Source: Deltaproteobacteria bacterium | Lineage (GTDB): Bacteria > Lernaellota > Lernaellaia > JACKCT01 | Length of the DNA: 64,000 bases | Direction of reading: 5' to 3' | NCBI GenBank assembly: GCA_020845895.1 | Contig: JADLEX010000125.1 | Location: 49,729 to 113,728 of the forward strand | Shown here: piece after piece, positions 1-64,000 of the stretch | How positions within the stretch are numbered: position 1 is the stretch's first letter | How the letters are laid out: every line of letters begins with the position of its first letter | Notes under the pieces: generated by a model | Told to the model about the DNA's origin: nothing | What the model saw: the letters and a program-made list of their open reading frames with translations, nothing else | The model's database searches: none | Translations under genes and position numbers: made by a program

Positions 1-1311
1 TTTCGCGTCGAAGAGGCCGAATCCCGCGTCGAGCACGCGCGTGCCTTCCCATCCGACCCAACGCATCGACACCGCCCATGTCGAGTCGGGCGCGAGCTCG
101 CTGATGACCGGGCCGAACGCGGTCGCCCACGCGTCGCGCGTCACGATCTCGTCCTTCACCCGCGCGCGCAGCGCCCGCCGCGTCATGCCGTACGTCTTGC
201 CGTCCTGCACGAAGGTCTTGCGCGCGCCGTCCACCTGCTCGAGGGCGAGGTCGATCGTGTCGGCGTGCACGGCGGTGACGCCCCACGCCACGCGACCGTT
301 GTGGCCGGCGAGCGCTACCGGCACGCCCGGCGCGAACGCCCCCGCCACGGACCACTCCGGCGACTGCACGTGCGCGGCGAACCAGAAGGGCGGCATCGAG
401 GTCGAGACGTGCGGATCATTCGCGAGCATCGGCTTGCCGCTCGCGGATTTCGACGGGCCGACGACCCAGTTGTTGCTCGCCGACAGCTCCGCGGTCAGGT
501 GCCGCGAGCCCGCGATGAAACGCTGAAAGTGCTCCAGCCCTTTCAGGAAACGCACGCCGCCGAGCCGCCCGCGAAACGCGCGAACGTATTCGTACGCGTC
601 CGGCGCGATCGCGACGTCGGGCGAAATGTAGTCGAGGATCTGCTCGATCGACATGCCGTCACGCAGTGCCGCCACCGCAAACGCCTCTTCCTGCAGATTC
701 TGCGAAAGGCCGAACGAGAGCATCGCCGCGATCGCCGCGCTGTCCTCGGCGTTCCACATCCGGAAATGTTTGCCGCCGAGAAACGCGGGCACGGAGTACG
801 GCGCGGACAACTCGCCCTCGCGTTCGCGGGCGAAGGCATTGATGCCGTCGGCGAAGGCGGAGAGCCGCGCCTTCGTTTCGGGGCTCGACGCCTCCAGGTG
901 TCGGCGGCCCGTGTCGGCGAAGTCGAGCAGGCGCAGCCACAGATCGATCTCCACCGCGTCGAGCGTCGTTTCGCCCGACTCGTCACGCAGCGTGATCTCG
1001 GGACCGGTCAGCCCCGCGAGATCGCCGCGCGCGATACGCCGGTAAAGATCGAGCTGAAACAGCCGCGCCGAGGCCATCGCATAGCCGAGGCCGATCATCG
1101 CGTCGCGTTCGGACAGCGCGCGCACGTGCGGCACGTACCACTCGTCGTAGTCGATACGCACCTCGCCCGAGACGCCGGCGACCTCGACGATCTCCTCGCC
1201 CTCGCGCGGGAACCCGGCGCCGACCCACATGCGCGCGCAACCGCACGCCAGCGCGGCGACGAGAGCGACGAGGCATGCCGTCCGCGCCCGACTCCGCCAG
1301 AACATCTTCAT
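1..1311 (-). CDS. Penicillin amidase/acylase family protein (Ntn-hydrolase), N-terminal ~437 aa; C-terminus lies beyond window start
   Basis: Manual reverse translation from the ATG at 1311 gives an open frame to position 1 with no stop. Signal peptide with lipobox-like LACGC. The motif ASNNWVVGPSKSASGKPMLANDPHV matches the beta-subunit N-terminal Ser nucleophile region (SN.W....GKP.LANDPH) of penicillin G acylase/AHL acylases. It is absent from the ORF track only because it is open at the edge. Confidence 0.7.
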   Translation of the reverse strand, partial: MKMFWRSRARTACLVALVAALACGCARMWVGAGFPREGEEIVEVAGVSGEVRIDYDEWYVPHVRALSERDAMIGLGYAMASARLFQLDLYRRIARGDLAGLTGPEITLRDESGETTLDAVEIDLWLRLLDFADTGRRHLEASSPETKARLSAFADGINAFAREREGELSAPYSVPAFLGGKHFRMWNAEDSAAIAAMLSFGLSQNLQEEAFAVAALRDGMSIEQILDYISPDVAIAPDAYEYVRAFRGRLGGVRFLKGLEHFQRFIAGSRHLTAELSASNNWVVGPSKSASGKPMLANDPHVSTSMPPFWFAAHVQSPEWSVAGAFAPGVPVALAGHNGRVAWGVTAVHADTIDLALEQVDGARKTFVQDGKTYGMTRRALRARVKDEIVTRDAWATAFGPVISELAPDSTWAVSMRWVGWEGTRVLDAGFGLFDAK

Positions 1312-1381
1312 GATTCGCCCCGATCGCAAAACGACATCCCGAAAAAACACAATCCGAATCGCCCGCGCGGACGGCGCACCG

Positions 1382-1648
1382 CTACGGCTTCGGCTTCGTC
1401 TTTGACGCCGGCGCGCGCATCGGCAGCGCGCGTCGAGTTGGCGGCGCGGCGGCCGGCTGCGGACGCATCGCGAACGCGTTGGCGTCGGCCTCTTCGCGCG
1501 AACCGATGGGCCTGCCGCACTTCCGGCAACGATAGTCGTAGAGATTCTTGCCCGGCAGCACGAGGAGCAACACCTCGCGCACCTCGGTCGCCGTCCGGCA
1601 GTGCGGACAGAAAAGCTGCGAAGCCTGAAAGTCGCGATACTGCGCCAT
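1382..1648 (-). CDS. Small zinc-ribbon protein (CPHC...CRKC)
   Basis: 88-aa ORF with a four-Cys zinc-ribbon arrangement and a Pro/Ala/Lys-rich tail. Confidence 0.45.
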   Translation of the reverse strand: MAQYRDFQASQLFCPHCRTATEVREVLLLVLPGKNLYDYRCRKCGRPIGSREEADANAFAMRPQPAAAPPTRRALPMRAPASKTKPKP

Positions 1649-1711
1649 GCGCCTATTGTAGGAAGTGACCGCGTTCTGTCGAGGCGGCTCGGGTCCGCGT
1701 CCGCGCGTTCG

Positions 1712-2248
1712 TCAGTCGCCGACGCTGCCGGGCTCGATGGTGCGTTCGAAGGTGCAGTCGCGCGACGACGAGTCGCAGCCCGCGCCCTGATAGAAGATGT
1801 CGTCCGAAAGCGCGCCCGAGATGGTGAGCGTTTCGGAATCGATCTTCACGCGGTAGTTCTGCACGTTGAACTTGGTGCAGTTGGTTCCCGCCGCGAAACT
1901 CTCGATCGCGGCCTTCACGACCACCGTGCCGTACACGTCCGCCTTGAACAGCTCCACCGCCTCGAGACCGCTGCCGGGGGTCGTGTAACGCACCCACGCG
2001 GTGCCCAGGTCATCGCTCTGCTCGATCTCGACGATCCAGTCCTCGCTCTCGCCCTCGTTCTCGGGCGTGCAGTCGTCCTTCACGATGGACATCACGGCGG
2101 GATAGACGCCCTCGATCTCCTCGCCGTAGGTCGGCTCCTTCTCATCGTCATCGTCGCCGCCGCTGCCGCCGGCGCATGCGGACACGACGAGGGAGGTCAG
2201 AATGAGCCCCAAGATTGCCCAAAAACCGAACGGGATCCCCCTTCGCAT
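1712..2248 (-). CDS. Lipoprotein with poly-Asp segment after lipobox Cys (hypothetical)
   Basis: Signal peptide ...LILTSLVVSAC followed by AGGSGGDDDDEKE. Start chosen at MRRGIPF (ATG at 2248). Confidence 0.5.
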   Translation of the reverse strand: MRRGIPFGFWAILGLILTSLVVSACAGGSGGDDDDEKEPTYGEEIEGVYPAVMSIVKDDCTPENEGESEDWIVEIEQSDDLGTAWVRYTTPGSGLEAVELFKADVYGTVVVKAAIESFAAGTNCTKFNVQNYRVKIDSETLTISGALSDDIFYQGAGCDSSSRDCTFERTIEPGSVGD

Positions 2249-2466
2249 CGCATTCCTCCACGACCGGAGCGCACACCACATCTGGACGATCCCGCGATGC
2301 ACGCACCTAGATATGGTGACGAATATGACGCGACCGGGAGAGCGTGTCAACGCGTGTATCAGCGCGCAATTCGGCTTGGTTGTTCATGAACGCGCCCGCG
2401 CGCGGCGCATTGCCGCGCCGTCGCGGTTTTGGTAGCGTCCGCGCCGTCCGCCTGGGAGGAATCGCC

Positions 2467-3600
2467 GTGGCCGAACCCGTGACCGCCGTCAAGTTTCTCG
2501 ATCTCGCCGCGCAGTTCGCGCAGGTCGAAGCGCCGATCCGCGCGGCGATCGACGACATCCTCTCCACGCAGGGCTTTATCGGCGGACCGTACGTCGAGCA
2601 CGCCGAGGCCGACGTGCTCGGCTATTGCGGCATGCCGGAGGGCGCGGCAATCGCGGTGTCGTCGGGCACCGACGCGCTGCTGGCCGTTCTGATGGCGATG
2701 GGCGTAGGCGCGGGCGACGAGGTCGTCACGACGCCGTACACGTTTTTCGCCACGGCGGGGGTTATCCACCGCGTCGGCGCGCGGCCCGTCTTCGTGGACA
2801 TCGACCCCGTCACGTATAACATCGACGTTTCGCGCGTCGCCGCGGCGATCACCGAGCGCACCCGCGCCGTGATGCCCGTGCACCTGTTCGGGATGTGCGT
2901 GGACATGGACGCGCTCGAAGCCGCGTGCCGGAGCGTGCCGATCGTCGAGGACGCGGCGCAGTCGCTGGGCGCGCGCGACCGGGGCCGGCGCGCGGGTTCG
3001 ATGGGGGTTGCGGGATGCTTCAGCTTCTACCCGGGTAAAAATCTCGGCGTGCTCGGCGACGGCGGCATGGTGGTGACGCGCGACCGCGAACTCGGCGAGG
3101 CGATCCGCCGCCTGCGCAACCACGGTCAGGCCGAGCTCTATCGCCACACGGCGGTGGGCGGCAATTTCCGGCTCGACGCCATCCATTGTGCGACGGTGAG
3201 CGCGAAGTTGCCGCATCTCGACCGCTGGAGCGCCGAGCGCGCGGCCAACGCGGCGCGCTACGACGCGCTTTTCCACGAGGCCGGGCTCGTCGGGCGCGGC
3301 GTGACGGCGCTGCCCGACGCCGCCGCGCCGGGCCACGTGTTCAATCAATATGTCATCCGCGCCGAGCGCCGCGACGAGCTGATGGCGCACCTGCGTGCGT
3401 CGGGCATCGGGGGCATGGTGTACTACCCGATTCCGCTGCACCGGCAGCCGTGTTTCGAGTATCTCGGTTATCGCGAGGGGGATTTTCCCGAGAGCGAACG
3501 CGCCGCGCGCGAGACGCTGGCCCTGCCGGTCTATCCGGAGATCCCGGCGACGCACCAGCAGCACGTCGTGGAGACGATCCAGTCGTTTTACGGGGCGTGA
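2467..3600 (+). CDS. DegT/DnrJ/EryC1/StrS family PLP-dependent aminotransferase (sugar aminotransferase)
   Basis: GTG start with GGAGGA RBS. Sequence VKFLDLAAQ...GGPYVEHAE...VSSGTDAL...TTPYTFFAT...FYPGKNLG is typical of the DegT family. Confidence 0.85.
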   Translation: MAEPVTAVKFLDLAAQFAQVEAPIRAAIDDILSTQGFIGGPYVEHAEADVLGYCGMPEGAAIAVSSGTDALLAVLMAMGVGAGDEVVTTPYTFFATAGVIHRVGARPVFVDIDPVTYNIDVSRVAAAITERTRAVMPVHLFGMCVDMDALEAACRSVPIVEDAAQSLGARDRGRRAGSMGVAGCFSFYPGKNLGVLGDGGMVVTRDRELGEAIRRLRNHGQAELYRHTAVGGNFRLDAIHCATVSAKLPHLDRWSAERAANAARYDALFHEAGLVGRGVTALPDAAAPGHVFNQYVIRAERRDELMAHLRASGIGGMVYYPIPLHRQPCFEYLGYREGDFPESERAARETLALPVYPEIPATHQQHVVETIQSFYGA

Positions 3601-3616
3601 CCCGGCGGTTCGCGCG

Positions 3617-5767
3617 TCAGGGTTCGTATTCGTCCGCACCGATGTCCATGGCCGCACCCTTGGGCCGCCGCGTGCCGTCGAAGTCGACCGGGAACCGATT
3701 CCACTCCTCGTTCCAGATCGGCGCGACCAGCGGGAAAAACGACATCGGGATGGGGGTGTAGACCCCCTCGTCGATCAGCGGACTGTCCGGACGCAGGCGC
3801 AAGTCGCCGTTTTCGGCATCGACGAAGAGGGGGTCGACTGAAATATCGGTTCCCGATCGGAAGTTTTGACTCGGTTGACCTTCCGGGATCTCGCGCTCTT
3901 CATCCATCCAATTCTTTAACTCGCCAGAATACATATTGTTATTTTCCTGTACAATGTTTTCGTAGTCAGAAAATGTCCACAAGGCGCTGCCCAACGAAGA
4001 AACAACGATGTTGTTGTTTATGATTTCGGCGTTGAGGTGACCATCGTATTTCGGCTGAAAAATCGAATCCGAAAATAGTTCAATCCCCGTAGCAGAGGTG
4101 CTTGCGCCTCTTACATAAATTGTGTTATCAATAATCGAGGCGTAGACGATGCCAATTGCATAATCAGAAACCTCAATTCCAGAAACAAGAGATAACATGG
4201 TGGAGTCTGATTCGACCGATATGGTGTTTTGTCGATGGAGTCCAAGCTCAAACGAATATATCCCACCACATTGTCCAAGTGCGAATCCCGATGCCAATTC
4301 CATGCAGCGAACACGGATCTCATTCCCAAAAGTTGCGCCAGCCTGGATGCCGATTCCTCCAGAGTTGCCTGTGTCGATATATATTTTGTTGTGAATGACT
4401 AACGGCCCAATATCATAAATAAAAAAATTTGGCGATCTTATGCCGCCAAAGCTATATGTTGCGTCTCCCGTCATGGAGATGTTGTTGTTTGCCACGATAG
4501 AGCGGCCTACGGGTGTCAGATATGAGTAAAAATAGGAATCAACAGCATGGGCGCTTGAAGAGTAAACATTCATATATATATCATTATCGACGATCATCGA
4601 GAGGGCCGACACTCGTATTCCGCGCGAAGAGGATGTTGTGTTCAGTGTGCCCGACACGGAATTTTGCGCAATCATCAAGCCGGGATTTGGAGCATCGAAA
4701 CTTCCGACATCAATCCCAATGAAGTTTTCCGTTCCGCCCATTGTAATATGATTCCCCGTGACATGGACGAGTGAATTCGATGATGAAAGTCCTAAAAATC
4801 GCTCGACAATCGCTGGTTCGATGATGTTAGCGGCCACCCACACCACTTCGGATGCATTCACACTGATTCCATTGACCTCGTTGAAAGTCGCAGGTGCTTC
4901 TATCGTAAACCCATTCACCGCCATCGGACCGACCGCGCCATCCACGAGGATCGTCGTATCCGCCGCGACGGGCTCCACGCGCGTGGCGGGTGCGGTGTCG
5001 GACAGGTCGCGCGTCCATGTTCCGGCCTCGTATCCGCCGAAAATCGACACGGTCGTCACCACGTCTTCGTGATAGGTCCCCGTCGCCACGACCACACCGT
5101 CCGCGCTGCCGAGCGTCGCCGCCGCGATGCCCGCGTTGATCGTCTTCATCGGCAGAAGCGCCGTGCCGGGGTTCGCGTCGTCGCCGCCCGCGCCGTCCAC
5201 ATAAATCACGTTCAGCGAATTCGTCGCCACGTCGCCGTTCGCGCAGTCGTTGTCGATGCCGTCGTCGGGAAAATCGAACATGCCGGGATTCACCGCCGGG
5301 TCCGCGTCGTCGCAGTCGGTCGGCGTCATCGACCAGCCGTTCGGCAGCGGCATGCCCGCGCACATGAAGGTCTGCGTGCCGGGATACGTATCGTAGTCCG
5401 CGTCGCGGTAAACCGTGACGATCTCCCACTTATCGGGATCGTAGTCCCAACAGTCGTCGCCCGCCGGGCAGTTCTCGCCGTATCCGTCGCCGTCATAATC
5501 GACGCACCCGCCCGTGTCGTCATCCGCCGAATCGTCGTCGCCCGTATCGTCATCGGCGTCGTCATCGGTCGCGTCATCGTCGGATGCGTCGTCGTCCGCG
5601 AGATCGTCGTCGGAGGTATCGTCATCCGCCGTGGCCGCGTCATCATCGGCCGTCGCGCTCGACGACGAGTCGTCGTCATCGCCGCACCCCACGGGATTCA
5701 TGCCCGCGAGCGCGCACAGCAGCAACAGCACGATCTCAACACGATGAACCAAGTCGCGATGCGTCAT
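3617..5767 (-). CDS. Secreted/lipo-protein with long poly-Asp acidic linker and right-handed parallel beta-helix (PbH1) repeats; C-terminal DIGADEYEP
   Basis: Signal peptide, then about 70 aa of DDDxxDDD low complexity, then repeated NNxI/IxxN beta-helix-like motifs. The C-terminal DxGAxEY motif is common in beta-helix proteins. Confidence 0.7.
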   Translation of the reverse strand: MTHRDLVHRVEIVLLLLCALAGMNPVGCGDDDDSSSSATADDDAATADDDTSDDDLADDDASDDDATDDDADDDTGDDDSADDDTGGCVDYDGDGYGENCPAGDDCWDYDPDKWEIVTVYRDADYDTYPGTQTFMCAGMPLPNGWSMTPTDCDDADPAVNPGMFDFPDDGIDNDCANGDVATNSLNVIYVDGAGGDDANPGTALLPMKTINAGIAAATLGSADGVVVATGTYHEDVVTTVSIFGGYEAGTWTRDLSDTAPATRVEPVAADTTILVDGAVGPMAVNGFTIEAPATFNEVNGISVNASEVVWVAANIIEPAIVERFLGLSSSNSLVHVTGNHITMGGTENFIGIDVGSFDAPNPGLMIAQNSVSGTLNTTSSSRGIRVSALSMIVDNDIYMNVYSSSAHAVDSYFYSYLTPVGRSIVANNNISMTGDATYSFGGIRSPNFFIYDIGPLVIHNKIYIDTGNSGGIGIQAGATFGNEIRVRCMELASGFALGQCGGIYSFELGLHRQNTISVESDSTMLSLVSGIEVSDYAIGIVYASIIDNTIYVRGASTSATGIELFSDSIFQPKYDGHLNAEIINNNIVVSSLGSALWTFSDYENIVQENNNMYSGELKNWMDEEREIPEGQPSQNFRSGTDISVDPLFVDAENGDLRLRPDSPLIDEGVYTPIPMSFFPLVAPIWNEEWNRFPVDFDGTRRPKGAAMDIGADEYEP

Positions 5768-5859
5768 GACATACCCCGATCCGCGTTGGGGGAAAGTCAA
5801 ATATGGATGATGTTAACACAGGTCGAACGCGGAATGAAAGAAATATTTCTACGGCGTCG

Positions 5860-7185
5860 TCAGCGCAGTACCGACAGACCCTTCGCCCACTCCTCGAAGT
5901 CCCGCGCGGCGCGTTCGACCTTCGCCGCGCGGCGCTCGGCCTTGCCCATCTTTCGCAACGTCTCTTCGATGCCGGGCAATATGCCGAGGTTTGCGTTCAT
6001 CGGTAGATAGGGACGCGCGGGGGACGCAGTGACGTGGCCGTGCAGAGCGCCCATCAGCGTGGTGGGCGGCGGCGGCGGGATCTCGATCCCCCGCGCCTCG
6101 GCCACCGCGAACAGCGCCGCGAGCATGCCGCACGCCGCGCTCTCGGTATAACCCTCGACACCGGTGATCTGACCCGCGAGCCGTACATTCGGCCGCGCTT
6201 CGAGAGCGAGCGTCGGCGTCAGTACGCGCGGGCCGTCCACATATGTATTGCGATGCATGACCCCGAGGCGCAGGAACTCGGCGTTCGCGAGGCCGGGGAT
6301 CATACGCAGCACGCGCTGCTGATCGCCCCACTTCATGCGCGTCTGAAATCCGACGAGGTTGTACGCCTCGCCATGCGCATCCTCGCGACGCAGTTGCACC
6401 ACGGCGAAGGGCCGCCGCCCGGTGCGCGGATCGACGAGGCCGACGGGGCGCATGGGGCCGAAGGCGAGCGTCATCGGCCCGCGCGACGCGATCGACTCGA
6501 TCGGCATGCACGCCTCGAAGACGCGGTCATCCTCGAAGTCGTGCGGCGCCACCTTTTCGGCGGCGACGAGGGCGGCGAAAAACGCTTCGTACTCCTCGCG
6601 CGTCATCGGGCAATTGAGATAGTCGGGATCGCCCTTGTCCCAGCGCCCCGCGGCGAAAACGACCTCGCGGTCGATGGTGTCCGCGGCGACGATGGGCGAG
6701 GTGGCGTCGAAGAAAAAGAGCCCGTCGCTCCCCGTCGCCTCGCGGATCGCGGCGGCGAGGCCGTCCGTCGTAAGCGGACCCGTCGCGACGATCGCGGGTT
6801 CGTCCGGCAACTCGCGGATCTCGGCGCACTCGACGCGCACGCCCTCATCGGCGAGAAGGCGCTCGGTCTCGCGGCTCATCGTCTCACGGTGAACGGCGAG
6901 GCTGCCGCCGGCGGGCACACGCGCGGCGTCGGCCGCGGGCAGGATCACCGAGCCCAAGCGGCGCATCTCGGCTTTGAGCTGGCCCGGCGCGGTCTCGGGG
7001 CGATTGGAGCCGAGCGAATTGGAGCAGACGAGTTCGGCGGGGCCATGGAGCTTGTGCGCGGGGGTCTTCGCCTCGGGTTTGATATCCACGAGACGCACCC
7101 GCAACCCGGTGCGCGCCGCGAGATGCGCGGCCTCGCAGCCCGCTAGACCCGCGCCGACCACGAGCAGGTCGTGGCCGGGCGTCAT
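5860..7185 (-). CDS. trmFO: Methylenetetrahydrofolate--tRNA-(uracil-5-)-methyltransferase TrmFO (Gid)
   Basis: MTPGHDLLVVGAGLAGCEAA FAD-binding N-terminus, plus internal motifs ...SNSLGS... and ...GQITGVEGYTESAA.... The start overlaps the topA stop (ATGA). Confidence 0.85.
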   Translation of the reverse strand: MTPGHDLLVVGAGLAGCEAAHLAARTGLRVRLVDIKPEAKTPAHKLHGPAELVCSNSLGSNRPETAPGQLKAEMRRLGSVILPAADAARVPAGGSLAVHRETMSRETERLLADEGVRVECAEIRELPDEPAIVATGPLTTDGLAAAIREATGSDGLFFFDATSPIVAADTIDREVVFAAGRWDKGDPDYLNCPMTREEYEAFFAALVAAEKVAPHDFEDDRVFEACMPIESIASRGPMTLAFGPMRPVGLVDPRTGRRPFAVVQLRREDAHGEAYNLVGFQTRMKWGDQQRVLRMIPGLANAEFLRLGVMHRNTYVDGPRVLTPTLALEARPNVRLAGQITGVEGYTESAACGMLAALFAVAEARGIEIPPPPPTTLMGALHGHVTASPARPYLPMNANLGILPGIEETLRKMGKAERRAAKVERAARDFEEWAKGLSVLR

Positions 7186-9668
7186 GAGGCGATCTGCGCG
7201 GCCCCGGGATCGGCGGAAACGAGCACGTGCCCGCACTTCGGGCAGCGCGTCTCGTGCGGCGAGCCCTCGGGCGCGCCCGTGGGGATGCGCTCGGCCACCC
7301 AGGCGTGCGCGCATTTCGGACACGGCGTGGGCACCGGGCGGTCGCCGGTCAGGAAGTCGCACGTGTTGCACGCCCAGAACGGCGTCTTTTTCGCGCCGCG
7401 CTTGCGGGGCAGGCGTTCGACGAGCGTGCCCTTGCAGTCCGGCGTCATGCACGAGAACCCGGTGTCGTAGGGCGCGGTGCCCTTGCACTTGGGGTATTTC
7501 GAGCACGACCAGAAATGCGAACCGTATCGCGAGACGCGCAGCACCATCTTCGACTGGCACTCACCGCACGCGGGGGCGTGCGCGTCGTGGACCTCGTAGC
7601 GCGGCTTGGCCTTGGGCGCCTTGAGGCTGACGATGTTCTTGCAGTCGGGGTAGCCCGAGCACGCGAGATACGGGCCCCAGCGCCCTTCGCGCTTGATCAT
7701 CGGGCTGCCGCATTTTTCGCAGGCGACCTCGGTGGTCTCGTCTTCCACAACGACGATCTTGCCGTTTTCGTCTTTCTTGAAGTTCTTGGAGCTCTTGCAA
7801 GTCGGATAGTTGGAGCACGCGAGATACGCGCCGCCGCGCCCGAACTTGATGCCCATCGGGTGGCCGCACTTCTCGCACGCGATGTCCGTCGCCTGGCCCT
7901 TGAGCTTGAAGTCCTTGAGGTGCTCCTGCGCGTTGTGCAGGGTCTTTTCGAAGGGATTGTAGAACTCGTGGAGCAGGGCGGTGTACGCCATGCGCCCTTC
8001 CTCGACCTCGTCAAGGTGCTCTTCCATCGACGCGGTGAAGCCCACGTCGAGCACGACGGGGAACGCGTCGATGAGCAGCCGCGTCACCACCTCGCCGAGC
8101 GGCGTCGGGTGCAGCGCGCCGCTGATTTTTTCGACGTACCCCTTGTCCTGGATCGTCGTCATGATCGACGCGTAGGTGGACGGGCGACCGATGCCCAGCT
8201 CCTCGAGCTCGCGGATCAGCGCGGCCTCGGAGAAACGCGGCGGGGGCTGCGTGAAGCGCTGCTCGGTGCGCACTTCGCGGCCGGCGAGTTCGTCACCAAT
8301 CGCGAGCGTCGGCAGCACGACGCGGGGGGCCGCTCCGTCGGTCGCGCGGCGGTGGAACTGGTCGTCTTCCTCTTCAGTGCGCCGGTCGGCTTCGATGTCG
8401 CCGCCGTCACGCCAGGCGCGCATGTAACCCGCGAAGGTCTCCTCGGTCGTGGTGACGGCCAGGACGTAGGTTCCGTTTTCGACCTCGACGGTCTTTTGCG
8501 ACAGTTCCGCGGGCACCATCTGGCTCGCGATGAACCGCCGCCAGATCAGGCGGTAGAGCCGGAACTGCTCAGGCTTGAGATGCCCTTCGAGCTTCTCGGG
8601 CGGCAGGTCGATGCGCGTGGGGCGAATCGCCTCGTGCGCTTCCTGCGCACCTTTTCCACTTTTATAGAAGTTGGGTTTTTCCGGCAGATACCGCTCGCCC
8701 CACGTCTCGCGGATGTACTCCGCGGCGGCGGCCTGCGCCTCGGGGGCGATGCGCACGGCGTCGGTACGCATGTAGGTGATGAGTCCCTCGGGCCCTTCGC
8801 CGGTGACGTCCACGCCCTCGTAGAGCTGCTGCGCCACGGCCATCGTCTGCTTGGGCGACATGCGAAGCTGCCCGCTCGCCGCCTGCTGCAATGTGCTCGT
8901 GATGAAGGGCGGGCTGGGCTTGCGCTGCGTGGTCTTGGTCTGGATGTCCAGAACGCGGAATTTGCCCGCCACGAGCGCGGCGCGCACGGCCTCGGCGTCC
9001 TTCGCGTTGTCGATCTCGGCCTTCTTGTCGCCGATACGCACCAGCTTGACCGCGAACGGCGCGGTTTCGCCTTTTTGCACGTCGGCGTCGATGACCCAGT
9101 ATTCGCGGGGCGTGAAGGCTCGGATCTTCTCTTCGCGTTCGAGCACCACGCGCACGGCGACGCTCTGCACGCGCCCGGCCGACAGGCCGTATTTCACCTT
9201 TTTCCAGAGGAAGGGCGACAGGTTGTATCCGACGAGGCGGTCGAGAATGCGCCGGGCCTGCTGGCTGTTGAACCTGTTTTCGTCGAGCTTCATCGGGTGC
9301 TTGAGGGCTTCCAGTACCGCGCGCTTGGTAATCTCGTTGAACATGACGCGCTGGACCGTCTTGCCCTTCGCTCCGATGGCCTGCGCGACGTGCCAGGCGA
9401 TGGCCTCTCCCTCGCGGTCGGGGTCGGGGGCGAGCAGGATGACGTCCGCCTTTTTCGCGGCGTCCTTGAGTTCTTTGAGCACCTTTTCCTTGCCGGGGAT
9501 GGTGACGTACTTGACCGCGAAGTCTTTCGCGACGTCGACGCCGAGGTCCGACGTGGGCAGGTCGCGGACGTGGCCCACGCTCGCCTTCACGTCGTAACCC
9601 GTGCCCAGATACTTCTTCAGCGTCTTCGCCTTGGCCGGCGACTCGACGATGAGCAGGGTCTGGCTCAT
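7182..9668 (-). CDS. topA: DNA topoisomerase I
   Basis: MSQTLLIVESPAKAKTLKKYLG...GHVRDLP Toprim N-terminus, followed by C-terminal repeated Cys4 zinc ribbons. Confidence 0.9.
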   Translation of the reverse strand: MSQTLLIVESPAKAKTLKKYLGTGYDVKASVGHVRDLPTSDLGVDVAKDFAVKYVTIPGKEKVLKELKDAAKKADVILLAPDPDREGEAIAWHVAQAIGAKGKTVQRVMFNEITKRAVLEALKHPMKLDENRFNSQQARRILDRLVGYNLSPFLWKKVKYGLSAGRVQSVAVRVVLEREEKIRAFTPREYWVIDADVQKGETAPFAVKLVRIGDKKAEIDNAKDAEAVRAALVAGKFRVLDIQTKTTQRKPSPPFITSTLQQAASGQLRMSPKQTMAVAQQLYEGVDVTGEGPEGLITYMRTDAVRIAPEAQAAAAEYIRETWGERYLPEKPNFYKSGKGAQEAHEAIRPTRIDLPPEKLEGHLKPEQFRLYRLIWRRFIASQMVPAELSQKTVEVENGTYVLAVTTTEETFAGYMRAWRDGGDIEADRRTEEEDDQFHRRATDGAAPRVVLPTLAIGDELAGREVRTEQRFTQPPPRFSEAALIRELEELGIGRPSTYASIMTTIQDKGYVEKISGALHPTPLGEVVTRLLIDAFPVVLDVGFTASMEEHLDEVEEGRMAYTALLHEFYNPFEKTLHNAQEHLKDFKLKGQATDIACEKCGHPMGIKFGRGGAYLACSNYPTCKSSKNFKKDENGKIVVVEDETTEVACEKCGSPMIKREGRWGPYLACSGYPDCKNIVSLKAPKAKPRYEVHDAHAPACGECQSKMVLRVSRYGSHFWSCSKYPKCKGTAPYDTGFSCMTPDCKGTLVERLPRKRGAKKTPFWACNTCDFLTGDRPVPTPCPKCAHAWVAERIPTGAPEGSPHETRCPKCGHVLVSADPGAAQIAS

Positions 9669-9723
9669 GCGCTCTCCGTTTTTGCGGAACCCTCGGGCTC
9701 CCGACGATGGGTCGTCCACGAAC

Positions 9724-10860
9724 CTAGAGGTTCAGGACGTAATGGCCTCCGGGCCGCGCCCGGATCGCACCGCGCAGTTCCAATTCCAGCAGGATGGTCA
9801 GCAGACGCTGCGCGGGAAGGCCCGTCGCTCCGGCGAGATCGTCGATGTGCCGGGGCTCCAAAGAGAGGGCTTCTAACACACAAGCGGGTTCCCCTGTCAA
9901 GCCGAATGAGCGCTTATGATGTTCCGCATCGATCCGGGGAGGGGTCGGAACGCGCTCGCGGCGCGCGAATTCGGGCAGGATCTGCGCGATCACGTCCATC
10001 GCTTCGGTGACGGGCGGCGCACCGTCGCGGATGAGCGCGTTGGTGCCCCGCGACGCGGGCGAGTCGATGGGGCCGGGCAGGGCGAAAACGGGTTTTCCCT
10101 GTCGGTTCGCGTAATCGACCGTGTGTAAGGTGCCCGATTTCTCACCGGCTTCGATCACCACCACGCCCATGGAGAGGCCCGAGATCAACCGGTTGCGTCG
10201 GGGAAAGTTCTGCGGAAAGGACTGCATGCCCGGAAAAAACTCCGTCATCACCGCGCCGCGCCCGTCGGCGATCATCCGCGCGAGCCCGGCGTTGGAGCGC
10301 GGCGTGATGTTGTCGATGCCCGATCCCAGCACGGCCAGCGTGCGTCCATCCGGCGCGGCGAGCGCGCCTTCGTGGCAGGCGGTGTCGATGCCGAGCGCGA
10401 GACCCGACACCACGGCGAGCGACGCCCCCGCGAACTCGCGGGCGAGGGATCGGGCCGTGCGCAAGCCGTAGTCCGTGGGGTTTCGCGTGCCGACCATGGC
10501 GACGGCCAGATGATCCTCGCCCTGCCATTCGCCGAGCACATAAAGCAGGAGCGGGGCGTCATCGAGCGCGCGCAGGGGAGTGGGGTAGTCGTCGTCGTCG
10601 ATCGAAATCACCCGCGCGCCGATGGCCGCGAGCGTGGACTTCGCCGCCGCGACGCGGTCCCACTCGTCGAAACCCACGATCGCCCGGGCCGCGCCGGCGG
10701 GTGCACCCGCCTCGACGAGCAGATCGACGGGCTGGCCAAAGACGTGCTCGGCGGAACCGAACGCCGCGATCAGCCGCCGCGCCGTGACCGGCCCCACGCC
10801 CTTTGCGTCGAGCGCCGAGAGCGCGAGTCGGTGGTCATTGGCGGCGTTCGGTGCGGGCAT
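9724..10860 (-). CDS. dprA: DNA processing protein DprA (Smf)
   Basis: The VGTRNPTDYGL...GIDTACHEGAL...SGTLHTV Rossmann-like DprA core. The gene order dprA-topA-trmFO is conserved in many bacteria. Confidence 0.85.
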   Translation of the reverse strand: MPAPNAANDHRLALSALDAKGVGPVTARRLIAAFGSAEHVFGQPVDLLVEAGAPAGAARAIVGFDEWDRVAAAKSTLAAIGARVISIDDDDYPTPLRALDDAPLLLYVLGEWQGEDHLAVAMVGTRNPTDYGLRTARSLAREFAGASLAVVSGLALGIDTACHEGALAAPDGRTLAVLGSGIDNITPRSNAGLARMIADGRGAVMTEFFPGMQSFPQNFPRRNRLISGLSMGVVVIEAGEKSGTLHTVDYANRQGKPVFALPGPIDSPASRGTNALIRDGAPPVTEAMDVIAQILPEFARRERVPTPPRIDAEHHKRSFGLTGEPACVLEALSLEPRHIDDLAGATGLPAQRLLTILLELELRGAIRARPGGHYVLNL

Positions 10861-10882
10861 GGCTGGATTCTACTTCATTCGA

Positions 10883-11134
10883 TCAAACGTCCGGTTTCCA
10901 GCTTTGGGACCAGTCGATATGCGCCAATTCCTCTGGGTCCCCCTTGACTACGCCGTCGCGGCGCGTCCATTCGATCACCTTTTTTGATGGGCTTTCGGGA
11001 CCGCCTGACTGATCCGCGACCATGATCTTCAGTCGCCTGCCTTTACGACGAATTTCGATCGGCTCGCCGGTCGCAGCGACTTGGTCGAGGAGTTCATCGA
11101 GATGGCTGAGCAAGAACTTCACGCTGCATTTCAT
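10883..11134 (-). CDS. Phd/YefM-like type II antitoxin (orphan, low-GC gene)
   Basis: The pattern KFLLSHLDELLDQVAATGEPIEIRRKGRRLKIMV matches the Phd/YefM consensus (..LS.LL..V..GE.v.Itr.Gk..avlv). Local GC is visibly lower than the surroundings. No toxin gene is adjacent. Confidence 0.45.
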   Translation of the reverse strand: MKCSVKFLLSHLDELLDQVAATGEPIEIRRKGRRLKIMVADQSGGPESPSKKVIEWTRRDGVVKGDPEELAHIDWSQSWKPDV

Positions 11135-11157
11135 CGAAAACACCCCGTTTCATGTCA

Positions 11158-12870
11158 TCACTTCCCGTACGGCGCGGGGAGGATCGGGGGGCGCTTCGGC
11201 GGCGACGACGTGCGCTGGAGTTCGATCTCGCCGACGAGCGCCGCGGGCGCGGCCGCCGCAACGGGAATGAAGCCCGACTCCGCGCCGCAGAATCCGTTAA
11301 AGACGCCGGGTTGGTCGTCGGTCATCAGGATCTTCGAGATTGACACCAGCGGCGTTCCCACCAGCGACGCCCCGCGCACCAGCGTCTCGGCGCCCGTGTC
11401 GGGGTCGACCTTGTAGATCAGCGTCGGCACGTTCATGAACGCCTGGAAGTTCACGCGGCCCGTCATCGTCTCGCCGCCGCGCGAATTCTTGAGGATCAGG
11501 CCGTAGGGTTTGCCTTGGCGTTTCGTCTCTCGCATCAGAGCCTTCTTGAGCGCCTCGGGCGAAACCGTTTTGCGCGACGTGACGATCAGGTTCGCCATGC
11601 GCCCCATCGGGTCGAGCTTGCCGTCTCCGCGTCCGTGGCCGTTGCTGGTCCCGAAACCCGGAATCGGCGCGCGGGAGAGCAGAAAGTTTCGCAGCACGCC
11701 GCTTTCGATCAGCGTCACGCGCCGCGCGGGTACGCCCTCGGTGTCGAAGCGGTAGAATCCATTCAGGTCATCGCCCGCGAATCGGTCCATCGTCGGATCG
11801 TCGTGCACGTCGATGAATGACGGAAGGATCGCCGCGCCGACCTTGCCCTTAAAGGTCTGGCCCTCCTGCGTGTCGCGCATGCGCTCGCCTTCGAGGCGGT
11901 GGCCGACGGCCTCGTGAAAAAACACGCCGGTCGTCTGCGCGTCGAGGATCGCCGGCGCGGAAATCGGATCGATGACCTCGGCTTTACACAGCGCGACGAG
12001 GTCCTCGACCATCCGGTCCGCGGCCTTGCGCAGCTCGTCCTTCGCGGGAAGGCCCGCCTTCGACGAGGCATAACGCTGGAAGTGATTCTGCAATTGCATG
12101 CCATCATCGGCGTAACCGGTCGCGCGGGCGTAAAAAGAAAGCAGCCCGTCGGTTTCGACGATCCGCGCGCCCTCGGTGTTGACGTAATATCGGGTCTCCA
12201 CCTCGAGCGCGACGCGCACCTGCCCCTCGACGACCTCGGGCACCGCGTTCATGCGCTTCGTGAGTTCACGGGCAAAATCGGCCCACTCGGCGCGGTCGAA
12301 GGGGATCTCGAGGCTTTCGCTTTCGAAGACCTGCGGCTCCTCGCGAGAAAAATCGTCGAAGCCTTCCTTCTCTTTTTCGGTTTTCGAATAGACCGTCTTG
12401 CCCTTCTTGCCGAGGTACTGCGTGAGCGCGTTCTTGTAGGCCTGATCCGCCGCGAGCCAGAGCTGCGAACGCAGCGCGTCGGCGTCGGGCTCGATCGGCC
12501 CTCCGAAGGTTCGGTTTTCGGTATTCGCGGCGACGTCCATCTGGAACCCGCCGTTGCCCGACGAATCGAAGTGATAGTCGCCCACGCGCGACTCGACATA
12601 GATCGACCGATTGCGCAGCTCGTAATCGTCAAAGAGCGCGCCGGAACGCGCGTTGAGCACCCATCCCGTCGAGGTGGTGTAGAGGAACGAGGTGAAGTAC
12701 GCCGGATCGAACCCTTCCATCTTCAGCGTGCGCGTGCGTTCGAGTTCGGCGACGAGCGCGTCCATGACGGGTTTGCGCAGCGAAGGATCGTCACCAATCG
12801 CCCACGCGCCGGTGACGCGGATGAGCAGCAATGCGGCGAACAAAAACGCGACCAGACGCACTCGAATCAT
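11158..12870 (-). CDS. TldD/PmbA family metallopeptidase with signal peptide
   Basis: HEAVGHRLEG motif, a signal peptide MIRVRLVAFLFAALLLIRVTGAWA, and a Gly-rich C-terminal region typical of TldD. Confidence 0.75.
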   Translation of the reverse strand: MIRVRLVAFLFAALLLIRVTGAWAIGDDPSLRKPVMDALVAELERTRTLKMEGFDPAYFTSFLYTTSTGWVLNARSGALFDDYELRNRSIYVESRVGDYHFDSSGNGGFQMDVAANTENRTFGGPIEPDADALRSQLWLAADQAYKNALTQYLGKKGKTVYSKTEKEKEGFDDFSREEPQVFESESLEIPFDRAEWADFARELTKRMNAVPEVVEGQVRVALEVETRYYVNTEGARIVETDGLLSFYARATGYADDGMQLQNHFQRYASSKAGLPAKDELRKAADRMVEDLVALCKAEVIDPISAPAILDAQTTGVFFHEAVGHRLEGERMRDTQEGQTFKGKVGAAILPSFIDVHDDPTMDRFAGDDLNGFYRFDTEGVPARRVTLIESGVLRNFLLSRAPIPGFGTSNGHGRGDGKLDPMGRMANLIVTSRKTVSPEALKKALMRETKRQGKPYGLILKNSRGGETMTGRVNFQAFMNVPTLIYKVDPDTGAETLVRGASLVGTPLVSISKILMTDDQPGVFNGFCGAESGFIPVAAAAPAALVGEIELQRTSSPPKRPPILPAPYGK

Positions 12871-12968
12871 GAAACACTCCCGGCGCAAGCGCGCCGCATA
12901 GATGGCGGAAGGGTGAACCTTATCCGATTTCCCGATACGTCGAAAGATCCGCGAGGCGGGCGCGGCCC

Positions 12969-13745
12969 TCAGTTCTTCGGCGCTTTCGCCGCATCGACGC
13001 GCGCGATGGCCTGCTTCGCAATCTCGACCTCGCGCACACGCTGGGGCATTTCCTCGACGAGGCGTTGATAGATCTCCTTCGCCTCGGGGTAGCGGGCGAG
13101 CTCCTCGAGATACGCGCCGTAACGCAAAAACGTCTGGGCGCTCTCGGCGTTGTAGGGCTTGGCGTCAACTGCCGCGCGATACCACGTCATGGCCTTTTGC
13201 GCGTCGTTTTTTTGGAAGCGATAGGTCGCCGCGAGCGTGAGCATGGCTTTGCGCCCAGCGGACGTTTCGGGTTCGTCGGTCGCGAGTTTTTCGAGCGTTT
13301 CGATTCCCGCATCCAGATCGCCTGACGCGAGCGACTTGCGACCATCCTCGAGCGCGCGACGCATGTCGCGCTCGACGTCCTGCGTCTCGGGGTCACTGCT
13401 CGGCAGCGCGACCGAGGTGTTCGAGTCCGCCGGCAGCTCGCCGGGATCGAACGGAGGAAACAGCCGCGTCCAGATCGCGTGTACGAGCCACACGGCGAGG
13501 AGGATCACAACGAGACGCTTGATCTGACGCAGCAGCCACAGCGTGGGATTGTGCTGCGGGGGTGCGGGAAGCTCCGGGATGGGAATCGCGCCACCGGGGT
13601 TCGGCTCGCCGGACTCCTCGGCGCGAAGCTCGGCCTCCACCTGACGCAGCACCGTGGGGTCGTAGATGTCGGTTCGCGGACGTGGCGGCAGCGCACCGCC
13701 CGCCTGTCCGTTTGATCCGCCTTTTGTCTTCGCGTCGTCCGCCAT
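12969..13745 (-). CDS. TPR-repeat membrane protein
   Basis: Pro-rich N-terminus, one TM helix, and C-terminal TPR-like repeats (AMTWYRAAVDAKPYN..., EIYQRLVEEMPQ). Confidence 0.55.
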   Translation of the reverse strand: MADDAKTKGGSNGQAGGALPPRPRTDIYDPTVLRQVEAELRAEESGEPNPGGAIPIPELPAPPQHNPTLWLLRQIKRLVVILLAVWLVHAIWTRLFPPFDPGELPADSNTSVALPSSDPETQDVERDMRRALEDGRKSLASGDLDAGIETLEKLATDEPETSAGRKAMLTLAATYRFQKNDAQKAMTWYRAAVDAKPYNAESAQTFLRYGAYLEELARYPEAKEIYQRLVEEMPQRVREVEIAKQAIARVDAAKAPKN

Positions 13746-13988
13746 GGGAAACAGTTTCCGTAACCCGGGTGCGGGGTGTCAAGGAGCGCCGTTTCATGCG
13801 GGAGGAGCCGATCATGACGGAATCCGCGAAGCGGATGCCGATGACGAAAGGGTGTCCTGCTCCGCACGGCCTGTTATAGTGAACTCCACGACTATCCTGG
13901 GGGGATGGACAAACCGGCGTCGAACGGTTGAAGCGAAGCGCGCTCATGGGAGCTTTCGACCAAACCGCGACGCGGAAGGGAGGACGCC

Positions 13989-15833
13989 ATGGCTGTCAAC
14001 GGCGAGGTCCAATTTCGCGGCGGCCCGCGCGCGCACGCGTCCATCAACGATGATGTGTGGGCGTCGCGTTACAACGAAGCGGTCTTTCGACGCGAAGTCG
14101 ACCGGATGCTGTCGCGCATCCACCGCTGCCCGACGCTGGAACTGGCACGGGAGCAGTTGCTTCGGTACGTGACGATCGCCGAACTCTACGCGTCCCACGA
14201 CCCCCGGTTGATTCAATCCGATCAGGGCGTCCGCATTCGCGACTGCGCGCGGTGTTGGCGCGGTATTTTGAGTTACCGCTCGGATCAGAAGACGGGCTTC
14301 AGCGTGACGCAGGCCCTGCTCGACCTCGCCAATGGTGTGGACCGGCCCGACCTCACGACAGGGTTCTACGCCGAGATGATTCACCTGGTGCAGGGCCTCG
14401 AAGGCCGCGCGCCGGTGGGGGAAGCGGACGAGTTCGATCTTGACGAAACGCTGCAGGGACGCGAGGCGGCGACGGTCCGGTCCCATCAGCTCGACGTCAT
14501 CTGGACCCGGACCCAGGAGTGCATGGATCGCTATCCGCACGGGCTGGACGACGAAGTCCGACAGCGACGCCGAAGGCGGCGGAAAGAGATTCTGAATGCA
14601 CTGGGCGGAACGGCGAAGGACTGGCGGGACTGGCGCTGGCACGCGCGAAACATCGTTCGCGACGCGCCCCGGCTGAAGTCGCTGATCGATGTGCCCGAAG
14701 CGGCCCTTCGAGACATCGACTCCGCGCGACGCGGTCGACTGCCCTTCGGCGTCACGCCCTTCTATCTCTCGCTCATGGACGATGCGGGGTACGACGCGGC
14801 GCTGCGGGCGCAGGTGTTTCCCTCGCGCCGGTACGTGGACGAGATGCTGGCGCATCGGGGCGAGCGGTCGCGGGCGATGGATTTCATGATGGAACATGAA
14901 ACATCCCCCGTCGATTTCGTCACGCGGCGATACCCCTCGGTGGCCATCCTCAAACCCGTGAACACGTGCCCGCAGATCTGCGTGTATTGCCAACGAAACT
15001 GGGAGATCGAGGACGCCATGGCGCCCGGCGCGACGGCTCCCGCCGCGAAAATGGAAGCGGCGATTCGCTGGATCGGCAAGCACCCGGCGATTCGCGAGGT
15101 GCTGGTCACGGGCGGCGATCCGCTGGCGCTCGGAGATGAGCGGCTCTTCGGGTTGCTGGAGCGTCTCGCGGCCATACCGTCGATCGAACGCATTCGCATC
15201 GGAACGCGGATGATCGTGACCGTGCCGATGCGCGTCACCGAGGCATTCGCGCGGCGGATCGGCGCGCTGCGCAAGCCGGGCGTTCGCGAGATCGCCCTCG
15301 TCACGCACGTCGAACACCCCTACGAGGTGAACGACGACATGGTCGCCGCCGTCGATCGCCTGCGCCGGCGGGGCATCGCGGTGTACAACCAATTGGTGTT
15401 CACGTTCTTCAACTCGAGGCGGTTCGAATCGGCAGCCCTTCGGCGTGTGCTGCGCAGGATCGGCATCGACCCGTATTACGTCTTCAACATGAAGGGCAAG
15501 GAGGAGACCGACGACTTTCGGGTCCCCATCGCGCGCCTCATGCAGGAACTCAAGGAAGAAGCGAGGCTGCTGCCAGGCCTCGAACGCACGGACGAAGCGG
15601 TCTACAACCTGCCGAGGCTGGGAAAGAACTATCTCCGGGCCGTCCAGCACCGCGATGTGCTGACGATCCGGCCCGACGGATCGCGGGTGTACGAATTCCA
15701 CCCGTGGGAGAAAAACATTGTGCGTCGCGAAGCGTGGGTTGGCCCGGACGTGCCGATCCTGGCCTATCTCCGGCGGCTCGAGGCGATCGGCGAATCGCCG
15801 GAGGACTACTCGAGTATCTGGTATTATTTCTAA
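13989..15833 (+). CDS. KamA family radical SAM aminomutase (lysine/glutamate 2,3-aminomutase-like) with ~200-aa N-terminal extension
   Basis: CPQICVYCQR (CxxxCxxC) cluster. The KamA-type segment WRDWRWHARN...LIDVPEAAL...PFGVTPFYLSLMD and the GGDPL motif are present. An extra N-terminal region of about 200 aa has no recognisable family. Confidence 0.8.
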   Translation: MAVNGEVQFRGGPRAHASINDDVWASRYNEAVFRREVDRMLSRIHRCPTLELAREQLLRYVTIAELYASHDPRLIQSDQGVRIRDCARCWRGILSYRSDQKTGFSVTQALLDLANGVDRPDLTTGFYAEMIHLVQGLEGRAPVGEADEFDLDETLQGREAATVRSHQLDVIWTRTQECMDRYPHGLDDEVRQRRRRRRKEILNALGGTAKDWRDWRWHARNIVRDAPRLKSLIDVPEAALRDIDSARRGRLPFGVTPFYLSLMDDAGYDAALRAQVFPSRRYVDEMLAHRGERSRAMDFMMEHETSPVDFVTRRYPSVAILKPVNTCPQICVYCQRNWEIEDAMAPGATAPAAKMEAAIRWIGKHPAIREVLVTGGDPLALGDERLFGLLERLAAIPSIERIRIGTRMIVTVPMRVTEAFARRIGALRKPGVREIALVTHVEHPYEVNDDMVAAVDRLRRRGIAVYNQLVFTFFNSRRFESAALRRVLRRIGIDPYYVFNMKGKEETDDFRVPIARLMQELKEEARLLPGLERTDEAVYNLPRLGKNYLRAVQHRDVLTIRPDGSRVYEFHPWEKNIVRREAWVGPDVPILAYLRRLEAIGESPEDYSSIWYYF

Positions 15834-15855
15834 CGGCGATCGAAACGGGCTTCTC

Positions 15856-17148
15856 ATGAGAAGGAACGGCGGGCTGGTTTCCCTGAATCTGAGCGTCCGC
15901 GACCTCGCCCCCTCGGCGACGGTCGCCATCAACGACATTTCCAACGAGTTGATCCGCGGCGGTCGCGTCGTCTACAAGCTGGGGCTGGGACAGTCACCGT
16001 TTCCCGTCCCGGCGTCGGTGGTTGAGGCGCTGCGCGCGAACGCCCACCACAAGGACTATCTGCCGAGCCAGGGGCTCCCGGCGCTGCGCGAGGCCGTCGC
16101 GCGTTTTCATCAGAAGAACGACAACGTCGCCGTGCATCCCGATGACGTCCTGATCGGTCCCGGCTCCAAGCTTCTGCTGTTCCTGCTTCAACTCGCGTAC
16201 TACGGAGACCTCGTGGTTCCGACGCCGTGCTGGGTGTCGTACGCGCCGCAGGCGCAGATTCTGGGTCGCCCGGTGCATTTTCTGCCGACGAATTTCGAGG
16301 GGAAGTGGCGGCTGCGTCCGGAGGTGCTGGAGGAGCTATGCCAGCTCGATCCTGGCCGACCGCGCATCGTGATCCTCAACTATCCCGGCAATCCCGACGG
16401 GACGACGTACAGGCCGACGACCCTCAAGCGCATCGCCGAGGTCGCACGGCGGCACCGCGTGATCGTGCTCTCCGACGAGATCTACGGCAAGCTGCACCAC
16501 GAGGGGCGCCACGTCTCCATCGCGCAGTTCTATCCCGAGGGAACGATCATCAGCTCGGGTCTGTCCAAGTGGTGCGGCGCGGGGGGATGGCGGCTCGGTA
16601 CGTTCAGCTTCCCGCCGACGTTGAAGCGCTTGATGGAGACGATGGTGTCGCTCGCCTCCGAAACCTACACGGCGGTCAGCGCGCCGACGCAGCACGCGGC
16701 GATCCGCGCATTCGACGGCGGAACCGACATCGAGATGTATCTCGTGCACGCGCGGCGGATTCTGTCGGCGCTCGGAAACTGGATCGCGGGGCGTCTTCGC
16801 GATTCCGGCGTCCGCGTCGTATCGCCGGAGGGGGGATTCTACCTCTTTCCGGATTTCAGCTCGCACGCCGAGCGATTGAGCGCACGCGGCATCACCACGT
16901 CGGCGATGATGTGCGCGCGGATTCTGGCCGAGACGGGCGTGGCGTTTCTGCCCGGCGTGGAATTCGGACGCCCGGCGAACGAATTGACGGCTCGAATCTC
17001 CTATGTCGATTTCGACGGCGCGCGCGCCCTCGCCGCCGGTGAAACGACCGGGCTCGACAAGCCCCTCGACGAGGAATTCATCGCCACCTACTGCCACCGG
17101 ACCTATACGGCCACCAAGCGTCTGTGCGAGTGGCTCGGCGCGCTGTGA
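15856..17148 (+). CDS. PLP-dependent aminotransferase class I/II
   Basis: SGLSKWCGAGGWRLG Lys-pyridoxal motif and overall aspartate/aromatic-aminotransferase-like layout. Confidence 0.8.
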   Translation: MRRNGGLVSLNLSVRDLAPSATVAINDISNELIRGGRVVYKLGLGQSPFPVPASVVEALRANAHHKDYLPSQGLPALREAVARFHQKNDNVAVHPDDVLIGPGSKLLLFLLQLAYYGDLVVPTPCWVSYAPQAQILGRPVHFLPTNFEGKWRLRPEVLEELCQLDPGRPRIVILNYPGNPDGTTYRPTTLKRIAEVARRHRVIVLSDEIYGKLHHEGRHVSIAQFYPEGTIISSGLSKWCGAGGWRLGTFSFPPTLKRLMETMVSLASETYTAVSAPTQHAAIRAFDGGTDIEMYLVHARRILSALGNWIAGRLRDSGVRVVSPEGGFYLFPDFSSHAERLSARGITTSAMMCARILAETGVAFLPGVEFGRPANELTARISYVDFDGARALAAGETTGLDKPLDEEFIATYCHRTYTATKRLCEWLGAL

Positions 17149-17216
17149 ATAGCCGGTCGGCACGGGTTGTCACAAAGACGCGACAGCGGACAACGGGTGT
17201 TCGCCCTTGGGGAGTA

Positions 17217-17247
17217 GCGAAATCGGGGACCGATTCCCCGATTTCGC
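17217..17247. terminator. Perfect 13-bp stem hairpin (GCGAAATCGGGGA/CCGAT/TCCCCGATTTCGC) between convergent genes; candidate bidirectional terminator
   Basis: The inverted repeat was read directly from the sequence. No clear U-tract is present, which is common in high-GC organisms. Confidence 0.4.
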
Positions 17248-17260
17248 GGTCGAGTGCCGT

Positions 17261-17653
17261 CTACTGGACCTGGAATTCCGTAACTTCGATCGTGGATTCG
17301 GCACGATAGAGTTTTCCTTTGATCTCCACCTTCTTCCCGTGGGTTTCTTCGCCTTTGAAAAGCGAAGCGCTGCCTTCGTTTTCAAGATAGTGCAGCGACA
17401 AACCGGCCAGATCGGCGATGGGTTTTCCGTCGCTGCCTTTTGCGCTCTCCACTTTCAGCACATGTCGGTGTCCGTAGATGCTGCATTGCGCGCCGGCGCC
17501 GGCGGTGGACTTCAGCGTGCATCCGAGACAGATGTTCTGCCCGACGACGGTGACCTCCTGCGGGCCGGTCCCGGCGGTAGCGGCGGTCGCCGCGACGACC
17601 GTTGTGAGAAGGAAGAGGACGACGAAACGGGCGAACCTCGATGAATGTTTCAC
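17261..17653 (-). CDS. Small secreted hypothetical protein
   Basis: Signal peptide MKHSSRFARFVVLFLLTTVVAATAATAG, and Cys pairs in the mature part. Confidence 0.45.
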   Translation of the reverse strand: MKHSSRFARFVVLFLLTTVVAATAATAGTGPQEVTVVGQNICLGCTLKSTAGAGAQCSIYGHRHVLKVESAKGSDGKPIADLAGLSLHYLENEGSASLFKGEETHGKKVEIKGKLYRAESTIEVTEFQVQ

Positions 17654-17861
17654 GAACAGTTTCCTCCGTCATGGGGTTTGCGAATCGCCGGGCCGATCAA
17701 AACGACCCGTCGGTTTTCGCTGTTGCATTTCGATACGCCGCACCCGTCGGAATCGTTCCCGACGTGAAGTCCAATGGAACGCGGTTTCGCCGTTTCGTCC
17801 TTGACCCTGCGGACGGGCGACGTGTAAAGTCAGTGCGTTCGCGCAGCGATTTCGCGGGAGT

Positions 17862-18455
17862 TTGCCCATTTTTCACACGTTCCGATGGTTCCGGCGGTGG
17901 CGTCCGGTCGCGGCTGTGTGCCTTGCCTTGATGATCGCCGCGCTTGCCGCGGCGCCGGGTGCGGCGCGCGCCGACGGCGGCAAAGTCGTCGCCGGGGCCG
18001 ATGCGGGGCTGGTGAAGATGCTCGCCTCGCAGAAGGACACCGACGAGATCGACGTTGACGCGGGGCTCGGCTACGGGGTGCGCATTGGCTACGGGCTCTC
18101 CGATTTCCTGACCTTCGAGTTCGGATTCATGCGCGCGCAGACCGAGGCGCAGATCGGCACGGAAAAACGCGTCGCGGTGACGAGCGATGAGGCGATTTTC
18201 GGGGTGAACTGGTCCGTGACGAACGCGACCTGGCGACCGCAGATTCTGACCGGCCTGACGTATCACATGGCGCGCTTCGACGCGCCGGTCGAGGACGAGA
18301 ACAGCTTCGGCCTGACCGCCGGGCTGGGTCTGATGGGCGTGATCGCGCCGTACCTGCACGCGGGGCTGCGCGGGCGCTACCACTACCAGTTCCCGGAGGA
18401 TCTGGAGACCGTGAATCTGATGACGCTGATGATGGCCGTGGACGTGTGGTTTTGA
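17862..18455 (+). CDS. Outer-membrane beta-barrel protein (paralog 1 of 3)
   Basis: Signal peptide, alternating amphipathic beta-strand pattern, and a C-terminal ...VDVWF beta-signal ending in Phe. Confidence 0.6.
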   Translation: MPIFHTFRWFRRWRPVAAVCLALMIAALAAAPGAARADGGKVVAGADAGLVKMLASQKDTDEIDVDAGLGYGVRIGYGLSDFLTFEFGFMRAQTEAQIGTEKRVAVTSDEAIFGVNWSVTNATWRPQILTGLTYHMARFDAPVEDENSFGLTAGLGLMGVIAPYLHAGLRGRYHYQFPEDLETVNLMTLMMAVDVWF

Positions 18456-18506
18456 GATGGCCGTGGACGTGTGGTTTTGAGATGACCCTGGATGTGTGGT
18501 TTTAAG
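18432..18506 (+). repeat. 25-bp tandem repeat x3 (ATGGCCGTGGACGTGTGGTTTTGAG; third copy diverged) spanning OMP1 stop / OMP2 start
   Basis: Read directly. Each unit encodes M-A-V-D-V-W-F-stop, a duplicate of the OMP1 C-terminal beta-signal. Confidence 0.85.
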
Positions 18507-19121
18507 ATGATTGTTCGCCGCGCGCTGATCGCCGTGCTGATCGCCCTGCTGCCCGCCGTCGCGGCGGCCAAGGACTTCAAGTCGATGCCCGCGTTCGACA
18601 TCGGCGGGCGTTGGATCTTCGGCTATCAGACCGGGGCGAAGGAGGTCGTCATCCAGCCCGGCCTCGCCTACGGCGGCACGTTTACGCAGATCATCGACTT
18701 CTCATGGGCGCGCAACATGGCCTTCGAGGCGAACTATCTGCACAGCTTCAGCCACGGTGAAACCGAGTCCGAGGACGGCGGCGACGTCGCGGTCTTCGAC
18801 ATCACCATGGACAGCGGCTCGGCCAACATCGGCTACTTCTTCTCGGGACGAAAGCTCCTGCCCTACATCTCGACGGGGCTCGGCGTGGCGGTGCTCAAAT
18901 ACGAGCCCGAGGCCGCGGTGGACAAGGTCTGGGAGCAGGACGTGACGTTCAACATCGGCGGCGGCGCGGACTGGACGCTGTGGGAAGCGGCGAAGAGCGG
19001 CGCGCTCGACCGCATTCTGCTCGGCGCGCGGGTGCGTTACGAGTATATCGCCGTACAGCAGATCTTCGACGTCGGCATGAGCGCGCTCGCCATTACCGGC
19101 CGCTTCGAACTGCGGTTCTAG
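18507..19121 (+). CDS. Outer-membrane beta-barrel protein (paralog 2)
   Basis: Signal peptide MIVRRALIAVLIALLPAVAAA, and the protein ends ...GRFELRF. Confidence 0.6.
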   Translation: MIVRRALIAVLIALLPAVAAAKDFKSMPAFDIGGRWIFGYQTGAKEVVIQPGLAYGGTFTQIIDFSWARNMAFEANYLHSFSHGETESEDGGDVAVFDITMDSGSANIGYFFSGRKLLPYISTGLGVAVLKYEPEAAVDKVWEQDVTFNIGGGADWTLWEAAKSGALDRILLGARVRYEYIAVQQIFDVGMSALAITGRFELRF

Positions 19122-19126
19122 CCGAC

Positions 19127-19738
19127 ATGACTCCCCGTGCATGCATCGTCGTTCTCATGGTCATGTTCGCGTTCGCCTGCGCGGGCACGGCGCACGCCGT
19201 CGAGACCGGCGAGTCGGCCATGACGTTTCAGGCGGGCGGCGCGGTGCTGGGCGGCAAACTCGGCGAGCTGTTCTCGCCCGACTTCGCCTACGGCGTGAAC
19301 ATGGCCTTCGGGATCACCGATTACCTCGGGATCTTCGCCGACGCGCTCTACGCCGTGCATCAGCAGGCCGACCAGGACAAATATGGCACGCTGAACTTCG
19401 CCCACGGCACGATCGCGATCGGTCCGCGCGGCGGTTACACGTGGGACCATTTCGTGCTGTACGGGGGCGCGGCGCCCGTCGCGTCGCTCATGACCTATAA
19501 GGCGCGCTATTCGGCGGGAACCGGCACGGACGAGGACGAGACGGACGCGCACGGCTTCGGCGGCATGGCCGAGATTGGCGCGGACGCCTTCGTGTCGTCG
19601 TCGCTCACCGTCGGGCTCTCCGGCCGCGTCACCATCGTCTCGACCGATCTCGAGTTCGCCCACGGCGCGGACGTGGACAACCTCGTGGAGACTTACACGT
19701 GGTACGCGGGCCTGCTTCGCGTCACGCTGATTTTCTGA
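19127..19738 (+). CDS. Outer-membrane beta-barrel protein (paralog 3)
   Basis: Signal peptide MTPRACIVVLMVMFAFACAGTAHA, and the protein ends ...RVTLIF. Confidence 0.6.
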   Translation: MTPRACIVVLMVMFAFACAGTAHAVETGESAMTFQAGGAVLGGKLGELFSPDFAYGVNMAFGITDYLGIFADALYAVHQQADQDKYGTLNFAHGTIAIGPRGGYTWDHFVLYGGAAPVASLMTYKARYSAGTGTDEDETDAHGFGGMAEIGADAFVSSSLTVGLSGRVTIVSTDLEFAHGADVDNLVETYTWYAGLLRVTLIF

Positions 19739-19740
19739 AT

Positions 19741-21396
19741 ATGCGGCCCGACGGTCTGCGCATGAACATGCCGCACCGCTGCCCCCGCCTAGGTGGCTTC
19801 CTGCCCAAAGCACTTCTCGTTGCGTTCCTTTTCTGTCTGCTCGCGGCTTGCTCTCCCCCGCCGCCGCTCGGCAATGTTGACGATCTCGAAGATCGACTTG
19901 CCGCCGATCCGGACAACGTCGCGCTCATCACGATGCTCGCGACGCAGCTGAGCGTGAACGCCGCCGATGTGGATCGGGCGATGTCCTTGATCGAGACCGC
20001 GCTCGCGCGCGACCCGAAGAACGTGGAACTGCTGCGCACGCTGGCGCAAATCCACCATTTTTCGCCCAAGGCGGACTTGGCGAAGGCGGCGGTCGCCTAC
20101 GAACGGCTGATCGCGGCGGGCGGCGGAACCGCGGACGTCTACACGCATCAGGAAATGTGTCTCCTTGCACTCGGTCGTCCGACCGACGCCGAAGCGGCGT
20201 ACCTGAACGCGATCCGCGACGCAAAGGAGCACGGCGCGGAATACAATCGGCGTCGCGCGCAGGAGTTCCTGGGCCGACTCTACGCTCAGCAGGGACGCAC
20301 GGCGGAGGCCGAGGCGGTGCTAAAGGAATCGGCCGCGAATCTCGACGAATTCAACGCGCGGGAGGATCGCTACTGGGGTTGCCCTTATCAGGCGCTGGGC
20401 GAGCTGTACCAAATCACCGGGCAGGTCTCGAAGGTCGCGGCCGAGTACATGAAGGCCGCGGACGCCGAGAGCGACAAGTGGGAGTCGCAGCTCTGGGCGG
20501 CGGTCAAGTGCTGGCTCGTCGCCGACTACGCCAACGCGCAGGTCTATATGGACCGTGCGTTCAAGCTCGCGGACAAGCCGGCGCTCAAGGTTTTTCAGGG
20601 CGCGCTCTGGCTGTTCCAGAAGCGCTACGACGAAGCCGAGCGGCTGTTCGGCGAAGCGAGCGCCGAATTGCCCGAGGCCGCCCGCGTCGGGCGTGCGCAC
20701 CTCGCCCTCATTCGAAAGGACTACCCGGTCGCCGAGCGCGAATTCCGCACGGCCATCGCCGCGTTCGATGCGCGGCGGGCAAGCGGGCCGATGGTCACGC
20801 AGATTCCCGAGTTCGACCCGTGGATCGAGAACTTCGCGCTGCTGGGCCTCGGCTGGACGCTCGCCAATCAGAACCGCCACGCCGAGGCGCTCGACCAGTA
20901 CTTCACGATCGTCTCGCGCAACAAATACGATTTGCTCGCGGGTCTCGCGCGCGGGAACTCGCTCACGGGCCTTCAGCGGCTCGACGAGGCGCAGGCGGTT
21001 TTCGACGAATTGCTCTCGCACTATCCCGACAACCCGTACCTGCTCGCCGAGACCGCGTTGGTGCAATACAACAGGGGCGAGGACGCGGCGGCCGAGGCCA
21101 ACTTCAAAAAGGCGCTCGCGCGCGAGGACAAGAATTACACCTGCCCCTACGAGGGTCTCGGTCTCGTGTACCTGCGTCAGGGGAAGGTCGAGGACGCGAA
21201 GAAGAACTTCGAAAAGGCGATCGAGATCAACCCCGGCATTGAATACAAGAAGTTCAACGGCCTCGCGAAGATCTATATCAAGGAAGGCCGTGTGAAAGAG
21301 GCGCGCGAACTGCTCGAGCGCTCGGTCCACAACTATCCGCACGACGGCGAGGCCGCCCGCATGCTGAAAGAACTCGATGCCGCGAAAACGCCCTGA
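19741..21396 (+). CDS. TPR-repeat lipoprotein
   Basis: Lipobox LLAAC, followed by multiple TPR-like repeats along the protein. Confidence 0.65.
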   Translation: MRPDGLRMNMPHRCPRLGGFLPKALLVAFLFCLLAACSPPPPLGNVDDLEDRLAADPDNVALITMLATQLSVNAADVDRAMSLIETALARDPKNVELLRTLAQIHHFSPKADLAKAAVAYERLIAAGGGTADVYTHQEMCLLALGRPTDAEAAYLNAIRDAKEHGAEYNRRRAQEFLGRLYAQQGRTAEAEAVLKESAANLDEFNAREDRYWGCPYQALGELYQITGQVSKVAAEYMKAADAESDKWESQLWAAVKCWLVADYANAQVYMDRAFKLADKPALKVFQGALWLFQKRYDEAERLFGEASAELPEAARVGRAHLALIRKDYPVAEREFRTAIAAFDARRASGPMVTQIPEFDPWIENFALLGLGWTLANQNRHAEALDQYFTIVSRNKYDLLAGLARGNSLTGLQRLDEAQAVFDELLSHYPDNPYLLAETALVQYNRGEDAAAEANFKKALAREDKNYTCPYEGLGLVYLRQGKVEDAKKNFEKAIEINPGIEYKKFNGLAKIYIKEGRVKEARELLERSVHNYPHDGEAARMLKELDAAKTP

Positions 21397-22081
21397 CCGG
21401 CTCGTCGTCGTGATGGTCGCGGTGGTCGTCGCCGCGTCGTTCGTCCTCACGGCGGGCGCGTGCTCGAAACCGCGCAAGGAAAAACGCGTCTCGCACGAGA
21501 TCGTCATCCCGAACGTGCCGCGTCCGCACAACGCCGAGGCCGACCGGCTTGTCGCGCGAGCGAAGGCCGAAGCCGATCCGAAGGTGCGCGCGGCGCTCTA
21601 CGAAAAGGCGCTGGCGGTCGAGCCCGGGCACCTCGCCGCGTCGGCGGGCCTCACCAAGATCCTCGCCGACGATCCGGCGTCCGACGCATCCCGCGTCGTG
21701 GAAATGCTCGCCCGCGTGGCCGGAGCGAACCTGTCGGACCGAGAGGCACACCTGTCTCTCGCCCGTGCGCGGCTGCGACTCGCGACGCCCGATGTCCACG
21801 GCGCGCGCAAGGCGTACGAACACGCGATCACGCTCAACCCCGGCGAGCCCGAGGCGTACCGCGAACTCGCGCGCACCTATATGAGCGGCGATGCGGCCAA
21901 GCCCACCGAGGCCGCCCGTCTTCTGCGCATCGCGATCCGCGTCGCCCCGCGCCGTGCCGACATCGCCGAGGAACTCGGCCGCGCGCTCGATGCGGCGGGC
22001 GACCGCGCCGGCGCCGAGTCCGCGTATCGCTACGCGAAAGAGAAGACGGGCGACGAGGCGCCTGCTGCACCGACGCCCTGA
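21377..22081 (+). CDS. TPR-repeat lipoprotein
   Basis: Lipobox LTAGAC, followed by TPR-like repeats. Confidence 0.55.
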   Translation: MPRKRPDRLVVVMVAVVVAASFVLTAGACSKPRKEKRVSHEIVIPNVPRPHNAEADRLVARAKAEADPKVRAALYEKALAVEPGHLAASAGLTKILADDPASDASRVVEMLARVAGANLSDREAHLSLARARLRLATPDVHGARKAYEHAITLNPGEPEAYRELARTYMSGDAAKPTEAARLLRIAIRVAPRRADIAEELGRALDAAGDRAGAESAYRYAKEKTGDEAPAAPTP

Positions 22082-22102
22082 TGCGCGCGGAATCGCAACG
22101 AC

Positions 22103-22198
22103 CCTCACTCCGGCTCGCTTCGCTCGCCACCCCTCTCCCGTCATGACGGGAGAAGGGATGGGGGTGAGGGCTCCCGTCCCCGCGTTGATTTTTTTCGG
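22103..22198 (+). terminator. REP-like GC-rich palindrome (CCCTCAC...CCCCTCTCCCG-loop-CGGGAGAAGGG...GGGGTGAGGG) followed by T7 tract; probable rho-independent terminator of the TPR gene
   Basis: Hairpin plus TTGATTTTTTTCGG, read directly. Confidence 0.5.
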
Positions 22199-22261
22199 CC
22201 GCCGCGCCATGAATACGCGCCCGCCGGGGGCGCTGACCCCTCGTGTGCGGAGGGCGATGAT

Positions 22262-24694
22262 ATGAGTGCCGATGCATCGTTGATTCACACGGCCGAACTG
22301 CTCGAGTGGCCGAAGATCCTCTCGCGTCTCGCGGAGCACGCCATGAGCGCGCCGGGCCGCGAGGCGTGCGAACACCTGCCGTTTTGCGACGACGCCGATT
22401 CAGCCGCGCGTGCGCTGGCCGCCGTCACCGAGGCCGCCGCGCTGCTGCGCGAAGCGCTCGCCCCCGCGCTCGCCGACGTCACCGACATCGCGCCCGATCT
22501 GGAGCGCGCCTCGCTCGGCGCGATGCTGGCGGGCGAGGATCTGATCCGCGTCGCCGACGCACTGCGCGCCGCGCGCCGCACCCGCGACGTCCTCGTCGAA
22601 GAGTGGGAACGCACCCCGCGCCTCGCCGAGATCGCGATGCAGCTTGCCGCCGATGAGCCGCTGGAGATGGACATCTTCGCGGCGATCGACCGCGACGGCG
22701 AGGTGAACGACGCGGCGTCGCCGGAACTGGTCGAGCTGCGCCGCCGCCACCGCCGATTGCACCAGCAGATTCTCGACACGATGAACGAGCTGGTGAAGCA
22801 CGGCGAGTGGGCCGAGTTCCTGCAGGACGACTACTACACGGTTCGCAACGGCCGTTACGTGCTGCTCGTGCGCGTCGAGCGCCAGCACAAGATCGAAGGC
22901 ATCGTCCACGACATCTCGGGCAGCGGCCAGTCGCTCTACATCGAGCCCAAGGAGATCACGAATCTCAACAACGTGCTGCGCGGCACCGAGGTCGCCATTG
23001 CGCAGGAGGTCGCGCGTATCCTGCGCGCACTCACCGCCCGCGTTGCCGCCACGGCGGACGCGATCCACGCGAGCGCCGAAGCCCTCGTCGAAATCGACAT
23101 CGTTTTCGCCAAGGCGCGCTATGCTGCTGCGATCGGCGCGTCCGAGCCCACGCTCGCCCCCGAAGGCCGCATGCGCCTGCGTGCGCTGCGCCATCCGCTG
23201 CTGGTCGGGCGCGACGACGTTCGCGCGGCGGCAAACGTCGAGCGCGTCGTCACGAACGACGTGGAGTTCGCGGCCGGCGCGGGGTGCGTGATCGTCACGG
23301 GGCCGAACACCGGCGGCAAAACGGTGTTGCTCAAGGCCGTCGGGCTCGCGGCGCTGTTCGTGCGCGCGGGGATGCATCCGCCGGTCGCGTTCGATTCCGA
23401 GACCGTGTTCTTCGACCGCGTCTTCGCGGTGATCGGCGATCGCCAGTCGATCGAGGCGGGGCTCTCGACTTTCGCGGCGCATCTCGCCGCGCTGCGGGAG
23501 ATCGCGCGCGACGCCGGGCCGCGCAGCCTCGTGCTGCTCGACGAGATCGGCGAAGGCACCGACCCGCGCCAGGGCGTCGCGCTCTCGATGGCGGTGCTCG
23601 AACACCTCGTCGCGAGCGGCGCGCGCACGCTCGCCACCACGCATTTTTCCGAGCTCGCCGCCCTCGCCACGCAGCGCGCGGGTTTCGTCAACGCGTCGAT
23701 GGAGTTCGACCCGGCGACGATGCGCCCGACCTACCGGCTGCGTCTGGGCATTCCGGGGCGATCCGGCGCGTTCGACGTGGCCGAGCGCATGGGCCTTCCC
23801 GCGCCGATTCTCGCCCGCGCGCGCGAGCTGTACGAAGGCGCGGGCACCGAACTGCAAGCGATCATGGAAGATCTTGATCGTGCGCATCAGGAATGGCGGA
23901 GCAAGACCACCGCCGCCGAACGTGACCGCGCGACCGCGCGTGATCTGGTCGAAAAGCAGCGCGAACTGTTGCGCGATCTGGAAAGCAAGAAGCGCGAACG
24001 CGCGCAAAAAGAACTCGCCGCCGTCGAATCGATGTACCGCGACGCGCGCGAGCGCATCCGCGCGCTGTTAGCCGAACTGAAGGAGCGCCCCACGCGCGCC
24101 GAGGCGCAAAGCGTGAAGGAACAGATCGCCCAGGTCGTCGAGGAGGTCCGCGCGCAGACGCCGCCGCCCGAGGACGCGATCCCCGAACGGATCGGCTACG
24201 TGCCGATTCGCGACTGGTCCGCGATGCACGAGGGCGACGCCGTGTATATCGGCGCGCTGCGCGCGAAGGGAAAGCTCGAAACGCTGCCCGACGCGAGATC
24301 GCAACTGCGCGTGCTGGTGGCTGGCGCGCGCGTCACCATCGACGCAGCCGACGTATTTCACCCCGTCGTGGACGAAGCGCCCGCCGAGGTGCGGGTGCGC
24401 GTGCTGCCGCCGGCGCGCGTCGAGGCCGCGTCGTCGAAGGACCGGTCGCTCGACCTGCGCGGGCAGTACGTCGCCGATGCGCTCGACCACACCGCCGAAT
24501 ACCTCGACCTCGCGTGGCGGTCGCGCTGGCATCAGGTGACGATCATTCACGGCCACGGCACGGGCAGCCTCAAGCGTGAGATCCGCGAGTATCTGCGCGG
24601 CGCGCCGTACGCGCTCGCGTTTCGGCCCGGCGAACGGGGCGAGGGCGGCGACGGCGCGACGGTCGTGGACTTCGATTATTCCGACGAGGCGTGA
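22262..24694 (+). CDS. mutS2: Endonuclease MutS2 (MutS domain V ATPase + C-terminal Smr domain)
   Basis: Walker A VTGPNTGGKTVLLK, and a C-terminal Smr motif LDLRGQ...IIHGHGTGSLKREIREYL. Confidence 0.9.
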   Translation: MSADASLIHTAELLEWPKILSRLAEHAMSAPGREACEHLPFCDDADSAARALAAVTEAAALLREALAPALADVTDIAPDLERASLGAMLAGEDLIRVADALRAARRTRDVLVEEWERTPRLAEIAMQLAADEPLEMDIFAAIDRDGEVNDAASPELVELRRRHRRLHQQILDTMNELVKHGEWAEFLQDDYYTVRNGRYVLLVRVERQHKIEGIVHDISGSGQSLYIEPKEITNLNNVLRGTEVAIAQEVARILRALTARVAATADAIHASAEALVEIDIVFAKARYAAAIGASEPTLAPEGRMRLRALRHPLLVGRDDVRAAANVERVVTNDVEFAAGAGCVIVTGPNTGGKTVLLKAVGLAALFVRAGMHPPVAFDSETVFFDRVFAVIGDRQSIEAGLSTFAAHLAALREIARDAGPRSLVLLDEIGEGTDPRQGVALSMAVLEHLVASGARTLATTHFSELAALATQRAGFVNASMEFDPATMRPTYRLRLGIPGRSGAFDVAERMGLPAPILARARELYEGAGTELQAIMEDLDRAHQEWRSKTTAAERDRATARDLVEKQRELLRDLESKKRERAQKELAAVESMYRDARERIRALLAELKERPTRAEAQSVKEQIAQVVEEVRAQTPPPEDAIPERIGYVPIRDWSAMHEGDAVYIGALRAKGKLETLPDARSQLRVLVAGARVTIDAADVFHPVVDEAPAEVRVRVLPPARVEAASSKDRSLDLRGQYVADALDHTAEYLDLAWRSRWHQVTIIHGHGTGSLKREIREYLRGAPYALAFRPGERGEGGDGATVVDFDYSDEA

Positions 24695-25845
24695 CCGGCG
24701 GCGGCATGCTCGAATGCGCGCACGAGCGCGGCGGCGGCCTCGGCGATTTCGGCGCTCGTCGTTCCCCGTCCCAAGGTCAGTCGAACCGCGCCGAGCGCCG
24801 TGGCCGTGTCGAGTCCCTGCGCCAGCAGGACGTCCGACGGCGACTCGCCGCCCTCGTGACATGCGGAGCCGGTGGACGCGGCGATCTCGGGAGCGCCGGC
24901 GAGAATCGCGCTGCCCCGCGCCCCGGGAAACGACACATTGAGGGTATTGGGCAGCCGCTCGGTTTCGTGCCCGTTCAGTCGAATGCCGGGAATCGCCGTC
25001 CACAACCGCGACCACAAGTCGTCGCGCAGGGCCCGAACGCGGGCGGATTCGCGCTCCATATCCCGCGCGGCGATTTCGCAGGCGTAACCCAGCGCGACGA
25101 TGTACGGCACGTTTTCGGTTCCGGGTCGTAGCCCGCGCTCGTGGCCCGCGCCGAGCAAAAACGGACGCAGCGGCGTCCCGCGACGCACGTACAGCGCGCC
25201 GACGCCTTTGGGGGCGTAACACTTGTGCCCCGCCACGGTCAGCAGATCCACGCCCAGCGCGCGCACGTCGATGGGGATCTTGCCGACGGCCTGCGCCGCG
25301 TCGGAGTGCGTGAGCGCGCCGCGTTCGCGGGCCGCGGCGGCGATTTGGGCGATGGGCATGATCGTGCCGGTCTCGTTGTTGGCCAGCATGATGGTGAAGA
25401 GCAGCGTGTCGTCCCTCAGATCGCCGGGCAGCGCGTCGAGGCGCACCCGACCGTTTGCGTCCACGGCCAGCCGGGTCACGGAGTATCCGGTCGCTTCGAG
25501 CGCGTTGCACGGCCGCGCGGTCGCCGGGTGCTCGACGACGGAGGTGAGGATGTGACGGCGGTCTGGGATCGCCGCCGCAACTCCGCGGATCGCCAGATTG
25601 TTCGACTCGGTGCCCCCCGACGTGAAAACGACCTCGTCCGGATCGCAGCCCAGCAGCGCGGCGACCTGTTCGCGGGCGCGGTCCACGGCACTCTTGGCTC
25701 GTTGTCCAAAGATGTGCCCGCTGGACGGATTGCCGTGGTGATCCCTCAGAAACGGGAGCATCGCGTCGACCACTTCGGGATGAATCGACGTCGTGGCATT
25801 GTGGTCCAGATAGATCGGGTCGCGCTCGGTCATTTGCTTCTCCAT
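24676..25845 (-). CDS. Cysteine desulfurase (NifS/IscS-like; possibly selenocysteine lyase function)
   Basis: IYLDHNATT, the SGHIFG-type motifs, AGHKCYAPKGVGALYVR (PLP Lys) and GSACHEG (active-site Cys). The start ATG overlaps the stop of the upstream DsrE-like gene (TGATG). Confidence 0.85.
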   Translation of the reverse strand: MEKQMTERDPIYLDHNATTSIHPEVVDAMLPFLRDHHGNPSSGHIFGQRAKSAVDRAREQVAALLGCDPDEVVFTSGGTESNNLAIRGVAAAIPDRRHILTSVVEHPATARPCNALEATGYSVTRLAVDANGRVRLDALPGDLRDDTLLFTIMLANNETGTIMPIAQIAAAARERGALTHSDAAQAVGKIPIDVRALGVDLLTVAGHKCYAPKGVGALYVRRGTPLRPFLLGAGHERGLRPGTENVPYIVALGYACEIAARDMERESARVRALRDDLWSRLWTAIPGIRLNGHETERLPNTLNVSFPGARGSAILAGAPEIAASTGSACHEGGESPSDVLLAQGLDTATALGAVRLTLGRGTTSAEIAEAAAALVRAFEHAAAGHASSE

Positions 25846-26198
25846 CAGAAGACCAGCACCTTGTCGGATTCCAGAGTCCATTCCGCCTGCTCTGCGAGCG
25901 TACCCCGCTCGACGCCTTCGATCAGCATTTCGACCCGCAGACCGCGGGCATCCATGCAGCTCCCTCAAAGCCGGACGGGGACGCCCTTTGCGATCAGGGC
26001 TTTGATCATCCGCTCGATGTTGTAATAGCCGTTCGGCGTCTTCTGATCCGCGATCGCCGAGGTGACTGCATCGGCCTGCGCGAAGATGCGCAGCTCAACG
26101 CCGTCGCGCTTGGACAGCTCCATCGCCAGACGCAACGCGTTGTAGGTTCGCTCGTTCCCGTAAGGGGCGTCGTTCAGGGTCAATAACAGGGTCGACAC
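25845..26198 (-). CDS. DsrE/YchN-like sulfur-relay protein, putative selenoprotein: in-frame UGA (25965-25967) at the conserved Cys position, 117 aa read-through product
   Basis: The 77-aa N-terminal ORF (MSTLLLTLNDAPYGNERTYNALRLA...VPVRL) stops at a TGA. The same frame continues without interruption as GSCMDARGLRVEMLIEGVERGTLAEQAEWTLESDKVLVF-stop, which is the typical DsrE/YchN C-terminus. The TGA aligns with the first Cys of the family's conserved VPVKL-C-xx-C region (E. coli YchN, quoted from memory). A candidate SECIS hairpin lies immediately downstream. GTG start with AAGAGGAG RBS. Confidence 0.7.
25925..25957 (-). promoter_or_regulatory. Candidate bacterial SECIS element: hairpin GCAU-GGAU-GCCCGC-[GGUCU]-GCGGGU-CGAA-AUGC starting 10 nt after the UGA
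   Basis: Stem-loop read directly. The apical loop GGUCU is identical to the apical loop of the E. coli fdhF SECIS (as I recall it). The loop lies 21 nt downstream of the UGA, against about 18 nt in fdhF. Confidence 0.6.
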
Positions 26199-26309
26199 TG
26201 ATCTGCTCCTCTTAACAAAGGTGATGTTTTCACCCGCGGCGCGCCACGACGCATCGACCGAAGGAAATCGGGGCGTCGTCCGGCAGGCTGAGCGGGGAGT
26301 CGGCGCGGT

Positions 26310-27467
26310 TCAGAACCATTTGTGCAGCCAGTCTTTTTCGAACAGGACCTTCCCGGCGTGCCAGTGGCGACCGGGAGAATACATCTTTATCTGCGGTACC
26401 GGATCCGCGTAAAAATTTCCGCGACCGAATCCCGCCTTGCCGCCACCGGCTTCGATGAAACATTCGCCGTGACCGTCGAAACGCGAATCGGCGTTTCGTC
26501 CGGCGATTCGGGCGCTGACGTTTTTTGCCACGACTTCCGCCTGCCCGTGGGCGAAAACACCCGCTTTGGGAAGCAGTTTTCCCATTTTCAGGGGAATTCC
26601 GACGAGATCGCCAATGACGTACACATCCGGAAACCGTGTTTCCATCGTCGCCCGATCGACCGTCGCCCATCCGCTGTCGCCCAGCAGACCCGCGCGTTTG
26701 ACAACATCGGGCGCCTGGAAGGGCGGCACATACACCAGCAAGTCGAAGTCCGTCGTTGCCCCGTCCCCGAACACGAGGCTCCGCCCCGACGGATCGGCGG
26801 AAGTCACCTGTCGACCGGGGAAATAGCCGATGCCTTTCGATTCGACCATGCTTCGGACCTGCGCCGAAGCCTCCGGTCCGGCCACGCCCATCGGCCCGGG
26901 TTCCGCGGCGTGGATTTCGACGGTCGTCCGCTCGATGATCCGTCTCTTGCGCGCGTCCGCCTCGAGCAACATCGCCGCCTCATAGGGAGCGGCCGGGCAC
27001 TTGTACGCGGGAGCGGCGGTGAGGACCACGACTTTGCCGCCTCGAAACTCCCGCCAGCGATCACGCAAGGCCTCGGCGCCGTCCAGCGTGCAGAACGTCG
27101 ATCCCGATTCCGCAAGCCCCGCGATGCGCTCCGGCGCGGGGTCCGCGCCGAGGGCGATGATGATGTAATCGGCCGTGATGGTTTCCCCTCCGATGACAAC
27201 CCGTTTGCCGTCCGGATCAATTTCCTCGACATTGCCCCGGATCACCTCAATCCCCCGGCGACGAAGCGCGGTCAGCGGACGGGTGATCGACTCCGCCTCG
27301 CGCGTTCCCATCATCAGCCAGAGAAGCGACGGCCAAAACACGTGCCGCTCGTCCCGATCGACCAGGATGACGCGATGAACGTCACTCACGCGTTTTCGCA
27401 ATTCCACCGCCGCCACAACGCCACCGACGCCGCCGCCAAGGACCAGAATGGTTTGACCCGTTTTCAT
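26310..27467 (-). CDS. sqr: Sulfide:quinone oxidoreductase-like FAD-dependent oxidoreductase
   Basis: N-terminal FAD fold VLGGGVGGVVAA, conserved Cys motifs YKCPAAPYE and GHGECFIEAGG, and a C-terminal amphipathic tail. The start overlaps the regulator stop (ATGA). Confidence 0.8.
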   Translation of the reverse strand: MKTGQTILVLGGGVGGVVAAVELRKRVSDVHRVILVDRDERHVFWPSLLWLMMGTREAESITRPLTALRRRGIEVIRGNVEEIDPDGKRVVIGGETITADYIIIALGADPAPERIAGLAESGSTFCTLDGAEALRDRWREFRGGKVVVLTAAPAYKCPAAPYEAAMLLEADARKRRIIERTTVEIHAAEPGPMGVAGPEASAQVRSMVESKGIGYFPGRQVTSADPSGRSLVFGDGATTDFDLLVYVPPFQAPDVVKRAGLLGDSGWATVDRATMETRFPDVYVIGDLVGIPLKMGKLLPKAGVFAHGQAEVVAKNVSARIAGRNADSRFDGHGECFIEAGGGKAGFGRGNFYADPVPQIKMYSPGRHWHAGKVLFEKDWLHKWF

Positions 27468-28162
27468 GAATTCCCCCTGATCGCGTGTTCGTTTGACTCG
27501 CCGCCGACGGCGATTTGCAACCCGCGCGCCCGCCAGTCCGGAATGCCGTCCTCCAGGCGAACGGCGCGGAAGCCCTTCGCGCGAAGGATCCGGACCGCCT
27601 CCACCGCGAGCACGCAGTAAGGCCCGCGGCAGTACGCGACGATCTTGCGACGTTTGGGCAGTGTGGCCAGGTGCCGAACCAACTCATCGAGCGGAACGCA
27701 CTTCGCGCCCGGAATGTGCCCCGCTTCGAATTCTTCCGTGGGGCGGACGTCGAGCACGGTGACCGAACCGTCGCGCACGCGGCGAATCAGGTCGTCTTGA
27801 TCCACCGGCTCCATCGAATCCCGCTCTTCCAGAAACTCCTTCGTGATCGCGTCGATCTCCGTGAGTCGCGATTCGGCGAGAATCCGCATGGAGCGGTAGA
27901 ATTCGCAGACCTCCGGTCCCGCCAGGCGGTACTCGACAAACAGACCGTGTTTTTCGGCCTCGATCAACCGCGCCGCGCGCAGAACCTGGAGGTGTTGGGA
28001 CGTGTTGGCCACGCTCTGCCCGCTCTCGCGAGCGAGAATCTCAACGGTTCGAGGTCCCTGGCACAGCAGGTCGAGCAGTTCGAGCCTCTTGGGGCTGCAG
28101 ACGGCCCGTCCGACCCGGGCGAACTGCTCATAGATCGCGTCTTTGAACTGTCGGCCCTGCAT
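27464..28162 (-). CDS. ArsR/SmtB-family HTH regulator fused to a rhodanese domain (BigR/SqrR-like persulfide sensor candidate)
   Basis: N-terminal ArsR-type wHTH (LELLDLLCQGPRTVEILA...SQHLQVL), and a C-terminal rhodanese domain with active-site loop CRGPYC. Confidence 0.8.
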   Translation of the reverse strand: MQGRQFKDAIYEQFARVGRAVCSPKRLELLDLLCQGPRTVEILARESGQSVANTSQHLQVLRAARLIEAEKHGLFVEYRLAGPEVCEFYRSMRILAESRLTEIDAITKEFLEERDSMEPVDQDDLIRRVRDGSVTVLDVRPTEEFEAGHIPGAKCVPLDELVRHLATLPKRRKIVAYCRGPYCVLAVEAVRILRAKGFRAVRLEDGIPDWRARGLQIAVGGESNEHAIRGNS

Positions 28163-28184
28163 GTCGCCGCACTCCCATCATTCA

Positions 28185-28202
28185 AGTATTCGATTGAATA
28201 CT
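28185..28202. promoter_or_regulatory. Perfect inverted repeat AGTATTC-GATT-GAATACT 23 nt upstream of the ArsR-rhodanese start; candidate operator
   Basis: Read directly. It sits in an AT-rich patch within the divergent promoter region. Confidence 0.45.
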
Positions 28203-28359
28203 ATAAGTCGAGCGCGCCGTCAAGGGCGCCTCCTCGGGTTGTGCCCGCGACGGTGAAATCCTGACCGAGAATAACTTCGAGTTCGCGCACCTTTGAAAAC
28301 CGAGCGCCGCTGTGAAAGAATCTGAACGTGCGCCCCGTTCGGCGCGCGAGGTGACGCGG

Positions 28360-28854
28360 ATGCCGCTGCGCGTGAAAATCATCGCCCCTTTGTTGGCCGT
28401 TTGCCTGCTGTTGACGGTCGCGACGGCGCTGGCCGCGCCCGAGAAGTGCCGCAAGGAGATCTGGCCCGAGGCGTGGCAGTTCTACGGCGACAAGGACGCC
28501 AAGACCCTGAACTGCGACGACTACGAGTACCGCCTCGTCGATCTCAACGACGACGGTGAGAACGAACTGCTCGTCTACAAGCGCACCGTCGCGTGCCCCT
28601 TCGGCGGCGCGTGCACGCACGAACTCTGGGGCCGAACGGGCGGCGTCGCCAAGCGCCTGGCCACGCTGCCGGGTCGCGTGGAAGTCCAGAAGACGCGCAC
28701 CGAGGGCTGGCTCGACCTGGTCGTGTGGACGCAGCAGGCCGAGCGCCTCGTCTTCAAATGGGCGGGCGACGTCTACAAACAGAAGCCCGTGACAAAAAAG
28801 CCCGTCGAGATCCGGGAAGAGAACCCCGACGATCCGTGGAGTTCACTGCCGTAA
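28360..28854 (+). CDS. Secreted hypothetical protein (Cys-containing)
   Basis: Signal peptide MPLRVKIIAPLLAVCLLLTVATALA. Confidence 0.5.
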   Translation: MPLRVKIIAPLLAVCLLLTVATALAAPEKCRKEIWPEAWQFYGDKDAKTLNCDDYEYRLVDLNDDGENELLVYKRTVACPFGGACTHELWGRTGGVAKRLATLPGRVEVQKTRTEGWLDLVVWTQQAERLVFKWAGDVYKQKPVTKKPVEIREENPDDPWSSLP

Positions 28855-29045
28855 CGGCCCGATGGATCGCCTCGCCACCATCGAGGTCGTTCGCCGTCGA
28901 TTTGCCTTGCTTTTCGGATATGGACGGCTAACATCGCTCCGCTTTGTTCCGGCGCGCCGCGCCGGAATTTCCCGCGTTTCGCGGAATCGCCGAACGCGCC
29001 CCCGCATGCCGGGCCTGCGCGATTCGAATCTGGGGGATCACACCA

Positions 29046-30427
29046 TGGCCGAAATCCGCCGCCGTTCCTGGGCCGAGCCGTTCAAGATCAAGGTCGTCGA
29101 GCCGCTCAAGATCACTACGCGCGCCGAGCGCGAAGCCGCGATCCGCGAGGCGGGCTACAACACGTTTTTGCTCAAAAGCGAGGATGTCTACATCGACCTG
29201 CTCACCGACTCGGGCACATCGGCGATGTCCGACGCGCAGTGGGCCGCGATGATGATGGGCGACGAGGCCTACGCGGGCTCGAAGAATTTTTACTTCATGT
29301 GCGAGACCATCGAGAAATACTACGGCTACCGCCACGTCATCCCCACGCATCAGGGGCGCGGCGCGGAGCACATCCTCTCGCAGGTCATGATCCGGCCCGG
29401 CGACGTCGTCCCCGGCAACATGTACTTCACCACCACCAAGGTCCACCAGGAACTCGCCGGCGGCAAATTCGTCGATGTCATCATCGACGAGGCGCACGAC
29501 CCCGAGAGCACGCACCCCTTCAAGGGCAACATCGATCTCGCCAAGCTCGACGCGGTGGTGAAGCAGGTCGGCGCAGAGCGCGTGCCCTACGTCAGCTTCG
29601 AGGGCAACGTGAACATGGCGGGCGGCCAGCCCGTGAGCCTCGCGAATTTCAAGGAGGTGTACGAGTACTGCGCGGCCAAGGGCATCAAGGTCATGCTCGA
29701 CGCCACGCGCCTGATCGAAAACGCCTACTTCATAAAGATCCGCGAAGCGGGGCAGGGCGAACGCACCATCGAGGCGATTCTGCGCGAGATCTGCTCCTAC
29801 GCCGACGGCATGACGATGTCGTCGAAAAAAGACCACCTCGTGAACATCGGCGGCTTCCTCGCCGTGAACGACGAGGCCATCGCGCAAAAAGCGCGCGAGA
29901 TGGTCGTCATCTACGAGGGCCTGCACACCTACGGCGGCATGGCCGGGCGCGACATGCAGGCGCTCGCGCAGGGCATCATCGAGGCCGTGCAGTTCGACCA
30001 CATGCGCGCGCGCGTCGGCCAGGTCGAGTACCTCGGCCAAAAACTGCTCGACCACGGCATCCCGATCGTCGTTCCCATCGGCGGCCACGCGGTGTACCTG
30101 AACGCCAAGAAATTCCTGCCGCACATCGATCAGGATCAGTTCCCCGCGCAGGCGCTCGCGGCCGAGCTCTATCTCGACTCCGGCGTGCGCGCCATGGAGC
30201 GCGGCAACGTCTCCGCCGGGCGCGGCGCCGACGGCAAGAATATGCGCCCACGCCTCGAACTCGTGCGCCTCACCATCCCGCGACGCGTGTACACGCAGGC
30301 CCACATGGACGTGACGTGGGAGTCGATCTGCGACCTCTACGAAAAGCGAGACGCGATTCGCGGACTGCGTTTCACGTACGAGCCCGACACGCTGCGCTTC
30401 TTCCAGGCGCGATTCGAGCCCGTTTGA
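29046..30427 (+). CDS. Tryptophanase / tyrosine phenol-lyase (beta-eliminating lyase family, PLP)
   Basis: Near-collinear similarity to E. coli TnaA as recalled: FKIKVVEPLK.TTR, FLLKSEDVYIDLLTDSGT, IPTHQGRGAEHI, GGQPVSLAN, ENAYFIK.REA, SSKKD, LTIPRRVYTQAHMD and FTYEP. Confidence 0.85.
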
Positions 30428-30455
30428 CGGCATCTCGCCGTCGTCAGCGCCGCGT

Positions 30456-30503
30456 GGCGTGAGACCCCTCACGCCCGCGCGCCCCGCTTTTCGCGCGGGA
30501 CAT
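30456..30503 (+). terminator. Two consecutive GC hairpins after the lyase gene (GGCGTGAG-ACCCC-TCACGCC; CCCGCGCG-N10-CGCGCGGG with TTTT in loop)
   Basis: Read directly. Confidence 0.4.
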
Positions 30504-30552
30504 GATCCGGGTCGTGAAATGACCATCCGCCCTGTGGTAGGATGACCGCGAA

Positions 30553-31371
30553 ATGAGCGAATCCGGCGCAAAACCGCTGCGGCAGGTCGCCCTGCTGTTT
30601 TCCGGGGGCATCGACTCGGCGATGTCGGCGGTGAAGCTCGCCGAGGTCTACGACCGCGTTCACCTCGTCAGCTACGAAAACGGCTTCGGCCACTACAAAC
30701 TCGGCCGCACCAAAAAGCGCTACCGCGAGATCGCCCGCCGCTTCCCCGAAGGCCGCTTCACGCACTCCCTCATGAGCACGCGCGAGCTGTTCGAGCCGCT
30801 CATGAAAGAAGCGACGACGGTCAACTACCAGAAAACCAAGTCGGGCTTCGTGTGGTGCATGAGCTGCAAGCTCGCCATGCACACGCGCACCATCGCGTAC
30901 TGCGTCGAGCACGGCGTCGACCGCGTGGCCGACGGCTCGTCGTCCTCCACGACCGAGATGGTCGAGCAGGCGCCGTTTTCCATCAACAGCGTGCGCCGCT
31001 TCTACGAAGAGTACGGCATCGGCTTCGAGACGCCGGTCTACAACCGCACCCGCGAGGAATCGATCAACGAGCTGCGTTCGATGGGCTTCAAGATGGGCAT
31101 CCGCATCGGCGACCGCTTCCTCGGCATCCAGCCCAAGTGCAAGGCGGGCGAGCTGTACTACCTGCCCTACCTGCTCATGGGCACTTACCCGGATCATAAG
31201 GAAGAAGAGGTCGTCGAGTTCATCGACGACAAGCTGCACTTCGCCCGGGCGTGGATCCGCGACTACTGCGCGGCGAAGGGGCTGGCGATTCCCGGTCCGC
31301 GCGAGCATGACATCGCAACGCCGGCGGCACCCGAAACGCGACTCCATCCGCTGCGGGAGGCGACGGCATGA
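30553..31371 (+). CDS. PP-loop (adenine nucleotide alpha-hydrolase) superfamily ATPase, function unknown
   Basis: LLFSGGIDSAMSA PP-loop motif. Cys residues cluster at WCMSCK. Confidence 0.6.
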   Translation: MSESGAKPLRQVALLFSGGIDSAMSAVKLAEVYDRVHLVSYENGFGHYKLGRTKKRYREIARRFPEGRFTHSLMSTRELFEPLMKEATTVNYQKTKSGFVWCMSCKLAMHTRTIAYCVEHGVDRVADGSSSSTTEMVEQAPFSINSVRRFYEEYGIGFETPVYNRTREESINELRSMGFKMGIRIGDRFLGIQPKCKAGELYYLPYLLMGTYPDHKEEEVVEFIDDKLHFARAWIRDYCAAKGLAIPGPREHDIATPAAPETRLHPLREATA

Positions 31372-31769
31372 GCGTCTGGAGCGCGTTGACCGAGCGGTTC
31401 AATCCGCCGACCGAAAAGAAGCGGTGCTGCCACACGGCGGTGTCGGGCCTCGTGATGGATCACCCCGCCACGCGCACCCTGCTGCCGCCGGCACTGCGCC
31501 GCTCCCTCGGCCTGTTCATCCTGGTCTCGGCGCACGTGTTCACCACGTGCTGGCTCGCGCTCGTCAGCGTCTTCCGCCCGCGCTACCGCCACGTGCTGCG
31601 TTTCCAGCGGCAGTACTTCCGCGACGTGCTTGCGCGCGAACTGTACCCGCCCGAACCCGCCTGCGCCGCCGGCCCCGTCATCCGCACCAGCGCCGGAGAC
31701 AACGAGGAATCCTCCATCCCCAGGTCCCGGTCCCGAGGACAGAACCCTTCTTCACACGCGGAGCAATGA
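31368..31769 (+). CDS. Possible small membrane protein (uncertain)
   Basis: ATGA overlap with the upstream gene and one TM helix. It overlaps a convergent ORF, so one of the two may be spurious. Confidence 0.25.
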   Translation: MSVWSALTERFNPPTEKKRCCHTAVSGLVMDHPATRTLLPPALRRSLGLFILVSAHVFTTCWLALVSVFRPRYRHVLRFQRQYFRDVLARELYPPEPACAAGPVIRTSAGDNEESSIPRSRSRGQNPSSHAEQ

Positions 31770-32413
31770 TCGTAAGCCTGCGGCAACGTCATCGCCCCCA
31801 GCGCCGTTACGAAGGTCTTCTCCCGACGACCCGCATATCGGTCCTCCTTCCCGCAGCGGCCAGGAAGCCTCGACCCCGCCAGGTCCGACGCATCCGCGTT
31901 CGGGCGCGCCTCCACCGCGCGGGCCGCCAGAAGCAACGCCTGCCGGCGCGCCGCCGTCTCGATGGCCGCGAAGTCCAGGTCCGCGGCCGATCCCGGTCCG
32001 ATCAGCGTTTCGATTTCGGCGACGATCTCCGCCGCGAAGGCGATTTTGAAGCCCCCTTTTTGCCCGCCTCGGAAGAGGCCGCCCGGGATTCGTCCAACTC
32101 GGCATCGGCCCAGTGCTCGCAGGCCCCCCAATAGGCATCGACCAACCGGCGGAATTCCTGACCGGCCTCGACCTGCCGTCGCAGCAACGACGCCTGCTCC
32201 GCCGAAACCCAGCGCGAGACCGTCTTGCCCCCGATAACGCGCACCAAACTGACGTAAGGACCGTGACGCGCCCCGGGATCCCCGGCGCACGGGCAACCCG
32301 GCTTGTTGCACTTGACGTATCGCTCCGAAACCGACCCCCGACGCATCGGGCGAGATTCGATCAATCGTGCGAGTAGATCGCGAACCAGCTCCGGAATGGC
32401 GGGCAGTATCGGC
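31583..32413 (-). pseudogene. Hypothetical protein with N-terminal Cys-rich zinc-ribbon-like region (KCNKPGCPCAG), split into two overlapping frames at an AAAAAGGGGG run (-1 shift); frameshifted gene, programmed frameshift, or sequencing error
   Basis: ORF 32002..32460 (frame 1) and ORF 31583..32311 (-1 frame) are both protein-like. They switch at GGC-AAA-AAG-GGG (plus-strand 32052-32061 is CCCCCTTTTT). Confidence 0.45.
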
Positions 32414-32580
32414 ATGACATCCTCCTTGCGACCATTATATTCGCAAGATCGACACGGCACAAATACCCCCCACTCATTCCTTTAACACTCCTGACGTGCG
32501 CCCGATCCGCGCACCTCGATTGACATCCAGGTCGTGAAAGATCAACAATTTCCATTCGTTCTTCAACCTGTGGAGCCGCC

Positions 32581-33756
32581 ATGACCGCATTTCGGTTCGC
32601 CATCGTCGCACTTCTGGTCAGCGTACTTTTCACGGGAGGGTGTGACGAGGGCGACTCGGCCTCCTCCGACCGTTCCGGAGGGGGAGACGATGATGTGGTC
32701 GCATCCGATGACGACGCCCAATCCGACGCACCGACCGACGACGACGACGCGGGCGGGTCGACAATCACGTCGAGCGGTTCGCTCCTCGAGCGGTTCCTGC
32801 CCGTGATCGTCCAGCAGCTTCCGCCGGACGATTTCGAACTGCCCTATCCGCCCGAATACGATTTGATGGGTGAGGTTCACCTCGGGCCGGGCGACGAGGA
32901 GTTTTTGCACATCGTTTCGGTCGATACGAACGCACCTACGGTTTATGCGACGGTGCGCCACACGCAAATCGGCGAGCATGTTTTCTCGCAGCTCATTTAC
33001 GCGACGTTCTATCCGGCGCGCGCGCCGCACGTGACGTTCGCCCAAAACCCGATCAAGTACATCCCCGAGTACCTCGATTCGGGCGCGATCGACGGCAAGG
33101 TCATTCGCATCACCCTCGACGCCACGGAGCAGGTGCCGCTGTTCATCGAAGTCGCACGGACGTGCGGTTGCGACTGGAAGCTCTTCGTCAACCGCGCCGT
33201 GGACGACGCCGCGCGCGCCGAGGCCGAAGCGGCCGACCTCGCGTACACGGGCCTGATCGATCCCAAGGCGCCGCACGACGTGCCCTACGTGTGGATCATG
33301 CCCGCGGACTTCATGGTTCCGGACGCGCGGCCCGTGGTCGTCGCCGACTGGGGCTGGGACGACTATCCCCATCAGGTGCAGGGGTCGTTCACGAGCGTCG
33401 AGCAGTGGATCGGATCGGATCTCGATGTCGAATCGGGCGTGGTCTACGCTCCGGAAGGCGCCGCGATCGGCGACGAAGCGGCGCTGCCGGTCGAGACGTA
33501 CGCGGCGATGGACTACGACACGCTCTACACGATGCCGTCGGGCGACGAGCCCGGCATCGGCATCTTCGACGGGCGAGGCTACATCTGGAATTCGTACGCG
33601 CGTTGGGCGTGCTGGGAATGCTGGGGACCGAACGCGTTGTTCGCGGGAACGCCGCGCGATCTCGCCGAGCTCGAGGTCGTTCACGAAACCCTGCACTACT
33701 GGGACGCCGAAACGCTCATCGGGCGTTTCATCACGCTGCCGGCGTCGATCTTCTAA
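32581..33756 (+). CDS. Lipoprotein with poly-Asp linker (hypothetical)
   Basis: Lipobox LFTGGC followed by a DEGDSASSDRSGGGDDDVVASDDDAQSD...DDDD acidic tract. Confidence 0.55.
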   Translation: MTAFRFAIVALLVSVLFTGGCDEGDSASSDRSGGGDDDVVASDDDAQSDAPTDDDDAGGSTITSSGSLLERFLPVIVQQLPPDDFELPYPPEYDLMGEVHLGPGDEEFLHIVSVDTNAPTVYATVRHTQIGEHVFSQLIYATFYPARAPHVTFAQNPIKYIPEYLDSGAIDGKVIRITLDATEQVPLFIEVARTCGCDWKLFVNRAVDDAARAEAEAADLAYTGLIDPKAPHDVPYVWIMPADFMVPDARPVVVADWGWDDYPHQVQGSFTSVEQWIGSDLDVESGVVYAPEGAAIGDEAALPVETYAAMDYDTLYTMPSGDEPGIGIFDGRGYIWNSYARWACWECWGPNALFAGTPRDLAELEVVHETLHYWDAETLIGRFITLPASIF

Positions 33757-33775
33757 CGCGCGAACGGAGAGCGAC

Positions 33776-34846
33776 GTGTTCGCCGACTGGCTGATCTACG
33801 GCGCGAACGGCTACACGACCGAGCTGGTGCTGGAACTCCTCGCGGCGCGGGGTTTGCATCCCATCCTCGCGGGGCGGCGCGAGGAGTCGATCCGTCCCAT
33901 CGCCGAAAAGTTCGGGCTCGCGTATCGCCTGTTCGCGCTGGACGATCCGGCGGCGGTGAAAAAAGGCATCGAGGGCGTTCGCGTCGTCGTGAATTTGGCC
34001 GGACCGTATTCGCGCACCGCGAAGCCGATGGTGGAGGCATGCATCGCGACGGGCGCGCATTATCTCGACATCACCGGCGAGATCGACGTCTTCGAGTGGG
34101 TGATGTCGAAGCGCGCCGAAGCCGAGCGCGCGGGGTGCGTGCTCATCTCCGGCGTCGGGTTCGACGTGGTGCCCACCGATTGCCTGGCGAAGATGCTCGC
34201 CGAAGCCATGCCCGACGCGCGCGAACTGGAACTCGCGTTTTCGCCGTTCGGGTCGGGCGGAGCCGGCGTCAGCCGGGGCACGCTCAAGACGATGCTCGAA
34301 AACATCGGTCGCGGCGCGCGCGTGCGCATCGACGGCGAGATCCGCGCGGTGCCCTTCGACTGGCGAACGCCGCGCATTCGCTTCGCGCAGGGCGAACGCT
34401 CGTGCGTGACGCTGCCCTGGGGCGACGTCTCCACCGCGTTTCACTCCACCGGCATCCCGAACGTCTGCGTGTACATGGCCGCACCGGGTTCTTTCGCGCG
34501 GACCATGCGGATCCTGCGTCCGGTGATCGCGCCCGCGCCCGTGCACCGCGCGCTGCAATGGATCGTGACGCGCGCGATGACGGGCCCGGATCGCGCGCAT
34601 CGCGAGAAATCGGCCTCGGGCATCTGGGGCCGCGTGACCAACGCGGCGGGTGACACCGTCGAGGCGACGCTCACGTGCCCCGAGGGTTACACGCTCACCG
34701 CCGAGAGCACGCTGGCGGCGCTGGATCGCGTGCTCGCGGGCGGGGCGCGCCCCGGCGCGTGGACGCCGTCGGTCGCGTTCGGCGCGGATTTCGTGCGCGG
34801 TCTTTCGAACGTGTGGGTGTCCGAGCTCCGCGCGGGACGGCGATAG
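33776..34846 (+). CDS. Saccharopine dehydrogenase NADP-binding domain family protein
   Basis: GTG start; N-terminal Rossmann motif IYGANGYTTELVLELL. Confidence 0.7.
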   Translation: MFADWLIYGANGYTTELVLELLAARGLHPILAGRREESIRPIAEKFGLAYRLFALDDPAAVKKGIEGVRVVVNLAGPYSRTAKPMVEACIATGAHYLDITGEIDVFEWVMSKRAEAERAGCVLISGVGFDVVPTDCLAKMLAEAMPDARELELAFSPFGSGGAGVSRGTLKTMLENIGRGARVRIDGEIRAVPFDWRTPRIRFAQGERSCVTLPWGDVSTAFHSTGIPNVCVYMAAPGSFARTMRILRPVIAPAPVHRALQWIVTRAMTGPDRAHREKSASGIWGRVTNAAGDTVEATLTCPEGYTLTAESTLAALDRVLAGGARPGAWTPSVAFGADFVRGLSNVWVSELRAGRR

Positions 34847-34923
34847 ACCGCGCCGCGTCGCGCGATCTGGACAGGCCCGCCCCGATCCCGTAATCGTGAA
34901 CATTCCCGTTGACAGGGGATATC

Positions 34924-35610
34924 ATGACCATTCGGGATTCCGCGAAAAAACAGGTGGCCGAGTTCGGTCAGGCCGTACGCAAGGACTTTCGCAGCCTCTT
35001 CCTCACCGGGCTGCTCGTCATCATCCCCCTCTGGGTCACGTACCTGACGATCCGGTTCCTCATCGGGATCGCGGACGACGCCGTGTTGATCCTGCCTCCC
35101 GGGCTGCGTCCCGAAAATCTGCTCGGATTTCACATCCCCGGCTCGGGCCTCGTCGTCGCGATCCTCATCATCCTCGTCGCCGGGTTCGTCGCCCGTAACG
35201 TGCTGGGAAAAAAGCTGGTGAAGTGGGGCGAGGATGTGATCGCGAGAATCCCGCTGGTGCGCAGCGTGTATTCCGCCATCAAGAAATTCACGTACACGAT
35301 TCTCGGGAACAACCAGAATTTTCAGCGAGCCGTCATCATCGAGTATCCCCGCACGGGCGCGTGGACGATCGGCTTTGTCACAAACCGCGCCGAAAAGAGT
35401 CAGCTCTCCGCGGATTTTCCTGAGGACATGCTTGCGGTCTTCGTGACGACGACGCCGAACCCGACATCGGGGTGGGTGGTTTTTGTTCCCGAGCGCGACT
35501 GCATTCCGCTCGAAATGACCGTCGAAGAGGCGTTCAAGATCGTCGTGTCCGGCGGCGTCGTGATGCCGGAGAAGGTTGAACCGCGCGGGGAAACCCCGTC
35601 AGAAACGTAA
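34924..35610 (+). CDS. DUF502-family membrane protein
   Basis: Two N-terminal TM helices, then a conserved domain (LVRSVYSAIKKF...VIIEYPRTGAWTIGFVT). Confidence 0.65.
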   Translation: MTIRDSAKKQVAEFGQAVRKDFRSLFLTGLLVIIPLWVTYLTIRFLIGIADDAVLILPPGLRPENLLGFHIPGSGLVVAILIILVAGFVARNVLGKKLVKWGEDVIARIPLVRSVYSAIKKFTYTILGNNQNFQRAVIIEYPRTGAWTIGFVTNRAEKSQLSADFPEDMLAVFVTTTPNPTSGWVVFVPERDCIPLEMTVEEAFKIVVSGGVVMPEKVEPRGETPSET

Positions 35611-35622
35611 GAGTTCTGCGGC

Positions 35623-37491
35623 TCACCAGCCGATGTAGCCGAACAGTTCGTAAAGCGTTTCCTCGAGGAGCGGTTCCTCGCTCCAGATGCTGTAGCGCGC
35701 GTTGTCGTAACCGAAAAGCCGAGTCGGGTCGAAACCGCCCCCGACGTCTTCGGGCAAGTCCACCGCGACCGCGACGATCGGTTGGATCCAGGATGAATAA
35801 AATCCGAGGCCGGTGAACGGGATCGTCACGTCGAGCGCATCCGCGGGGAAGATTCCGAAGTACCGATCGAACCGTTCCGTCCAATCGCGTCGCATGGAAA
35901 TCATGACGTAATCCATGTCGGCCGCGTCGCCCGCGAACGCCCAGTGAAACGTCGACGTCAGATCGTCGTATCGCGTCACGGCGGCATCGAACTCCGGGGG
36001 AAAATCGGCATCGTCGATCACGAGGCCGCCCTGCCAATCTTCGACATTCTCGGCGTACCGTACGACGGCGGCGAGGGTGTGCGTGTCGAAGTGACCACGC
36101 AGAATGTCCGTGCGCGCGGCTGCTGCGAGGTAATCCGCGTCGGCGAGGTGTGCGGCGGCGAGCCGGGCCTGTCCGTCGGTCGCGACGCCGAACGACAGGG
36201 GCACGAGCGAACGGTTCGGCACCTCGGCGGCGAGCGCGAGCAGATAATCTCGATCCGACGCGCGATTCGCGATCGTCACATCGACCGCGGCGTCATCCGC
36301 GTCCACGCCCGTCAGATCGAGATCCGGCGAGTCGACCGGCTGCCAGGCCGGCGCCGTCGCGACGAACGGGAATTGAAGCCCCTCATTGAACAGGGGCTCC
36401 ACGATGGCGGCGAATGCCTCCCCGACGTCTCCGCCCTCGACGAACAGATACACGACCTGCAGGAACGTCGAGAAGTCCAGAATCTTCGAAACTTCGACCG
36501 AAAACAGAAACGCCGAAAGGGGAACGGTCGTCGCCCCGTCCGCAATCGGCACGCGATACGTCTCGTTCCCGCCCCAAAACCCCCACGTCACGATGTCGGG
36601 AATGTCGATGATGAGGTTGACGTACGGCAGGTAGAAATTCGCCGTCGCGTCGATGACCTCTTCGGGTTGGTGTTCGTTGTAGTACAGCCATTCGATGGGA
36701 AAGGTCGCGTCCGTCGCGAGGCCGCGATACACGGTTGACAACGCGGTCGACCGCGAGATCCCCGGCAGGACGAAGCCGGCAAACGCCGGCGCGGCGAAGA
36801 ACCCGCCGAGGTCCTGCGGATTGTCGAGCGCGAGGTCATCTCCGTCCACGCGGAAGACACCCTCGTCCGAATCGGTCACCGGGAATTCGCGGTCGAAAGG
36901 ACGCAGACGGAACATCATCACGCGCGCGTCGGCGAAATAACTCCACGAGCTGTAGTCGGTTCCCGCGGCGGAGACGAGCATCGCGCCGGGGTCGACGGTA
37001 AGTTCCGCGCGACCGTTCGAGTCCGTGTAGGCCGTGTCCGCGCCCGTGCCGGCGACGACAAACGCGCTCGCGACCGGAGTGCAGTCGGCATCGTCATACA
37101 CGTATACGACGATCGTGCCCTCGTTCGCGCCGCCGCCCATCATCACGCCCTCGCCCAGTCCCTCGGGGTCGGGTACGACGCACAGCAGTGCGTCGTACTT
37201 CTGATCCGGAACAGGAGGCGTGTCGTCGTCCGCGGGCTCCGGCGTCGGCTCGGGCGTGGGCTCGGGCGTCGGTCCGGGGAAAGGACTCGCGGGTTCGGCG
37301 ACATTTTCGGAATCGCCGGCAGGCGATCCGCGATCGTTGCCTCCGTCGTCGCGATAGTTGTCCGAGGCATCCTTCACGTCGGCGTACGTGGACGCCGTGG
37401 ACGAAGGATCTTCGTACGAACACGCGGCGATGACGAGGATGAAGAGCGAAGCAGCGATCAGAAAGGCGAACGGCGGTCTGCAAAGGGACAT
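35623..37491 (-). CDS. Large lipoprotein, hypothetical (PEPT repeats + acidic stretch)
   Basis: Lipobox VIAAC, followed by PEPTPEPTPEPADDDTPP. Confidence 0.55.
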   Translation of the reverse strand: MSLCRPPFAFLIAASLFILVIAACSYEDPSSTASTYADVKDASDNYRDDGGNDRGSPAGDSENVAEPASPFPGPTPEPTPEPTPEPADDDTPPVPDQKYDALLCVVPDPEGLGEGVMMGGGANEGTIVVYVYDDADCTPVASAFVVAGTGADTAYTDSNGRAELTVDPGAMLVSAAGTDYSSWSYFADARVMMFRLRPFDREFPVTDSDEGVFRVDGDDLALDNPQDLGGFFAAPAFAGFVLPGISRSTALSTVYRGLATDATFPIEWLYYNEHQPEEVIDATANFYLPYVNLIIDIPDIVTWGFWGGNETYRVPIADGATTVPLSAFLFSVEVSKILDFSTFLQVVYLFVEGGDVGEAFAAIVEPLFNEGLQFPFVATAPAWQPVDSPDLDLTGVDADDAAVDVTIANRASDRDYLLALAAEVPNRSLVPLSFGVATDGQARLAAAHLADADYLAAAARTDILRGHFDTHTLAAVVRYAENVEDWQGGLVIDDADFPPEFDAAVTRYDDLTSTFHWAFAGDAADMDYVMISMRRDWTERFDRYFGIFPADALDVTIPFTGLGFYSSWIQPIVAVAVDLPEDVGGGFDPTRLFGYDNARYSIWSEEPLLEETLYELFGYIGW

Positions 37492-37730
37492 GGCGCGACC
37501 CTCCCACTCGGGATGCTCAACCGATTCGTAAGCGCCATCATACTCCTTATTTTCGTTGTCAACGATTTTTTTGTTGTAATAACTCTTTTTTACATAGCCC
37601 TCCGGCGGACGCGGAGCGCATCGCGACGAAGCCCCCGCGCCGGGCGGCATAAAAACGGCGACGCTTTCTTCATCCCCCCGGCTTCGTGCTATGCTAGGCT
37701 CGCTTCCCGAAGACAACCGAGAGGTGCGCC

Positions 37731-38327
37731 ATGAGCGGGCCGGATTCCTGGTGGGCCACGCTGCCCATTTTCGAGAAAATCCTATGGATCATCGCGGTTC
37801 CGTCGTCGGTGCTCACGATCGCGCATGCGATTTTGGAGATTCTCGGCGCGGGCGACGCGGGTCACGACGTGGCGGGGCACGACCTCGCCGACATGGACAC
37901 CGACCTCGGCGGCCACGACGCGGGCGGCATGCATCTGTTCAGCTTCAAGGGCGTGGTGATTTTTTTCACCGCGTTTTCGTGGGTGGGCATCGTCGCGGTC
38001 AATTCCGGCATCGGCGTCGCGATCGCGTCGGTGCTCGGGCTCGCGGCGGGCGCCGTGTTCATGGTGCTCTTCGCGTGGATCTTTTACCTGCTCACGCGCA
38101 TGACCGAGGCGGGCAACACAAACGTCGACAACGCGATCCTGCAGAGCGGCGAGACCTACCTGCGCATTCCCGGCAACCGGTCGGGTTACGGCAAGGTGAT
38201 GGTTAAGATTCAGGGATCGCTGCGTGAACTGCGCGCGGTGACCGATGGCGACGAAATTCCCACGGGCAGCCCGATCCGCGTGGTCGACGTGATCGACGCG
38301 GAGACGCTGCTGGTGACAAAGGAATGA
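37731..38327 (+). CDS. NfeD-like membrane protein (YqiJ-like) with C-terminal OB-fold
   Basis: TM helices plus the C-terminal segment GKVMVKIQGSLRELRAVTDGDEIPTGSPIRVVDV. It sits upstream of a flotillin gene, which is the standard nfeD-SPFH operon arrangement. Confidence 0.7.
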   Translation: MSGPDSWWATLPIFEKILWIIAVPSSVLTIAHAILEILGAGDAGHDVAGHDLADMDTDLGGHDAGGMHLFSFKGVVIFFTAFSWVGIVAVNSGIGVAIASVLGLAAGAVFMVLFAWIFYLLTRMTEAGNTNVDNAILQSGETYLRIPGNRSGYGKVMVKIQGSLRELRAVTDGDEIPTGSPIRVVDVIDAETLLVTKE

Positions 38328-38334
38328 ATCAGGC

Positions 38335-38406
38335 CCTCACCCCGTTCCCCTCTCCCGCCGGGCGGGAGAGGGGTGCCCCGAGCTTGTCGAGGGGCGGGGT
38401 GAGGGG
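38335..38406. repeat. REP-like nested palindrome (CCCTCACCCCG...CCCCTCTCCCGCC-GG-GCGGGAGAGGGG...CGGGGTGAGGG); second copy of the element family seen at 22103-22170
   Basis: Read directly. It contains a 12-bp perfect inner stem. Confidence 0.6.
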
Positions 38407-38452
38407 CCCCACGACCCCGAAACCCATTGACCCCTAACCGAAGGAGTCTTTC

Positions 38453-39826
38453 ATGTACCTTCTCGTCTTTCTGGGCATTCTCGCGATCGCGTTTCTCGGA
38501 ATTTTTCTCGCCGCGATCACCCGGTATAAGCGCTGTCCGTCCGACAAGATTCTGGTGATCTACGGCAAGACCGGCCGCGACACGTCGGGACAGACGCGCA
38601 CGTCGCGGTGCATCCACGGCGGCGCGTCGTTCGTGTGGCCGCTGTTTCAGGACTACGCCTACCTCGACCTGATGCCGATCGCGATCGACATCGACCTCAA
38701 GAGCGCGCTGTCCAAACAGAACATCCGCATCAACGTCCCCTCGGTGTTTACGGTCGGCATCTCGACCGAAGAGGGCATGATGCAAAACGCCGCCGAGCGT
38801 CTGCTCGGGCTCAACCATCAGGTCATCCGGCAGATCACCGAAGACATCATCTTCGGCCAGCTCCGCCTCACCATCGCGACGATGGACATCGAGGAGATCA
38901 ACTCCGACCGCGACAAGTTCCTCGCCAACGTCAGCGAAAACGTCGAGACCGAGCTCAAGAAAGTCGGCTTGCGCCTGATCGCGGTGAACATCAAGGATAT
39001 CACCGACGAGTCGGGCTACATCGAGGCGCTGGGACAGGAAGCCGCGGCCCACGCGATTCAGGAAGCGCGCAAAAAGGTCGCCGAAAAAGAGCGCGACGGC
39101 GCCATCGGCCAGGCCGAGGCCGAACGCGAGAAACGCATTCGCGTGGCCGAGGCGAACGCGACCGCGGTCGAGGGCGAAAACCGCTCCGCCGTGGCGATCG
39201 CGAAATCGAAAGCCGAGCGCGACGTGAAAGAGGCCGAGGCGGACCGGCTCGCGACCGCGGCGAAAAAGGTCGCCCAGGCCAAGGCGCTCGAAGAAGCCTA
39301 CGCGTCGGAAGGCGCGGCGGAAAAGGCGCGCGCCGAGCGCGACCGCGCGACGATGTACGCGAACACGGTCGTCGCCGCGGATATCGAAAAGGAAAAGATC
39401 CGCATCGCCGCCGAGGCCGAGGCGCAAAAACTGCGTCTGGAGGCGAAGGGCACCGGCGACGCGCTGTACGAGGAAATGGCGGGACGCGCGCGCGGTCAGT
39501 ACGAAAACCTCGCCAAGCAGGCCGAGGGTCTGAAGGCCATGATCGAGGCGACGGGGCAGGACGCGAACAAGGCCGTCATGCTCATGATCGCGCAGCAGAT
39601 TCAGGAGATCGCGAAAATCCAGGTCGAGGCGATCAAGAATCTGCACATCGACAACGTGGTCGTGTGGGACAACCTGTCCGGCGGCGAAGGCACGCCCAGC
39701 ACGGCGAAGTTCGTCTCCGGTCTGCTCGGCTCGCTGCCGCAGTTCCACGACCTGTTCAAGATGGTCGGCCTGAATCTGCCCGAGGCATTCGGCTCCAAGG
39801 CCGAGAAGGAAATCGACGTGCGGTGA
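38453..39826 (+). CDS. Flotillin / SPFH (band-7) domain protein (YqiK-like)
   Basis: N-terminal TM segment, an SPFH domain, then a long Ala/Glu/Lys-rich coiled-coil region. AAGGAG RBS. Confidence 0.85.
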   Translation: MYLLVFLGILAIAFLGIFLAAITRYKRCPSDKILVIYGKTGRDTSGQTRTSRCIHGGASFVWPLFQDYAYLDLMPIAIDIDLKSALSKQNIRINVPSVFTVGISTEEGMMQNAAERLLGLNHQVIRQITEDIIFGQLRLTIATMDIEEINSDRDKFLANVSENVETELKKVGLRLIAVNIKDITDESGYIEALGQEAAAHAIQEARKKVAEKERDGAIGQAEAEREKRIRVAEANATAVEGENRSAVAIAKSKAERDVKEAEADRLATAAKKVAQAKALEEAYASEGAAEKARAERDRATMYANTVVAADIEKEKIRIAAEAEAQKLRLEAKGTGDALYEEMAGRARGQYENLAKQAEGLKAMIEATGQDANKAVMLMIAQQIQEIAKIQVEAIKNLHIDNVVVWDNLSGGEGTPSTAKFVSGLLGSLPQFHDLFKMVGLNLPEAFGSKAEKEIDVR

Positions 39827-40041
39827 CGGAGCGCCATTCGCACAAATGTCGGCGTAGGGGCGCGATTCATCGCGCCCTCTTCGGCGAAGGACGGGTCGCA
39901 CGCGAATGATTCCCGCGCTGCTCAGGGGCAAGCTGACGCGAAGCGAGGAGACGTTGGAGGACCTTCTGACCTCCAAACGCCAACCGCCGGCCTCGGTTGA
40001 AGGGGGAACGCGCAGTCGTTCGTTTTTTGTTCGCTTTTGTC

Positions 40042-40070
40042 TTGACAACGCGTTTTGGTCGCGCTATCCT
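40042..40070 (+). promoter_or_regulatory. Sigma70-like promoter TTGACA-N17-TATCCT upstream of the TcmP-like gene
   Basis: Read directly. AAGGAG RBS at 40095-40100. Confidence 0.5.
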
Positions 40071-40108
40071 AGCGATCGTGCAATAGGCACCGAAAAGGAG
40101 TGCGAAAC

Positions 40109-41218
40109 ATGATAGATGACTTTTTTAAGCAACAGACCGATCAATCGCGGGTTAAAACGGCTATCGTTTCAAAGTATTTTAATGCATGGGCGACGATTAT
40201 GGCGACAAGATCTGCCGCAGACAAAATATGCTATATAGATTTTTTTTCCGGCCCAGGCTTATATGCCGATGGCTCCCTTTCGACTCCTTTAATCGTTACA
40301 TCTATGGTATTAGAAAACCCAAAACTGAAATCAATTGTTCAATTAATATTCAACGACAGCGATAACCATAACATTGAAAAACTTCAAGTCGCTTTACATA
40401 ACGCATCTAATATTAATAGCCTCAAATATCCTCCAGCCTTCTGGAATGTAGACGCCGGACAAAGTCTCGCAGATGAATTTAAGAAAATAAAGATGGCACC
40501 CTCTCTTGTGTTTATCGATCCTTGGGGGTATCGTGGATTAAGCATAGATCTGATTTCTTCTATGACAAAAGACTGGGGGTCTGACGGAATAGTATTTTTC
40601 AATTACAACCGAGTCAATATGGGCTTAAGCAATCCCACTGTTTCTCATCATATGTTAAAATTGTTCGGCCCCGAACGACTACCCGCTGTACTTGAAAAAA
40701 TTCGAGATGCAGGCCCTGATGAACGCGAATTGACGATCGTTGACGAATTTGGAGGTGCGATCGCAGATGCAGTTGGCACGCGTTACGTTTTACCATTCCG
40801 TTTTATCGAAGAAAGTAGGGATAGAACCAGCCATTACTTATATTTTATCAGCAAACACCCATTGGGGTACGTTATCATGAAAAATATAATGGCAAAGGAG
40901 AGTGAACGAGATCAAGATTCAGTGCCTTCATTTGAATACAGCCCCGCCACTCCGAGACAGCAACTGTTATTCCTGTTTGTGCGAAAATTAAATAACCTGA
41001 AAGACGATCTAATCGCAGCATTTGCTGGAAGGACAGCTAAAATGATAGATATCTTTGAAGAGCACCATGTCGGGACTCCGTTTATCGAAAAGAATTACAA
41101 GACAGCCCTGATGGAACTTGAAAAAGAAAATCGAATTTTTGCGGAGCCGAACGCGAAAAATCGAAAGAAGAATACATTTGCAGACCGAGTTGTTGTTTCA
41201 TTTCCGGAGATTCGCTGA
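40109..41218 (+). CDS. tcmP: Three-Cys-motif partner protein TcmP-like; strongly AT-rich gene (~40% GC) with SAM-MTase-like motifs (IDFFSGPG...FIDPWGY)
   Basis: Family assigned from memory of the TIGRFAM 'three-Cys-motif partner protein TcmP'. That family always neighbours a Gp37/Gp68 three-Cys protein, as it does here. The stop overlaps the next start (TGATG). Confidence 0.7.
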
Positions 41219-41937
41219 TGGCTCGATCCGCCATCGAATGGACCGAATCGACTTGGAACCCGGTCACGGGTTGCACGAAGATCAGCGCGGGGTGCAAGCA
41301 CTGCTATGCCGAACGCATGGCGCTGCGTCTACAGGCGATGGGACAGGCCAACTATCGCAACGGTTTTGATGTCACGCTGCACGAGCATGCGCTCGCGATT
41401 CCTTCGCGGCTGAAAAAACCGCAGACGATCTTCGTCAACTCGATGAGCGACCTTTTCCACGTCGACATCCCCGACGCCTACATCGCGCGCGTTTTCGACG
41501 CGATGAACGCCGCTCCCTGGCACACCTATCAGGTGCTGACGAAGCGCGCCGATCGTTTGGAGAAATTGGCGCCGCGCCTCCCGTGGCGTCCGCACATCTG
41601 GATGGGCGTGAGCGTCGAGAACAACGACCATCTGTTTCGCGTAGAGCACCTGCGCGCGACCCGCGCGCACGTGAAGTTCCTGTCGCTCGAACCGCTGCTC
41701 GGCCCGCTGCCCGATCTGGATCTGCGCGGCATCGACTGGGCCATCGTCGGCGGCGAATCCGGCCCCGGTGCGCGGCCGATGGACCCCGCGTGGGTGGTCG
41801 GCATCCGCGATCGTTGCGCGCGCGCCAAGGTGCCGTTCTTCTTCAAGCAGTGGGGCGGCGTGAACAAGAAGCGCGCCGGACGCCTGCTCGACGGACGCAC
41901 CTGGGATGAGATGCCGGAGCGAACCGTCCACGCGTGA
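41218..41937 (+). CDS. Phage Gp37/Gp68-family three-Cys-motif protein (DUF5131)
   Basis: N-terminal [26 protein letters not shown] (C-x6-C-x2-C). C-terminal [10 protein letters not shown]...FFFKQWGG, typical of the family as recalled. Confidence 0.75.
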
Positions 41938-41988
41938 GACTTCGAGTCTCCCCTTGATTCTCGGCTTAACCCGGGCGAGCTTGGCCGC

Positions 41989-42579
41989 ATGTCCTTTTGG
42001 AACGACGTTGCCCAATACGGGCTGCCTCAGCGGGCGAAGCTCGCGATCGTGGTCGCGGCGATCGCGATCGGCGCGATGGCGATGCGCGCCGAATCCGAAC
42101 GGCCCATCAGCGGCATGGTGATGGATTTCGAGGACGACGCGCAGCTCGAGCGGCTCGTGTGGCAGTGCCCGATCGCGATGGAGACGACGGATGCGATTTC
42201 GGGACGCGGCCGGCGCGCGTTGCTCGTCCATCTCAAGCCGGGCTTGTACCCGGGCGTCGAGATCCACGATCCACCCGGCGACTGGCGCGACGGCGACGCG
42301 CTGGAGTTCACGGTCGCCGCGCCCGATGCGGCGGGCGCGATGCTGCACGTGCGGATCGACGACGCGGATTCGCGCGAGGACTACGATCGGCGATACGAGG
42401 GGCGGATCAGGCTGCAAGGCCCGGCGCAACGCGTGCGCATCCCGCTCGACGAAATCGCCGCCGCGCCGACGAAGGACCCCCTCGACCTGTCACGAATCAC
42501 GAAAATCGTGATCTACCTCTACCGACTCGACCGCGACGTGGACATGACGATCGACGACATCCGGTTGGTGAAGTCGTAG
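41989..42579 (+). CDS. Hypothetical secreted/membrane-anchored protein
   Basis: N-terminal hydrophobic segment. No family recognised. Confidence 0.4.
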   Translation: MSFWNDVAQYGLPQRAKLAIVVAAIAIGAMAMRAESERPISGMVMDFEDDAQLERLVWQCPIAMETTDAISGRGRRALLVHLKPGLYPGVEIHDPPGDWRDGDALEFTVAAPDAAGAMLHVRIDDADSREDYDRRYEGRIRLQGPAQRVRIPLDEIAAAPTKDPLDLSRITKIVIYLYRLDRDVDMTIDDIRLVKS

Positions 42580-42923
42580 CGCCCCTGCCGTCCTCGGCCC
42601 CACCCGTCTCGTCCCGTCGGCTTTCTCCCGAAAACGCCCGCGGATTTACCGCCGAAAAAAAACGCCATTTACTTATCTGAAAAACGATGCTAATGAGCGC
42701 GCACCGACTTCCGACAATGTGTTTGGGTTCGGCAGAGATCCGCAAGGGTTTCGTTTATTCGTTCGGTTCGTTGTCTTCGCGGGAGTTCCCGCGGCGGTCG
42801 GCGAAGTCGGGCGGTAAATGTGCGAGTGACGGTCACAGGGATCGTCCATGCGACGACGGGCGCAGGTTCCCGTCTTGTGACGAGGCGACGTCGATGTTCG
42901 GCGCGCCGAAAAGGCAGATCGAC

Positions 42924-43232
42924 ATGTCCGAGAAAGTGTTTGTGGGTAGCTTGAGCTGGAACACCAACGACGAGAAGCTTCAGGCCGCGTTCGCCCCCTA
43001 CGGCGAAATCACCGAAGCCAAGGTCATCACCGACCGTGACACCGGCCGCTCGCGCGGATTCGGATTCGTTACGTTCGCGAACGCTGAGTCCGCCCAGAAG
43101 GCGATCTCCGCGCTCGACGGCAAGGACCTCGACGGCCGGACCATCAAGGTCAACAAGGCCGAGGACAAGCCGCGCGATCGTGACGGCGGCGGCGGCGGAC
43201 GCTTCGGCGGTGGACGCAACAACCGCTGGTAG
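42924..43232 (+). CDS. RRM-type RNA-binding protein with Gly-rich tail
   Basis: RNP-2 KVFVGSLSW and RNP-1 RGFGFVTF motifs, with a C-terminal GGGGGRFGGGRNNRW. Confidence 0.85.
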   Translation: MSEKVFVGSLSWNTNDEKLQAAFAPYGEITEAKVITDRDTGRSRGFGFVTFANAESAQKAISALDGKDLDGRTIKVNKAEDKPRDRDGGGGGRFGGGRNNRW

Positions 43233-43266
43233 TCCGTCACTCGCTTCGAAGAATTCCAGAAACCAA

Positions 43267-43298
43267 GACGGCGTCGGTTGAAAAACCGGCGCCGTTTG
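43267..43298 (+). terminator. Rho-independent terminator (GACGGCGTCGGTT-GAAA-AACCGGCGCCGT + TTTGCC)
   Basis: Read directly, downstream of the RRM gene. Confidence 0.55.
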
Positions 43299-43422
43299 CC
43301 ATTGGTGGTCACGCCGGTCGCGCGCGCACCGGCGAGCGAGCCTTGCCAGCGCGCCATCGCGTGCGTAATAAGGAATTGGATTTCGTGAACGGTCCGTGAA
43401 CTTTTTCGCGCGAGGAGGTCCC

Positions 43423-43533
43423 ATGTCGAACAAGGAACAGGGCAAGCGGCAGGAGAAATCCAACAAGCCCAAGCTGTCCATCAAGGACAAGAAGAAGAAG
43501 AAAGCCGACAAGGCCGCGAAGAAAGGCAACTGA
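43423..43533 (+). CDS. 36-aa Lys-rich small protein (MSNKEQGKRQEKSNKPKLSIKDKKKKKADKAAKKGN)
   Basis: Strong SD GAGGAGG 5 nt upstream of the ATG, a preceding terminator, and a following hairpin with T-rich stretch. Not in the ORF track because it is under 60 aa. Confidence 0.4.
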   Translation: MSNKEQGKRQEKSNKPKLSIKDKKKKKADKAAKKGN

Positions 43534-43678
43534 CAGCGGCGCGGGCGCTCTCGCCCGCCGATATTCGAAACGGCGCCACGACGCGCGACACTCGGCCGGG
43601 CCGGAGCGCGCGCATGGCGCCAGTTTTTTTCCGCTTTTTTTGGCCTCGATTTTTGTCTTTGCGCGCATCCCGTGATAA

Positions 43679-44992
<1,314 letters not shown>

Positions 44993-45003
44993 AGGAGGGC
45001 CCC

Positions 45004-45678
45004 GTGGATCAGCGTCATCAGGAGTACGTCGAGTATTACCGCGCGCGGCTGCGTCGCTACGACGGCGATCCGCACTATCCGCGCACCGCGGCGGCCCAGC
45101 GGGCCATGCTGGACGCCATCGAAACCGCGCCCGATCTGGAGACCTTCGGCAAGCGCGTGATCGGCGAGGCGCTGCACGTGCGTTGCGCCGTCGCGCTGGC
45201 GTGGGATCAGGAAGAAGCCCGCGCCAAACTCTACGAGGAACTGGACGAACCCGTGCGCGCCGCGCCCCACCGCGCGATTGCCGACGCACTCGCCGCGCGC
45301 GAATACAACGACGTGGCGGCGCTGAACACGATGGTGTCCGAAACGCTGGAGCGTTCGAACGCGCCCATCACGGCCGACGAAGTGCCGCGAGACGAGTTCT
45401 GGAACACGCTGAAGGTGCTCGAAGACCTGACCATGTGGGAGACGGCGGACGTGCCCGCCGAGTGGAAGGCCGAGCGAGTCGAGTTCATCGCCGAAACGCG
45501 GGCGCGCACCGCCGAAATGGCTGCGATGTCGCGCGACGGCGTGCGCAAATTCGTCCCCGATTATTCGCCCGATTGGGACGCGCTTTGGCAGCCGCGCCAT
45601 CGCCGGCGTCTGCCGGTGCCCGACGACACGCTGCGCCGACGCATCGCCGAATATCGCCGCGCGATCGGGGGGAAGTGA
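45004..45678 (+). CDS. Hypothetical protein
   Basis: GTG start with GAAGGAGGG RBS. No family recognised. Confidence 0.5.
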   Translation: MDQRHQEYVEYYRARLRRYDGDPHYPRTAAAQRAMLDAIETAPDLETFGKRVIGEALHVRCAVALAWDQEEARAKLYEELDEPVRAAPHRAIADALAAREYNDVAALNTMVSETLERSNAPITADEVPRDEFWNTLKVLEDLTMWETADVPAEWKAERVEFIAETRARTAEMAAMSRDGVRKFVPDYSPDWDALWQPRHRRRLPVPDDTLRRRIAEYRRAIGGK

Positions 45679-45679
45679 A

Positions 45680-46820
45680 CATGCCCGTCCCCGCCATGTT
45701 CGTCGATCCCATGCTCGGCACCTTTCGCGATCTCATGCGCGATGTCGAAACGAAAAATCTCACCGGCGACGATGTGACCATCATGCGCGAAGCGCTCGCG
45801 CGCATGGAGCACCTCGCCACGACCACCGATGACTTCGCGACGTACTCCGGCCTGCTCATGCAGGAAGGGCTGTTCATGAAGTTCAGCGATGCCTACGGGC
45901 GGGCGCTGTCCGCCGCCGCGTCGGCGTCGGCGTCTTCGGGCGGCGGGCCGAGCGACGAGTCGCTGCTCGCGCAGTCACTGAAATCGTACGAGGACGCGCT
46001 GGCGACCTATGAACGCGGCGACGCGGGGGACGACGCGCGCGCGCTGATTCCATGTGTGAAACGCATTCTCGAGATCGGCCGATCGGGCGCTAGCTATCCC
46101 GTCTTTCTGCGCACGATGGAAGAAGAGGGGCTGACGCGCGTGCTCGAAGGTGCTGCGCCCGTCGCGCGCGCGGGGCTCGTGAAGACGCTCGATTTCGCCA
46201 ACGCGAACTGGCTGCCGCGCTCGGTGGAAGAGTCCGCCGAGATTCTTTCGGTTTTCGACGACATGGCCGCCGCCGCGCCCTTCGGTCAGCCCGATCCCTT
46301 CGTCTTCGGTCTCGCGCGCACGCGCATCGAGTGGCGATTCGCGCCCGCGCATCGCCTGTGGAGCGCGATCGTCGATCACCGCGACCGTCTGATCTTTCTG
46401 CTCGTCGATTGGCTCGACGCGCACGCCGAATTCGCGTTCTACGACGCGCGCTGGCGCGGGCCGGCCATGAGCGATGAGCAGGTCCGCCGAAACATCCGCC
46501 GCACCAAGGAGTGCACGCCGGGAGATTTTCGCGCGCTCGAAGCGATCGTCGCGGAGTCCTTCGATCTGTCGTGGAACGCGTTGTGGGCGCACGAAACCTT
46601 CGCGACCGACTACTCGGCGGGGCGGATTGCGTGGACCGACGAGCGTCTGCGTCTGGTGCGCGCGACGTACGCGGTCTGCGTCCCCGGGGCGAAAGCGCCG
46701 GATGAGCTGGTGAAGGCCGCCGAGGATCTGCACACGCGCAAGGCCGACATTCGCGCCGACGCGGGGCGCGCGATTCCATGGCAGTGGCCGCCGCCCGCGC
46801 CGCCGCCGTTCGACGCCTGA
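45680..46820 (+). CDS. Hypothetical protein
   Basis: The start lies 1 nt after the upstream stop. No family recognised. Confidence 0.5.
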
Positions 46821-46893
46821 CGCCGAGCCTCTTGCGCGAAGGGGCTCTCCCCGTACAAAATCCGGTCCCAATCGACAACCTGGAGTTTCGCGC

Positions 46894-48573
46894 GTGATCG
46901 CATTCATCGTCATCACGGTCGCCGTCGTATTGGGCATCGCATACATCGTGTACGGACGTTTTCTGTCGGCTGAACTCGACATCGACGACAAGCGCGTGAC
47001 GCCGTCGGTGGAAATCAACGACGGCGATGATTTCGTCCCCGCCAAGGCGTCGATGCTGCTGCCGCAGCATTTTTCCGCCATCGCCGCGGCGGGACCCATC
47101 GTCGGGCCGATCCTCGCGGGCATGTGGTTCGGCTGGGGCCCGGCGCTGCTGTGGATCGTCCTGGGCGCGATCTTCGTCGGCGGCGTGCACGACTTCCTCT
47201 CGCTCATCGCGTCCGTGCGCAACAAGGCGATGACGATCGGCGAGATCGTCAAACAAAACCTCTCGCCAATCTCCTACATCCTGTTCCTGTCGTTCATCTG
47301 GATCGCGCTGATGTACATCGTCATTGCGTTTACCGACGTGACGGCGCAGTCGTTCGTGGCGGTGAGCGGCGGCATGGCGATCGGGCCGGGCGTGGCCTTC
47401 GCGTCGATGCTCTACCTCTTCCTCGGTGTCGGCATGGGGCTCGTGCTGCGCTATTGGAAAGCGCCGCTCGGCCTCACCACGGTCGTCTTCATGGCGCTGC
47501 TGTTCGCGGTGATCTGGCTCTCCGACCACCTGCCGCCCGGTCTGGAATCCGCCCTCGCGGCGATGCCCGTGAAGGGCTGGGAGGTGGTGCTGATCGTGTA
47601 TTGCGCGGTCGCGGCGCTGCTGCCGATGTGGCTGCTGCTTCAGCCGCGCGGCTATCTGGGCGGGTGGTTTCTTTACATCACGCTCGCGATCGGCGTGTTT
47701 GGCGCGCTCTTCGGCAATTACGATATCCAGTATCCCGCGTTCAACCTGGACGGCTGGCGCGGGCTCGAAACCGGCAAGCTGATTTTCCCCGCGCTCTTCA
47801 TCACTATCGCGTGCGGGGCGTGCTCGGGTTTCCACGGCATCGTCAGCTCGGGGACGACCTCGAAGCAGATTCGCGTCGAAAGCGACACGATCCGCGTCGG
47901 CCTCGGTTCGATGCTGCTCGAAGGTCTGGTCGCCGTGCTCGCCCTCGTCACGGTCATGATCCTCGCCAAGGGCGACCCGATGCTCAAGAGCGATCCCAAC
48001 GTGATCTACGCGAACGGCCTCGCGAAATACATGGGCATCCTCGGCATCGACTTCAAGCTCGCGCTCACCTTCGCGCTCATGGCCTTCGCCACCTTCGTGT
48101 ACGACACGCTCGACGTGTGCACGCGCCTGTCGCGCTACGTGGTGCAGGAACTCTTCGGTTGGAAGTCGCGCACGGGCGCGCTCGTCAGCACCGTCGTCAC
48201 GCTGCTGCCGCCCCTCGCGTTCCTGATGCTCACGAAGGAGAAAGCATACATCAAGGCGTGGCCGCTCTTCGGTACGAGCAACCAGCTCATGGCGTCGCTG
48301 ACGCTGCTCGCGGTCACGATCTGGCTCGTGAAATCCGGGCGCAAGGCGATCTACGCGGCGATCCCCATGGTCTTCATGATGGCGGTGACGCTCACGTCGC
48401 TCGTCCTGCAAATCAAACCGATCCTCGCGAAATTCCCGGAACTCGTCGGCGGCAAGGTCGGCGCGGACGAGGTCATCGTCGGCACCGCCGCCATCGTGCT
48501 GTTCGTCCTCACGATCTGGCTGCTCTACGAGGCGTTCATGTCCGTCGTATTGCGCCGGAGGCGGGAGGCGTAG
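46894..48573 (+). CDS. cstA: Carbon starvation protein CstA family transporter
   Basis: Multi-TM protein with N-terminus MIAFIVITVAVVLGIAYIVYGRFLS and the PAKASMLLPQHFSAIAAAGPIVGPI motif. Confidence 0.85.
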   Translation: MIAFIVITVAVVLGIAYIVYGRFLSAELDIDDKRVTPSVEINDGDDFVPAKASMLLPQHFSAIAAAGPIVGPILAGMWFGWGPALLWIVLGAIFVGGVHDFLSLIASVRNKAMTIGEIVKQNLSPISYILFLSFIWIALMYIVIAFTDVTAQSFVAVSGGMAIGPGVAFASMLYLFLGVGMGLVLRYWKAPLGLTTVVFMALLFAVIWLSDHLPPGLESALAAMPVKGWEVVLIVYCAVAALLPMWLLLQPRGYLGGWFLYITLAIGVFGALFGNYDIQYPAFNLDGWRGLETGKLIFPALFITIACGACSGFHGIVSSGTTSKQIRVESDTIRVGLGSMLLEGLVAVLALVTVMILAKGDPMLKSDPNVIYANGLAKYMGILGIDFKLALTFALMAFATFVYDTLDVCTRLSRYVVQELFGWKSRTGALVSTVVTLLPPLAFLMLTKEKAYIKAWPLFGTSNQLMASLTLLAVTIWLVKSGRKAIYAAIPMVFMMAVTLTSLVLQIKPILAKFPELVGGKVGADEVIVGTAAIVLFVLTIWLLYEAFMSVVLRRRREA

Positions 48574-48659
48574 CGGTTTCGATTCGACGAATTCCGTTCA
48601 CACGGACATTCGCATCCATGTTATATTCGAACGAGTTGCATTCATCGGAGCACGCGGAC

Positions 48660-50948
48660 ATGGGCTCCTTCCGCCGAGTCGTATTGGTTTGGGCTCTCAT
48701 CAGCGCGTTGATCTGTTTGTCCGCCTGCGCGGGCGGCGATGTTGACGATTCCGGCAACGACGACGATTCGCGGGATGATGACCTGTCGGACGACGACGCG
48801 GACGATGACGACCTCGCCGATGACGACGCATCCGACGACGATATCGCCGACGACGACACGGCCGATGACGACACGTCCGACGATGACACGGCGGATGACG
48901 ACACCGGCGACGACGACAGCCTCGAAAATCTGTTCGTCGAGCGCGTCGCGGGTGGATGCCCGGGATGCACGGACCCCGATATCGCCGTGCGTCCCGATGG
49001 CTCGGTCGTCGTGCTCGCGTCGCGCGGGCGCGAACTGGTGGCGTACGAATCCTTCGGCGGGGCGTTCCAGACAAACGTCATCCTGCGCGATGCCGGATAC
49101 GAACCGAAGGTCGTCACGGATCCGGACGGCGCGCTGCACATTCTCTGGTTTCATGCGCACGAGCGTCGCATGTACTACTCCACCAATGCGGACGGAACCT
49201 GGCTGAGCGAACCCATCGACGAATCGCCGGACGAGGCTGTGGATTACAACTTCGATCTCACGCGCGCGGCCGACGGCAGCCTGCACGCGGCGTATCTTCG
49301 GCACGACGACGACTCGATCACGTCTACGCTCTATTACGCGAAACGCGAAGACGGGACATGGAGCGTTGAACGCGTTCGCGATTACGCGGTGGAGTACGTG
49401 CATTCGGTCGCCATCGCGGCCAACGCACAGGGCGAGGCGGCGATCGCCGCGGTGGACGGGCTCGAATGGCAGCAGCAGAATCTTTCCGTCTATCGGAAGC
49501 CCGGGCTGTTCTGGTCGCGCGATATCGCGATCACGAGCTGGGATGTGTTGCGCGGAGTGGTGGGCATCGCGTTCGACTCCACGGGGTTGATCCATCTGGC
49601 GAGCGCCATTCAGGGCTCGCCGATCTACGGTGTCGTCCACGTGTATGAAGAGGGCGGGTCCTGGACGGTCGAGGGCGTCGGCGCGGGCAACATGTCCATT
49701 CCCGTGGCCATGTGGCTCGACGCCAACGATCGCCCACGCATCGTGTTCACGACCGCGGATTTGCTCGGCTTCGCGGCGTGGGACGGCGCGACGTGGCAGG
49801 TCGAGACGCGGGGACGTCCCTACTGGACCTCGGGCGCCGCTCCCGCGCCGGACGGCTCGGTGCACATCGTCCTCTCGAACAACCTCGAGCGCCTCGCGCA
49901 CGCGCGTTGGGACGGCGTGACGTGGACCGAAACGGTGCTCGACGAGGCGGGCAAGGTCATGCCCGACACCTCCATCGCCCTCGACACGCACAGCGCGGCC
50001 TTCATCTTCTTCCGCGAGCGCGACCCGATGCGGCCGAGCGTGGCGAATAACCGCGCGGGGTGGTGGATCGTCGAGCCCTTCGATGCGGGGGATTTCCCTT
50101 ACGACGTGCAACTCGGCGAATCCATCGCCGCCGACGGCGACGACATCCACGTGCTCTACCTCGATCCGGTGCCGTATCCGCAGGTGCTGCGTTACGCGAA
50201 ACTCGACGACGTGGGCTGGAGCTTCGAGACGGTGACGCCTTACGAGCCGTGGCTTGCGTGGCTCGACCTGGCCGTCGATTCGAATGGCGACCCGCACGCG
50301 TGCGTGAACGACCGCGACGCCATCGCCATGTTCCACATGTGGAGGACGGGCGGCGCGTGGAACGCGGAATCGGTGGATACGCTCGGGCGCGATCGCTGGG
50401 AATGCCACATCGCGCTGGACGCGGCGGACGCGGTGCACATGACGTACGGCTTCGACGCGGCGCCGCCCACGTGGTTCGTGTCGCTGCCGTTGCTGTTTTA
50501 CGCCAACAACCTGGCGACCGACTGGGATTTCATGTGGATCGGCGCGGGGTGGTACGGCATGCCGCACGACTTCGCGCTCGACTCGCAGGGCTATGCCCAC
50601 GTGGTGATGCGCAACCGGCTTGGCGTCGGCTACGCGACGAACGCGTCAGGGGCGTGGCGATACGAGCCGCTGCTGGAGGGCGACGTCGTCGCGATCGCCG
50701 CAACCGTCGATCCCATGGGTGCGACGCACGCGGCCGTCTCGTACTACGTGTACGAACCGGAGTACCGGCGCCGCATCGACTACATGAACAACTCGACCGG
50801 CGAGTGGCGTCGCTGGGAGGTGGACGGCGACGACCCGTCACCCAGCCCCGGCGAGGGGCTCGACATCGCCCTCGATGATTCGGGACGCATCCACCTGTCC
50901 TACACGGGCCACTTCGCGCTGTATCACGCGGTGTTTCCCGTGCCGTGA
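48660..50948 (+). CDS. Lipoprotein with ~60-aa poly-Asp linker followed by repeated beta-propeller-like units
   Basis: Lipobox LSAC, then DDDxxDDD repeats, then units of about 50 aa with recurring DG..H / W motifs. This is the true ORF inside the 1274-aa track entry. Confidence 0.65.
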   Translation: MGSFRRVVLVWALISALICLSACAGGDVDDSGNDDDSRDDDLSDDDADDDDLADDDASDDDIADDDTADDDTSDDDTADDDTGDDDSLENLFVERVAGGCPGCTDPDIAVRPDGSVVVLASRGRELVAYESFGGAFQTNVILRDAGYEPKVVTDPDGALHILWFHAHERRMYYSTNADGTWLSEPIDESPDEAVDYNFDLTRAADGSLHAAYLRHDDDSITSTLYYAKREDGTWSVERVRDYAVEYVHSVAIAANAQGEAAIAAVDGLEWQQQNLSVYRKPGLFWSRDIAITSWDVLRGVVGIAFDSTGLIHLASAIQGSPIYGVVHVYEEGGSWTVEGVGAGNMSIPVAMWLDANDRPRIVFTTADLLGFAAWDGATWQVETRGRPYWTSGAAPAPDGSVHIVLSNNLERLAHARWDGVTWTETVLDEAGKVMPDTSIALDTHSAAFIFFRERDPMRPSVANNRAGWWIVEPFDAGDFPYDVQLGESIAADGDDIHVLYLDPVPYPQVLRYAKLDDVGWSFETVTPYEPWLAWLDLAVDSNGDPHACVNDRDAIAMFHMWRTGGAWNAESVDTLGRDRWECHIALDAADAVHMTYGFDAAPPTWFVSLPLLFYANNLATDWDFMWIGAGWYGMPHDFALDSQGYAHVVMRNRLGVGYATNASGAWRYEPLLEGDVVAIAATVDPMGATHAAVSYYVYEPEYRRRIDYMNNSTGEWRRWEVDGDDPSPSPGEGLDIALDDSGRIHLSYTGHFALYHAVFPVP

Positions 50949-50960
50949 GGCGAGCGCGAT

Positions 50961-51005
50961 CTACTGCACCGTCGGCCGTCCCGGGGCGCGTTTGGCGGGG
51001 GGCGG
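50961..51005. repeat. Direct repeat copy A (~45 bp) duplicating the 3' end of lon (reverse strand reads MPPPAKRAPGRPTVQ-stop)
   Basis: CTGCACCGTCGGCCGTCCCGGGGCGCGTTTGGCGGGG compared with copy B at 52661-52700: about 37 of 39 bases identical. Confidence 0.8.
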
Positions 51006-51066
51006 CATTTTGTCGGAGTGGTGCGATCTTGCACAAAACTAAACTCTGAGTTAATGTTTGTGCGCG

Positions 51067-51747
51067 ATGCCGAATCGATCTGCACAGACACCCCGACCCG
51101 CTTGGAGCGCGCTATACGAAACGGCGGCGGCGCAGTCGGGCCTCTTCACCGCGGCGCAGGCCGGAACCGCGGGGTACTCGCCTCAACTGATCGCGAAGCA
51201 CGTCGCCGCCGGGCGATTCGTCCGCGTGCGCCGGGCGATCTACCGGTTCGTCCACTTTCCGCCCGGCGAAAACGAAGACCTCGTGGCGATCTGGCTTTGG
51301 TCCGAGTGCACGGGCGCGTTCTCGCACGAAACCGCGCTCTTTCTGCACAACCTGTCGGACGCGATGCCGTCGCGCGCCCACCTCACGCTCCCGACGGCGT
51401 GGTCACATCGACGCCTCCGGGTGCCGACGGGACTCTTGGTGCACCACGCCGATTTGACGAAGTCGGATCTTGCCTGGGTCGGCCCCGTTCCCGTGACGAG
51501 CGCCCGGCGCACCGTCAACGACTGCGCGGTCGCACGTGTCGCGCCGGACATCGTCCGTGACGCGTTCGAGCAGGGCGCGAATCGCGGACTATTTCGGCGC
51601 GATACGCTTCCCGACGTGATCGACTACCTGAAGCGGTTCTATTCGGTCTCGCGCAGTCGCTCGGGACCGCGCTTCGGGTCGTCCGCTTCGAGTCGAAAAG
51701 GGGCGAGGTCGGCGTCAACGCGCATGATCCTCCGGCGTCCGAGATGA
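51067..51747 (+). CDS. abiEi: Type IV TA/abortive-infection antitoxin AbiEi (transcriptional regulator)
   Basis: AbiEi_4-like N-terminus (YETAAAQSGLFTAAQA...LIAKHVAAGRFVRVRRAIYRF). The stop overlaps the abiEii start (ATGA). Confidence 0.7.
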   Translation: MPNRSAQTPRPAWSALYETAAAQSGLFTAAQAGTAGYSPQLIAKHVAAGRFVRVRRAIYRFVHFPPGENEDLVAIWLWSECTGAFSHETALFLHNLSDAMPSRAHLTLPTAWSHRRLRVPTGLLVHHADLTKSDLAWVGPVPVTSARRTVNDCAVARVAPDIVRDAFEQGANRGLFRRDTLPDVIDYLKRFYSVSRSRSGPRFGSSASSRKGARSASTRMILRRPR

Positions 51748-52646
51748 ACGTGAGAACTTACAGGACGCCGGAAGCCTTCAAGATGGCGTTGGAGCAGAAG
51801 CTTCGGTCGCGATCGTCGAGTGGCGGCGATTTCGCGCGCCGTCGCCAACTCCTCGTCTTTGATCGATTCCTCGCGCGCGTAGTCGCAACGATGGGTGACC
51901 GCGTCATTCTCAAGGGCGGACTCGTGATCGAACTCCGGATCGAACGGGCCCGTACCACGAAGGACATCGACCTGAGCGTGATGGGCGATCCGGGCGAGAT
52001 TCTCGAACAACTCCGGGAAGCCGGACGGCTGGACCTCGGCGACTTCATGACATTCGAAATCTCGCCGGACGCCGGGCATCCCGTCATCCAGAACGAAGGG
52101 ATGCGCTATGACGGGCTGCGTTACCGAAGCGAAACGCGCCTTGCCGGAAAGATCTACGGCCAACCCTTTGGAGTCGACGTCGCGTTCGGCGACCCGATCT
52201 TCGGCGAACCCGACGTCGTCCTGACGGAAGATGTGCTGAATTTTGCGGGCGTCGCCCCGCCCGCCGTGCGTCTTTATCCCGTCGAAACGCAGATCGCCGA
52301 AAAACTGCACGCGCTGACCATGCCGAGAGATCTCGAAAATTCGCGCGTGAAGGATCTTCCCGACATCGCTTTGCTCGCTTTGGTGCGGGAGATTGACGAA
52401 ACCGTTCTGCGCAAAGCGCTGGAATTGACCTTCGGGTATCGCGCCACGCACACGATCCCGACCTCCGTTCCCGAGCCGCCCGATTCGTGGGGCACCATCT
52501 ACGCGCGCATGGCGATAGAGGACCAACTCCCTTGGGCTTCCTTCTTCGATCTCGTCTCCGCGGTCGGGCGCTTCATGGATCCGATTCTCTCCGTGAAACT
52601 GCGGCGGCGATGGGATCCCATCCGCTGGGAGTGGTCCGCGAACTGA
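51744..52646 (+). CDS. abiEii: Nucleotidyltransferase toxin AbiEii/AbiGii (DUF1814)
   Basis: VILKGGLVIELRIE...TKDIDL motif region typical of AbiEii nucleotidyltransferases. Confidence 0.75.
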   Translation: MNVRTYRTPEAFKMALEQKLRSRSSSGGDFARRRQLLVFDRFLARVVATMGDRVILKGGLVIELRIERARTTKDIDLSVMGDPGEILEQLREAGRLDLGDFMTFEISPDAGHPVIQNEGMRYDGLRYRSETRLAGKIYGQPFGVDVAFGDPIFGEPDVVLTEDVLNFAGVAPPAVRLYPVETQIAEKLHALTMPRDLENSRVKDLPDIALLALVREIDETVLRKALELTFGYRATHTIPTSVPEPPDSWGTIYARMAIEDQLPWASFFDLVSAVGRFMDPILSVKLRRRWDPIRWEWSAN

Positions 52647-52659
52647 CGAACGCGCGCCC

Positions 52660-55119
<2,460 letters not shown>

Positions 55120-55166
55120 GGCGTCCTACTTGGTCGAAAATTCACGACTCTCGGTTGAAAAACACT

Positions 55167-55589
55167 TCATTCATTCACCGTGAAATTCAGCGGCCTACGC
55201 TCGCCGCGGCGCTCCGGCACACGGGGGGCGCGCACGGTCATGATGCCGTCGGCGAAGTGCGCGTCCACCTGCGACATGTCCACCGGCGCGGGAAGCTCCA
55301 CGGATTTCCGGAAATGCCCCGCGGGCCGCTCGGCGATGAGGAATCGTCCGCCGCCCTCGGGCGCGAACGACGCGCGCGTGCCGGACAGCTCCAGAAAACA
55401 GCGATGCCCCGACAGCCGCAGGCTGTCAGGCGCCGCGCCGGGGACCTCGAAACGCACCAACACCTCGGTCTCGCCCATCCAGATGTCCGTGGGCACGTCG
55501 GTGGGGCGCGGCTCGATGCGTTCGAGCAGGCGCAAAAGGCGCGTCAGCTCCTCGCGGATCATGGCGAGGCTGGGATCGGATCGGGTCAT
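55167..55589 (-). CDS. Hsp20/alpha-crystallin small heat-shock protein
   Basis: Alpha-crystallin domain ending ...FADGIMTVRAPR. Confidence 0.7.
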   Translation of the reverse strand: MTRSDPSLAMIREELTRLLRLLERIEPRPTDVPTDIWMGETEVLVRFEVPGAAPDSLRLSGHRCFLELSGTRASFAPEGGGRFLIAERPAGHFRKSVELPAPVDMSQVDAHFADGIMTVRAPRVPERRGERRPLNFTVNE

Positions 55590-55734
55590 TCGGCGAGTCG
55601 CCCCCGCAGTCGTATCGGCGCGCGCGCTCCGAAGGTTGAACACGCCGCGCAGCGAACCGACCACGGTATAGCCTTTTTCGCGACCGGACGGCAACGCGGC
55701 GCGTCGGCGATTCATCGAGGAGAGGTGATGACAA

Positions 55735-57720
55735 TCACCCGAAAAAGCTGACCGCTCCGTTCGCCAGGAGAGCGCGGCATGCATCGACCACGGCCCGGTC
55801 GAACAGATGGGAATTTCGCTCGCCGACTTCCTCGAGCGCCGCCCGCAGGCCGAGCGCTTCGCGATACGGTCGACGCAGTGTCATGGTTTCCACAACATCC
55901 GCCACCGCGATGATGCGCGCTCCCAGCAGAATGTCCTCGCCGGCAAGTCCTCGCGGGTAGCCCGATCCATCCATTCGCTCGTGGTGCTGATGGACCATTT
56001 CGGCAATCGGCCAGGGGAATCGGATCGGCTTCAGGATTTCGTACCCCGTCAGCGGGTGCTGCCGGATCAGCAACCGCTCCTCGGAGGACAATTCGCCGGG
56101 TTTGACGAGAATCTCGGCCGGAATGGAAATTTTGCCGATGTCGTGTATGACGCCGGCCAGGTAGATGGCCTCCACCTCCTCCTTGGGAAGGCCCAGACGC
56201 TCGGCGATCGCCCGGGCGAGCTTGGCGACGCGGATCTGGTGGCCGGAGGTATAGGGATCGCGCTTTTCGACGGTCAAGGACATGGCCGAAATGGCGCCGA
56301 CCAACGCGGCGTTGAGTTCGGCGGCCCGCTCCGCCAGTGCGGTCTCCGCGTTTCGGTGTTCGGTGATGTCGGTGAATGTCGTGTAGACGCGATACGGCGC
56401 GGACTCGCCGGGCCGAAAGTCGGGAATCGCATCGACCAGAACCCAGCGATGCCGGTTTTCGGAGGGATGGAATACACCCATGAGGGTTCCGAGCACCGGT
56501 TGTTTCGAGCGTAGCGCCGCGATCGCCGGATGCTCGTCTCCGGGAAATTCCGTTCCATCCTCGCGCAGGTATTGCCAACGGGGATCCCCGGGAATGTGAG
56601 TCCGCATTTCGTCCAGCGAAAGGCCGAGGATCCTTTCGGCGGCGGGGTTCGCGGCGATGACGTCCCCGTCCACCGACCGATAGATCACACCCTGAGCCAT
56701 CGACTCGAACAAATGACGATATTGTTCTTCGCTCTGCCGGAGTTGCTCGTTGGCCCACCACAAATGGCGTGTGCGTTTTTCGACCTGCCGGCGCAACAGC
56801 CCGATCATCGCGCCCGCCACGGTGAGCAGACCGAGGATGATTCCGATGATCCATGCAATGTAAGGCGGCAGGAATCGTTCGGGCGGTCGTTCCATCCAGC
56901 GGGCCAGCTCCGTGTAGTACGGCGAATTGGGCTCGTTCCGCCATGTTTCCAGATGGCGATCGACGACACCGAGCAGTTCGGCGTTGCGCCCCTGTGCCGA
57001 CGCGAAATACAGCTCGGTCATCTGAAAGACGATCGGCGTCTTGATGAGACCGTATTCGCGACAGAAGTAATCGCCGAAGAAATGGTTGGCGATCGCCAGA
57101 TCGACCTTGCCGTCGCGCGCGAGCGCAAACGCCTCCTCGAGCGACGCGGTGGGAACGATGATGGTGTCGATGTCGAAACCGCGCATCATCTGCTCGAACT
57201 CGGCCTGCTGGATGGAGCCGCCCATGACGGCGACGCGCAGTCCACCGATCTCGGAAAGAGCGACGATCGGATGATGCGCATTGGCGTACAGCCGGGACCA
57301 ACTTTCGACGACCGGCACGCGGTGAAAGTCAAATTTTTCGTCGCGTTCGGGCGAATACGCGACGTCCGGCATCAGGTCGATCCGTCCTTCGCCGAGGGCC
57401 AGCAGGCACTCCGACCACGCGCACGGAACGTACTCCGGCTTCCATCCTTCTTGCCGCGCGATTTCGGCGAACAGCTCCACGAACAGACCGGAGGGATGGC
57501 CTTCCTCGTTCGTGAACACCTTGGGTTGGTTTTCGTAGACGCCGAAACGGACGATTCGATCCCGAGACGGGGCATCAGCGACGGCGAGCTCTGTCGAGCC
57601 CGCGCCCAACGCGATCACCACGAGGAGGAACAGGGTGAATCGGGAAAGCCGTCCGCCGGTGCGAATCGTCGTGATCGATTTGCTTTTTTGCGCGCGCCGG
57701 GCCATTTGGACCCGCCCCAT
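55735..57720 (-). CDS. Sensor HD-GYP phosphodiesterase: periplasmic solute-binding (SBP_bac_3-like) domain - TM - PAS - HD-GYP
   Basis: Signal/TM segments, a PAS-like region, and the HD-GYP motifs HDIGK and HHERMDGSGYPRGL. Confidence 0.8.
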   Translation of the reverse strand: MGRVQMARRAQKSKSITTIRTGGRLSRFTLFLLVVIALGAGSTELAVADAPSRDRIVRFGVYENQPKVFTNEEGHPSGLFVELFAEIARQEGWKPEYVPCAWSECLLALGEGRIDLMPDVAYSPERDEKFDFHRVPVVESWSRLYANAHHPIVALSEIGGLRVAVMGGSIQQAEFEQMMRGFDIDTIIVPTASLEEAFALARDGKVDLAIANHFFGDYFCREYGLIKTPIVFQMTELYFASAQGRNAELLGVVDRHLETWRNEPNSPYYTELARWMERPPERFLPPYIAWIIGIILGLLTVAGAMIGLLRRQVEKRTRHLWWANEQLRQSEEQYRHLFESMAQGVIYRSVDGDVIAANPAAERILGLSLDEMRTHIPGDPRWQYLREDGTEFPGDEHPAIAALRSKQPVLGTLMGVFHPSENRHRWVLVDAIPDFRPGESAPYRVYTTFTDITEHRNAETALAERAAELNAALVGAISAMSLTVEKRDPYTSGHQIRVAKLARAIAERLGLPKEEVEAIYLAGVIHDIGKISIPAEILVKPGELSSEERLLIRQHPLTGYEILKPIRFPWPIAEMVHQHHERMDGSGYPRGLAGEDILLGARIIAVADVVETMTLRRPYREALGLRAALEEVGERNSHLFDRAVVDACRALLANGAVSFFG

Positions 57721-57832
57721 ATGTCGGAATTGTCACTGGAGTTCATTGGATAACACATTTCGGCAGGCGAGTGAAAACTTATTTTGCCGCTCGTCGAGCG
57801 CCCGCACGGCATCGCGGGGGATCAGACCTCGG

Positions 57833-58416
57833 TCACAGCGGGGGCTCCACGATCGTCACGCACAGGTTTTCGAGTTTGTCCGAGAGGTTGCCGTCCGCGT
57901 CGGTCGCTTCCCGGTCCGTGCAGTATTCGCCGATTTCCCATGTCGAAAGGTCGACGAGAAGTGAGACGGAAACGGGTTCTCCGCGGTCCGGGGCGCTCGG
58001 CGCGCCGCCTTCCACGTCGTCCCAATAAAGCGGGTCGTCGACGAACGGTTTGGTGGTGCCGTCCCACATCAGAATGATCCCACCGCCGGGAGGTTGTCCA
58101 TGACGTCGCACACCTTCCAAGTGAGGGCCCCGGAATCTCCCGGCTCGACGGCCTCGGGGACCCACTCGCCCGAGTGAATCGTCGGCGCGGCATTGTCGTC
58201 GTCGATTTCGCCAATGTCATCGTCGTCGTCCGAATCGTCGTCATCGTCGTCGACCGTGCCGGTATCGTCGAAGTCGAATGGCGTCGCGCCGTCGTCATCG
58301 TCGTCGTTGGTGTCGTCGTTTCCGCAGGAGATCGCAAGGACGGCGTTCGTCATCAGGAAGATCGCCACGCATACCGCATAAGAGCGTTTCATGGTTGTCT
58401 CCGTCGCCGTCCTCAA
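57833..58416 (-). pseudogene. Poly-Asp lipoprotein gene split by a frameshift near 58075-58095 (ORFs 58069..58416 and 57833..58165)
   Basis: The N-terminal ORF has lipobox AISC plus DDDDD tracts and ends ...NLPAVGSF. The overlapping ORF reads protein-like IILMWDGTTKPFVDDPLYWDD. A 1-nt indel at the GGCGGTGGG run would join them. Confidence 0.4.
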
Positions 58417-58462
58417 TACGGCTATCAGGCTCGGTGCTGATTCGCAGAACGACGAATCGCCA

Positions 58463-60658
58463 TCAATCGGTTTTTCGGGGCTTGGGTTTTCGACCCCGAC
58501 GCGGCCTCGTCGGCGGATCGCTTTTCAGAATTCGATGCCGCGGGCGGCGGGGCGAACACTCGAAACATCCGGAGCCTGCGGATCTGTTGTGAATCCTGGC
58601 TCTCCACGAGTGCCCTTCCTTGCAGATCCACCAGACTTTTTTCATCGAGTGCGGCGTGACGTCGAACGGCGTCAGTTCCCCATTCTTTGCGGGATGCCAT
58701 TGACGGGCCAGCCTGCGGTCGAGCAGGGCCAGGTTATACTCGGCGCTCGCCACCCGATGCGTGCAATACGGGCACCCGGTTCCTTTCGTCCGGCTCTGGA
58801 CGCTGGCCTCCCATTCGTGGCCGTTGTCGCACACCCAAACAACCTTGTACGCGTCGACCGCGGTCATCACCTGATCGGGAGTGAGATCGCCGTTTTTCGT
58901 CGGATGCCACTGGCTCGCGATATCCGGGAACATCACGGCCAGATTGTTGAAGGGAGTCACCCGTTTTCCCGCACAGTAGGGACAGCCATGACCAAGCGTA
59001 CGGTATTTGATCGCGGTCTCCCACTCGTGTTCCCCGCACGTCCACCAGACCTTTTTATCGCTGCGCGGGGCGAAGTCTTCGGGCGTCCAGGATCCGTTTC
59101 GCGTAGGGTGCCACTGCCGGGCGATTTCGGGGTAGTGGGAGGCCAGGCTGTTCGACGCATCGATCCGTTTCCCGACGCAAAACGGGCAACCCGCTCCGTT
59201 GGTGCGACGGATGACGGGAGCCTGCCACTCATGGCCCTTGTCGCAGACCCACCAAACCCGGACATTCGACTTGGGCCGTAACATCATGGGCGTCAAATCC
59301 CCGTTTTTCGTGGGATGCCATTGCCGGACCAGTTCGGGTTGGTCCGTCGCCAGATTGTGCTCGGCGTCGGCTTTCTTGCCCACGCAATACGGGCATCCGG
59401 GGCTGGATGTCCGGTGATTGATCATCGCCAGCCATTCGTGTCCTTTTTCGCATTTCCACCAGACCCGCTTGTTGCTGGCCGTCGTGACGCGATCCGGTGT
59501 CAGATCGCCGTTGCGTGTCGGATGCCACTGCGTCGCCAGATTCGGGTGCGACTGCGAAAGCCGTCCGAGCCGTCGATGAACGCTTCGGGCGCAAACGGGG
59601 CAGCCGCGCCCGCCCGCCCGGCCGCCGATGTCGGCCTCCCACTCATGCCCGCACGCGCCGCATCTCCACCACGCTTTCCGGTTGCTTCTCGGCGTCACGT
59701 CCGACGGGCGCAGTTCGCCGTTGCGTGTCGGGTGCCACTGGGCGGCGAGCCGGGGATATGCCGAGGCCAGATTGTGCGCGGCGGTGGCCCGACGCCCGGA
59801 GCAGAAAGGACACCCCCTCCCGAGCGATCGGCTCGCAACTCTGGTTTTCCATTCATGTCCGCGTTCGCAGCGCCACCAAACATACTCCGAGCTGAACTCG
59901 GAAACGGCATCGGGCGTCAGATCGGCGTTTTTCGTCGGGTGCCATTGGCGCGCGATTTCGGGATGACGGGAGAGCAGGGAGCGCTCCTCCCGGTCTAGCT
60001 GCTGGCAGTACGGGCAAGCGGCGTTGTCCAGTGTGCGGCGAATGACGGTCCTCTCCCAGTCGTGCCCGCACTCGCATTGCCACCACACAGTCTTCCCGCT
60101 GGTCGGAGTCACGCGGTCGGGCGTGAGATCGGCGTTTTTCGTCGGATGCCACTGCGCGGCGATCTCGGGGAATTTTCGGGCGAGATTGACCTCGAGCGTC
60201 GCCATCCTTCCCGAGCAGTAGGGACACCCCGCGCCCATGGCCCGATTGCCGATCGTCGACGGCCACTCGTGCCCGCTTTCACATCGCCACCAGACCTTCC
60301 GCGAACTGCGAGGAAGAAAATTCTCGGGGGTCAGGTCTGCGTTCTTGGTCGGATGCCATTCGCGTGCCAGGTCCGGATTCTTCACCGCGAGATTGTTCTG
60401 TGCCGTCGGCAATCGGCCGGCACAATACGGACAACGGGAGCCCCGGACTCGGTTGCCGACCGTTGCGATCCATTCGTGCCCATCCTCGCAGAGCCACCAA
60501 ACCTTCTGCCGGCTGCACGGGGTGACATGGTAAGGTGTGAGATCCAGATTCTTCTCCGGATGCCACTGGGCCACCAGAAGCGGATAGAGTCGGAAGAACG
60601 ACGATTTCGCGGTCCGGATCGGCTTTTCCATCTCAAAATCAATGTGCCACGACCGCAC
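58463..60658 (-). CDS. Protein made of 10 tandem ~61-aa zinc-ribbon repeats (DUF4379-like: WHPTKNGDLTP..V.P.S.KKVWW.C..GHEW.A.V..R..G.GCPYC.GK)
   Basis: The repeat was counted directly in the translation: 10 WHP(T/A/E)(K/R)N units, each with a CxxGH...CPxC Cys4/His arrangement. Confidence 0.75.
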   Translation of the reverse strand: MRSWHIDFEMEKPIRTAKSSFFRLYPLLVAQWHPEKNLDLTPYHVTPCSRQKVWWLCEDGHEWIATVGNRVRGSRCPYCAGRLPTAQNNLAVKNPDLAREWHPTKNADLTPENFLPRSSRKVWWRCESGHEWPSTIGNRAMGAGCPYCSGRMATLEVNLARKFPEIAAQWHPTKNADLTPDRVTPTSGKTVWWQCECGHDWERTVIRRTLDNAACPYCQQLDREERSLLSRHPEIARQWHPTKNADLTPDAVSEFSSEYVWWRCERGHEWKTRVASRSLGRGCPFCSGRRATAAHNLASAYPRLAAQWHPTRNGELRPSDVTPRSNRKAWWRCGACGHEWEADIGGRAGGRGCPVCARSVHRRLGRLSQSHPNLATQWHPTRNGDLTPDRVTTASNKRVWWKCEKGHEWLAMINHRTSSPGCPYCVGKKADAEHNLATDQPELVRQWHPTKNGDLTPMMLRPKSNVRVWWVCDKGHEWQAPVIRRTNGAGCPFCVGKRIDASNSLASHYPEIARQWHPTRNGSWTPEDFAPRSDKKVWWTCGEHEWETAIKYRTLGHGCPYCAGKRVTPFNNLAVMFPDIASQWHPTKNGDLTPDQVMTAVDAYKVVWVCDNGHEWEASVQSRTKGTGCPYCTHRVASAEYNLALLDRRLARQWHPAKNGELTPFDVTPHSMKKVWWICKEGHSWRARIHNRSAGSGCFECSPRRPRHRILKSDPPTRPRRGRKPKPRKTD

Positions 60659-60759
60659 CGGTCGGGCAACGCCTTCGCGCCTTTCGCGCAGATGAAGAAA
60701 CCGACAGTTCCTTCCCGTGCGGTTTTTCGCTACCGTTTTCGTCTCACCGGGAGGCGGCC

Positions 60760-62400
60760 ATGGTAACGAACGGGCAGCTTTGCCAGTCGTGCGGCGCTTC
60801 GATCGGCTCGTCGGACGAGATCTGCCCGGCGTGCGGCGCGAAGACCGCCGTCGCGGTGCGTCGCGAGGAGGCCGAACGCGAGCTCGCCGCGCGGCTCGAG
60901 TCGGTCCCCGAACATCTTTCCCTGAAAATCCGCGAACTGCGCGCGCGCCACGAGGACAATCCCCAATCGGTGGCGACGTGCATTCAGCTTTCCGGCTCCT
61001 TCAACGACGCGGAGATGAAGGACGAGGCGATCCGCTGGATGGAGCGCGCGATCGCACTCGACCCGACGAACAAGTTTCTCGACCAGAAACTCCGCACGCT
61101 CATCGGCGGCGTCGATCTCGTGGGTGAAACGCGGGAGGTGGCGCGCGAGGTGGAGCGCGCCTCGGCCTCGACGAAAAGAGCCGTTCGGATCGTGGGCATC
61201 GCCGTTGCCGCCGTCGTTGTCGTCGTGATCGGCGTCATCGCTTACCGGGCGGCGTTTCCCTCGATCTACAAAGTCGCGGGCTTCGACAAGGAGGACGCGC
61301 TCTCGCCGAAATTTGCGCCCGACGGACGCGCGATCGCCTACGTGCGCGCGCCCAAATTCACCGTCTTCGGCATCGTGGACGCCATGGCCGGGCAGGACAC
61401 CGGCGAAACGGTGCTGGAGGTCGTCGCCCCCGGAGAGTCGCCGCGCCGGATCGCGTCGTCGAACGACGGCGTGTTCCTCGATTACGAATGGGTGCCGGAC
61501 ACGGACGAGCTGTCGTACGTCGCCTATGACCGCGAGACGACGCGGCCGATTTTGCGTCGCGTCAAGCCGGACGGCGAGGGCGCGGCGATTGCGAACACCA
61601 CCGACTTCGCGTGGTCGCCCGACGGGCGGCGCGTCGCGTATGTCGCGCACTACGACTGGGACGGCCCCGGCGCAATCCACCCCGGCCAGCAGGCGGGCGC
61701 GCTTTACGTGGCCGATTCCGATGGCACGTCGCCCAGGCAAATCGTCGATCTGCGTTGCTCGCATCCGTCGTGGTCGCGCGACAGGCGCATGATCGCGTTC
61801 CATGCCGAGCCGCGCTGGGACGCCGCCGCGGCGCACGCGATGGTGGGCGGCGATCGGGATGGCGTATGGGATCTCTACGTCGGCGACATCTACGTGCACC
61901 ATCTCGATTCGGGCGAGACGCGGCGGCTGACGACCGGCGGCAAGGCGCAGCGCGCGATCTTCACGCCCGATGCCAACCGCGTGGCATATCTGGCATACGC
62001 GGGCGACACCGAGAGCTTCGACAACGAACTGCGCGTCGCCGGCATCGACGGCACGGACGACCGCGTGCTCCTGTCGAAGGGCGCGGAGTACGAGGGCTTC
62101 CGCTCCTTCGCGTTTCATCCCGGCGGCGAGTGGCTGGTGTTCGAGGGCGTCTTCGTGAATCCGAACAAACCCCGCGCCGCGTCCGCCCAGTCGCCGCTCG
62201 GCCTGATCGGCGGTCAGACGAACTACGTCTCCGATCTGTTCGCGGTGCGTCTCGATGGCGCCGGTCTGCACCGGCTGCCCAAACGCAAGTTCGAGTACCG
62301 TCGCGGGCCGAGCTTTTCTTCCGACGGCAAGCAGCTCGCGTTCGAGGTGGAGTTTCTGGAGATGCGCCGCGAGGCGTGGGCGATGAAATGGGAGGATTGA
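60760..62400 (+). CDS. TolB-like (PD40) beta-propeller protein with N-terminal zinc ribbon and TM anchor
   Basis: N-terminal CQSCG...CPACG, a TM helix, and repeated PD40-type motifs (FAPDGRAIAYV, WSPDGRRVAYVA, FTPDANRVAYLA, FSSDGKQLAFEV). Confidence 0.7.
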   Translation: MVTNGQLCQSCGASIGSSDEICPACGAKTAVAVRREEAERELAARLESVPEHLSLKIRELRARHEDNPQSVATCIQLSGSFNDAEMKDEAIRWMERAIALDPTNKFLDQKLRTLIGGVDLVGETREVAREVERASASTKRAVRIVGIAVAAVVVVVIGVIAYRAAFPSIYKVAGFDKEDALSPKFAPDGRAIAYVRAPKFTVFGIVDAMAGQDTGETVLEVVAPGESPRRIASSNDGVFLDYEWVPDTDELSYVAYDRETTRPILRRVKPDGEGAAIANTTDFAWSPDGRRVAYVAHYDWDGPGAIHPGQQAGALYVADSDGTSPRQIVDLRCSHPSWSRDRRMIAFHAEPRWDAAAAHAMVGGDRDGVWDLYVGDIYVHHLDSGETRRLTTGGKAQRAIFTPDANRVAYLAYAGDTESFDNELRVAGIDGTDDRVLLSKGAEYEGFRSFAFHPGGEWLVFEGVFVNPNKPRAASAQSPLGLIGGQTNYVSDLFAVRLDGAGLHRLPKRKFEYRRGPSFSSDGKQLAFEVEFLEMRREAWAMKWED

Positions 62401-62425
62401 CGCGCGACGCGCGGCGGGAGGCGGC

Positions 62426-63934
62426 GTGTTTCTGATCGTTCCCGTGGGGCACGACGAGGCGAGGGTGCGTCGCCTGCCCGTGGCGACGATCGCGATTGTG
62501 GTCGTCAACGTGCTCGTCTTCGCGCTGACGATCGGCGCGATCAACGCGCAGGAAGAGAAGATCGCCGCGACGCGCGAGGCCCTCGACGCGCTCAAGATGC
62601 GCGCGTTTCTGGAACTCGAAGGCGGCGGCGCGCGCGGCATGGGCGCGATGGCAAACGTCATCGTCGATGCCAAGGCGCGCAATCTGCACGACCTGGGCGA
62701 GAAGGTGCGCGCGCGCGTGGACGATTTTTGGACCGCGTTCACCGCGGGCGAAAAGGTGAGCGAGCATCACCCGCTCTTCGTCGAATACCGCGAGCTGTCC
62801 GAGACGCTCGCGCGCACGATGCGCGATTCCGTCGTCACGCGCTGGGGACTCGTGCCCGCGGATTTCTCCGTCGTGAACGCCCTCACCAGCACGTTCCTGC
62901 ACGGCGGCTACCTGCACCTCATCGGCAACATGCTGCTGCTCGTGCTCGCCGGTGCGGTGCTCGAAGACGTGCTCGGCGTCGCGCTCTACCTCGGGCTCTA
63001 TCTCGCGGCGGGTTTTGCCGGGGCGGGCGCGCACGCGCTGGCGGCCGCCGGGTCCATCGAGCCGTGCATCGGCGCGTCGGGCGCGGTGGCGGGGCTGATG
63101 GGCGCGTTCCTCGTTCGCTTCTTCCGCGCGAAGATCCGCTTCTGGTACTTCGTCCTCATCATTTTCCGACCGATTTGGGGCACCGTCTCGCTGCCGGCGT
63201 TCGTGGTCCTGCCGATCTGGTTCGCGACGCAGCTCGCGCAGGGCGCGGGGTTCGCGCTGGAGGCCGACAACATCGCCTACATGGCGCACGTCGGCGGGTT
63301 CGTGCTGGGCGTCGCCGTGGCGGGCGCGATGCGGCTGGTCGGCGTCGGCCGCGAGAGCGCGGGCGAAGAGGCCGATGCCGAGATCCGCGACATCCGCGAG
63401 AGCTCGATGAACACGAGCACGGAACATCTCGCGGCGCACCGCGCGCTCACCGAGGGGCGGTTCGAGGACGCCGTCGCGCTGCTCACGCTGCTGCTCGAGC
63501 AGCGGCCCGAAAGTGTGACGACGCGCCTGTCGCTCGTTCGCGCGCTGCTGGCCGCGGGGCGCGAACGCGAGGCGGGCGAGCACGCCCTCGCCCTGGCGAC
63601 GCGACTCGGCGAAACCGGCAACCTGCCGCTGCTGCGCGAACTCGCCGATTCGCTCGCCCACGCGACGCACCTGGGCGAAACGGCGGCCCGCGTGGTGTAT
63701 CAGGCGGCAAGGACGTTCGACGAACAAAAGGATTTCGTGGAGGCGCTGCGCCGCTACGACGACTTCGCCGCGCGCTTCGCCGATTCGCCGCTCGCGCCCA
63801 AGGCGCTCTATCGCACGATCACGCTGTCGCGGGAAAAGTTACAGGACCCGACCGGCGCGCGCGAACGCATCGTGCGGCTTCGCGAACGCTACGGCGATCA
63901 TCCGCTGGCGAGGGAGTTCGCGGCGAGTCCGTGA
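62426..63934 (+). CDS. Rhomboid-family intramembrane serine protease with C-terminal TPR repeats
   Basis: GASGAVAGLMGAF (GxSG) and AHVGGFVLG (catalytic His) in TM helices, with a C-terminal TPR-like region. Confidence 0.8.
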   Translation: MFLIVPVGHDEARVRRLPVATIAIVVVNVLVFALTIGAINAQEEKIAATREALDALKMRAFLELEGGGARGMGAMANVIVDAKARNLHDLGEKVRARVDDFWTAFTAGEKVSEHHPLFVEYRELSETLARTMRDSVVTRWGLVPADFSVVNALTSTFLHGGYLHLIGNMLLLVLAGAVLEDVLGVALYLGLYLAAGFAGAGAHALAAAGSIEPCIGASGAVAGLMGAFLVRFFRAKIRFWYFVLIIFRPIWGTVSLPAFVVLPIWFATQLAQGAGFALEADNIAYMAHVGGFVLGVAVAGAMRLVGVGRESAGEEADAEIRDIRESSMNTSTEHLAAHRALTEGRFEDAVALLTLLLEQRPESVTTRLSLVRALLAAGREREAGEHALALATRLGETGNLPLLRELADSLAHATHLGETAARVVYQAARTFDEQKDFVEALRRYDDFAARFADSPLAPKALYRTITLSREKLQDPTGARERIVRLRERYGDHPLAREFAASP

Positions 63935-64000
63935 CGGCTCGACTCCCTCACTCCTCGATGGTGGTCGCCATCCTCACGTCCGTCTCGCCATTCGCACGCA

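Follow-up and report, generated by a model that had tools for sequence, protein, structure and literature searches.

Several described systems place sulfide oxidation and small sulfur carriers under a dedicated repressor. In the SqrR/BigR operons, an ArsR-type winged-helix repressor is found beside genes for sulfide:quinone oxidoreductase (SQR), sulfurtransferase and persulfide-dioxygenase-type proteins; the regulated promoter carries a palindromic operator, and the switch is probably a thiol pair. All of these traits recur in the gene module described here. However, the present regulator probably senses through a rhodanese domain fused at its C-terminus, in which the CRGxYC loop is invariant, and its family does not conserve the α2/α5 cysteine pair characteristic of SqrR/BigR. 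The CstR-controlled cst operon of Staphylococcus aureus (cstR, tauE, cstA, cstB, sqr) is similar in that a repressor governs SQR together with rhodanese-, TusA- and DsrE-type sulfurtransferase domains, and CstA is said to accept sulfur from a cysteine desulfurase. In contrast to the present regulator, CstR belongs to the CsoR family rather than to ArsR; moreover, the carriers of the cst operon are fused in one protein, and the operon has neither a desulfurase gene nor selenocysteine.

A type III SQR was also found with small sulfur-carrier proteins in Methylacidiphilum fumariolicum SolV, where the SQR, TusA and DsrE2 genes (MFUM_v2_0219-21) are co-transcribed and induced by H2S (PMC10205796). 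That operon uses DsrE2/TusA as carrier in place of a YchN-type DsrE, and no ArsR–rhodanese regulator, NifS or selenocysteine was reported for it. In Escherichia coli, DsrE-fold proteins work with a PLP cysteine desulfurase, as may be the case here, in both the YchN/CsdA-CsdE-CsdL and the IscS-TusA-TusBCD systems. YchN is not known to be encoded beside a desulfurase, an SQR or an ArsR–rhodanese regulator; TusBCD is a heterohexamer with a defined output in tRNA thiolation. YchN reportedly interacts with the CsdA/CsdE/CsdL cysteine desulfurase system (PMC3878590) and is the closest solved structure to the DsrE of this locus. Lastly, DsrE-like UxxC selenoproteins, e.g., that of Desulfovibrio vulgaris, have been catalogued since 2005 (Zhang, Fomenko and Gladyshev 2005; PMC1088965, PMC13188914). 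They share with the present protein the PF02635 fold, selenocysteine in place of the first Cys of a CxxC motif and a bacterial SECIS element immediately downstream (PMC1088965, PMC1794560, PMC13188914), but were catalogued without function or genomic context, whereas the YchN-type Sec form described here lies in a regulator–SQR–DsrE–NifS operon.

Operon organization

The locus lies in a 64-kb stretch of DNA, referred to as the window. Its four minus-strand genes form one real operon, probably for the handling of sulfide and reactive sulfur. As the initial annotation had stated, they run co-directionally from an ArsR-HTH/rhodanese regulator through SQR and a DsrE gene with an in-frame UGA to a NifS/IscS-like desulfurase (Table 1).

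Table 1. Features of the operon and its upstream region (window coordinates)
Feature	Position	Strand	Basis or remark
NifS/IscS-like class I cysteine desulfurase, 385 aa	24676..25833	-	Aminotran_5, TIGR03402
YchN-type DsrE, candidate sulfur-carrier selenoprotein, 117 residues, U78-G-S-C81	25845..26198	-	Pfam, PDB 1JX7
SECIS-like hairpin GCCCGC-GGUCU-GCGGGU	25933..25949	-	begins 15 nt past the UGA
In-frame UGA, read as selenocysteine, residue 78	25965..25967	-	aligns with invariant Cys
SQR–dsrE spacer, 111 nt	26199..26309	-	sequence read
Type-III-like SQR, 385 aa	26310..27467	-	Pyr_redox_2, NCBIfam, PDB matches
ArsR/SmtB winged-helix regulator with C-terminal rhodanese, 232 aa	27464..28162	-	Pfam, NCBIfam
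Operator-like palindrome ATTCAA-N8-TTGAAT	28180..28199	.	exact in window; conserved upstream of homologous regulators

The proposed ATGA overlap of the SQR start with the regulator stop codon and the 111-nt SQR–DsrE spacing are both present. The TGATG at the DsrE/NifS boundary is present as well, but the overlap drawn from it probably is not. Translation of the desulfurase probably begins from the second ATG, 25833 (MTERDP), since the identical annotated protein P0121 (385 aa) and the desulfurase of L166, the closest relative found (79% NifS identity), both start there; the first ATG, at 25845, would give 389 aa and a junction of −1, and is absent from the L166 gene. With the start at 25833, the junction is therefore an 11-nt gap. 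At its other end, the desulfurase gene overlaps the convergent mutS2 by 19 bp. No terminator-like site was found on the minus strand within the SQR–dsrE gap, which carries a GAGGAG ribosome-binding site 9 nt ahead of the dsrE GTG start. L166 has the identical four genes in the same order, with the same UGA and hairpin; its spacer is just 8 nt, showing that the 111-nt spacer is not a conserved element. The overlapping or short junctions, the gap free of terminators and the same order in L166 bear out the view that the four genes act as a unit. The minus strand showed no recognisable sigma-70-type promoter.

Regulator and probable operator

The first gene proved to be the proposed fusion of ArsR-HTH and rhodanese, matching HTH_5 (7e-11) and Rhodanese (2e-16) in Pfam and HTH_metalloreg in NCBIfam (61.8 bits, cut-off 55), with the active-site loop C178-R-G-P-Y-C183 inside the motif AYCRGPYC. 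The ArsR domain resembles SqrR/BigR only marginally (BigR model E = 0.002); among PDB entries it is most similar to an uncharacterised mycobacterial ArsR. Homologues fill 519 clusters at 50% identity (E ≤ 1e-30). A large ArsR sequence-network survey left out proteins of more than 150 residues (PMC10054925), so that the fused class falls outside it. Both cysteines of the CRGxYC loop are conserved in 42/42 regulators retrieved independently of that motif, while Cys34 and Cys86 of the ArsR domain are conserved in only about half.

The regulator might instead sense arsenite, chromate, peroxide or another electrophile in a general stress or metal(loid) regulon, with the sulfur genes as one cargo. 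At some loci the family precedes genes for MMPL and AcrB efflux pumps, peroxiredoxin, fatty-acid hydroxylase, cation efflux and other functions, so its signal could be broader than sulfane sulfur; in addition, chromate resistance is known to involve rhodanese proteins, and there is a weak match to the ChrE model. However, the family conserves neither an α3 CxC nor any other ArsR metal site, the rhodanese Cys pair alone being invariant, and DsrE, SQR and MFS genes are by far the commonest neighbours, making a stress regulon quite improbable.

The initial annotation pointed to an inverted repeat at 28185–28202. This repeat is real (AGTATTC-aatc-GAATACT), but the phylogenetically conserved element is an overlapping palindrome, TATTCAA-TCGAATAC-TTGAATg with its flanks (28200–28179), which sits 17 nt upstream of the regulator ATG in the window and in L166. 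ATTCAA-N8-TTGAAT has a single exact match in the 64-kb window. In a search of 1.40 Mb allowing up to 2 mismatches, it occurred in the 200 nt preceding 76 of 118 homologous regulator genes; these upstream regions contained 80 of all 111 matches (median distance from the start about 19 nt), which is about 140 times the background density. The flanking T (68/76) and A (66/76) are also kept, neither being part of the search pattern. This recurrence suggests that TATTCAA-N8-TTGAATA is likely the operator of the regulator: conservation shows its existence and placement, and binding and repression are predicted.

SQR and desulfurase

The second gene product was identified as an SQR, in agreement with its first assignment. 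It matches Pyr_redox_2 (2.7e-25) and, among PDB entries, is most similar to human SQOR and Aquifex SQR (about 1e-29); an FAD-binding GGGVGG motif lies at residue 11. The redox residues Cys157 (YKCPAAPYE) and Cys336 (HGEC) both align, to human Cys201 and Cys379. Its best NCBIfam match, the type III SQR model NF049943 (2.8e-65), scores 221 bits, below the cut-off of 525 of this selenoprotein-specific equivalog model. The C-terminus is about 40 residues shorter than that of the Aquifex enzyme, so the quinone and membrane coupling of the predicted SQR is only putative.

The fourth gene product is NifS-like, as proposed, with a strong Aminotran_5 match (1.3e-76), PLP-binding Lys204 (GHKC) and catalytic Cys325 (STGSAC); its score against the NifS model TIGR03402 is 460 bits, below the cut-off of 530.75.

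DsrE and selenocysteine

DsrE matches its Pfam family at 1e-21 (77.7 bits, cut-off 22.7), and E. coli YchN (PDB 1JX7) matches it over its full length (6e-31). Its in-frame TGA aligns with the first Cys of CxxC in 15/15 aligned homologues, and the frame stays open and conserved for 39 further codons, through ...DKVLVF* to the TGA stop at 25847–25845. The UGA occurs at the same column in L166, L044, L071 and L079, giving five UGA-carrying genes in at least four lineages, each nested among Cys forms. The hairpin is identical in L071 and L166, with the closing G–U changed to G–C in L166. Downstream hairpins of the Sec forms exceed those of 96 Cys forms in stability (one-sided Mann–Whitney p = 0.005), with that of the window itself at only the 11th percentile of Cys-form energies. 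Between the window and L166, 21/25 codons are identical around the hairpin versus 45/69 elsewhere, and coding conservation continues past the UGA. These features sustain DsrE as a selenoprotein candidate.

If the TGA were a genuine stop, dsrE would be a truncated 77-residue gene or pseudogene followed by a chance open frame. Gene callers do split the L166 homologue into ORFs of 77 and 36 aa, and no tRNA-Sec or sel genes were found in the 64-kb window. However, the translation of the 39 codons past the TGA matches the conserved C-terminal half of YchN/DsrE, second Cys and terminal DKVLVF included. A relative whose DsrE is 79% identical retains both the TGA and a conserved frame, with synonymous changes, and the TGA recurs at the exact column in three further lineages, each with a hairpin. 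A genuine stop is thus extremely improbable.

The initial annotation also raised a dedicated selenium-trafficking route, in which the desulfurase would be a selenocysteine lyase, DsrE would carry perselenide, the flavoprotein would oxidise or reduce selenide and the regulator would sense selenium. Class I desulfurases accept selenocysteine as well, and the flavoprotein weakly matches TIGR03169, a family N-terminal to SelD (63 bits, cut-off 310). A DsrE-like domain is also present in the selenium-linked YedF (PMC5322559). Nevertheless, 95 of 100 full-length DsrE genes retrieved in these modules encode Cys, with Sec forms scattered singly; the desulfurase scores 119 bits against the selenocysteine lyase model SclA, far under its cut-off of 525; no selD/selA/selB/yedE/yedF-type genes appeared among the 20 largest window ORFs scanned, nor any sel or yed genes in the window or among the called neighbours of L166–L170; and the accessory genes (SQR, MBL/PDO-like, rhodanese) are sulfur-chemistry genes. 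This proposal was not supported and is very improbable.

Gene linkage across genomes and metagenomes

The suggested search for syntenic operons turned up L166, and the module is common in public genomes: the window operon is a member of a widespread gene module under the fused DNA-binding/rhodanese regulator. Among 80 regulator-anchored genome loci, neighbours included DsrE (31), SQR (25), MFS (23), NifS (18) and metallo-beta-lactamase (14). The family is repeatedly linked to SQR, DsrE, rhodanese, persulfide-dioxygenase-like metallo-beta-lactamase, MFS transporter and NifS genes. Around 80 SQR-anchored metagenome loci, DsrE occurred in 62 (58 adjacent on the same strand), the regulator in 40 and NifS in 10, while DsrE adjoined NifS in 5/5 NifS-anchored loci examined. 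In L001, L002 and L040, the SQR slot holds a different SQR subtype (31% identity) among orthologues of the regulator (63%), DsrE (60%) and NifS (53%). This repeated linkage to sulfur genes, with the conserved palindrome at the regulator's own promoter, upholds the likeness to BigR/CstR/SqrR persulfide operons and backs the reactive-sulfur reading.

The NifS-like enzyme could alternatively load DsrE for a thio-cofactor, tRNA thiolation or Fe–S pathway. The operon would then be a biosynthetic sulfur-mobilisation relay and not a detoxification module, with SQR reduced to an alternative entry for sulfide salvage and the regulator tuning supply to sulfur status. In L168 and L170 the NifS–DsrE pair does stand alone, with neither SQR nor regulator; in the window, a gene 2.4 kb off (30553–31371) encodes a PP-loop-like (SGGIDS) protein of unassigned family; and the interaction reported for YchN with the CSD system (PMC3878590) fits as well. 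Consistent with such a relay, genes for a persulfide dioxygenase, a sulfite exporter or any other sink are absent from the window operon, which therefore does not specify where the sulfur ends up. However, in the SQR-anchored set, linkage of DsrE to SQR is much more frequent than linkage to NifS (58/80 versus 8/80), the module recruits genes typical of detoxification (persulfide-dioxygenase-like MBL, stand-alone rhodanese, MFS exporter), and no thiolation enzyme is conserved in the neighbourhoods. A biosynthetic relay is therefore unlikely.

Proposed mechanism and implications

The locus is probably an autoregulated operon that handles sulfide and sulfane sulfur (persulfide). The ArsR-HTH/rhodanese repressor would bind TATTCAA-N8-TTGAATA, a site ahead of the regulator gene itself that falls after the promoter and before the ribosome-binding site. 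Rhodanese Cys178 may capture sulfane sulfur and form a per- or polysulfide link with the invariant Cys183, upon which DNA would be released. By homology, the type-III-like SQR is predicted to oxidise H2S at the Cys157/Cys336–FAD site and to pass electrons to quinone. From the near-obligate gene adjacency, we infer that the YchN-type DsrE takes over the sulfane sulfur, with the selenocysteine of U78xxC81 as the putative attacking residue; the hairpin past the UGA may help its decoding. The NifS-like PLP enzyme would be a dedicated partner of DsrE, a partnership that linkage supports, and would make cysteine a second source of the persulfide bound to this carrier.

The combination was first taken as undescribed, which is overstated for Sec-DsrE and for SQR-carrier operons: UxxC DsrE-like selenoproteins, SQR-plus-carrier operons and ArsR persulfide sensors are already known separately. 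What appears to be uncharacterised is the fused ArsR–rhodanese regulator with its invariant CRGxYC loop, its operator and the DsrE–NifS partnership; no published study of the ArsR–rhodanese-controlled module, the fused regulator or the NifS link was found in the literature searched. Within this module, selenocysteine would be a lineage-specific kinetic upgrade of the carrier nucleophile rather than a sign of selenium metabolism.

Organization of the operon and its surroundings

The four genes of the operon run in one direction on the minus strand and encode, by their open reading frames (ORFs), a regulator, a flavoprotein assigned below to the sulfide:quinone oxidoreductases (SQR), a DsrE protein with an in-frame UGA, and a NifS-like cysteine desulfurase. 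Most of the junctions described in the initial annotation hold. The start ATG of the 385-aa flavoprotein overlaps the TGA of the regulator gene (ATGA), and the 111-nt gap between SQR and DsrE is present, with a GAGGAG ribosome-binding site in it and GTG as the dsrE start. The TGATG sequence claimed for the DsrE/NifS boundary is also there, but an overlap is probably not the true junction. Both the database protein identical to the window desulfurase (P0121) and the closest relative found (locus L166), in which the first ATG is missing, begin with MTERDP, so the desulfurase probably starts 11 nt after the DsrE stop.

Positions of the operon, its elements and other features in the window
Feature	Position	Strand	Remark
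Four-gene operon	28162-24676	-	
Predicted operator	28180-28199		within the candidate regulator-binding site TATTCAATCGAATACTTGAATG; exact match to ATTCAA-N8-TTGAAT, 17 nt before regulator ATG
Regulator	28162-27464	-	ArsR-rhodanese fusion
SQR	27467-26310	-	
DsrE	26198-25845	-	
In-frame TGA of DsrE	25967-25965	-	
Desulfurase	25833-24676	-	probable start ATG at 25833
mutS2/desulfurase 3′ overlap	24676-24694		19 bp
PP-loop protein	30553-31371	+	272 aa
Transposase match	31583-32311	-	ISKra4 family
Low-GC island	4001-6000		0.556
Low-GC island	40001-42000		0.505
DUF4379 protein	58463-60658	-	731 aa

At its 3′ border the operon meets a convergent mutS2, and the overlap of the two 3′ ends leaves no space for an intrinsic terminator between them. 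At the other border lie a divergent hypothetical gene and then a tyrosine phenol-lyase; none of these flanking genes is related to sulfur or selenium. A sigma-70 promoter scan of the minus strand upstream of the regulator found none, the TTGACG...TATAGT pair in this region having a spacer of merely 12-14 nt.

Several other features of the window were recorded. The PP-loop protein, 2.4 kb from the operon and downstream of the tyrosine phenol-lyase, carries an N-terminal SGGIDS motif of the kind found in ATP-pyrophosphatases, e.g., tRNA thiolases and QueC; Pfam gave no match at 1e-8, and NCBIfam only marginal ones (QatC/QueC-like, E about 3e-4). A transposase match at about 3.4 kb from the operon, weak and partial (E = 3.6e-5), could be what is left of a mobile element. 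The two low-GC islands (about 0.65 elsewhere) gave no tRNA and no Rfam match. The DUF4379 protein is built of ten treble-clef zinc-finger repeats (E = 1e-201), an unusual repeat architecture, and matches DnaJ in part.

The ArsR-rhodanese regulator and its predicted operator

As the initial annotation had it, the regulator is a fusion: the 232-aa ORF contains the Pfam domains HTH_5 and Rhodanese, the latter with the loop AYCRGPYC. It scores 61.8 bits against the ArsR/SmtB model NF033788 (cut-off 55) and 42.2 against PF01022 (cut-off 22), and the rhodanese domain, with its six-residue loop C178-RGPY-C183, scores 60.6 bits against PF00581 (cut-off 22.2). The nearest match of the ArsR domain is an uncharacterised mycobacterial ArsR (2KKO), and the BigR model matches marginally (E = 0.002, 18 bits vs. 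a cut-off of 155). Both cysteines of the loop, C-R-G-x-Y/F-C, are kept in all 42 regulators retrieved via the SQR anchor, i.e., independently of the loop motif. Cys34 and Cys86 of the ArsR domain are kept in 42/82 and 35/82 homologues, respectively, and in 20/38 and 13/~29 of a second set. With invariant loop cysteines and ArsR-domain cysteines that are each retained in about half of the homologues, the rhodanese loop is the likely sensory site, rather than an alpha-2/alpha-5 pair of the SqrR/BigR type. This pair, with its tetrasulfide bridge, defines SqrR/BigR (ArsR cluster 4); the window regulator has Cys34 and Cys86, but its family does not conserve them. Genes for sulfide oxidation and sulfurtransferases co-localize with this family as they do with SqrR/BigR.

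At 50% identity the family falls into 519 clusters (E ≤ 1e-30), mostly of 215-235 aa, and the search confirmed at least 596 genomic stretches, with matches in Acidobacteriota, Myxococcota, Gemmatimonadota, Desulfobacterota, Verrucomicrobiota, Actinomycetota and other phyla. A literature search on ArsR-rhodanese fusion regulators found no relevant paper; M. tuberculosis Rv0324 may have this architecture. The fused regulators are absent from the main ArsR persulfide-sensor survey because of its length cut-off, as its sequence network, from which the persulfide-sensor cluster was defined, was built without any sequence of >150 residues (PMC10054925).

An inverted-repeat search upstream of 120 regulator genes gave ATTCAA-N8-TTGAAT as the dominant repeat, of which the 64 kb of the window contain a single exact match. 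Allowing ≤2 mismatches, the motif occurs within 200 nt upstream in 76 of 118 regulator genes, and these upstream zones hold 80 of the 111 matches found in 1.40 Mb (median distance ~19 nt), against ~0.5 expected from background density. The T and A flanking the motif were not included in the search and are conserved in 68/76 and 66/76, giving the consensus TATTCAA-N8-TTGAATA, and the operator of L166 stands at the same distance from its gene as that of the window. This is strong comparative evidence for the palindrome as a predicted autoregulatory operator. The inverted repeat first nominated as the regulator site (28185-28202) is overlapped by this palindrome, but the conserved motif itself is a different one. 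Two operator copies per promoter are found in L033, L039, L053, L103 and L167, offset by exactly 8 bp in the last three, and the N8 spacer of many operators, including that of the window, holds a GTATTC half-site, suggesting a nested or multi-dimer binding site.

The flavoprotein and the desulfurase

Among solved structures, the flavoprotein matches the SQRs of human, Aquifex and Acidithiobacillus with E about 1e-29, and its Cys157 (YKCPAAPYE) and Cys336 (HGEC) align with human Cys201 and Cys379. With the FAD-binding GGGVGG at residue 11, these are the residues of type III SQRs, the published members of which have catalytic cysteines at about 159 and 339 (PMC13047784, PMC13188914). The best curated family is the type III SQR model NF049943 (E = 2.8e-65), far ahead of all others. 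The score of 221 bits lies under the cut-off of 525, probably because this model, the sole one available for type III, is an exception model describing the selenoprotein subtype. That subtype has HxxU (PMC13047784, PMC13188914), whereas the window protein has HxxC at that place. Its C-terminus is about 40 residues short of the Aquifex enzyme. The flavoprotein is a predicted type III-like SQR.

The desulfurase belongs to Aminotran_5 (PF00266, 258 bits), with a PLP-binding Lys204 in GHKC and a catalytic Cys325 in STGSAC, the predicted residues of a class I NifS/IscS-like enzyme. It scores 460 bits against the TIGR03402 nitrogenase NifS equivalog (cut-off 530.75) and stays under the equivalog cut-offs for IscS and DndA as well; rather than a TIGR03402 nitrogenase NifS, it represents a subfamily of its own that is linked to DsrE. 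An identity as the selenocysteine lyase SclA is not supported (119 bits, far under the cut-off of 525).

DsrE and the putative selenocysteine

E. coli YchN (PDB 1JX7) aligns end to end with the window DsrE (6e-31), which by this alignment is a YchN-type protein. Its proposed status as a selenoprotein is supported by the PF02635 domain, in which the single in-frame UGA replaces the first Cys of CxxC, a Cys in the other 15 aligned homologues, and by the 39 conserved codons that follow up to ...DKVLVF-TGA. The resulting UxxC is shared with the catalogued DsrE-like selenoprotein family, of which it is the motif (PMC1088965, PMC13188914).

A SECIS-like hairpin, GCCCGC-GGUCU-GCGGGU, begins 15 nt past the UGA, and the candidate shows the short 3′ distance and the apical-loop G of bacterial SECIS elements. 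We take its loop to match the SelB-binding loop of E. coli fdhF. The hairpin is conserved in L071 and in L166 (GCA_964586775.1; 79% identity in NifS, 79% in DsrE) with a compatible G-U to G-C change, which L166 carries. The dsrE of L166 has TGA at the same codon and is broken by gene callers into 77-aa and 36-aa ORFs. Among residues identical between the window and L166, the codons are also identical at 21/25 around the UGA and hairpin vs. 45/69 elsewhere. TGA occupies the exact same column in three more lineages, L044 (Thermoanaerobaculaceae), L079 (KSB1) and L071, each nested among Cys forms and with a hairpin in the same place; in L044 and L079 the hairpin sequences differ and the position is the same. 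Beside these features, the reading of the TGA as a genuine stop codon is poorly supported and extremely improbable.

Folding energies were computed for nt 4-51 after the Sec/Cys codon. The four independent Sec lineages gave -24.8, -20.7, -17.5 and -15.0 kcal/mol, the Cys forms of a first run (n = 92) a mean of -13.9 (sd 2.8, minimum -20.0), and in the final run the Sec forms fold more stably than 96 Cys forms (one-sided Mann-Whitney p = 0.005). The window hairpin alone lies at the 11th percentile of the Cys-form energies, and folding the 68 nt that follow the UGA as one segment gives an MFE that is not significant alone (z = -1.8); the Sec-vs-Cys comparison is more informative than this single whole-segment fold.

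The dedicated selenium-trafficking route raised in the initial annotation is not supported and is unlikely: Cys is found in 95 of the 100 full-length DsrE genes retrieved, with the Sec forms scattered, and a scan of the 64-kb window (20 large ORFs) turned up no selenium gene, selA, selB, selC and selD included, near the operon or elsewhere. ARAGORN found no tRNA in the window, tRNA-Sec included, and Rfam at gathering thresholds gave no match. The counts exclude the partial DsrE matches in L007, L012, L015 and L085, all of them fragmentary or degenerate; the remnant in L012 (10519-10635) has a TGA followed by G-S-F, and its N-terminal half is not intact.

Conservation of the gene set

Genes found at loci retrieved with three anchors, counted with bit-score filters (MBL, metallo-beta-lactamase-fold protein related to the dioxygenase part of Blh)
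Anchor and sample	Loci	DsrE	SQR	Regulator	NifS	MFS	MBL	All four
Regulator, species-representative genomes	80	31	25	80	18	23	14	5
Window-type SQR, metagenome contigs	80	62 (58 adjacent, same strand)	80	40	10	7	5	5
NifS subfamily	5	5 (all adjacent)	3	3	5			3

Where at least 1.5 kb of upstream sequence was available (50 SQR-anchored loci), DsrE was found in 44 and the regulator in 35, and the commonest gene order is regulator-DsrE-SQR. The search for syntenic operons was positive, the order regulator-SQR-DsrE-NifS recurring in L166, L167, L001/L002 and L040. An SQR of another subtype (31% identity) takes the SQR position in L001/L002/L040, where the other three proteins are orthologous (63%, 60% and 53%), which argues for a functional need of an SQR there. 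The module thus has regulator, YchN-type DsrE and SQR as its core, to which a NifS-like desulfurase linked to DsrE is recurrently added; all four genes together occur in a minority (about 6%) of sampled loci. Because the NifS-DsrE pair is also found on its own, a purely biosynthetic relay from NifS to DsrE is plausible, with a modest chance of being the correct reading.

In L167 (Myxococcales), dsrE and nifS are separated by an inserted gene for an OsmC-related protein (4465-4992), whose match to the NCBIfam "OsmC-related (seleno)protein" domain (6e-19) does not reach the cut-off. Sec forms are also known among the OsmC-like proteins, a further family of the thiol-peroxidase type. A NifS homologue in three pieces lies at 4681-5667 of L032, and the degenerate copies in L012 and L032 suggest decay of the module in some genomes.

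About one third of the regulator homologues lack a nearby DsrE, SQR, NifS, MFS or MBL gene (e.g., L006, L009, L014, L017, L023, L026-L029), and other neighbours recur at regulator-anchored loci: MMPL and AcrB efflux pumps, a fatty-acid hydroxylase, a PNP_UDP_1 phosphorylase, a peroxiredoxin and a LolA-like protein. The regulon of the family thus extends beyond the sulfur module. For the operon itself, the reading as a metal(loid) or general-stress regulon is poorly supported and improbable.

Proposed mechanism and implications

Sequence and comparative data support the organization of the operon, its operator, the protein families with their catalytic residues, the Sec codon and the hairpin after it, as well as the linkages of DsrE to SQR and to NifS. 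In the mechanism proposed here, the regulator would act as a repressor, released as sulfane sulfur loads Cys178 and bridges to Cys183. The SQR would oxidise sulfide and hand the sulfane sulfur to U78 of DsrE, the desulfurase would feed the same carrier from cysteine, and Sec would speed the transfer. YchN was reported to interact with CsdA, CsdE and CsdL (PMC3878590), and a type III SQR-TusA-DsrE2 operon is induced by H2S (PMC10205796), which provide independent precedents for the DsrE-NifS and DsrE-SQR linkages, respectively. The weak points of the mechanism are that the window operon encodes no sink enzyme, that relatives of the regulator precede efflux pumps or unrelated genes, that no promoter is recognised, and that the SQR is some 40 residues shorter.

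More broadly, the fused ArsR-rhodanese proteins may form a new, widespread class of one-component sulfane-sulfur sensors, switched by the CRGxYC rhodanese loop rather than by cysteines of the DNA-binding domain and acting on the TATTCAA-N8-TTGAATA operator; YchN-type DsrE may be the obligate acceptor of persulfide from type III SQR and a dedicated NifS-like desulfurase; and Sec may have been recruited repeatedly for faster transfer. Taken jointly, these proposals are advanced tentatively, as a serious possibility that stops short of a probable one.

The combination was initially put forward as undescribed. An ArsR-type sulfur sensor, SQR with carriers and a DsrE-like selenoprotein are already known, as is the general logic, but the fused sensor class with its operator, the way in which YchN-type DsrE is systematically paired with a type III-like SQR and a dedicated NifS-like desulfurase, and the placement of a DsrE-like selenoprotein in a regulator-SQR-NifS context appear to be new. 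The catalogued, functionless DsrE-like selenoprotein and the YchN family thereby gain a concrete and testable context, as a putative carrier between SQR or the NifS-like desulfurase and downstream acceptors, and the results point to a family of fused ArsR-rhodanese regulators that is large, spans phyla and has a predicted operator. Sec/Cys switching occurs at several nodes of sulfide pathways, at DsrE here and at type III SQR and rhodaneses elsewhere, and bears on why persulfide-carrying nucleophiles recruit selenium.

What the first reader, a model, noticed from the sequence alone, without database searches (positions are those of the whole stretch)
25845..26198. DsrE/YchN-family gene with in-frame UGA at the conserved Cys position plus an fdhF-like SECIS hairpin: probable selenoprotein
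The 77-aa ORF ends VPVRL-TGA. The same frame then reads straight on for 39 more codons, GSCMDARGL...AEWTLESDKVLVF, which is the characteristic C-terminus of YchN/DsrE proteins. The TGA therefore sits where the family has its conserved Cys in the VPVKL-C-xxC region, the classic Cys/Sec exchange position. Ten nt after the UGA is the hairpin GCAU GGAU GCCCGC [GGUCU] GCGGGU CGAA AUGC. Its GGUCU apical loop is the same pentanucleotide loop as the E. coli fdhF SECIS, at comparable distance from the UGA. Codon usage and residue conservation are equal on both sides of the TGA, which argues against a pseudogene. A DsrE-like selenoprotein family has been listed in prokaryotic selenoproteome surveys. This instance and its operon context look uncharacterised.
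Basis: partly seen in the sequence, partly recalled or inferred. Interest (0 to 1): 0.85.

Follow-up and report, generated by a model that had tools for sequence, protein, structure and literature searches.

The report
Selenocysteine-containing YchN/DsrE-like sulfur-relay gene
A small YchN/DsrE-family gene on the minus strand almost certainly reads its internal UGA as selenocysteine at the active-site cysteine position; this selenoprotein family was catalogued in 2005, so the locus is a real but expected new member.

Summary
The gene lies on the minus strand at 25845-26198. It has 77 codons, an in-frame TGA (25965-25967), 39 more codons, then a stop. The read-through product matches Pfam DsrE end to end and E. 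coli YchN (1JX7, E=3e-35). In 37 full-length homologues the TGA column is an invariant Cys of a C-G-x-C motif. That Cys aligns with the active-site Cys78 of TusD and DsrE.

A TGA-specific DNA pattern found at least 116 other genomes with the same TGA and the same 39-codon tail. A hairpin of at least 5 bp, with the Gly-codon GG in its apical loop, occurs in 97 of 107 TGA forms. It occurs in only 8 of 106 TGY (Cys) forms.

Pseudogene, sequencing error and split gene are therefore excluded. selA, selB, selC and selD could not be checked: none lies in the window, and the rest of the MAG was out of reach.

The DsrE-like UxxC selenoprotein family has been in the literature since 2005 with no assigned function. 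The recurrent operon (ArsR-rhodanese, SQR homologue, DsrE, NifS-like) suggests a sulfane-sulfur relay. That function is inferred, not shown.

The parts
25845..26198 (-). YchN/DsrE-like selenoprotein gene: 117 residues including U78, GTG start, TGA stop at 25845-25847
   Evidence: Translation. Pfam DsrE end to end, E=1e-21. YchN 1JX7 E=2.9e-35. No protein record in the NCBI annotation of the source MAG: the flanking genes have consecutive accessions MCC6159808 and MCC6159809.
25965..25967 (-). In-frame UGA, proposed Sec codon (residue 78) of the U-G-S-C motif
   Evidence: Aligned to an invariant Cys in 37 homologues. Aligned to Cys78 of TusD (2D1P) and of DsrE (2HY5). The same codon is TGA in 116 other genomes.
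25925..25957 (-). SECIS-like hairpin: lower stem GCAU/AUGC, 4x4 internal loop, 6-bp upper stem GCCCGC/GCGGGU (25933-25949), apical loop GGUCU (25939-25943, nt +22 to +26 after UGA)
   Evidence: Local MFE fold. An equivalent hairpin is in 97/107 Sec forms and 8/106 Cys forms, MFE -13.1 vs -9.1 kcal/mol, p=3e-16. Covariation at pairs 18-35 and 21-32. A covariance model trained without the window hits 25920-25967 at 31.6 bits, E=5e-6, as the only significant hit in the window.
26206..26213 (-). Ribosome-binding site AAGAGGAG, 7 nt upstream of the GTG start
   Evidence: Read directly from the sequence.
24676..25833 (-). NifS/IscS-type cysteine desulfurase (385 aa). Its ATG lies 11 nt after the DsrE stop and its GGAG overlaps that stop.
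   Evidence: Pfam Aminotran_5 E=1e-76. NCBIfam NifS 460 bits, below the 530 cut-off. Exact match to MCC6159808.1. The start is conserved in L076.
26310..27467 (-). Sulfide:quinone oxidoreductase homologue (type III-like flavoprotein, 385 aa) with both redox Cys kept (YKCPAAPYE and GHGECFIE)
   Evidence: Pfam Pyr_redox_2. Best NCBIfam NF049943 type III SQR selenoprotein subtype, 221 bits, below the 525 cut-off. The 13 closest solved structures are all SQRs, E about 1e-29.
27464..28162 (-). ArsR/SmtB HTH regulator fused to a C-terminal rhodanese domain. Its stop overlaps the SQR start (ATGA).
   Evidence: Pfam HTH_5 plus Rhodanese. NCBIfam HTH_metalloreg 61.8 bits, above the 55 cut-off.
28185..28202 (.). 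Perfect palindrome AGTATTC-N4-GAATACT about 20 nt upstream of the arsR-rhodanese start. Candidate operator; this role is inferred.
   Evidence: the repeat finder. Function not tested.

Best explanation
The gene at 25845-26198 (minus strand) encodes a 117-residue YchN/DsrE-family protein. I propose that its UGA at codon 78 is decoded as selenocysteine.

Decoding mechanism, inferred from the established bacterial pathway. The hairpin at +8 to +40 after the UGA lies inside the coding sequence. Its upper stem is built from the invariant Ala-Arg codons. Its loop holds the GG of the invariant Gly codon. It would recruit SelB.GTP.Sec-tRNA(Sec) to the ribosome, so that Sec is inserted instead of termination. 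The product carries a U-G-S-C motif. The Sec sits where TusD and DsrE carry the persulfide-accepting Cys78.

Proposed function, inferred from gene context. The protein is a sulfane-sulfur (persulfide) carrier. It would accept sulfur from the adjacent SQR homologue and/or the NifS-like desulfurase as a Se-S adduct. Cys81 would act as the resolving or relay residue. The operon would be controlled by an ArsR-rhodanese regulator that senses reactive sulfur.

My confidence that this is a genuine Sec-encoding gene is about 0.9. My confidence in the sulfur-relay function is about 0.5.
For: Shown here:
- The reading frame is intact and DsrE-like on both sides of the TGA.
- The TGA column is an invariant Cys of C-G-x-C in 37 homologues.
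- That column aligns with YchN C-K-T-C and with TusD and DsrE Cys78.
- 116 of 120 genome hits to a TGA-specific pattern are DsrE frames with exactly 39 codons after the TGA.
- The hairpin with GG in its loop is present in 97/107 Sec forms and 8/106 Cys forms, although both encode the same C/U-G-x-C-x-[DE]-A-R-G peptide.
- Stem pairs change on both sides: CG to UA/AU in 19 sequences and GC to AU in 11.
- A covariance model trained on other genomes finds the window's element as its only significant hit, at 31.6 bits. The best of 100 Cys-form loci scores 24.6 bits.
- Against the 80%-identical relative L076, synonymous and non-synonymous codon differences are 20:16 upstream and 8:8 downstream of the TGA. 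The hairpin is kept.
- TGA is the ordinary stop codon in this window, used by about 25 of 35 genes including this gene's own terminal stop.
- 12 of 105 Sec-form loci have selD next door. Eleven of those selD genes carry their own UGA at G-A-G-U-A-C-K-I, so those lineages decode Sec.

Context supporting the function:
- An SQR homologue is nearby in 34/105 Sec-form loci, an ArsR regulator in 47/105, NifS in 13/105 and a rhodanese-dioxygenase fusion in 7/105.
- The Cys-form loci show the same context: SQR 37/120, ArsR 53/120, NifS 16/120.
- The window's flavoprotein keeps both SQR redox cysteines.
Against: - No selA, selB, selD or tRNA-Sec lies in the 64-kb window. The remainder of the MAG could not be examined.
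- No Rfam SECIS family matches.
- Folding a longer 71-nt stretch gives a different structure with an unremarkable z-score of -1.4.
- The window's hairpin lacks the bulged U of the E. coli fdhF SECIS.
- The window's covariance-model score (31.6 bits) is only modestly above the best Cys-form control (24.6 bits), because the model was trained on a different clade.
- The NCBI annotation of the MAG has no protein for this gene.
- There is no experimental evidence of selenium incorporation for any member of this family. The 2026 review lists it as 'predicted with high confidence' (PMC13188914).
- The functional model rests on gene neighbourhood only.
Confidence: 0.85

Rival explanations
1. The protein carries selenium rather than sulfur. 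The NifS-like enzyme would act as a selenocysteine lyase. The DsrE-like protein would carry the released selenium on its U/C-x-x-C site, and the flavoprotein would keep it reduced for delivery to SelD.
For: selD lies beside the Sec-form gene in 12/105 loci. NifS-like genes are adjacent in 13/105 loci. The flavoprotein has a weak hit to TIGR03169, the oxidoreductase domain found fused to SelD: 63 bits against a cut-off of 310. YedF, which has a DsrE-like domain with a CGxC motif, is linked to SelD and Sec lyase by comparative genomics (PMC5322559).
Against: selD adjacency is 0/120 in Cys-form loci, which share the SQR, ArsR and NifS context (Fisher p=7e-5). The selD link therefore looks like co-location of the Sec trait, not a property of the family. 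One caveat: the Cys-form loci are shorter, median 3.5 kb. The protein does not match the YedF model TIGR03527 at E<=1e-3. The flavoprotein scores far better against SQRs, 221 bits and PDB E about 1e-29. No selD lies in this window.
Confidence: 0.2
2. The TGA is a nonsense mutation or a sequencing or assembly error. The gene would then be a pseudogene, or really TGC.
For: The public annotation has no protein here. Sec machinery was not seen in the window.
Against: The same TGA with the same 39-codon tail is found in 116 independent genomes and in the 80%-identical relative L076. A hairpin specific to the TGA forms follows it. The tail is conserved at protein level, with invariant G79, C81, A84, R85 and G95. 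Coding-type GC3 holds on both sides, 0.85 and 0.77. The next gene's ribosome-binding site overlaps the distal stop.
Confidence: 0.03
3. The UGA is read through as another amino acid. Candidates are Cys or Trp by near-cognate or suppressor tRNA, or Gly or Trp under an alternative genetic code.
For: Not directly excluded, because no tRNA set or proteomics is available for this genome.
Against: TGA terminates about 25 of 35 genes in the window, including this one. This rules out a reassigned code. A hairpin specific to the TGA forms, at SECIS distance with G in its loop, is not needed for simple suppression. Neighbouring selD genes in related loci use UGA for Sec at the known Sec/Cys site.
Confidence: 0.04
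4. The gene is split. A 77-residue N-terminal peptide and a separately initiated 36-residue peptide (ATG at 25953-25955, MDARGL...) would assemble non-covalently.
For: An ATG four codons after the TGA opens a 36-codon ORF in the same frame.
Against: That Met is not conserved among the Sec forms, which have S, C, Q, A, V, L and others at that position. No ribosome-binding site precedes it. The split would separate U/C78 from C81 and delete the catalytic residue.
Confidence: 0.02

Closest known systems
DsrE-like selenoprotein family (UxxC motif, PF02635), listed in the prokaryotic selenoproteome surveys of Gladyshev and co-workers (PMC1088965, 2005; PMC1794560, 2006, Desulfovibrio vulgaris; PMC1976440, 2007; review PMC13188914, 2026)
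   Same: Same Pfam family. Same UxxC redox motif with Sec at the first position. Cys-containing homologues exist. A SECIS-like hairpin follows the UGA with G in its apical loop.
   Different: I could not retrieve the published example sequences (for example WP_014524487.1) to confirm they belong to the same YchN-like subfamily. The published lists give no operon context, no function and no experimental validation. This instance comes from an uncultured 'Deltaproteobacteria bacterium' MAG and has no protein record there.
E. coli YchN (PDB 1JX7), a conserved protein of unknown function
   Same: End-to-end homology, E=2.9e-35. Same length, 117 aa. Same position of the C-x-x-C motif (VKL-C-KT-C in YchN, VRL-U-GS-C here).
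   Different: YchN has Cys, not Sec, and K-T rather than G-S between the two thiols. From my own knowledge, E. coli ychN is not in an SQR/ArsR/NifS operon; I did not test this here.
TusD (E. coli TusBCD) and DsrE (Allochromatium vinosum DsrEFH) sulfur-relay subunits
   Same: Same fold family. The Sec aligns with the persulfide-carrying active-site Cys78 of both. That Cys78 is the active site is established knowledge, not tested here.
   Different: Only distant similarity: TIGR03012 gives 27 bits against a cut-off of 89. No TusB/C or DsrF/H partners are nearby. TusD and DsrE lack the second Cys of the CxxC motif.
Staphylococcus aureus cst operon (CstR, the sulfurtransferase CstA with a TusD-like domain, the persulfide dioxygenase-rhodanese CstB, and SQR). 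Recalled from my own knowledge.
   Same: The same functional parts list: a persulfide-responsive repressor, an SQR, a rhodanese module and a DsrE/TusD-fold sulfur carrier. Rhodanese-dioxygenase fusions occur in 7 of the related loci.
   Different: The regulator family differs (ArsR-rhodanese fusion here, CsoR-type CstR there). The DsrE-fold protein stands alone here and carries Sec. A cysteine desulfurase lies inside the operon. The resemblance is by analogy only and was not tested.
E. coli fdhF SECIS element
   Same: A hairpin inside the coding sequence directly after the UGA. The string GGUCUGC is shared in and after the apical loop. The loop begins +22 after the UGA here and +19 in fdhF. 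The fdhF sequence was verified.
   Different: In fdhF the loop is a GGUC tetraloop closed by A-U, with a bulged U in the upper stem. Here it is a GGUCU pentaloop closed by C-G with no bulge and a 4x4 internal loop below. Related Sec forms use other loops, such as CGGGCU, GGUC and CGUGGCUU.

Membership tests
Bacterial selenoprotein gene (UGA recoded to Sec) | In-frame UGA at a position occupied by Cys in homologues | tested here: met
   Invariant Cys in 37 of 37 full-length homologues. It corresponds to Cys78 of TusD and DsrE.
Bacterial selenoprotein gene (UGA recoded to Sec) | Protein-level conservation continues downstream of the UGA to a distal stop | tested here: met
   39 codons match the Pfam DsrE C-terminus. 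The identical 39-codon tail is in 116 TGA-form genomes. The ratio of synonymous to non-synonymous change is similar on both sides of the TGA against L076.
Bacterial selenoprotein gene (UGA recoded to Sec) | SECIS hairpin immediately 3' of the UGA with G in a small apical loop. From memory, bSECISearch places the loop about 16-37 nt after the UGA. | tested here: met
   Hairpin at +8 to +40, loop GGUCU at +22 to +26, -14.6 kcal/mol. Specific to TGA forms, 97/107 vs 8/106. Covariation at two pairs. bSECISearch itself was not available.
Bacterial selenoprotein gene (UGA recoded to Sec) | selA, selB, selC (tRNA-Sec) and selD present in the same genome | not testable with these tools
   None in the 64-kb window. 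The source contig is 113.7 kb, from an NCBI MAG that is absent from the gene-position index. Related Sec-form loci carry selD.
Bacterial selenoprotein gene (UGA recoded to Sec) | Selenium demonstrably incorporated (75Se labelling or mass spectrometry) | not testable with these tools
   Needs an experiment. According to PMC13188914, no member of this family has been validated.
DsrE/DsrF-like family, YchN subfamily | Significant full-length match to PF02635 and to YchN | tested here: met
   77.7 bits against a cut-off of 22.7, profile positions 5-116 of 116. 1JX7 E=2.9e-35 over residues 2-116.
DsrE/DsrF-like family, YchN subfamily | C-x-x-C motif at the YchN position | tested here: met
   U-G-S-C aligned to YchN C-K-T-C and to the homologues' C-G-x-C. 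The first Cys is replaced by Sec.
TusD / DsrE subunit of a TusBCD or DsrEFH heterohexamer | Score above the TusD/DsrE equivalog cut-off, with TusB/C or DsrF/H partner genes | tested here: not met
   TIGR03012 gives 27.4 bits against 89.25. NF001237 gives 19.8 against 92. Pfam hits on the neighbouring genes show no second DsrE-family gene.
YedF (TIGR03527) selenium-metabolism protein | SirA/TusA domain fused to a DsrE-like domain, with a match to TIGR03527 | tested here: not met
   No TIGR03527 hit at E<=1e-3 and no TusA domain.
'UGSC-containing protein' selenoprotein family (NF041046) | Match to NF041046 | tested here: not met
   The window protein has the tetrapeptide U-G-S-C but gives no NF041046 hit at E<=1e-3. 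The shared motif is coincidental.
E. coli fdhF-type SECIS | GGUC tetraloop closed by A-U plus a bulged U in the upper stem | tested here: not met
   GGUCU pentaloop closed by C-G, with no bulge (against the fdhF sequence). It resembles the fdhF SECIS but is not the same architecture.

The most novel reading that the evidence does not exclude
The Sec-form YchN/DsrE-like protein may be the dedicated acceptor of sulfane sulfur from a type III-like SQR and from the co-transcribed NifS-like desulfurase. It would carry the sulfur as a Se-S (selenenyl-persulfide) intermediate resolved by Cys81. This would be a selenium-based persulfide relay, under an ArsR-rhodanese sensor. It would also give the long-uncharacterised YchN family, including E. 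coli YchN, its first function. A variant of this reading is that the same site shuttles selenium from a Sec lyase to SelD.
Probability: 0.3. Interest if true: 0.6.

Novelty: new member of a known kind. Interest (0 to 1): 0.35.

Why it matters
As a selenoprotein call, this corrects a gap in the public annotation. The gene has no protein record in its MAG. It also adds one instance to a family that is already catalogued.

Three results are more useful than the call itself.
- The Sec form is widespread. At least 116 species-level genomes in several phyla carry it, most of them Chloroflexota.
- The SECIS is built on the invariant Ala-Arg-Gly codons of the family. This gives a clean contrast between Sec and Cys forms.
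- Sec and Cys forms share a recurrent neighbourhood: an ArsR or ArsR-rhodanese regulator, an SQR homologue and a NifS-like desulfurase.

That neighbourhood turns the unknown function of YchN-type proteins into a testable hypothesis: they accept persulfide sulfur in sulfide detoxification.

Tried and rejected
- **Locating the source contig.** Exact-product look-ups found nothing for the 77-aa ORF, the SQR homologue or SerRS. A cluster look-up did identify the source as an NCBI 'Deltaproteobacteria bacterium' MAG with a 113,728-bp contig. No tool could fetch the rest of that genome, so selA, selB, selC and selD remain unchecked.
- **Rfam.** No hit at gathering thresholds on the whole window, and only noise at E<=10 on 25840-26000. 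Rfam has no model for this SECIS type.
- **tRNA scans.** No tRNA-Sec in the window or in 116 related loci.
- **Pfam scan of about 40 window ORFs.** No SelA, SelB or SelD.
- **Other TGA-interrupted coding frames in the window.** Three further candidates appeared (41935+, 1714-, 38820-). I did not study them individually. The first follows a complete DUF5131 match, so it is probably two adjacent same-frame genes. The other two I judged to be adjacency or noise without a test.
- **Fold of a 71-nt stretch.** It gave a different, non-significant structure. I replaced it with local folds and the Sec-versus-Cys comparison.
- **Literature searches.** Searches for YchN with persulfide, DsrE or sulfur found nothing. 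The search for 'TsoY' returned only unrelated papers.
- **YedF and the 'UGSC-containing protein' family as homes for this protein.** Rejected, with no NCBIfam hit.
- **selD adjacency as evidence for a selenium-trafficking function.** Down-weighted, because it is absent from the Cys-form loci that otherwise share the context.
Full report

Yes. The feature lies on the minus strand.
- A GTG at 26198 follows the ribosome-binding site AAGAGGAG (26206-26213).
- It opens 77 codons that end ...KGVPVRL.
- The next codon is TGA (25965-25967).
- The same frame then reads GSCMDARGLRVEMLIEGVERGTLAEQAEWTLESDKVLVF, ending at TGA (25845-25847).

With Cys placed at the TGA, the 117-residue product matches Pfam DsrE (PF02635). 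The match runs from profile position 5 to 116 of 116, at 77.7 bits and E=1e-21. The homology therefore crosses the TGA without a break. GC3 is coding-like on both sides, 0.85 and 0.77. A pattern that encodes TGA-G-x-C-x-[DE]-A-R-G-x7-E-G occurs once in the window and in 0 of 100 shuffles.

**2. What sits at the TGA column in relatives?**

A search of 5.8 billion proteins returned about 2,500 homologues. The best are 116-119 residues long and 55-65% identical. In an alignment of 37 of them, the TGA column is an invariant Cys. It is the first Cys of a C-G-x-C motif and is followed by invariant A-R-G.

A profile of that alignment matches E. coli YchN (PDB 1JX7) end to end, E=2.9e-35. YchN has C-K-T-C at the same place. 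The profile also matches TusD (2D1P) and DsrE (2HY5) more distantly. Counting residues in those alignments puts the window's Sec on Cys78 of both. From established knowledge, Cys78 is the persulfide-carrying active-site residue of those sulfur-relay proteins. The window protein is thus a YchN-type protein with U-G-S-C in place of C-x-x-C.

**3. Do other genomes carry TGA there?**

I scanned one genome per GTDB species for the same pattern, with TGA fixed. Of the 120 hits, 116 are true DsrE frames by HMM. Nearly all have exactly 39 codons after the TGA. They come mainly from Chloroflexota (Anaerolineae, Dehalococcoidia). Actinomycetota, Acidobacteriota, Bacillota, Zixibacteria, Fidelibacterota and others are also represented.

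The nearest relative is L076, an uncultured bacterium. It is about 80% identical in DNA and syntenic with the window. It has the same TGA. Its synonymous to non-synonymous codon differences are 20:16 before the TGA and 8:8 after it. A pseudogene or a base-calling error cannot explain this pattern.

**4. Is the hairpin a SECIS?**

Folded alone, a 71-nt stretch prefers a different structure and is not remarkable, z=-1.4. It has a 4-bp lower stem, a 4x4 internal loop, a 6-bp upper stem and the loop GGUCU, at -14.6 kcal/mol.

The decisive test is comparative. I fetched 106 distinct Cys-form genes from metagenomes with the same pattern, but with TGY instead of TGA. These encode the same peptide motif.

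| Measure | TGA (Sec) forms | TGY (Cys) forms |
|---|---|---|
| Uninterrupted stem of at least 5 bp enclosing the Gly-codon GG in its apical loop | 97 of 107 | 8 of 106 |
| Mean folding energy, nt +10 to +48 (kcal/mol) | -13.1 | -9.1 |

The energy difference gives Mann-Whitney p=3e-16.

The loop starts 19-23 nt after the UGA. In E. coli fdhF it starts at +19. I recalled the fdhF SECIS from memory and confirmed it at 100% identity in 5,419 E. coli genomes.

In a 61-sequence ungapped alignment, two stem pairs change on both sides:
- Pair 21-32 changes from C-G to U-A or A-U in 19 sequences.
- Pair 18-35 changes from G-C to A-U in 11 sequences.

Column 21 is the synonymous third base of the Ala codon. 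Column 32 is the second base of a variable codon. The protein sequence therefore changes to keep the stem. This alignment was selected for the stem register, so its percent-paired figure is biased. The double changes are not affected by that selection.

A covariance model built without the window finds 25920-25967 as its only significant hit in 64 kb, at 31.6 bits and E=5e-6. The best of 100 Cys-form loci scores 24.6 bits.

Loop sequences differ between clades: CGGGCU, GGUC, GGUCU and CGUGGCUU. The window's hairpin has no bulged U. It is therefore SECIS-like, but not of the fdhF architecture.

**5. Rivals to Sec decoding**

- *Alternative genetic code.* Excluded. TGA ends about 25 of 35 genes here, including this one.
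- *Re-initiation at the ATG four codons after the TGA.* Unlikely. That Met is not conserved among the Sec forms and no ribosome-binding site precedes it.
- *Absence of Sec machinery.* This is the remaining gap. The window has no tRNA, no SelA/SelB/SelD domains among about 40 ORFs and no second selenoprotein candidate.

The source is an NCBI MAG labelled 'Deltaproteobacteria bacterium', with a contig of 113,728 bp. I could not reach the rest of it.

Indirect support exists. In 12 of 105 related Sec-form loci, selD lies beside the gene. Eleven of those selD genes carry their own UGA at G-A-G-U-A-C-K-I. Deltaproteobacteria are the phylum richest in selenoproteins (PMC1794560).

**6. Surroundings and likely function**

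The gene sits in a four-gene minus-strand unit:
- An ArsR-type HTH regulator fused to a rhodanese domain (27464-28162). Its stop overlaps the next gene's start.
- A flavoprotein (26310-27467).
- The DsrE-like gene (25845-26198).
- A NifS/IscS-type cysteine desulfurase (24676-25833). Its ATG lies 11 nt after the DsrE stop.

These assignments rest.

The flavoprotein's closest solved structures are all sulfide:quinone oxidoreductases, E about 1e-29. Both redox cysteines are kept. Its best NCBIfam model is the type III SQR selenoprotein subtype, but it scores below that model's cut-off.

The neighbourhood recurs:

| Neighbour | Sec-form loci (of 105) | Cys-form loci (of 120) |
|---|---|---|
| ArsR regulator | 47 | 53 |
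| SQR homologue | 34 | 37 |
| NifS-like desulfurase | 13 | 16 |
| Rhodanese-dioxygenase fusion | 7 | 6 |
| selD | 12 | 0 |
| TsoY selenoprotein | 7 | 0 |

The ArsR row counts small ArsR regulators in the Sec-form loci. In the Cys-form loci it counts hits to the window's ArsR-rhodanese query. The difference in selD adjacency gives Fisher p=7e-5.

I read this as follows. The family acts in handling reactive sulfur: it would accept sulfane sulfur from SQR and/or the desulfurase. The selD link reflects clustering of Sec-trait genes. A selenium-trafficking role is the main functional rival, at about 0.2. All of this is inference from gene context.

**7. Comparison with what is known**

A DsrE-like selenoprotein family (PF02635, UxxC motif) was reported from the Sargasso Sea data in 2005, with a predicted SECIS (PMC1088965). 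It was found in Desulfovibrio vulgaris (PMC1794560) and in Olavius symbionts (PMC1976440). A 2026 review lists it under 'predicted with high confidence' and says its function is uncharacterised (PMC13188914).

The window gene meets every sequence-level criterion I could test for that family. It is not any of the following:
- TusD or DsrE proper, because it scores below their cut-offs and has no partner subunits.
- YedF.
- The 'UGSC-containing protein' family NF041046.

**8. Verdict**

The spacer is 7 nt, not ten. The loop is not the same as the fdhF loop.

The finding is a new, unannotated member of a known selenoprotein family, not a new kind of system. Two modest additions come from this work: the evidence of a SECIS specific to Sec forms, and the conserved SQR/ArsR/NifS context. 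The context gives the YchN family a testable function.

Interest is about 0.35.

Noticed in passing
window 25845-26198 and flanking genes: The NCBI annotation of the source MAG gives consecutive protein accessions to the cysteine desulfurase (MCC6159808.1) and the flavoprotein (MCC6159809.1). Neither the 77-aa nor a full-length DsrE product is in the protein collection. The selenoprotein gene is therefore unannotated or marked as a pseudogene in the public record.
   Followed up: partly
window 28185-28202: A perfect AT-rich palindrome, AGTATTC-N4-GAATACT, lies about 20 nt upstream of the ArsR-rhodanese start in an otherwise GC-rich region. An overlapping ATTCAA/TTGAAT repeat is also present. 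It is a candidate operator of the regulator.
   Followed up: partly
L018 2250-3203, L095, L044, L069, L037, L093, L087, L091, L089, L073, L071 (and L112): selD lies next to the Sec-form DsrE-like gene in 12 of 105 loci. In 11 of them selD has its own in-frame TGA at G-A-G-U-A-C-K-I, so SelD is itself a selenoprotein there. None of 120 Cys-form loci has selD nearby.
   Followed up: yes
L048 2340-3323; also L008, L014, L024, L029, L080, L081: A membrane protein matching NCBIfam 'selenoprotein TsoY' (NF047643, 409 bits against a cut-off of 250) neighbours the Sec-form DsrE-like gene in 7 loci, mostly Actinomycetota. This points to small clusters of several selenoprotein genes.
   Followed up: no
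window 26310-27467 (-): The SQR homologue has H-G-E-C at the site where the recently described type III SQR selenoprotein subtype (NF049943) has HxxU. It is the Cys counterpart of another selenoprotein family, encoded directly upstream of a Sec-containing gene.
   Followed up: partly
L082 4324-5445 and 6 other loci: A rhodanese domain fused to a metallo-beta-lactamase-fold domain lies beside the DsrE-like gene in 7 Sec-form and 6 Cys-form loci. It resembles a persulfide dioxygenase of the Blh/CstB type. This fits a sulfide-detoxification module.
   Followed up: partly
window 51055-52646 (+): An AbiEi antitoxin and AbiEii nucleotidyltransferase toxin pair (type IV toxin-antitoxin or abortive-infection module).
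   Followed up: no
window 41122-41937 (+) and L078 (1-3175): A DUF5131 gene is followed in the same frame, after a single TGA, by a 213-aa ORF with no Pfam match. The DUF5131 profile is complete before the stop, so these are probably just adjacent genes. L078, a Chloroflexota MAG, holds several DNA segments 70-77% identical to this gene.
   Followed up: partly
window 42681-43232 (+): A bacterial protein with a eukaryote-type RNA recognition motif (RRM_1, E=5e-25) lies upstream of serS.
   Followed up: no
window 24676-24694: The 3' ends of the convergent mutS2-like gene (22262-24694, +) and the NifS-like gene (24676-25833, -) overlap by 19 nt, leaving no room for an intergenic terminator.
   Followed up: no
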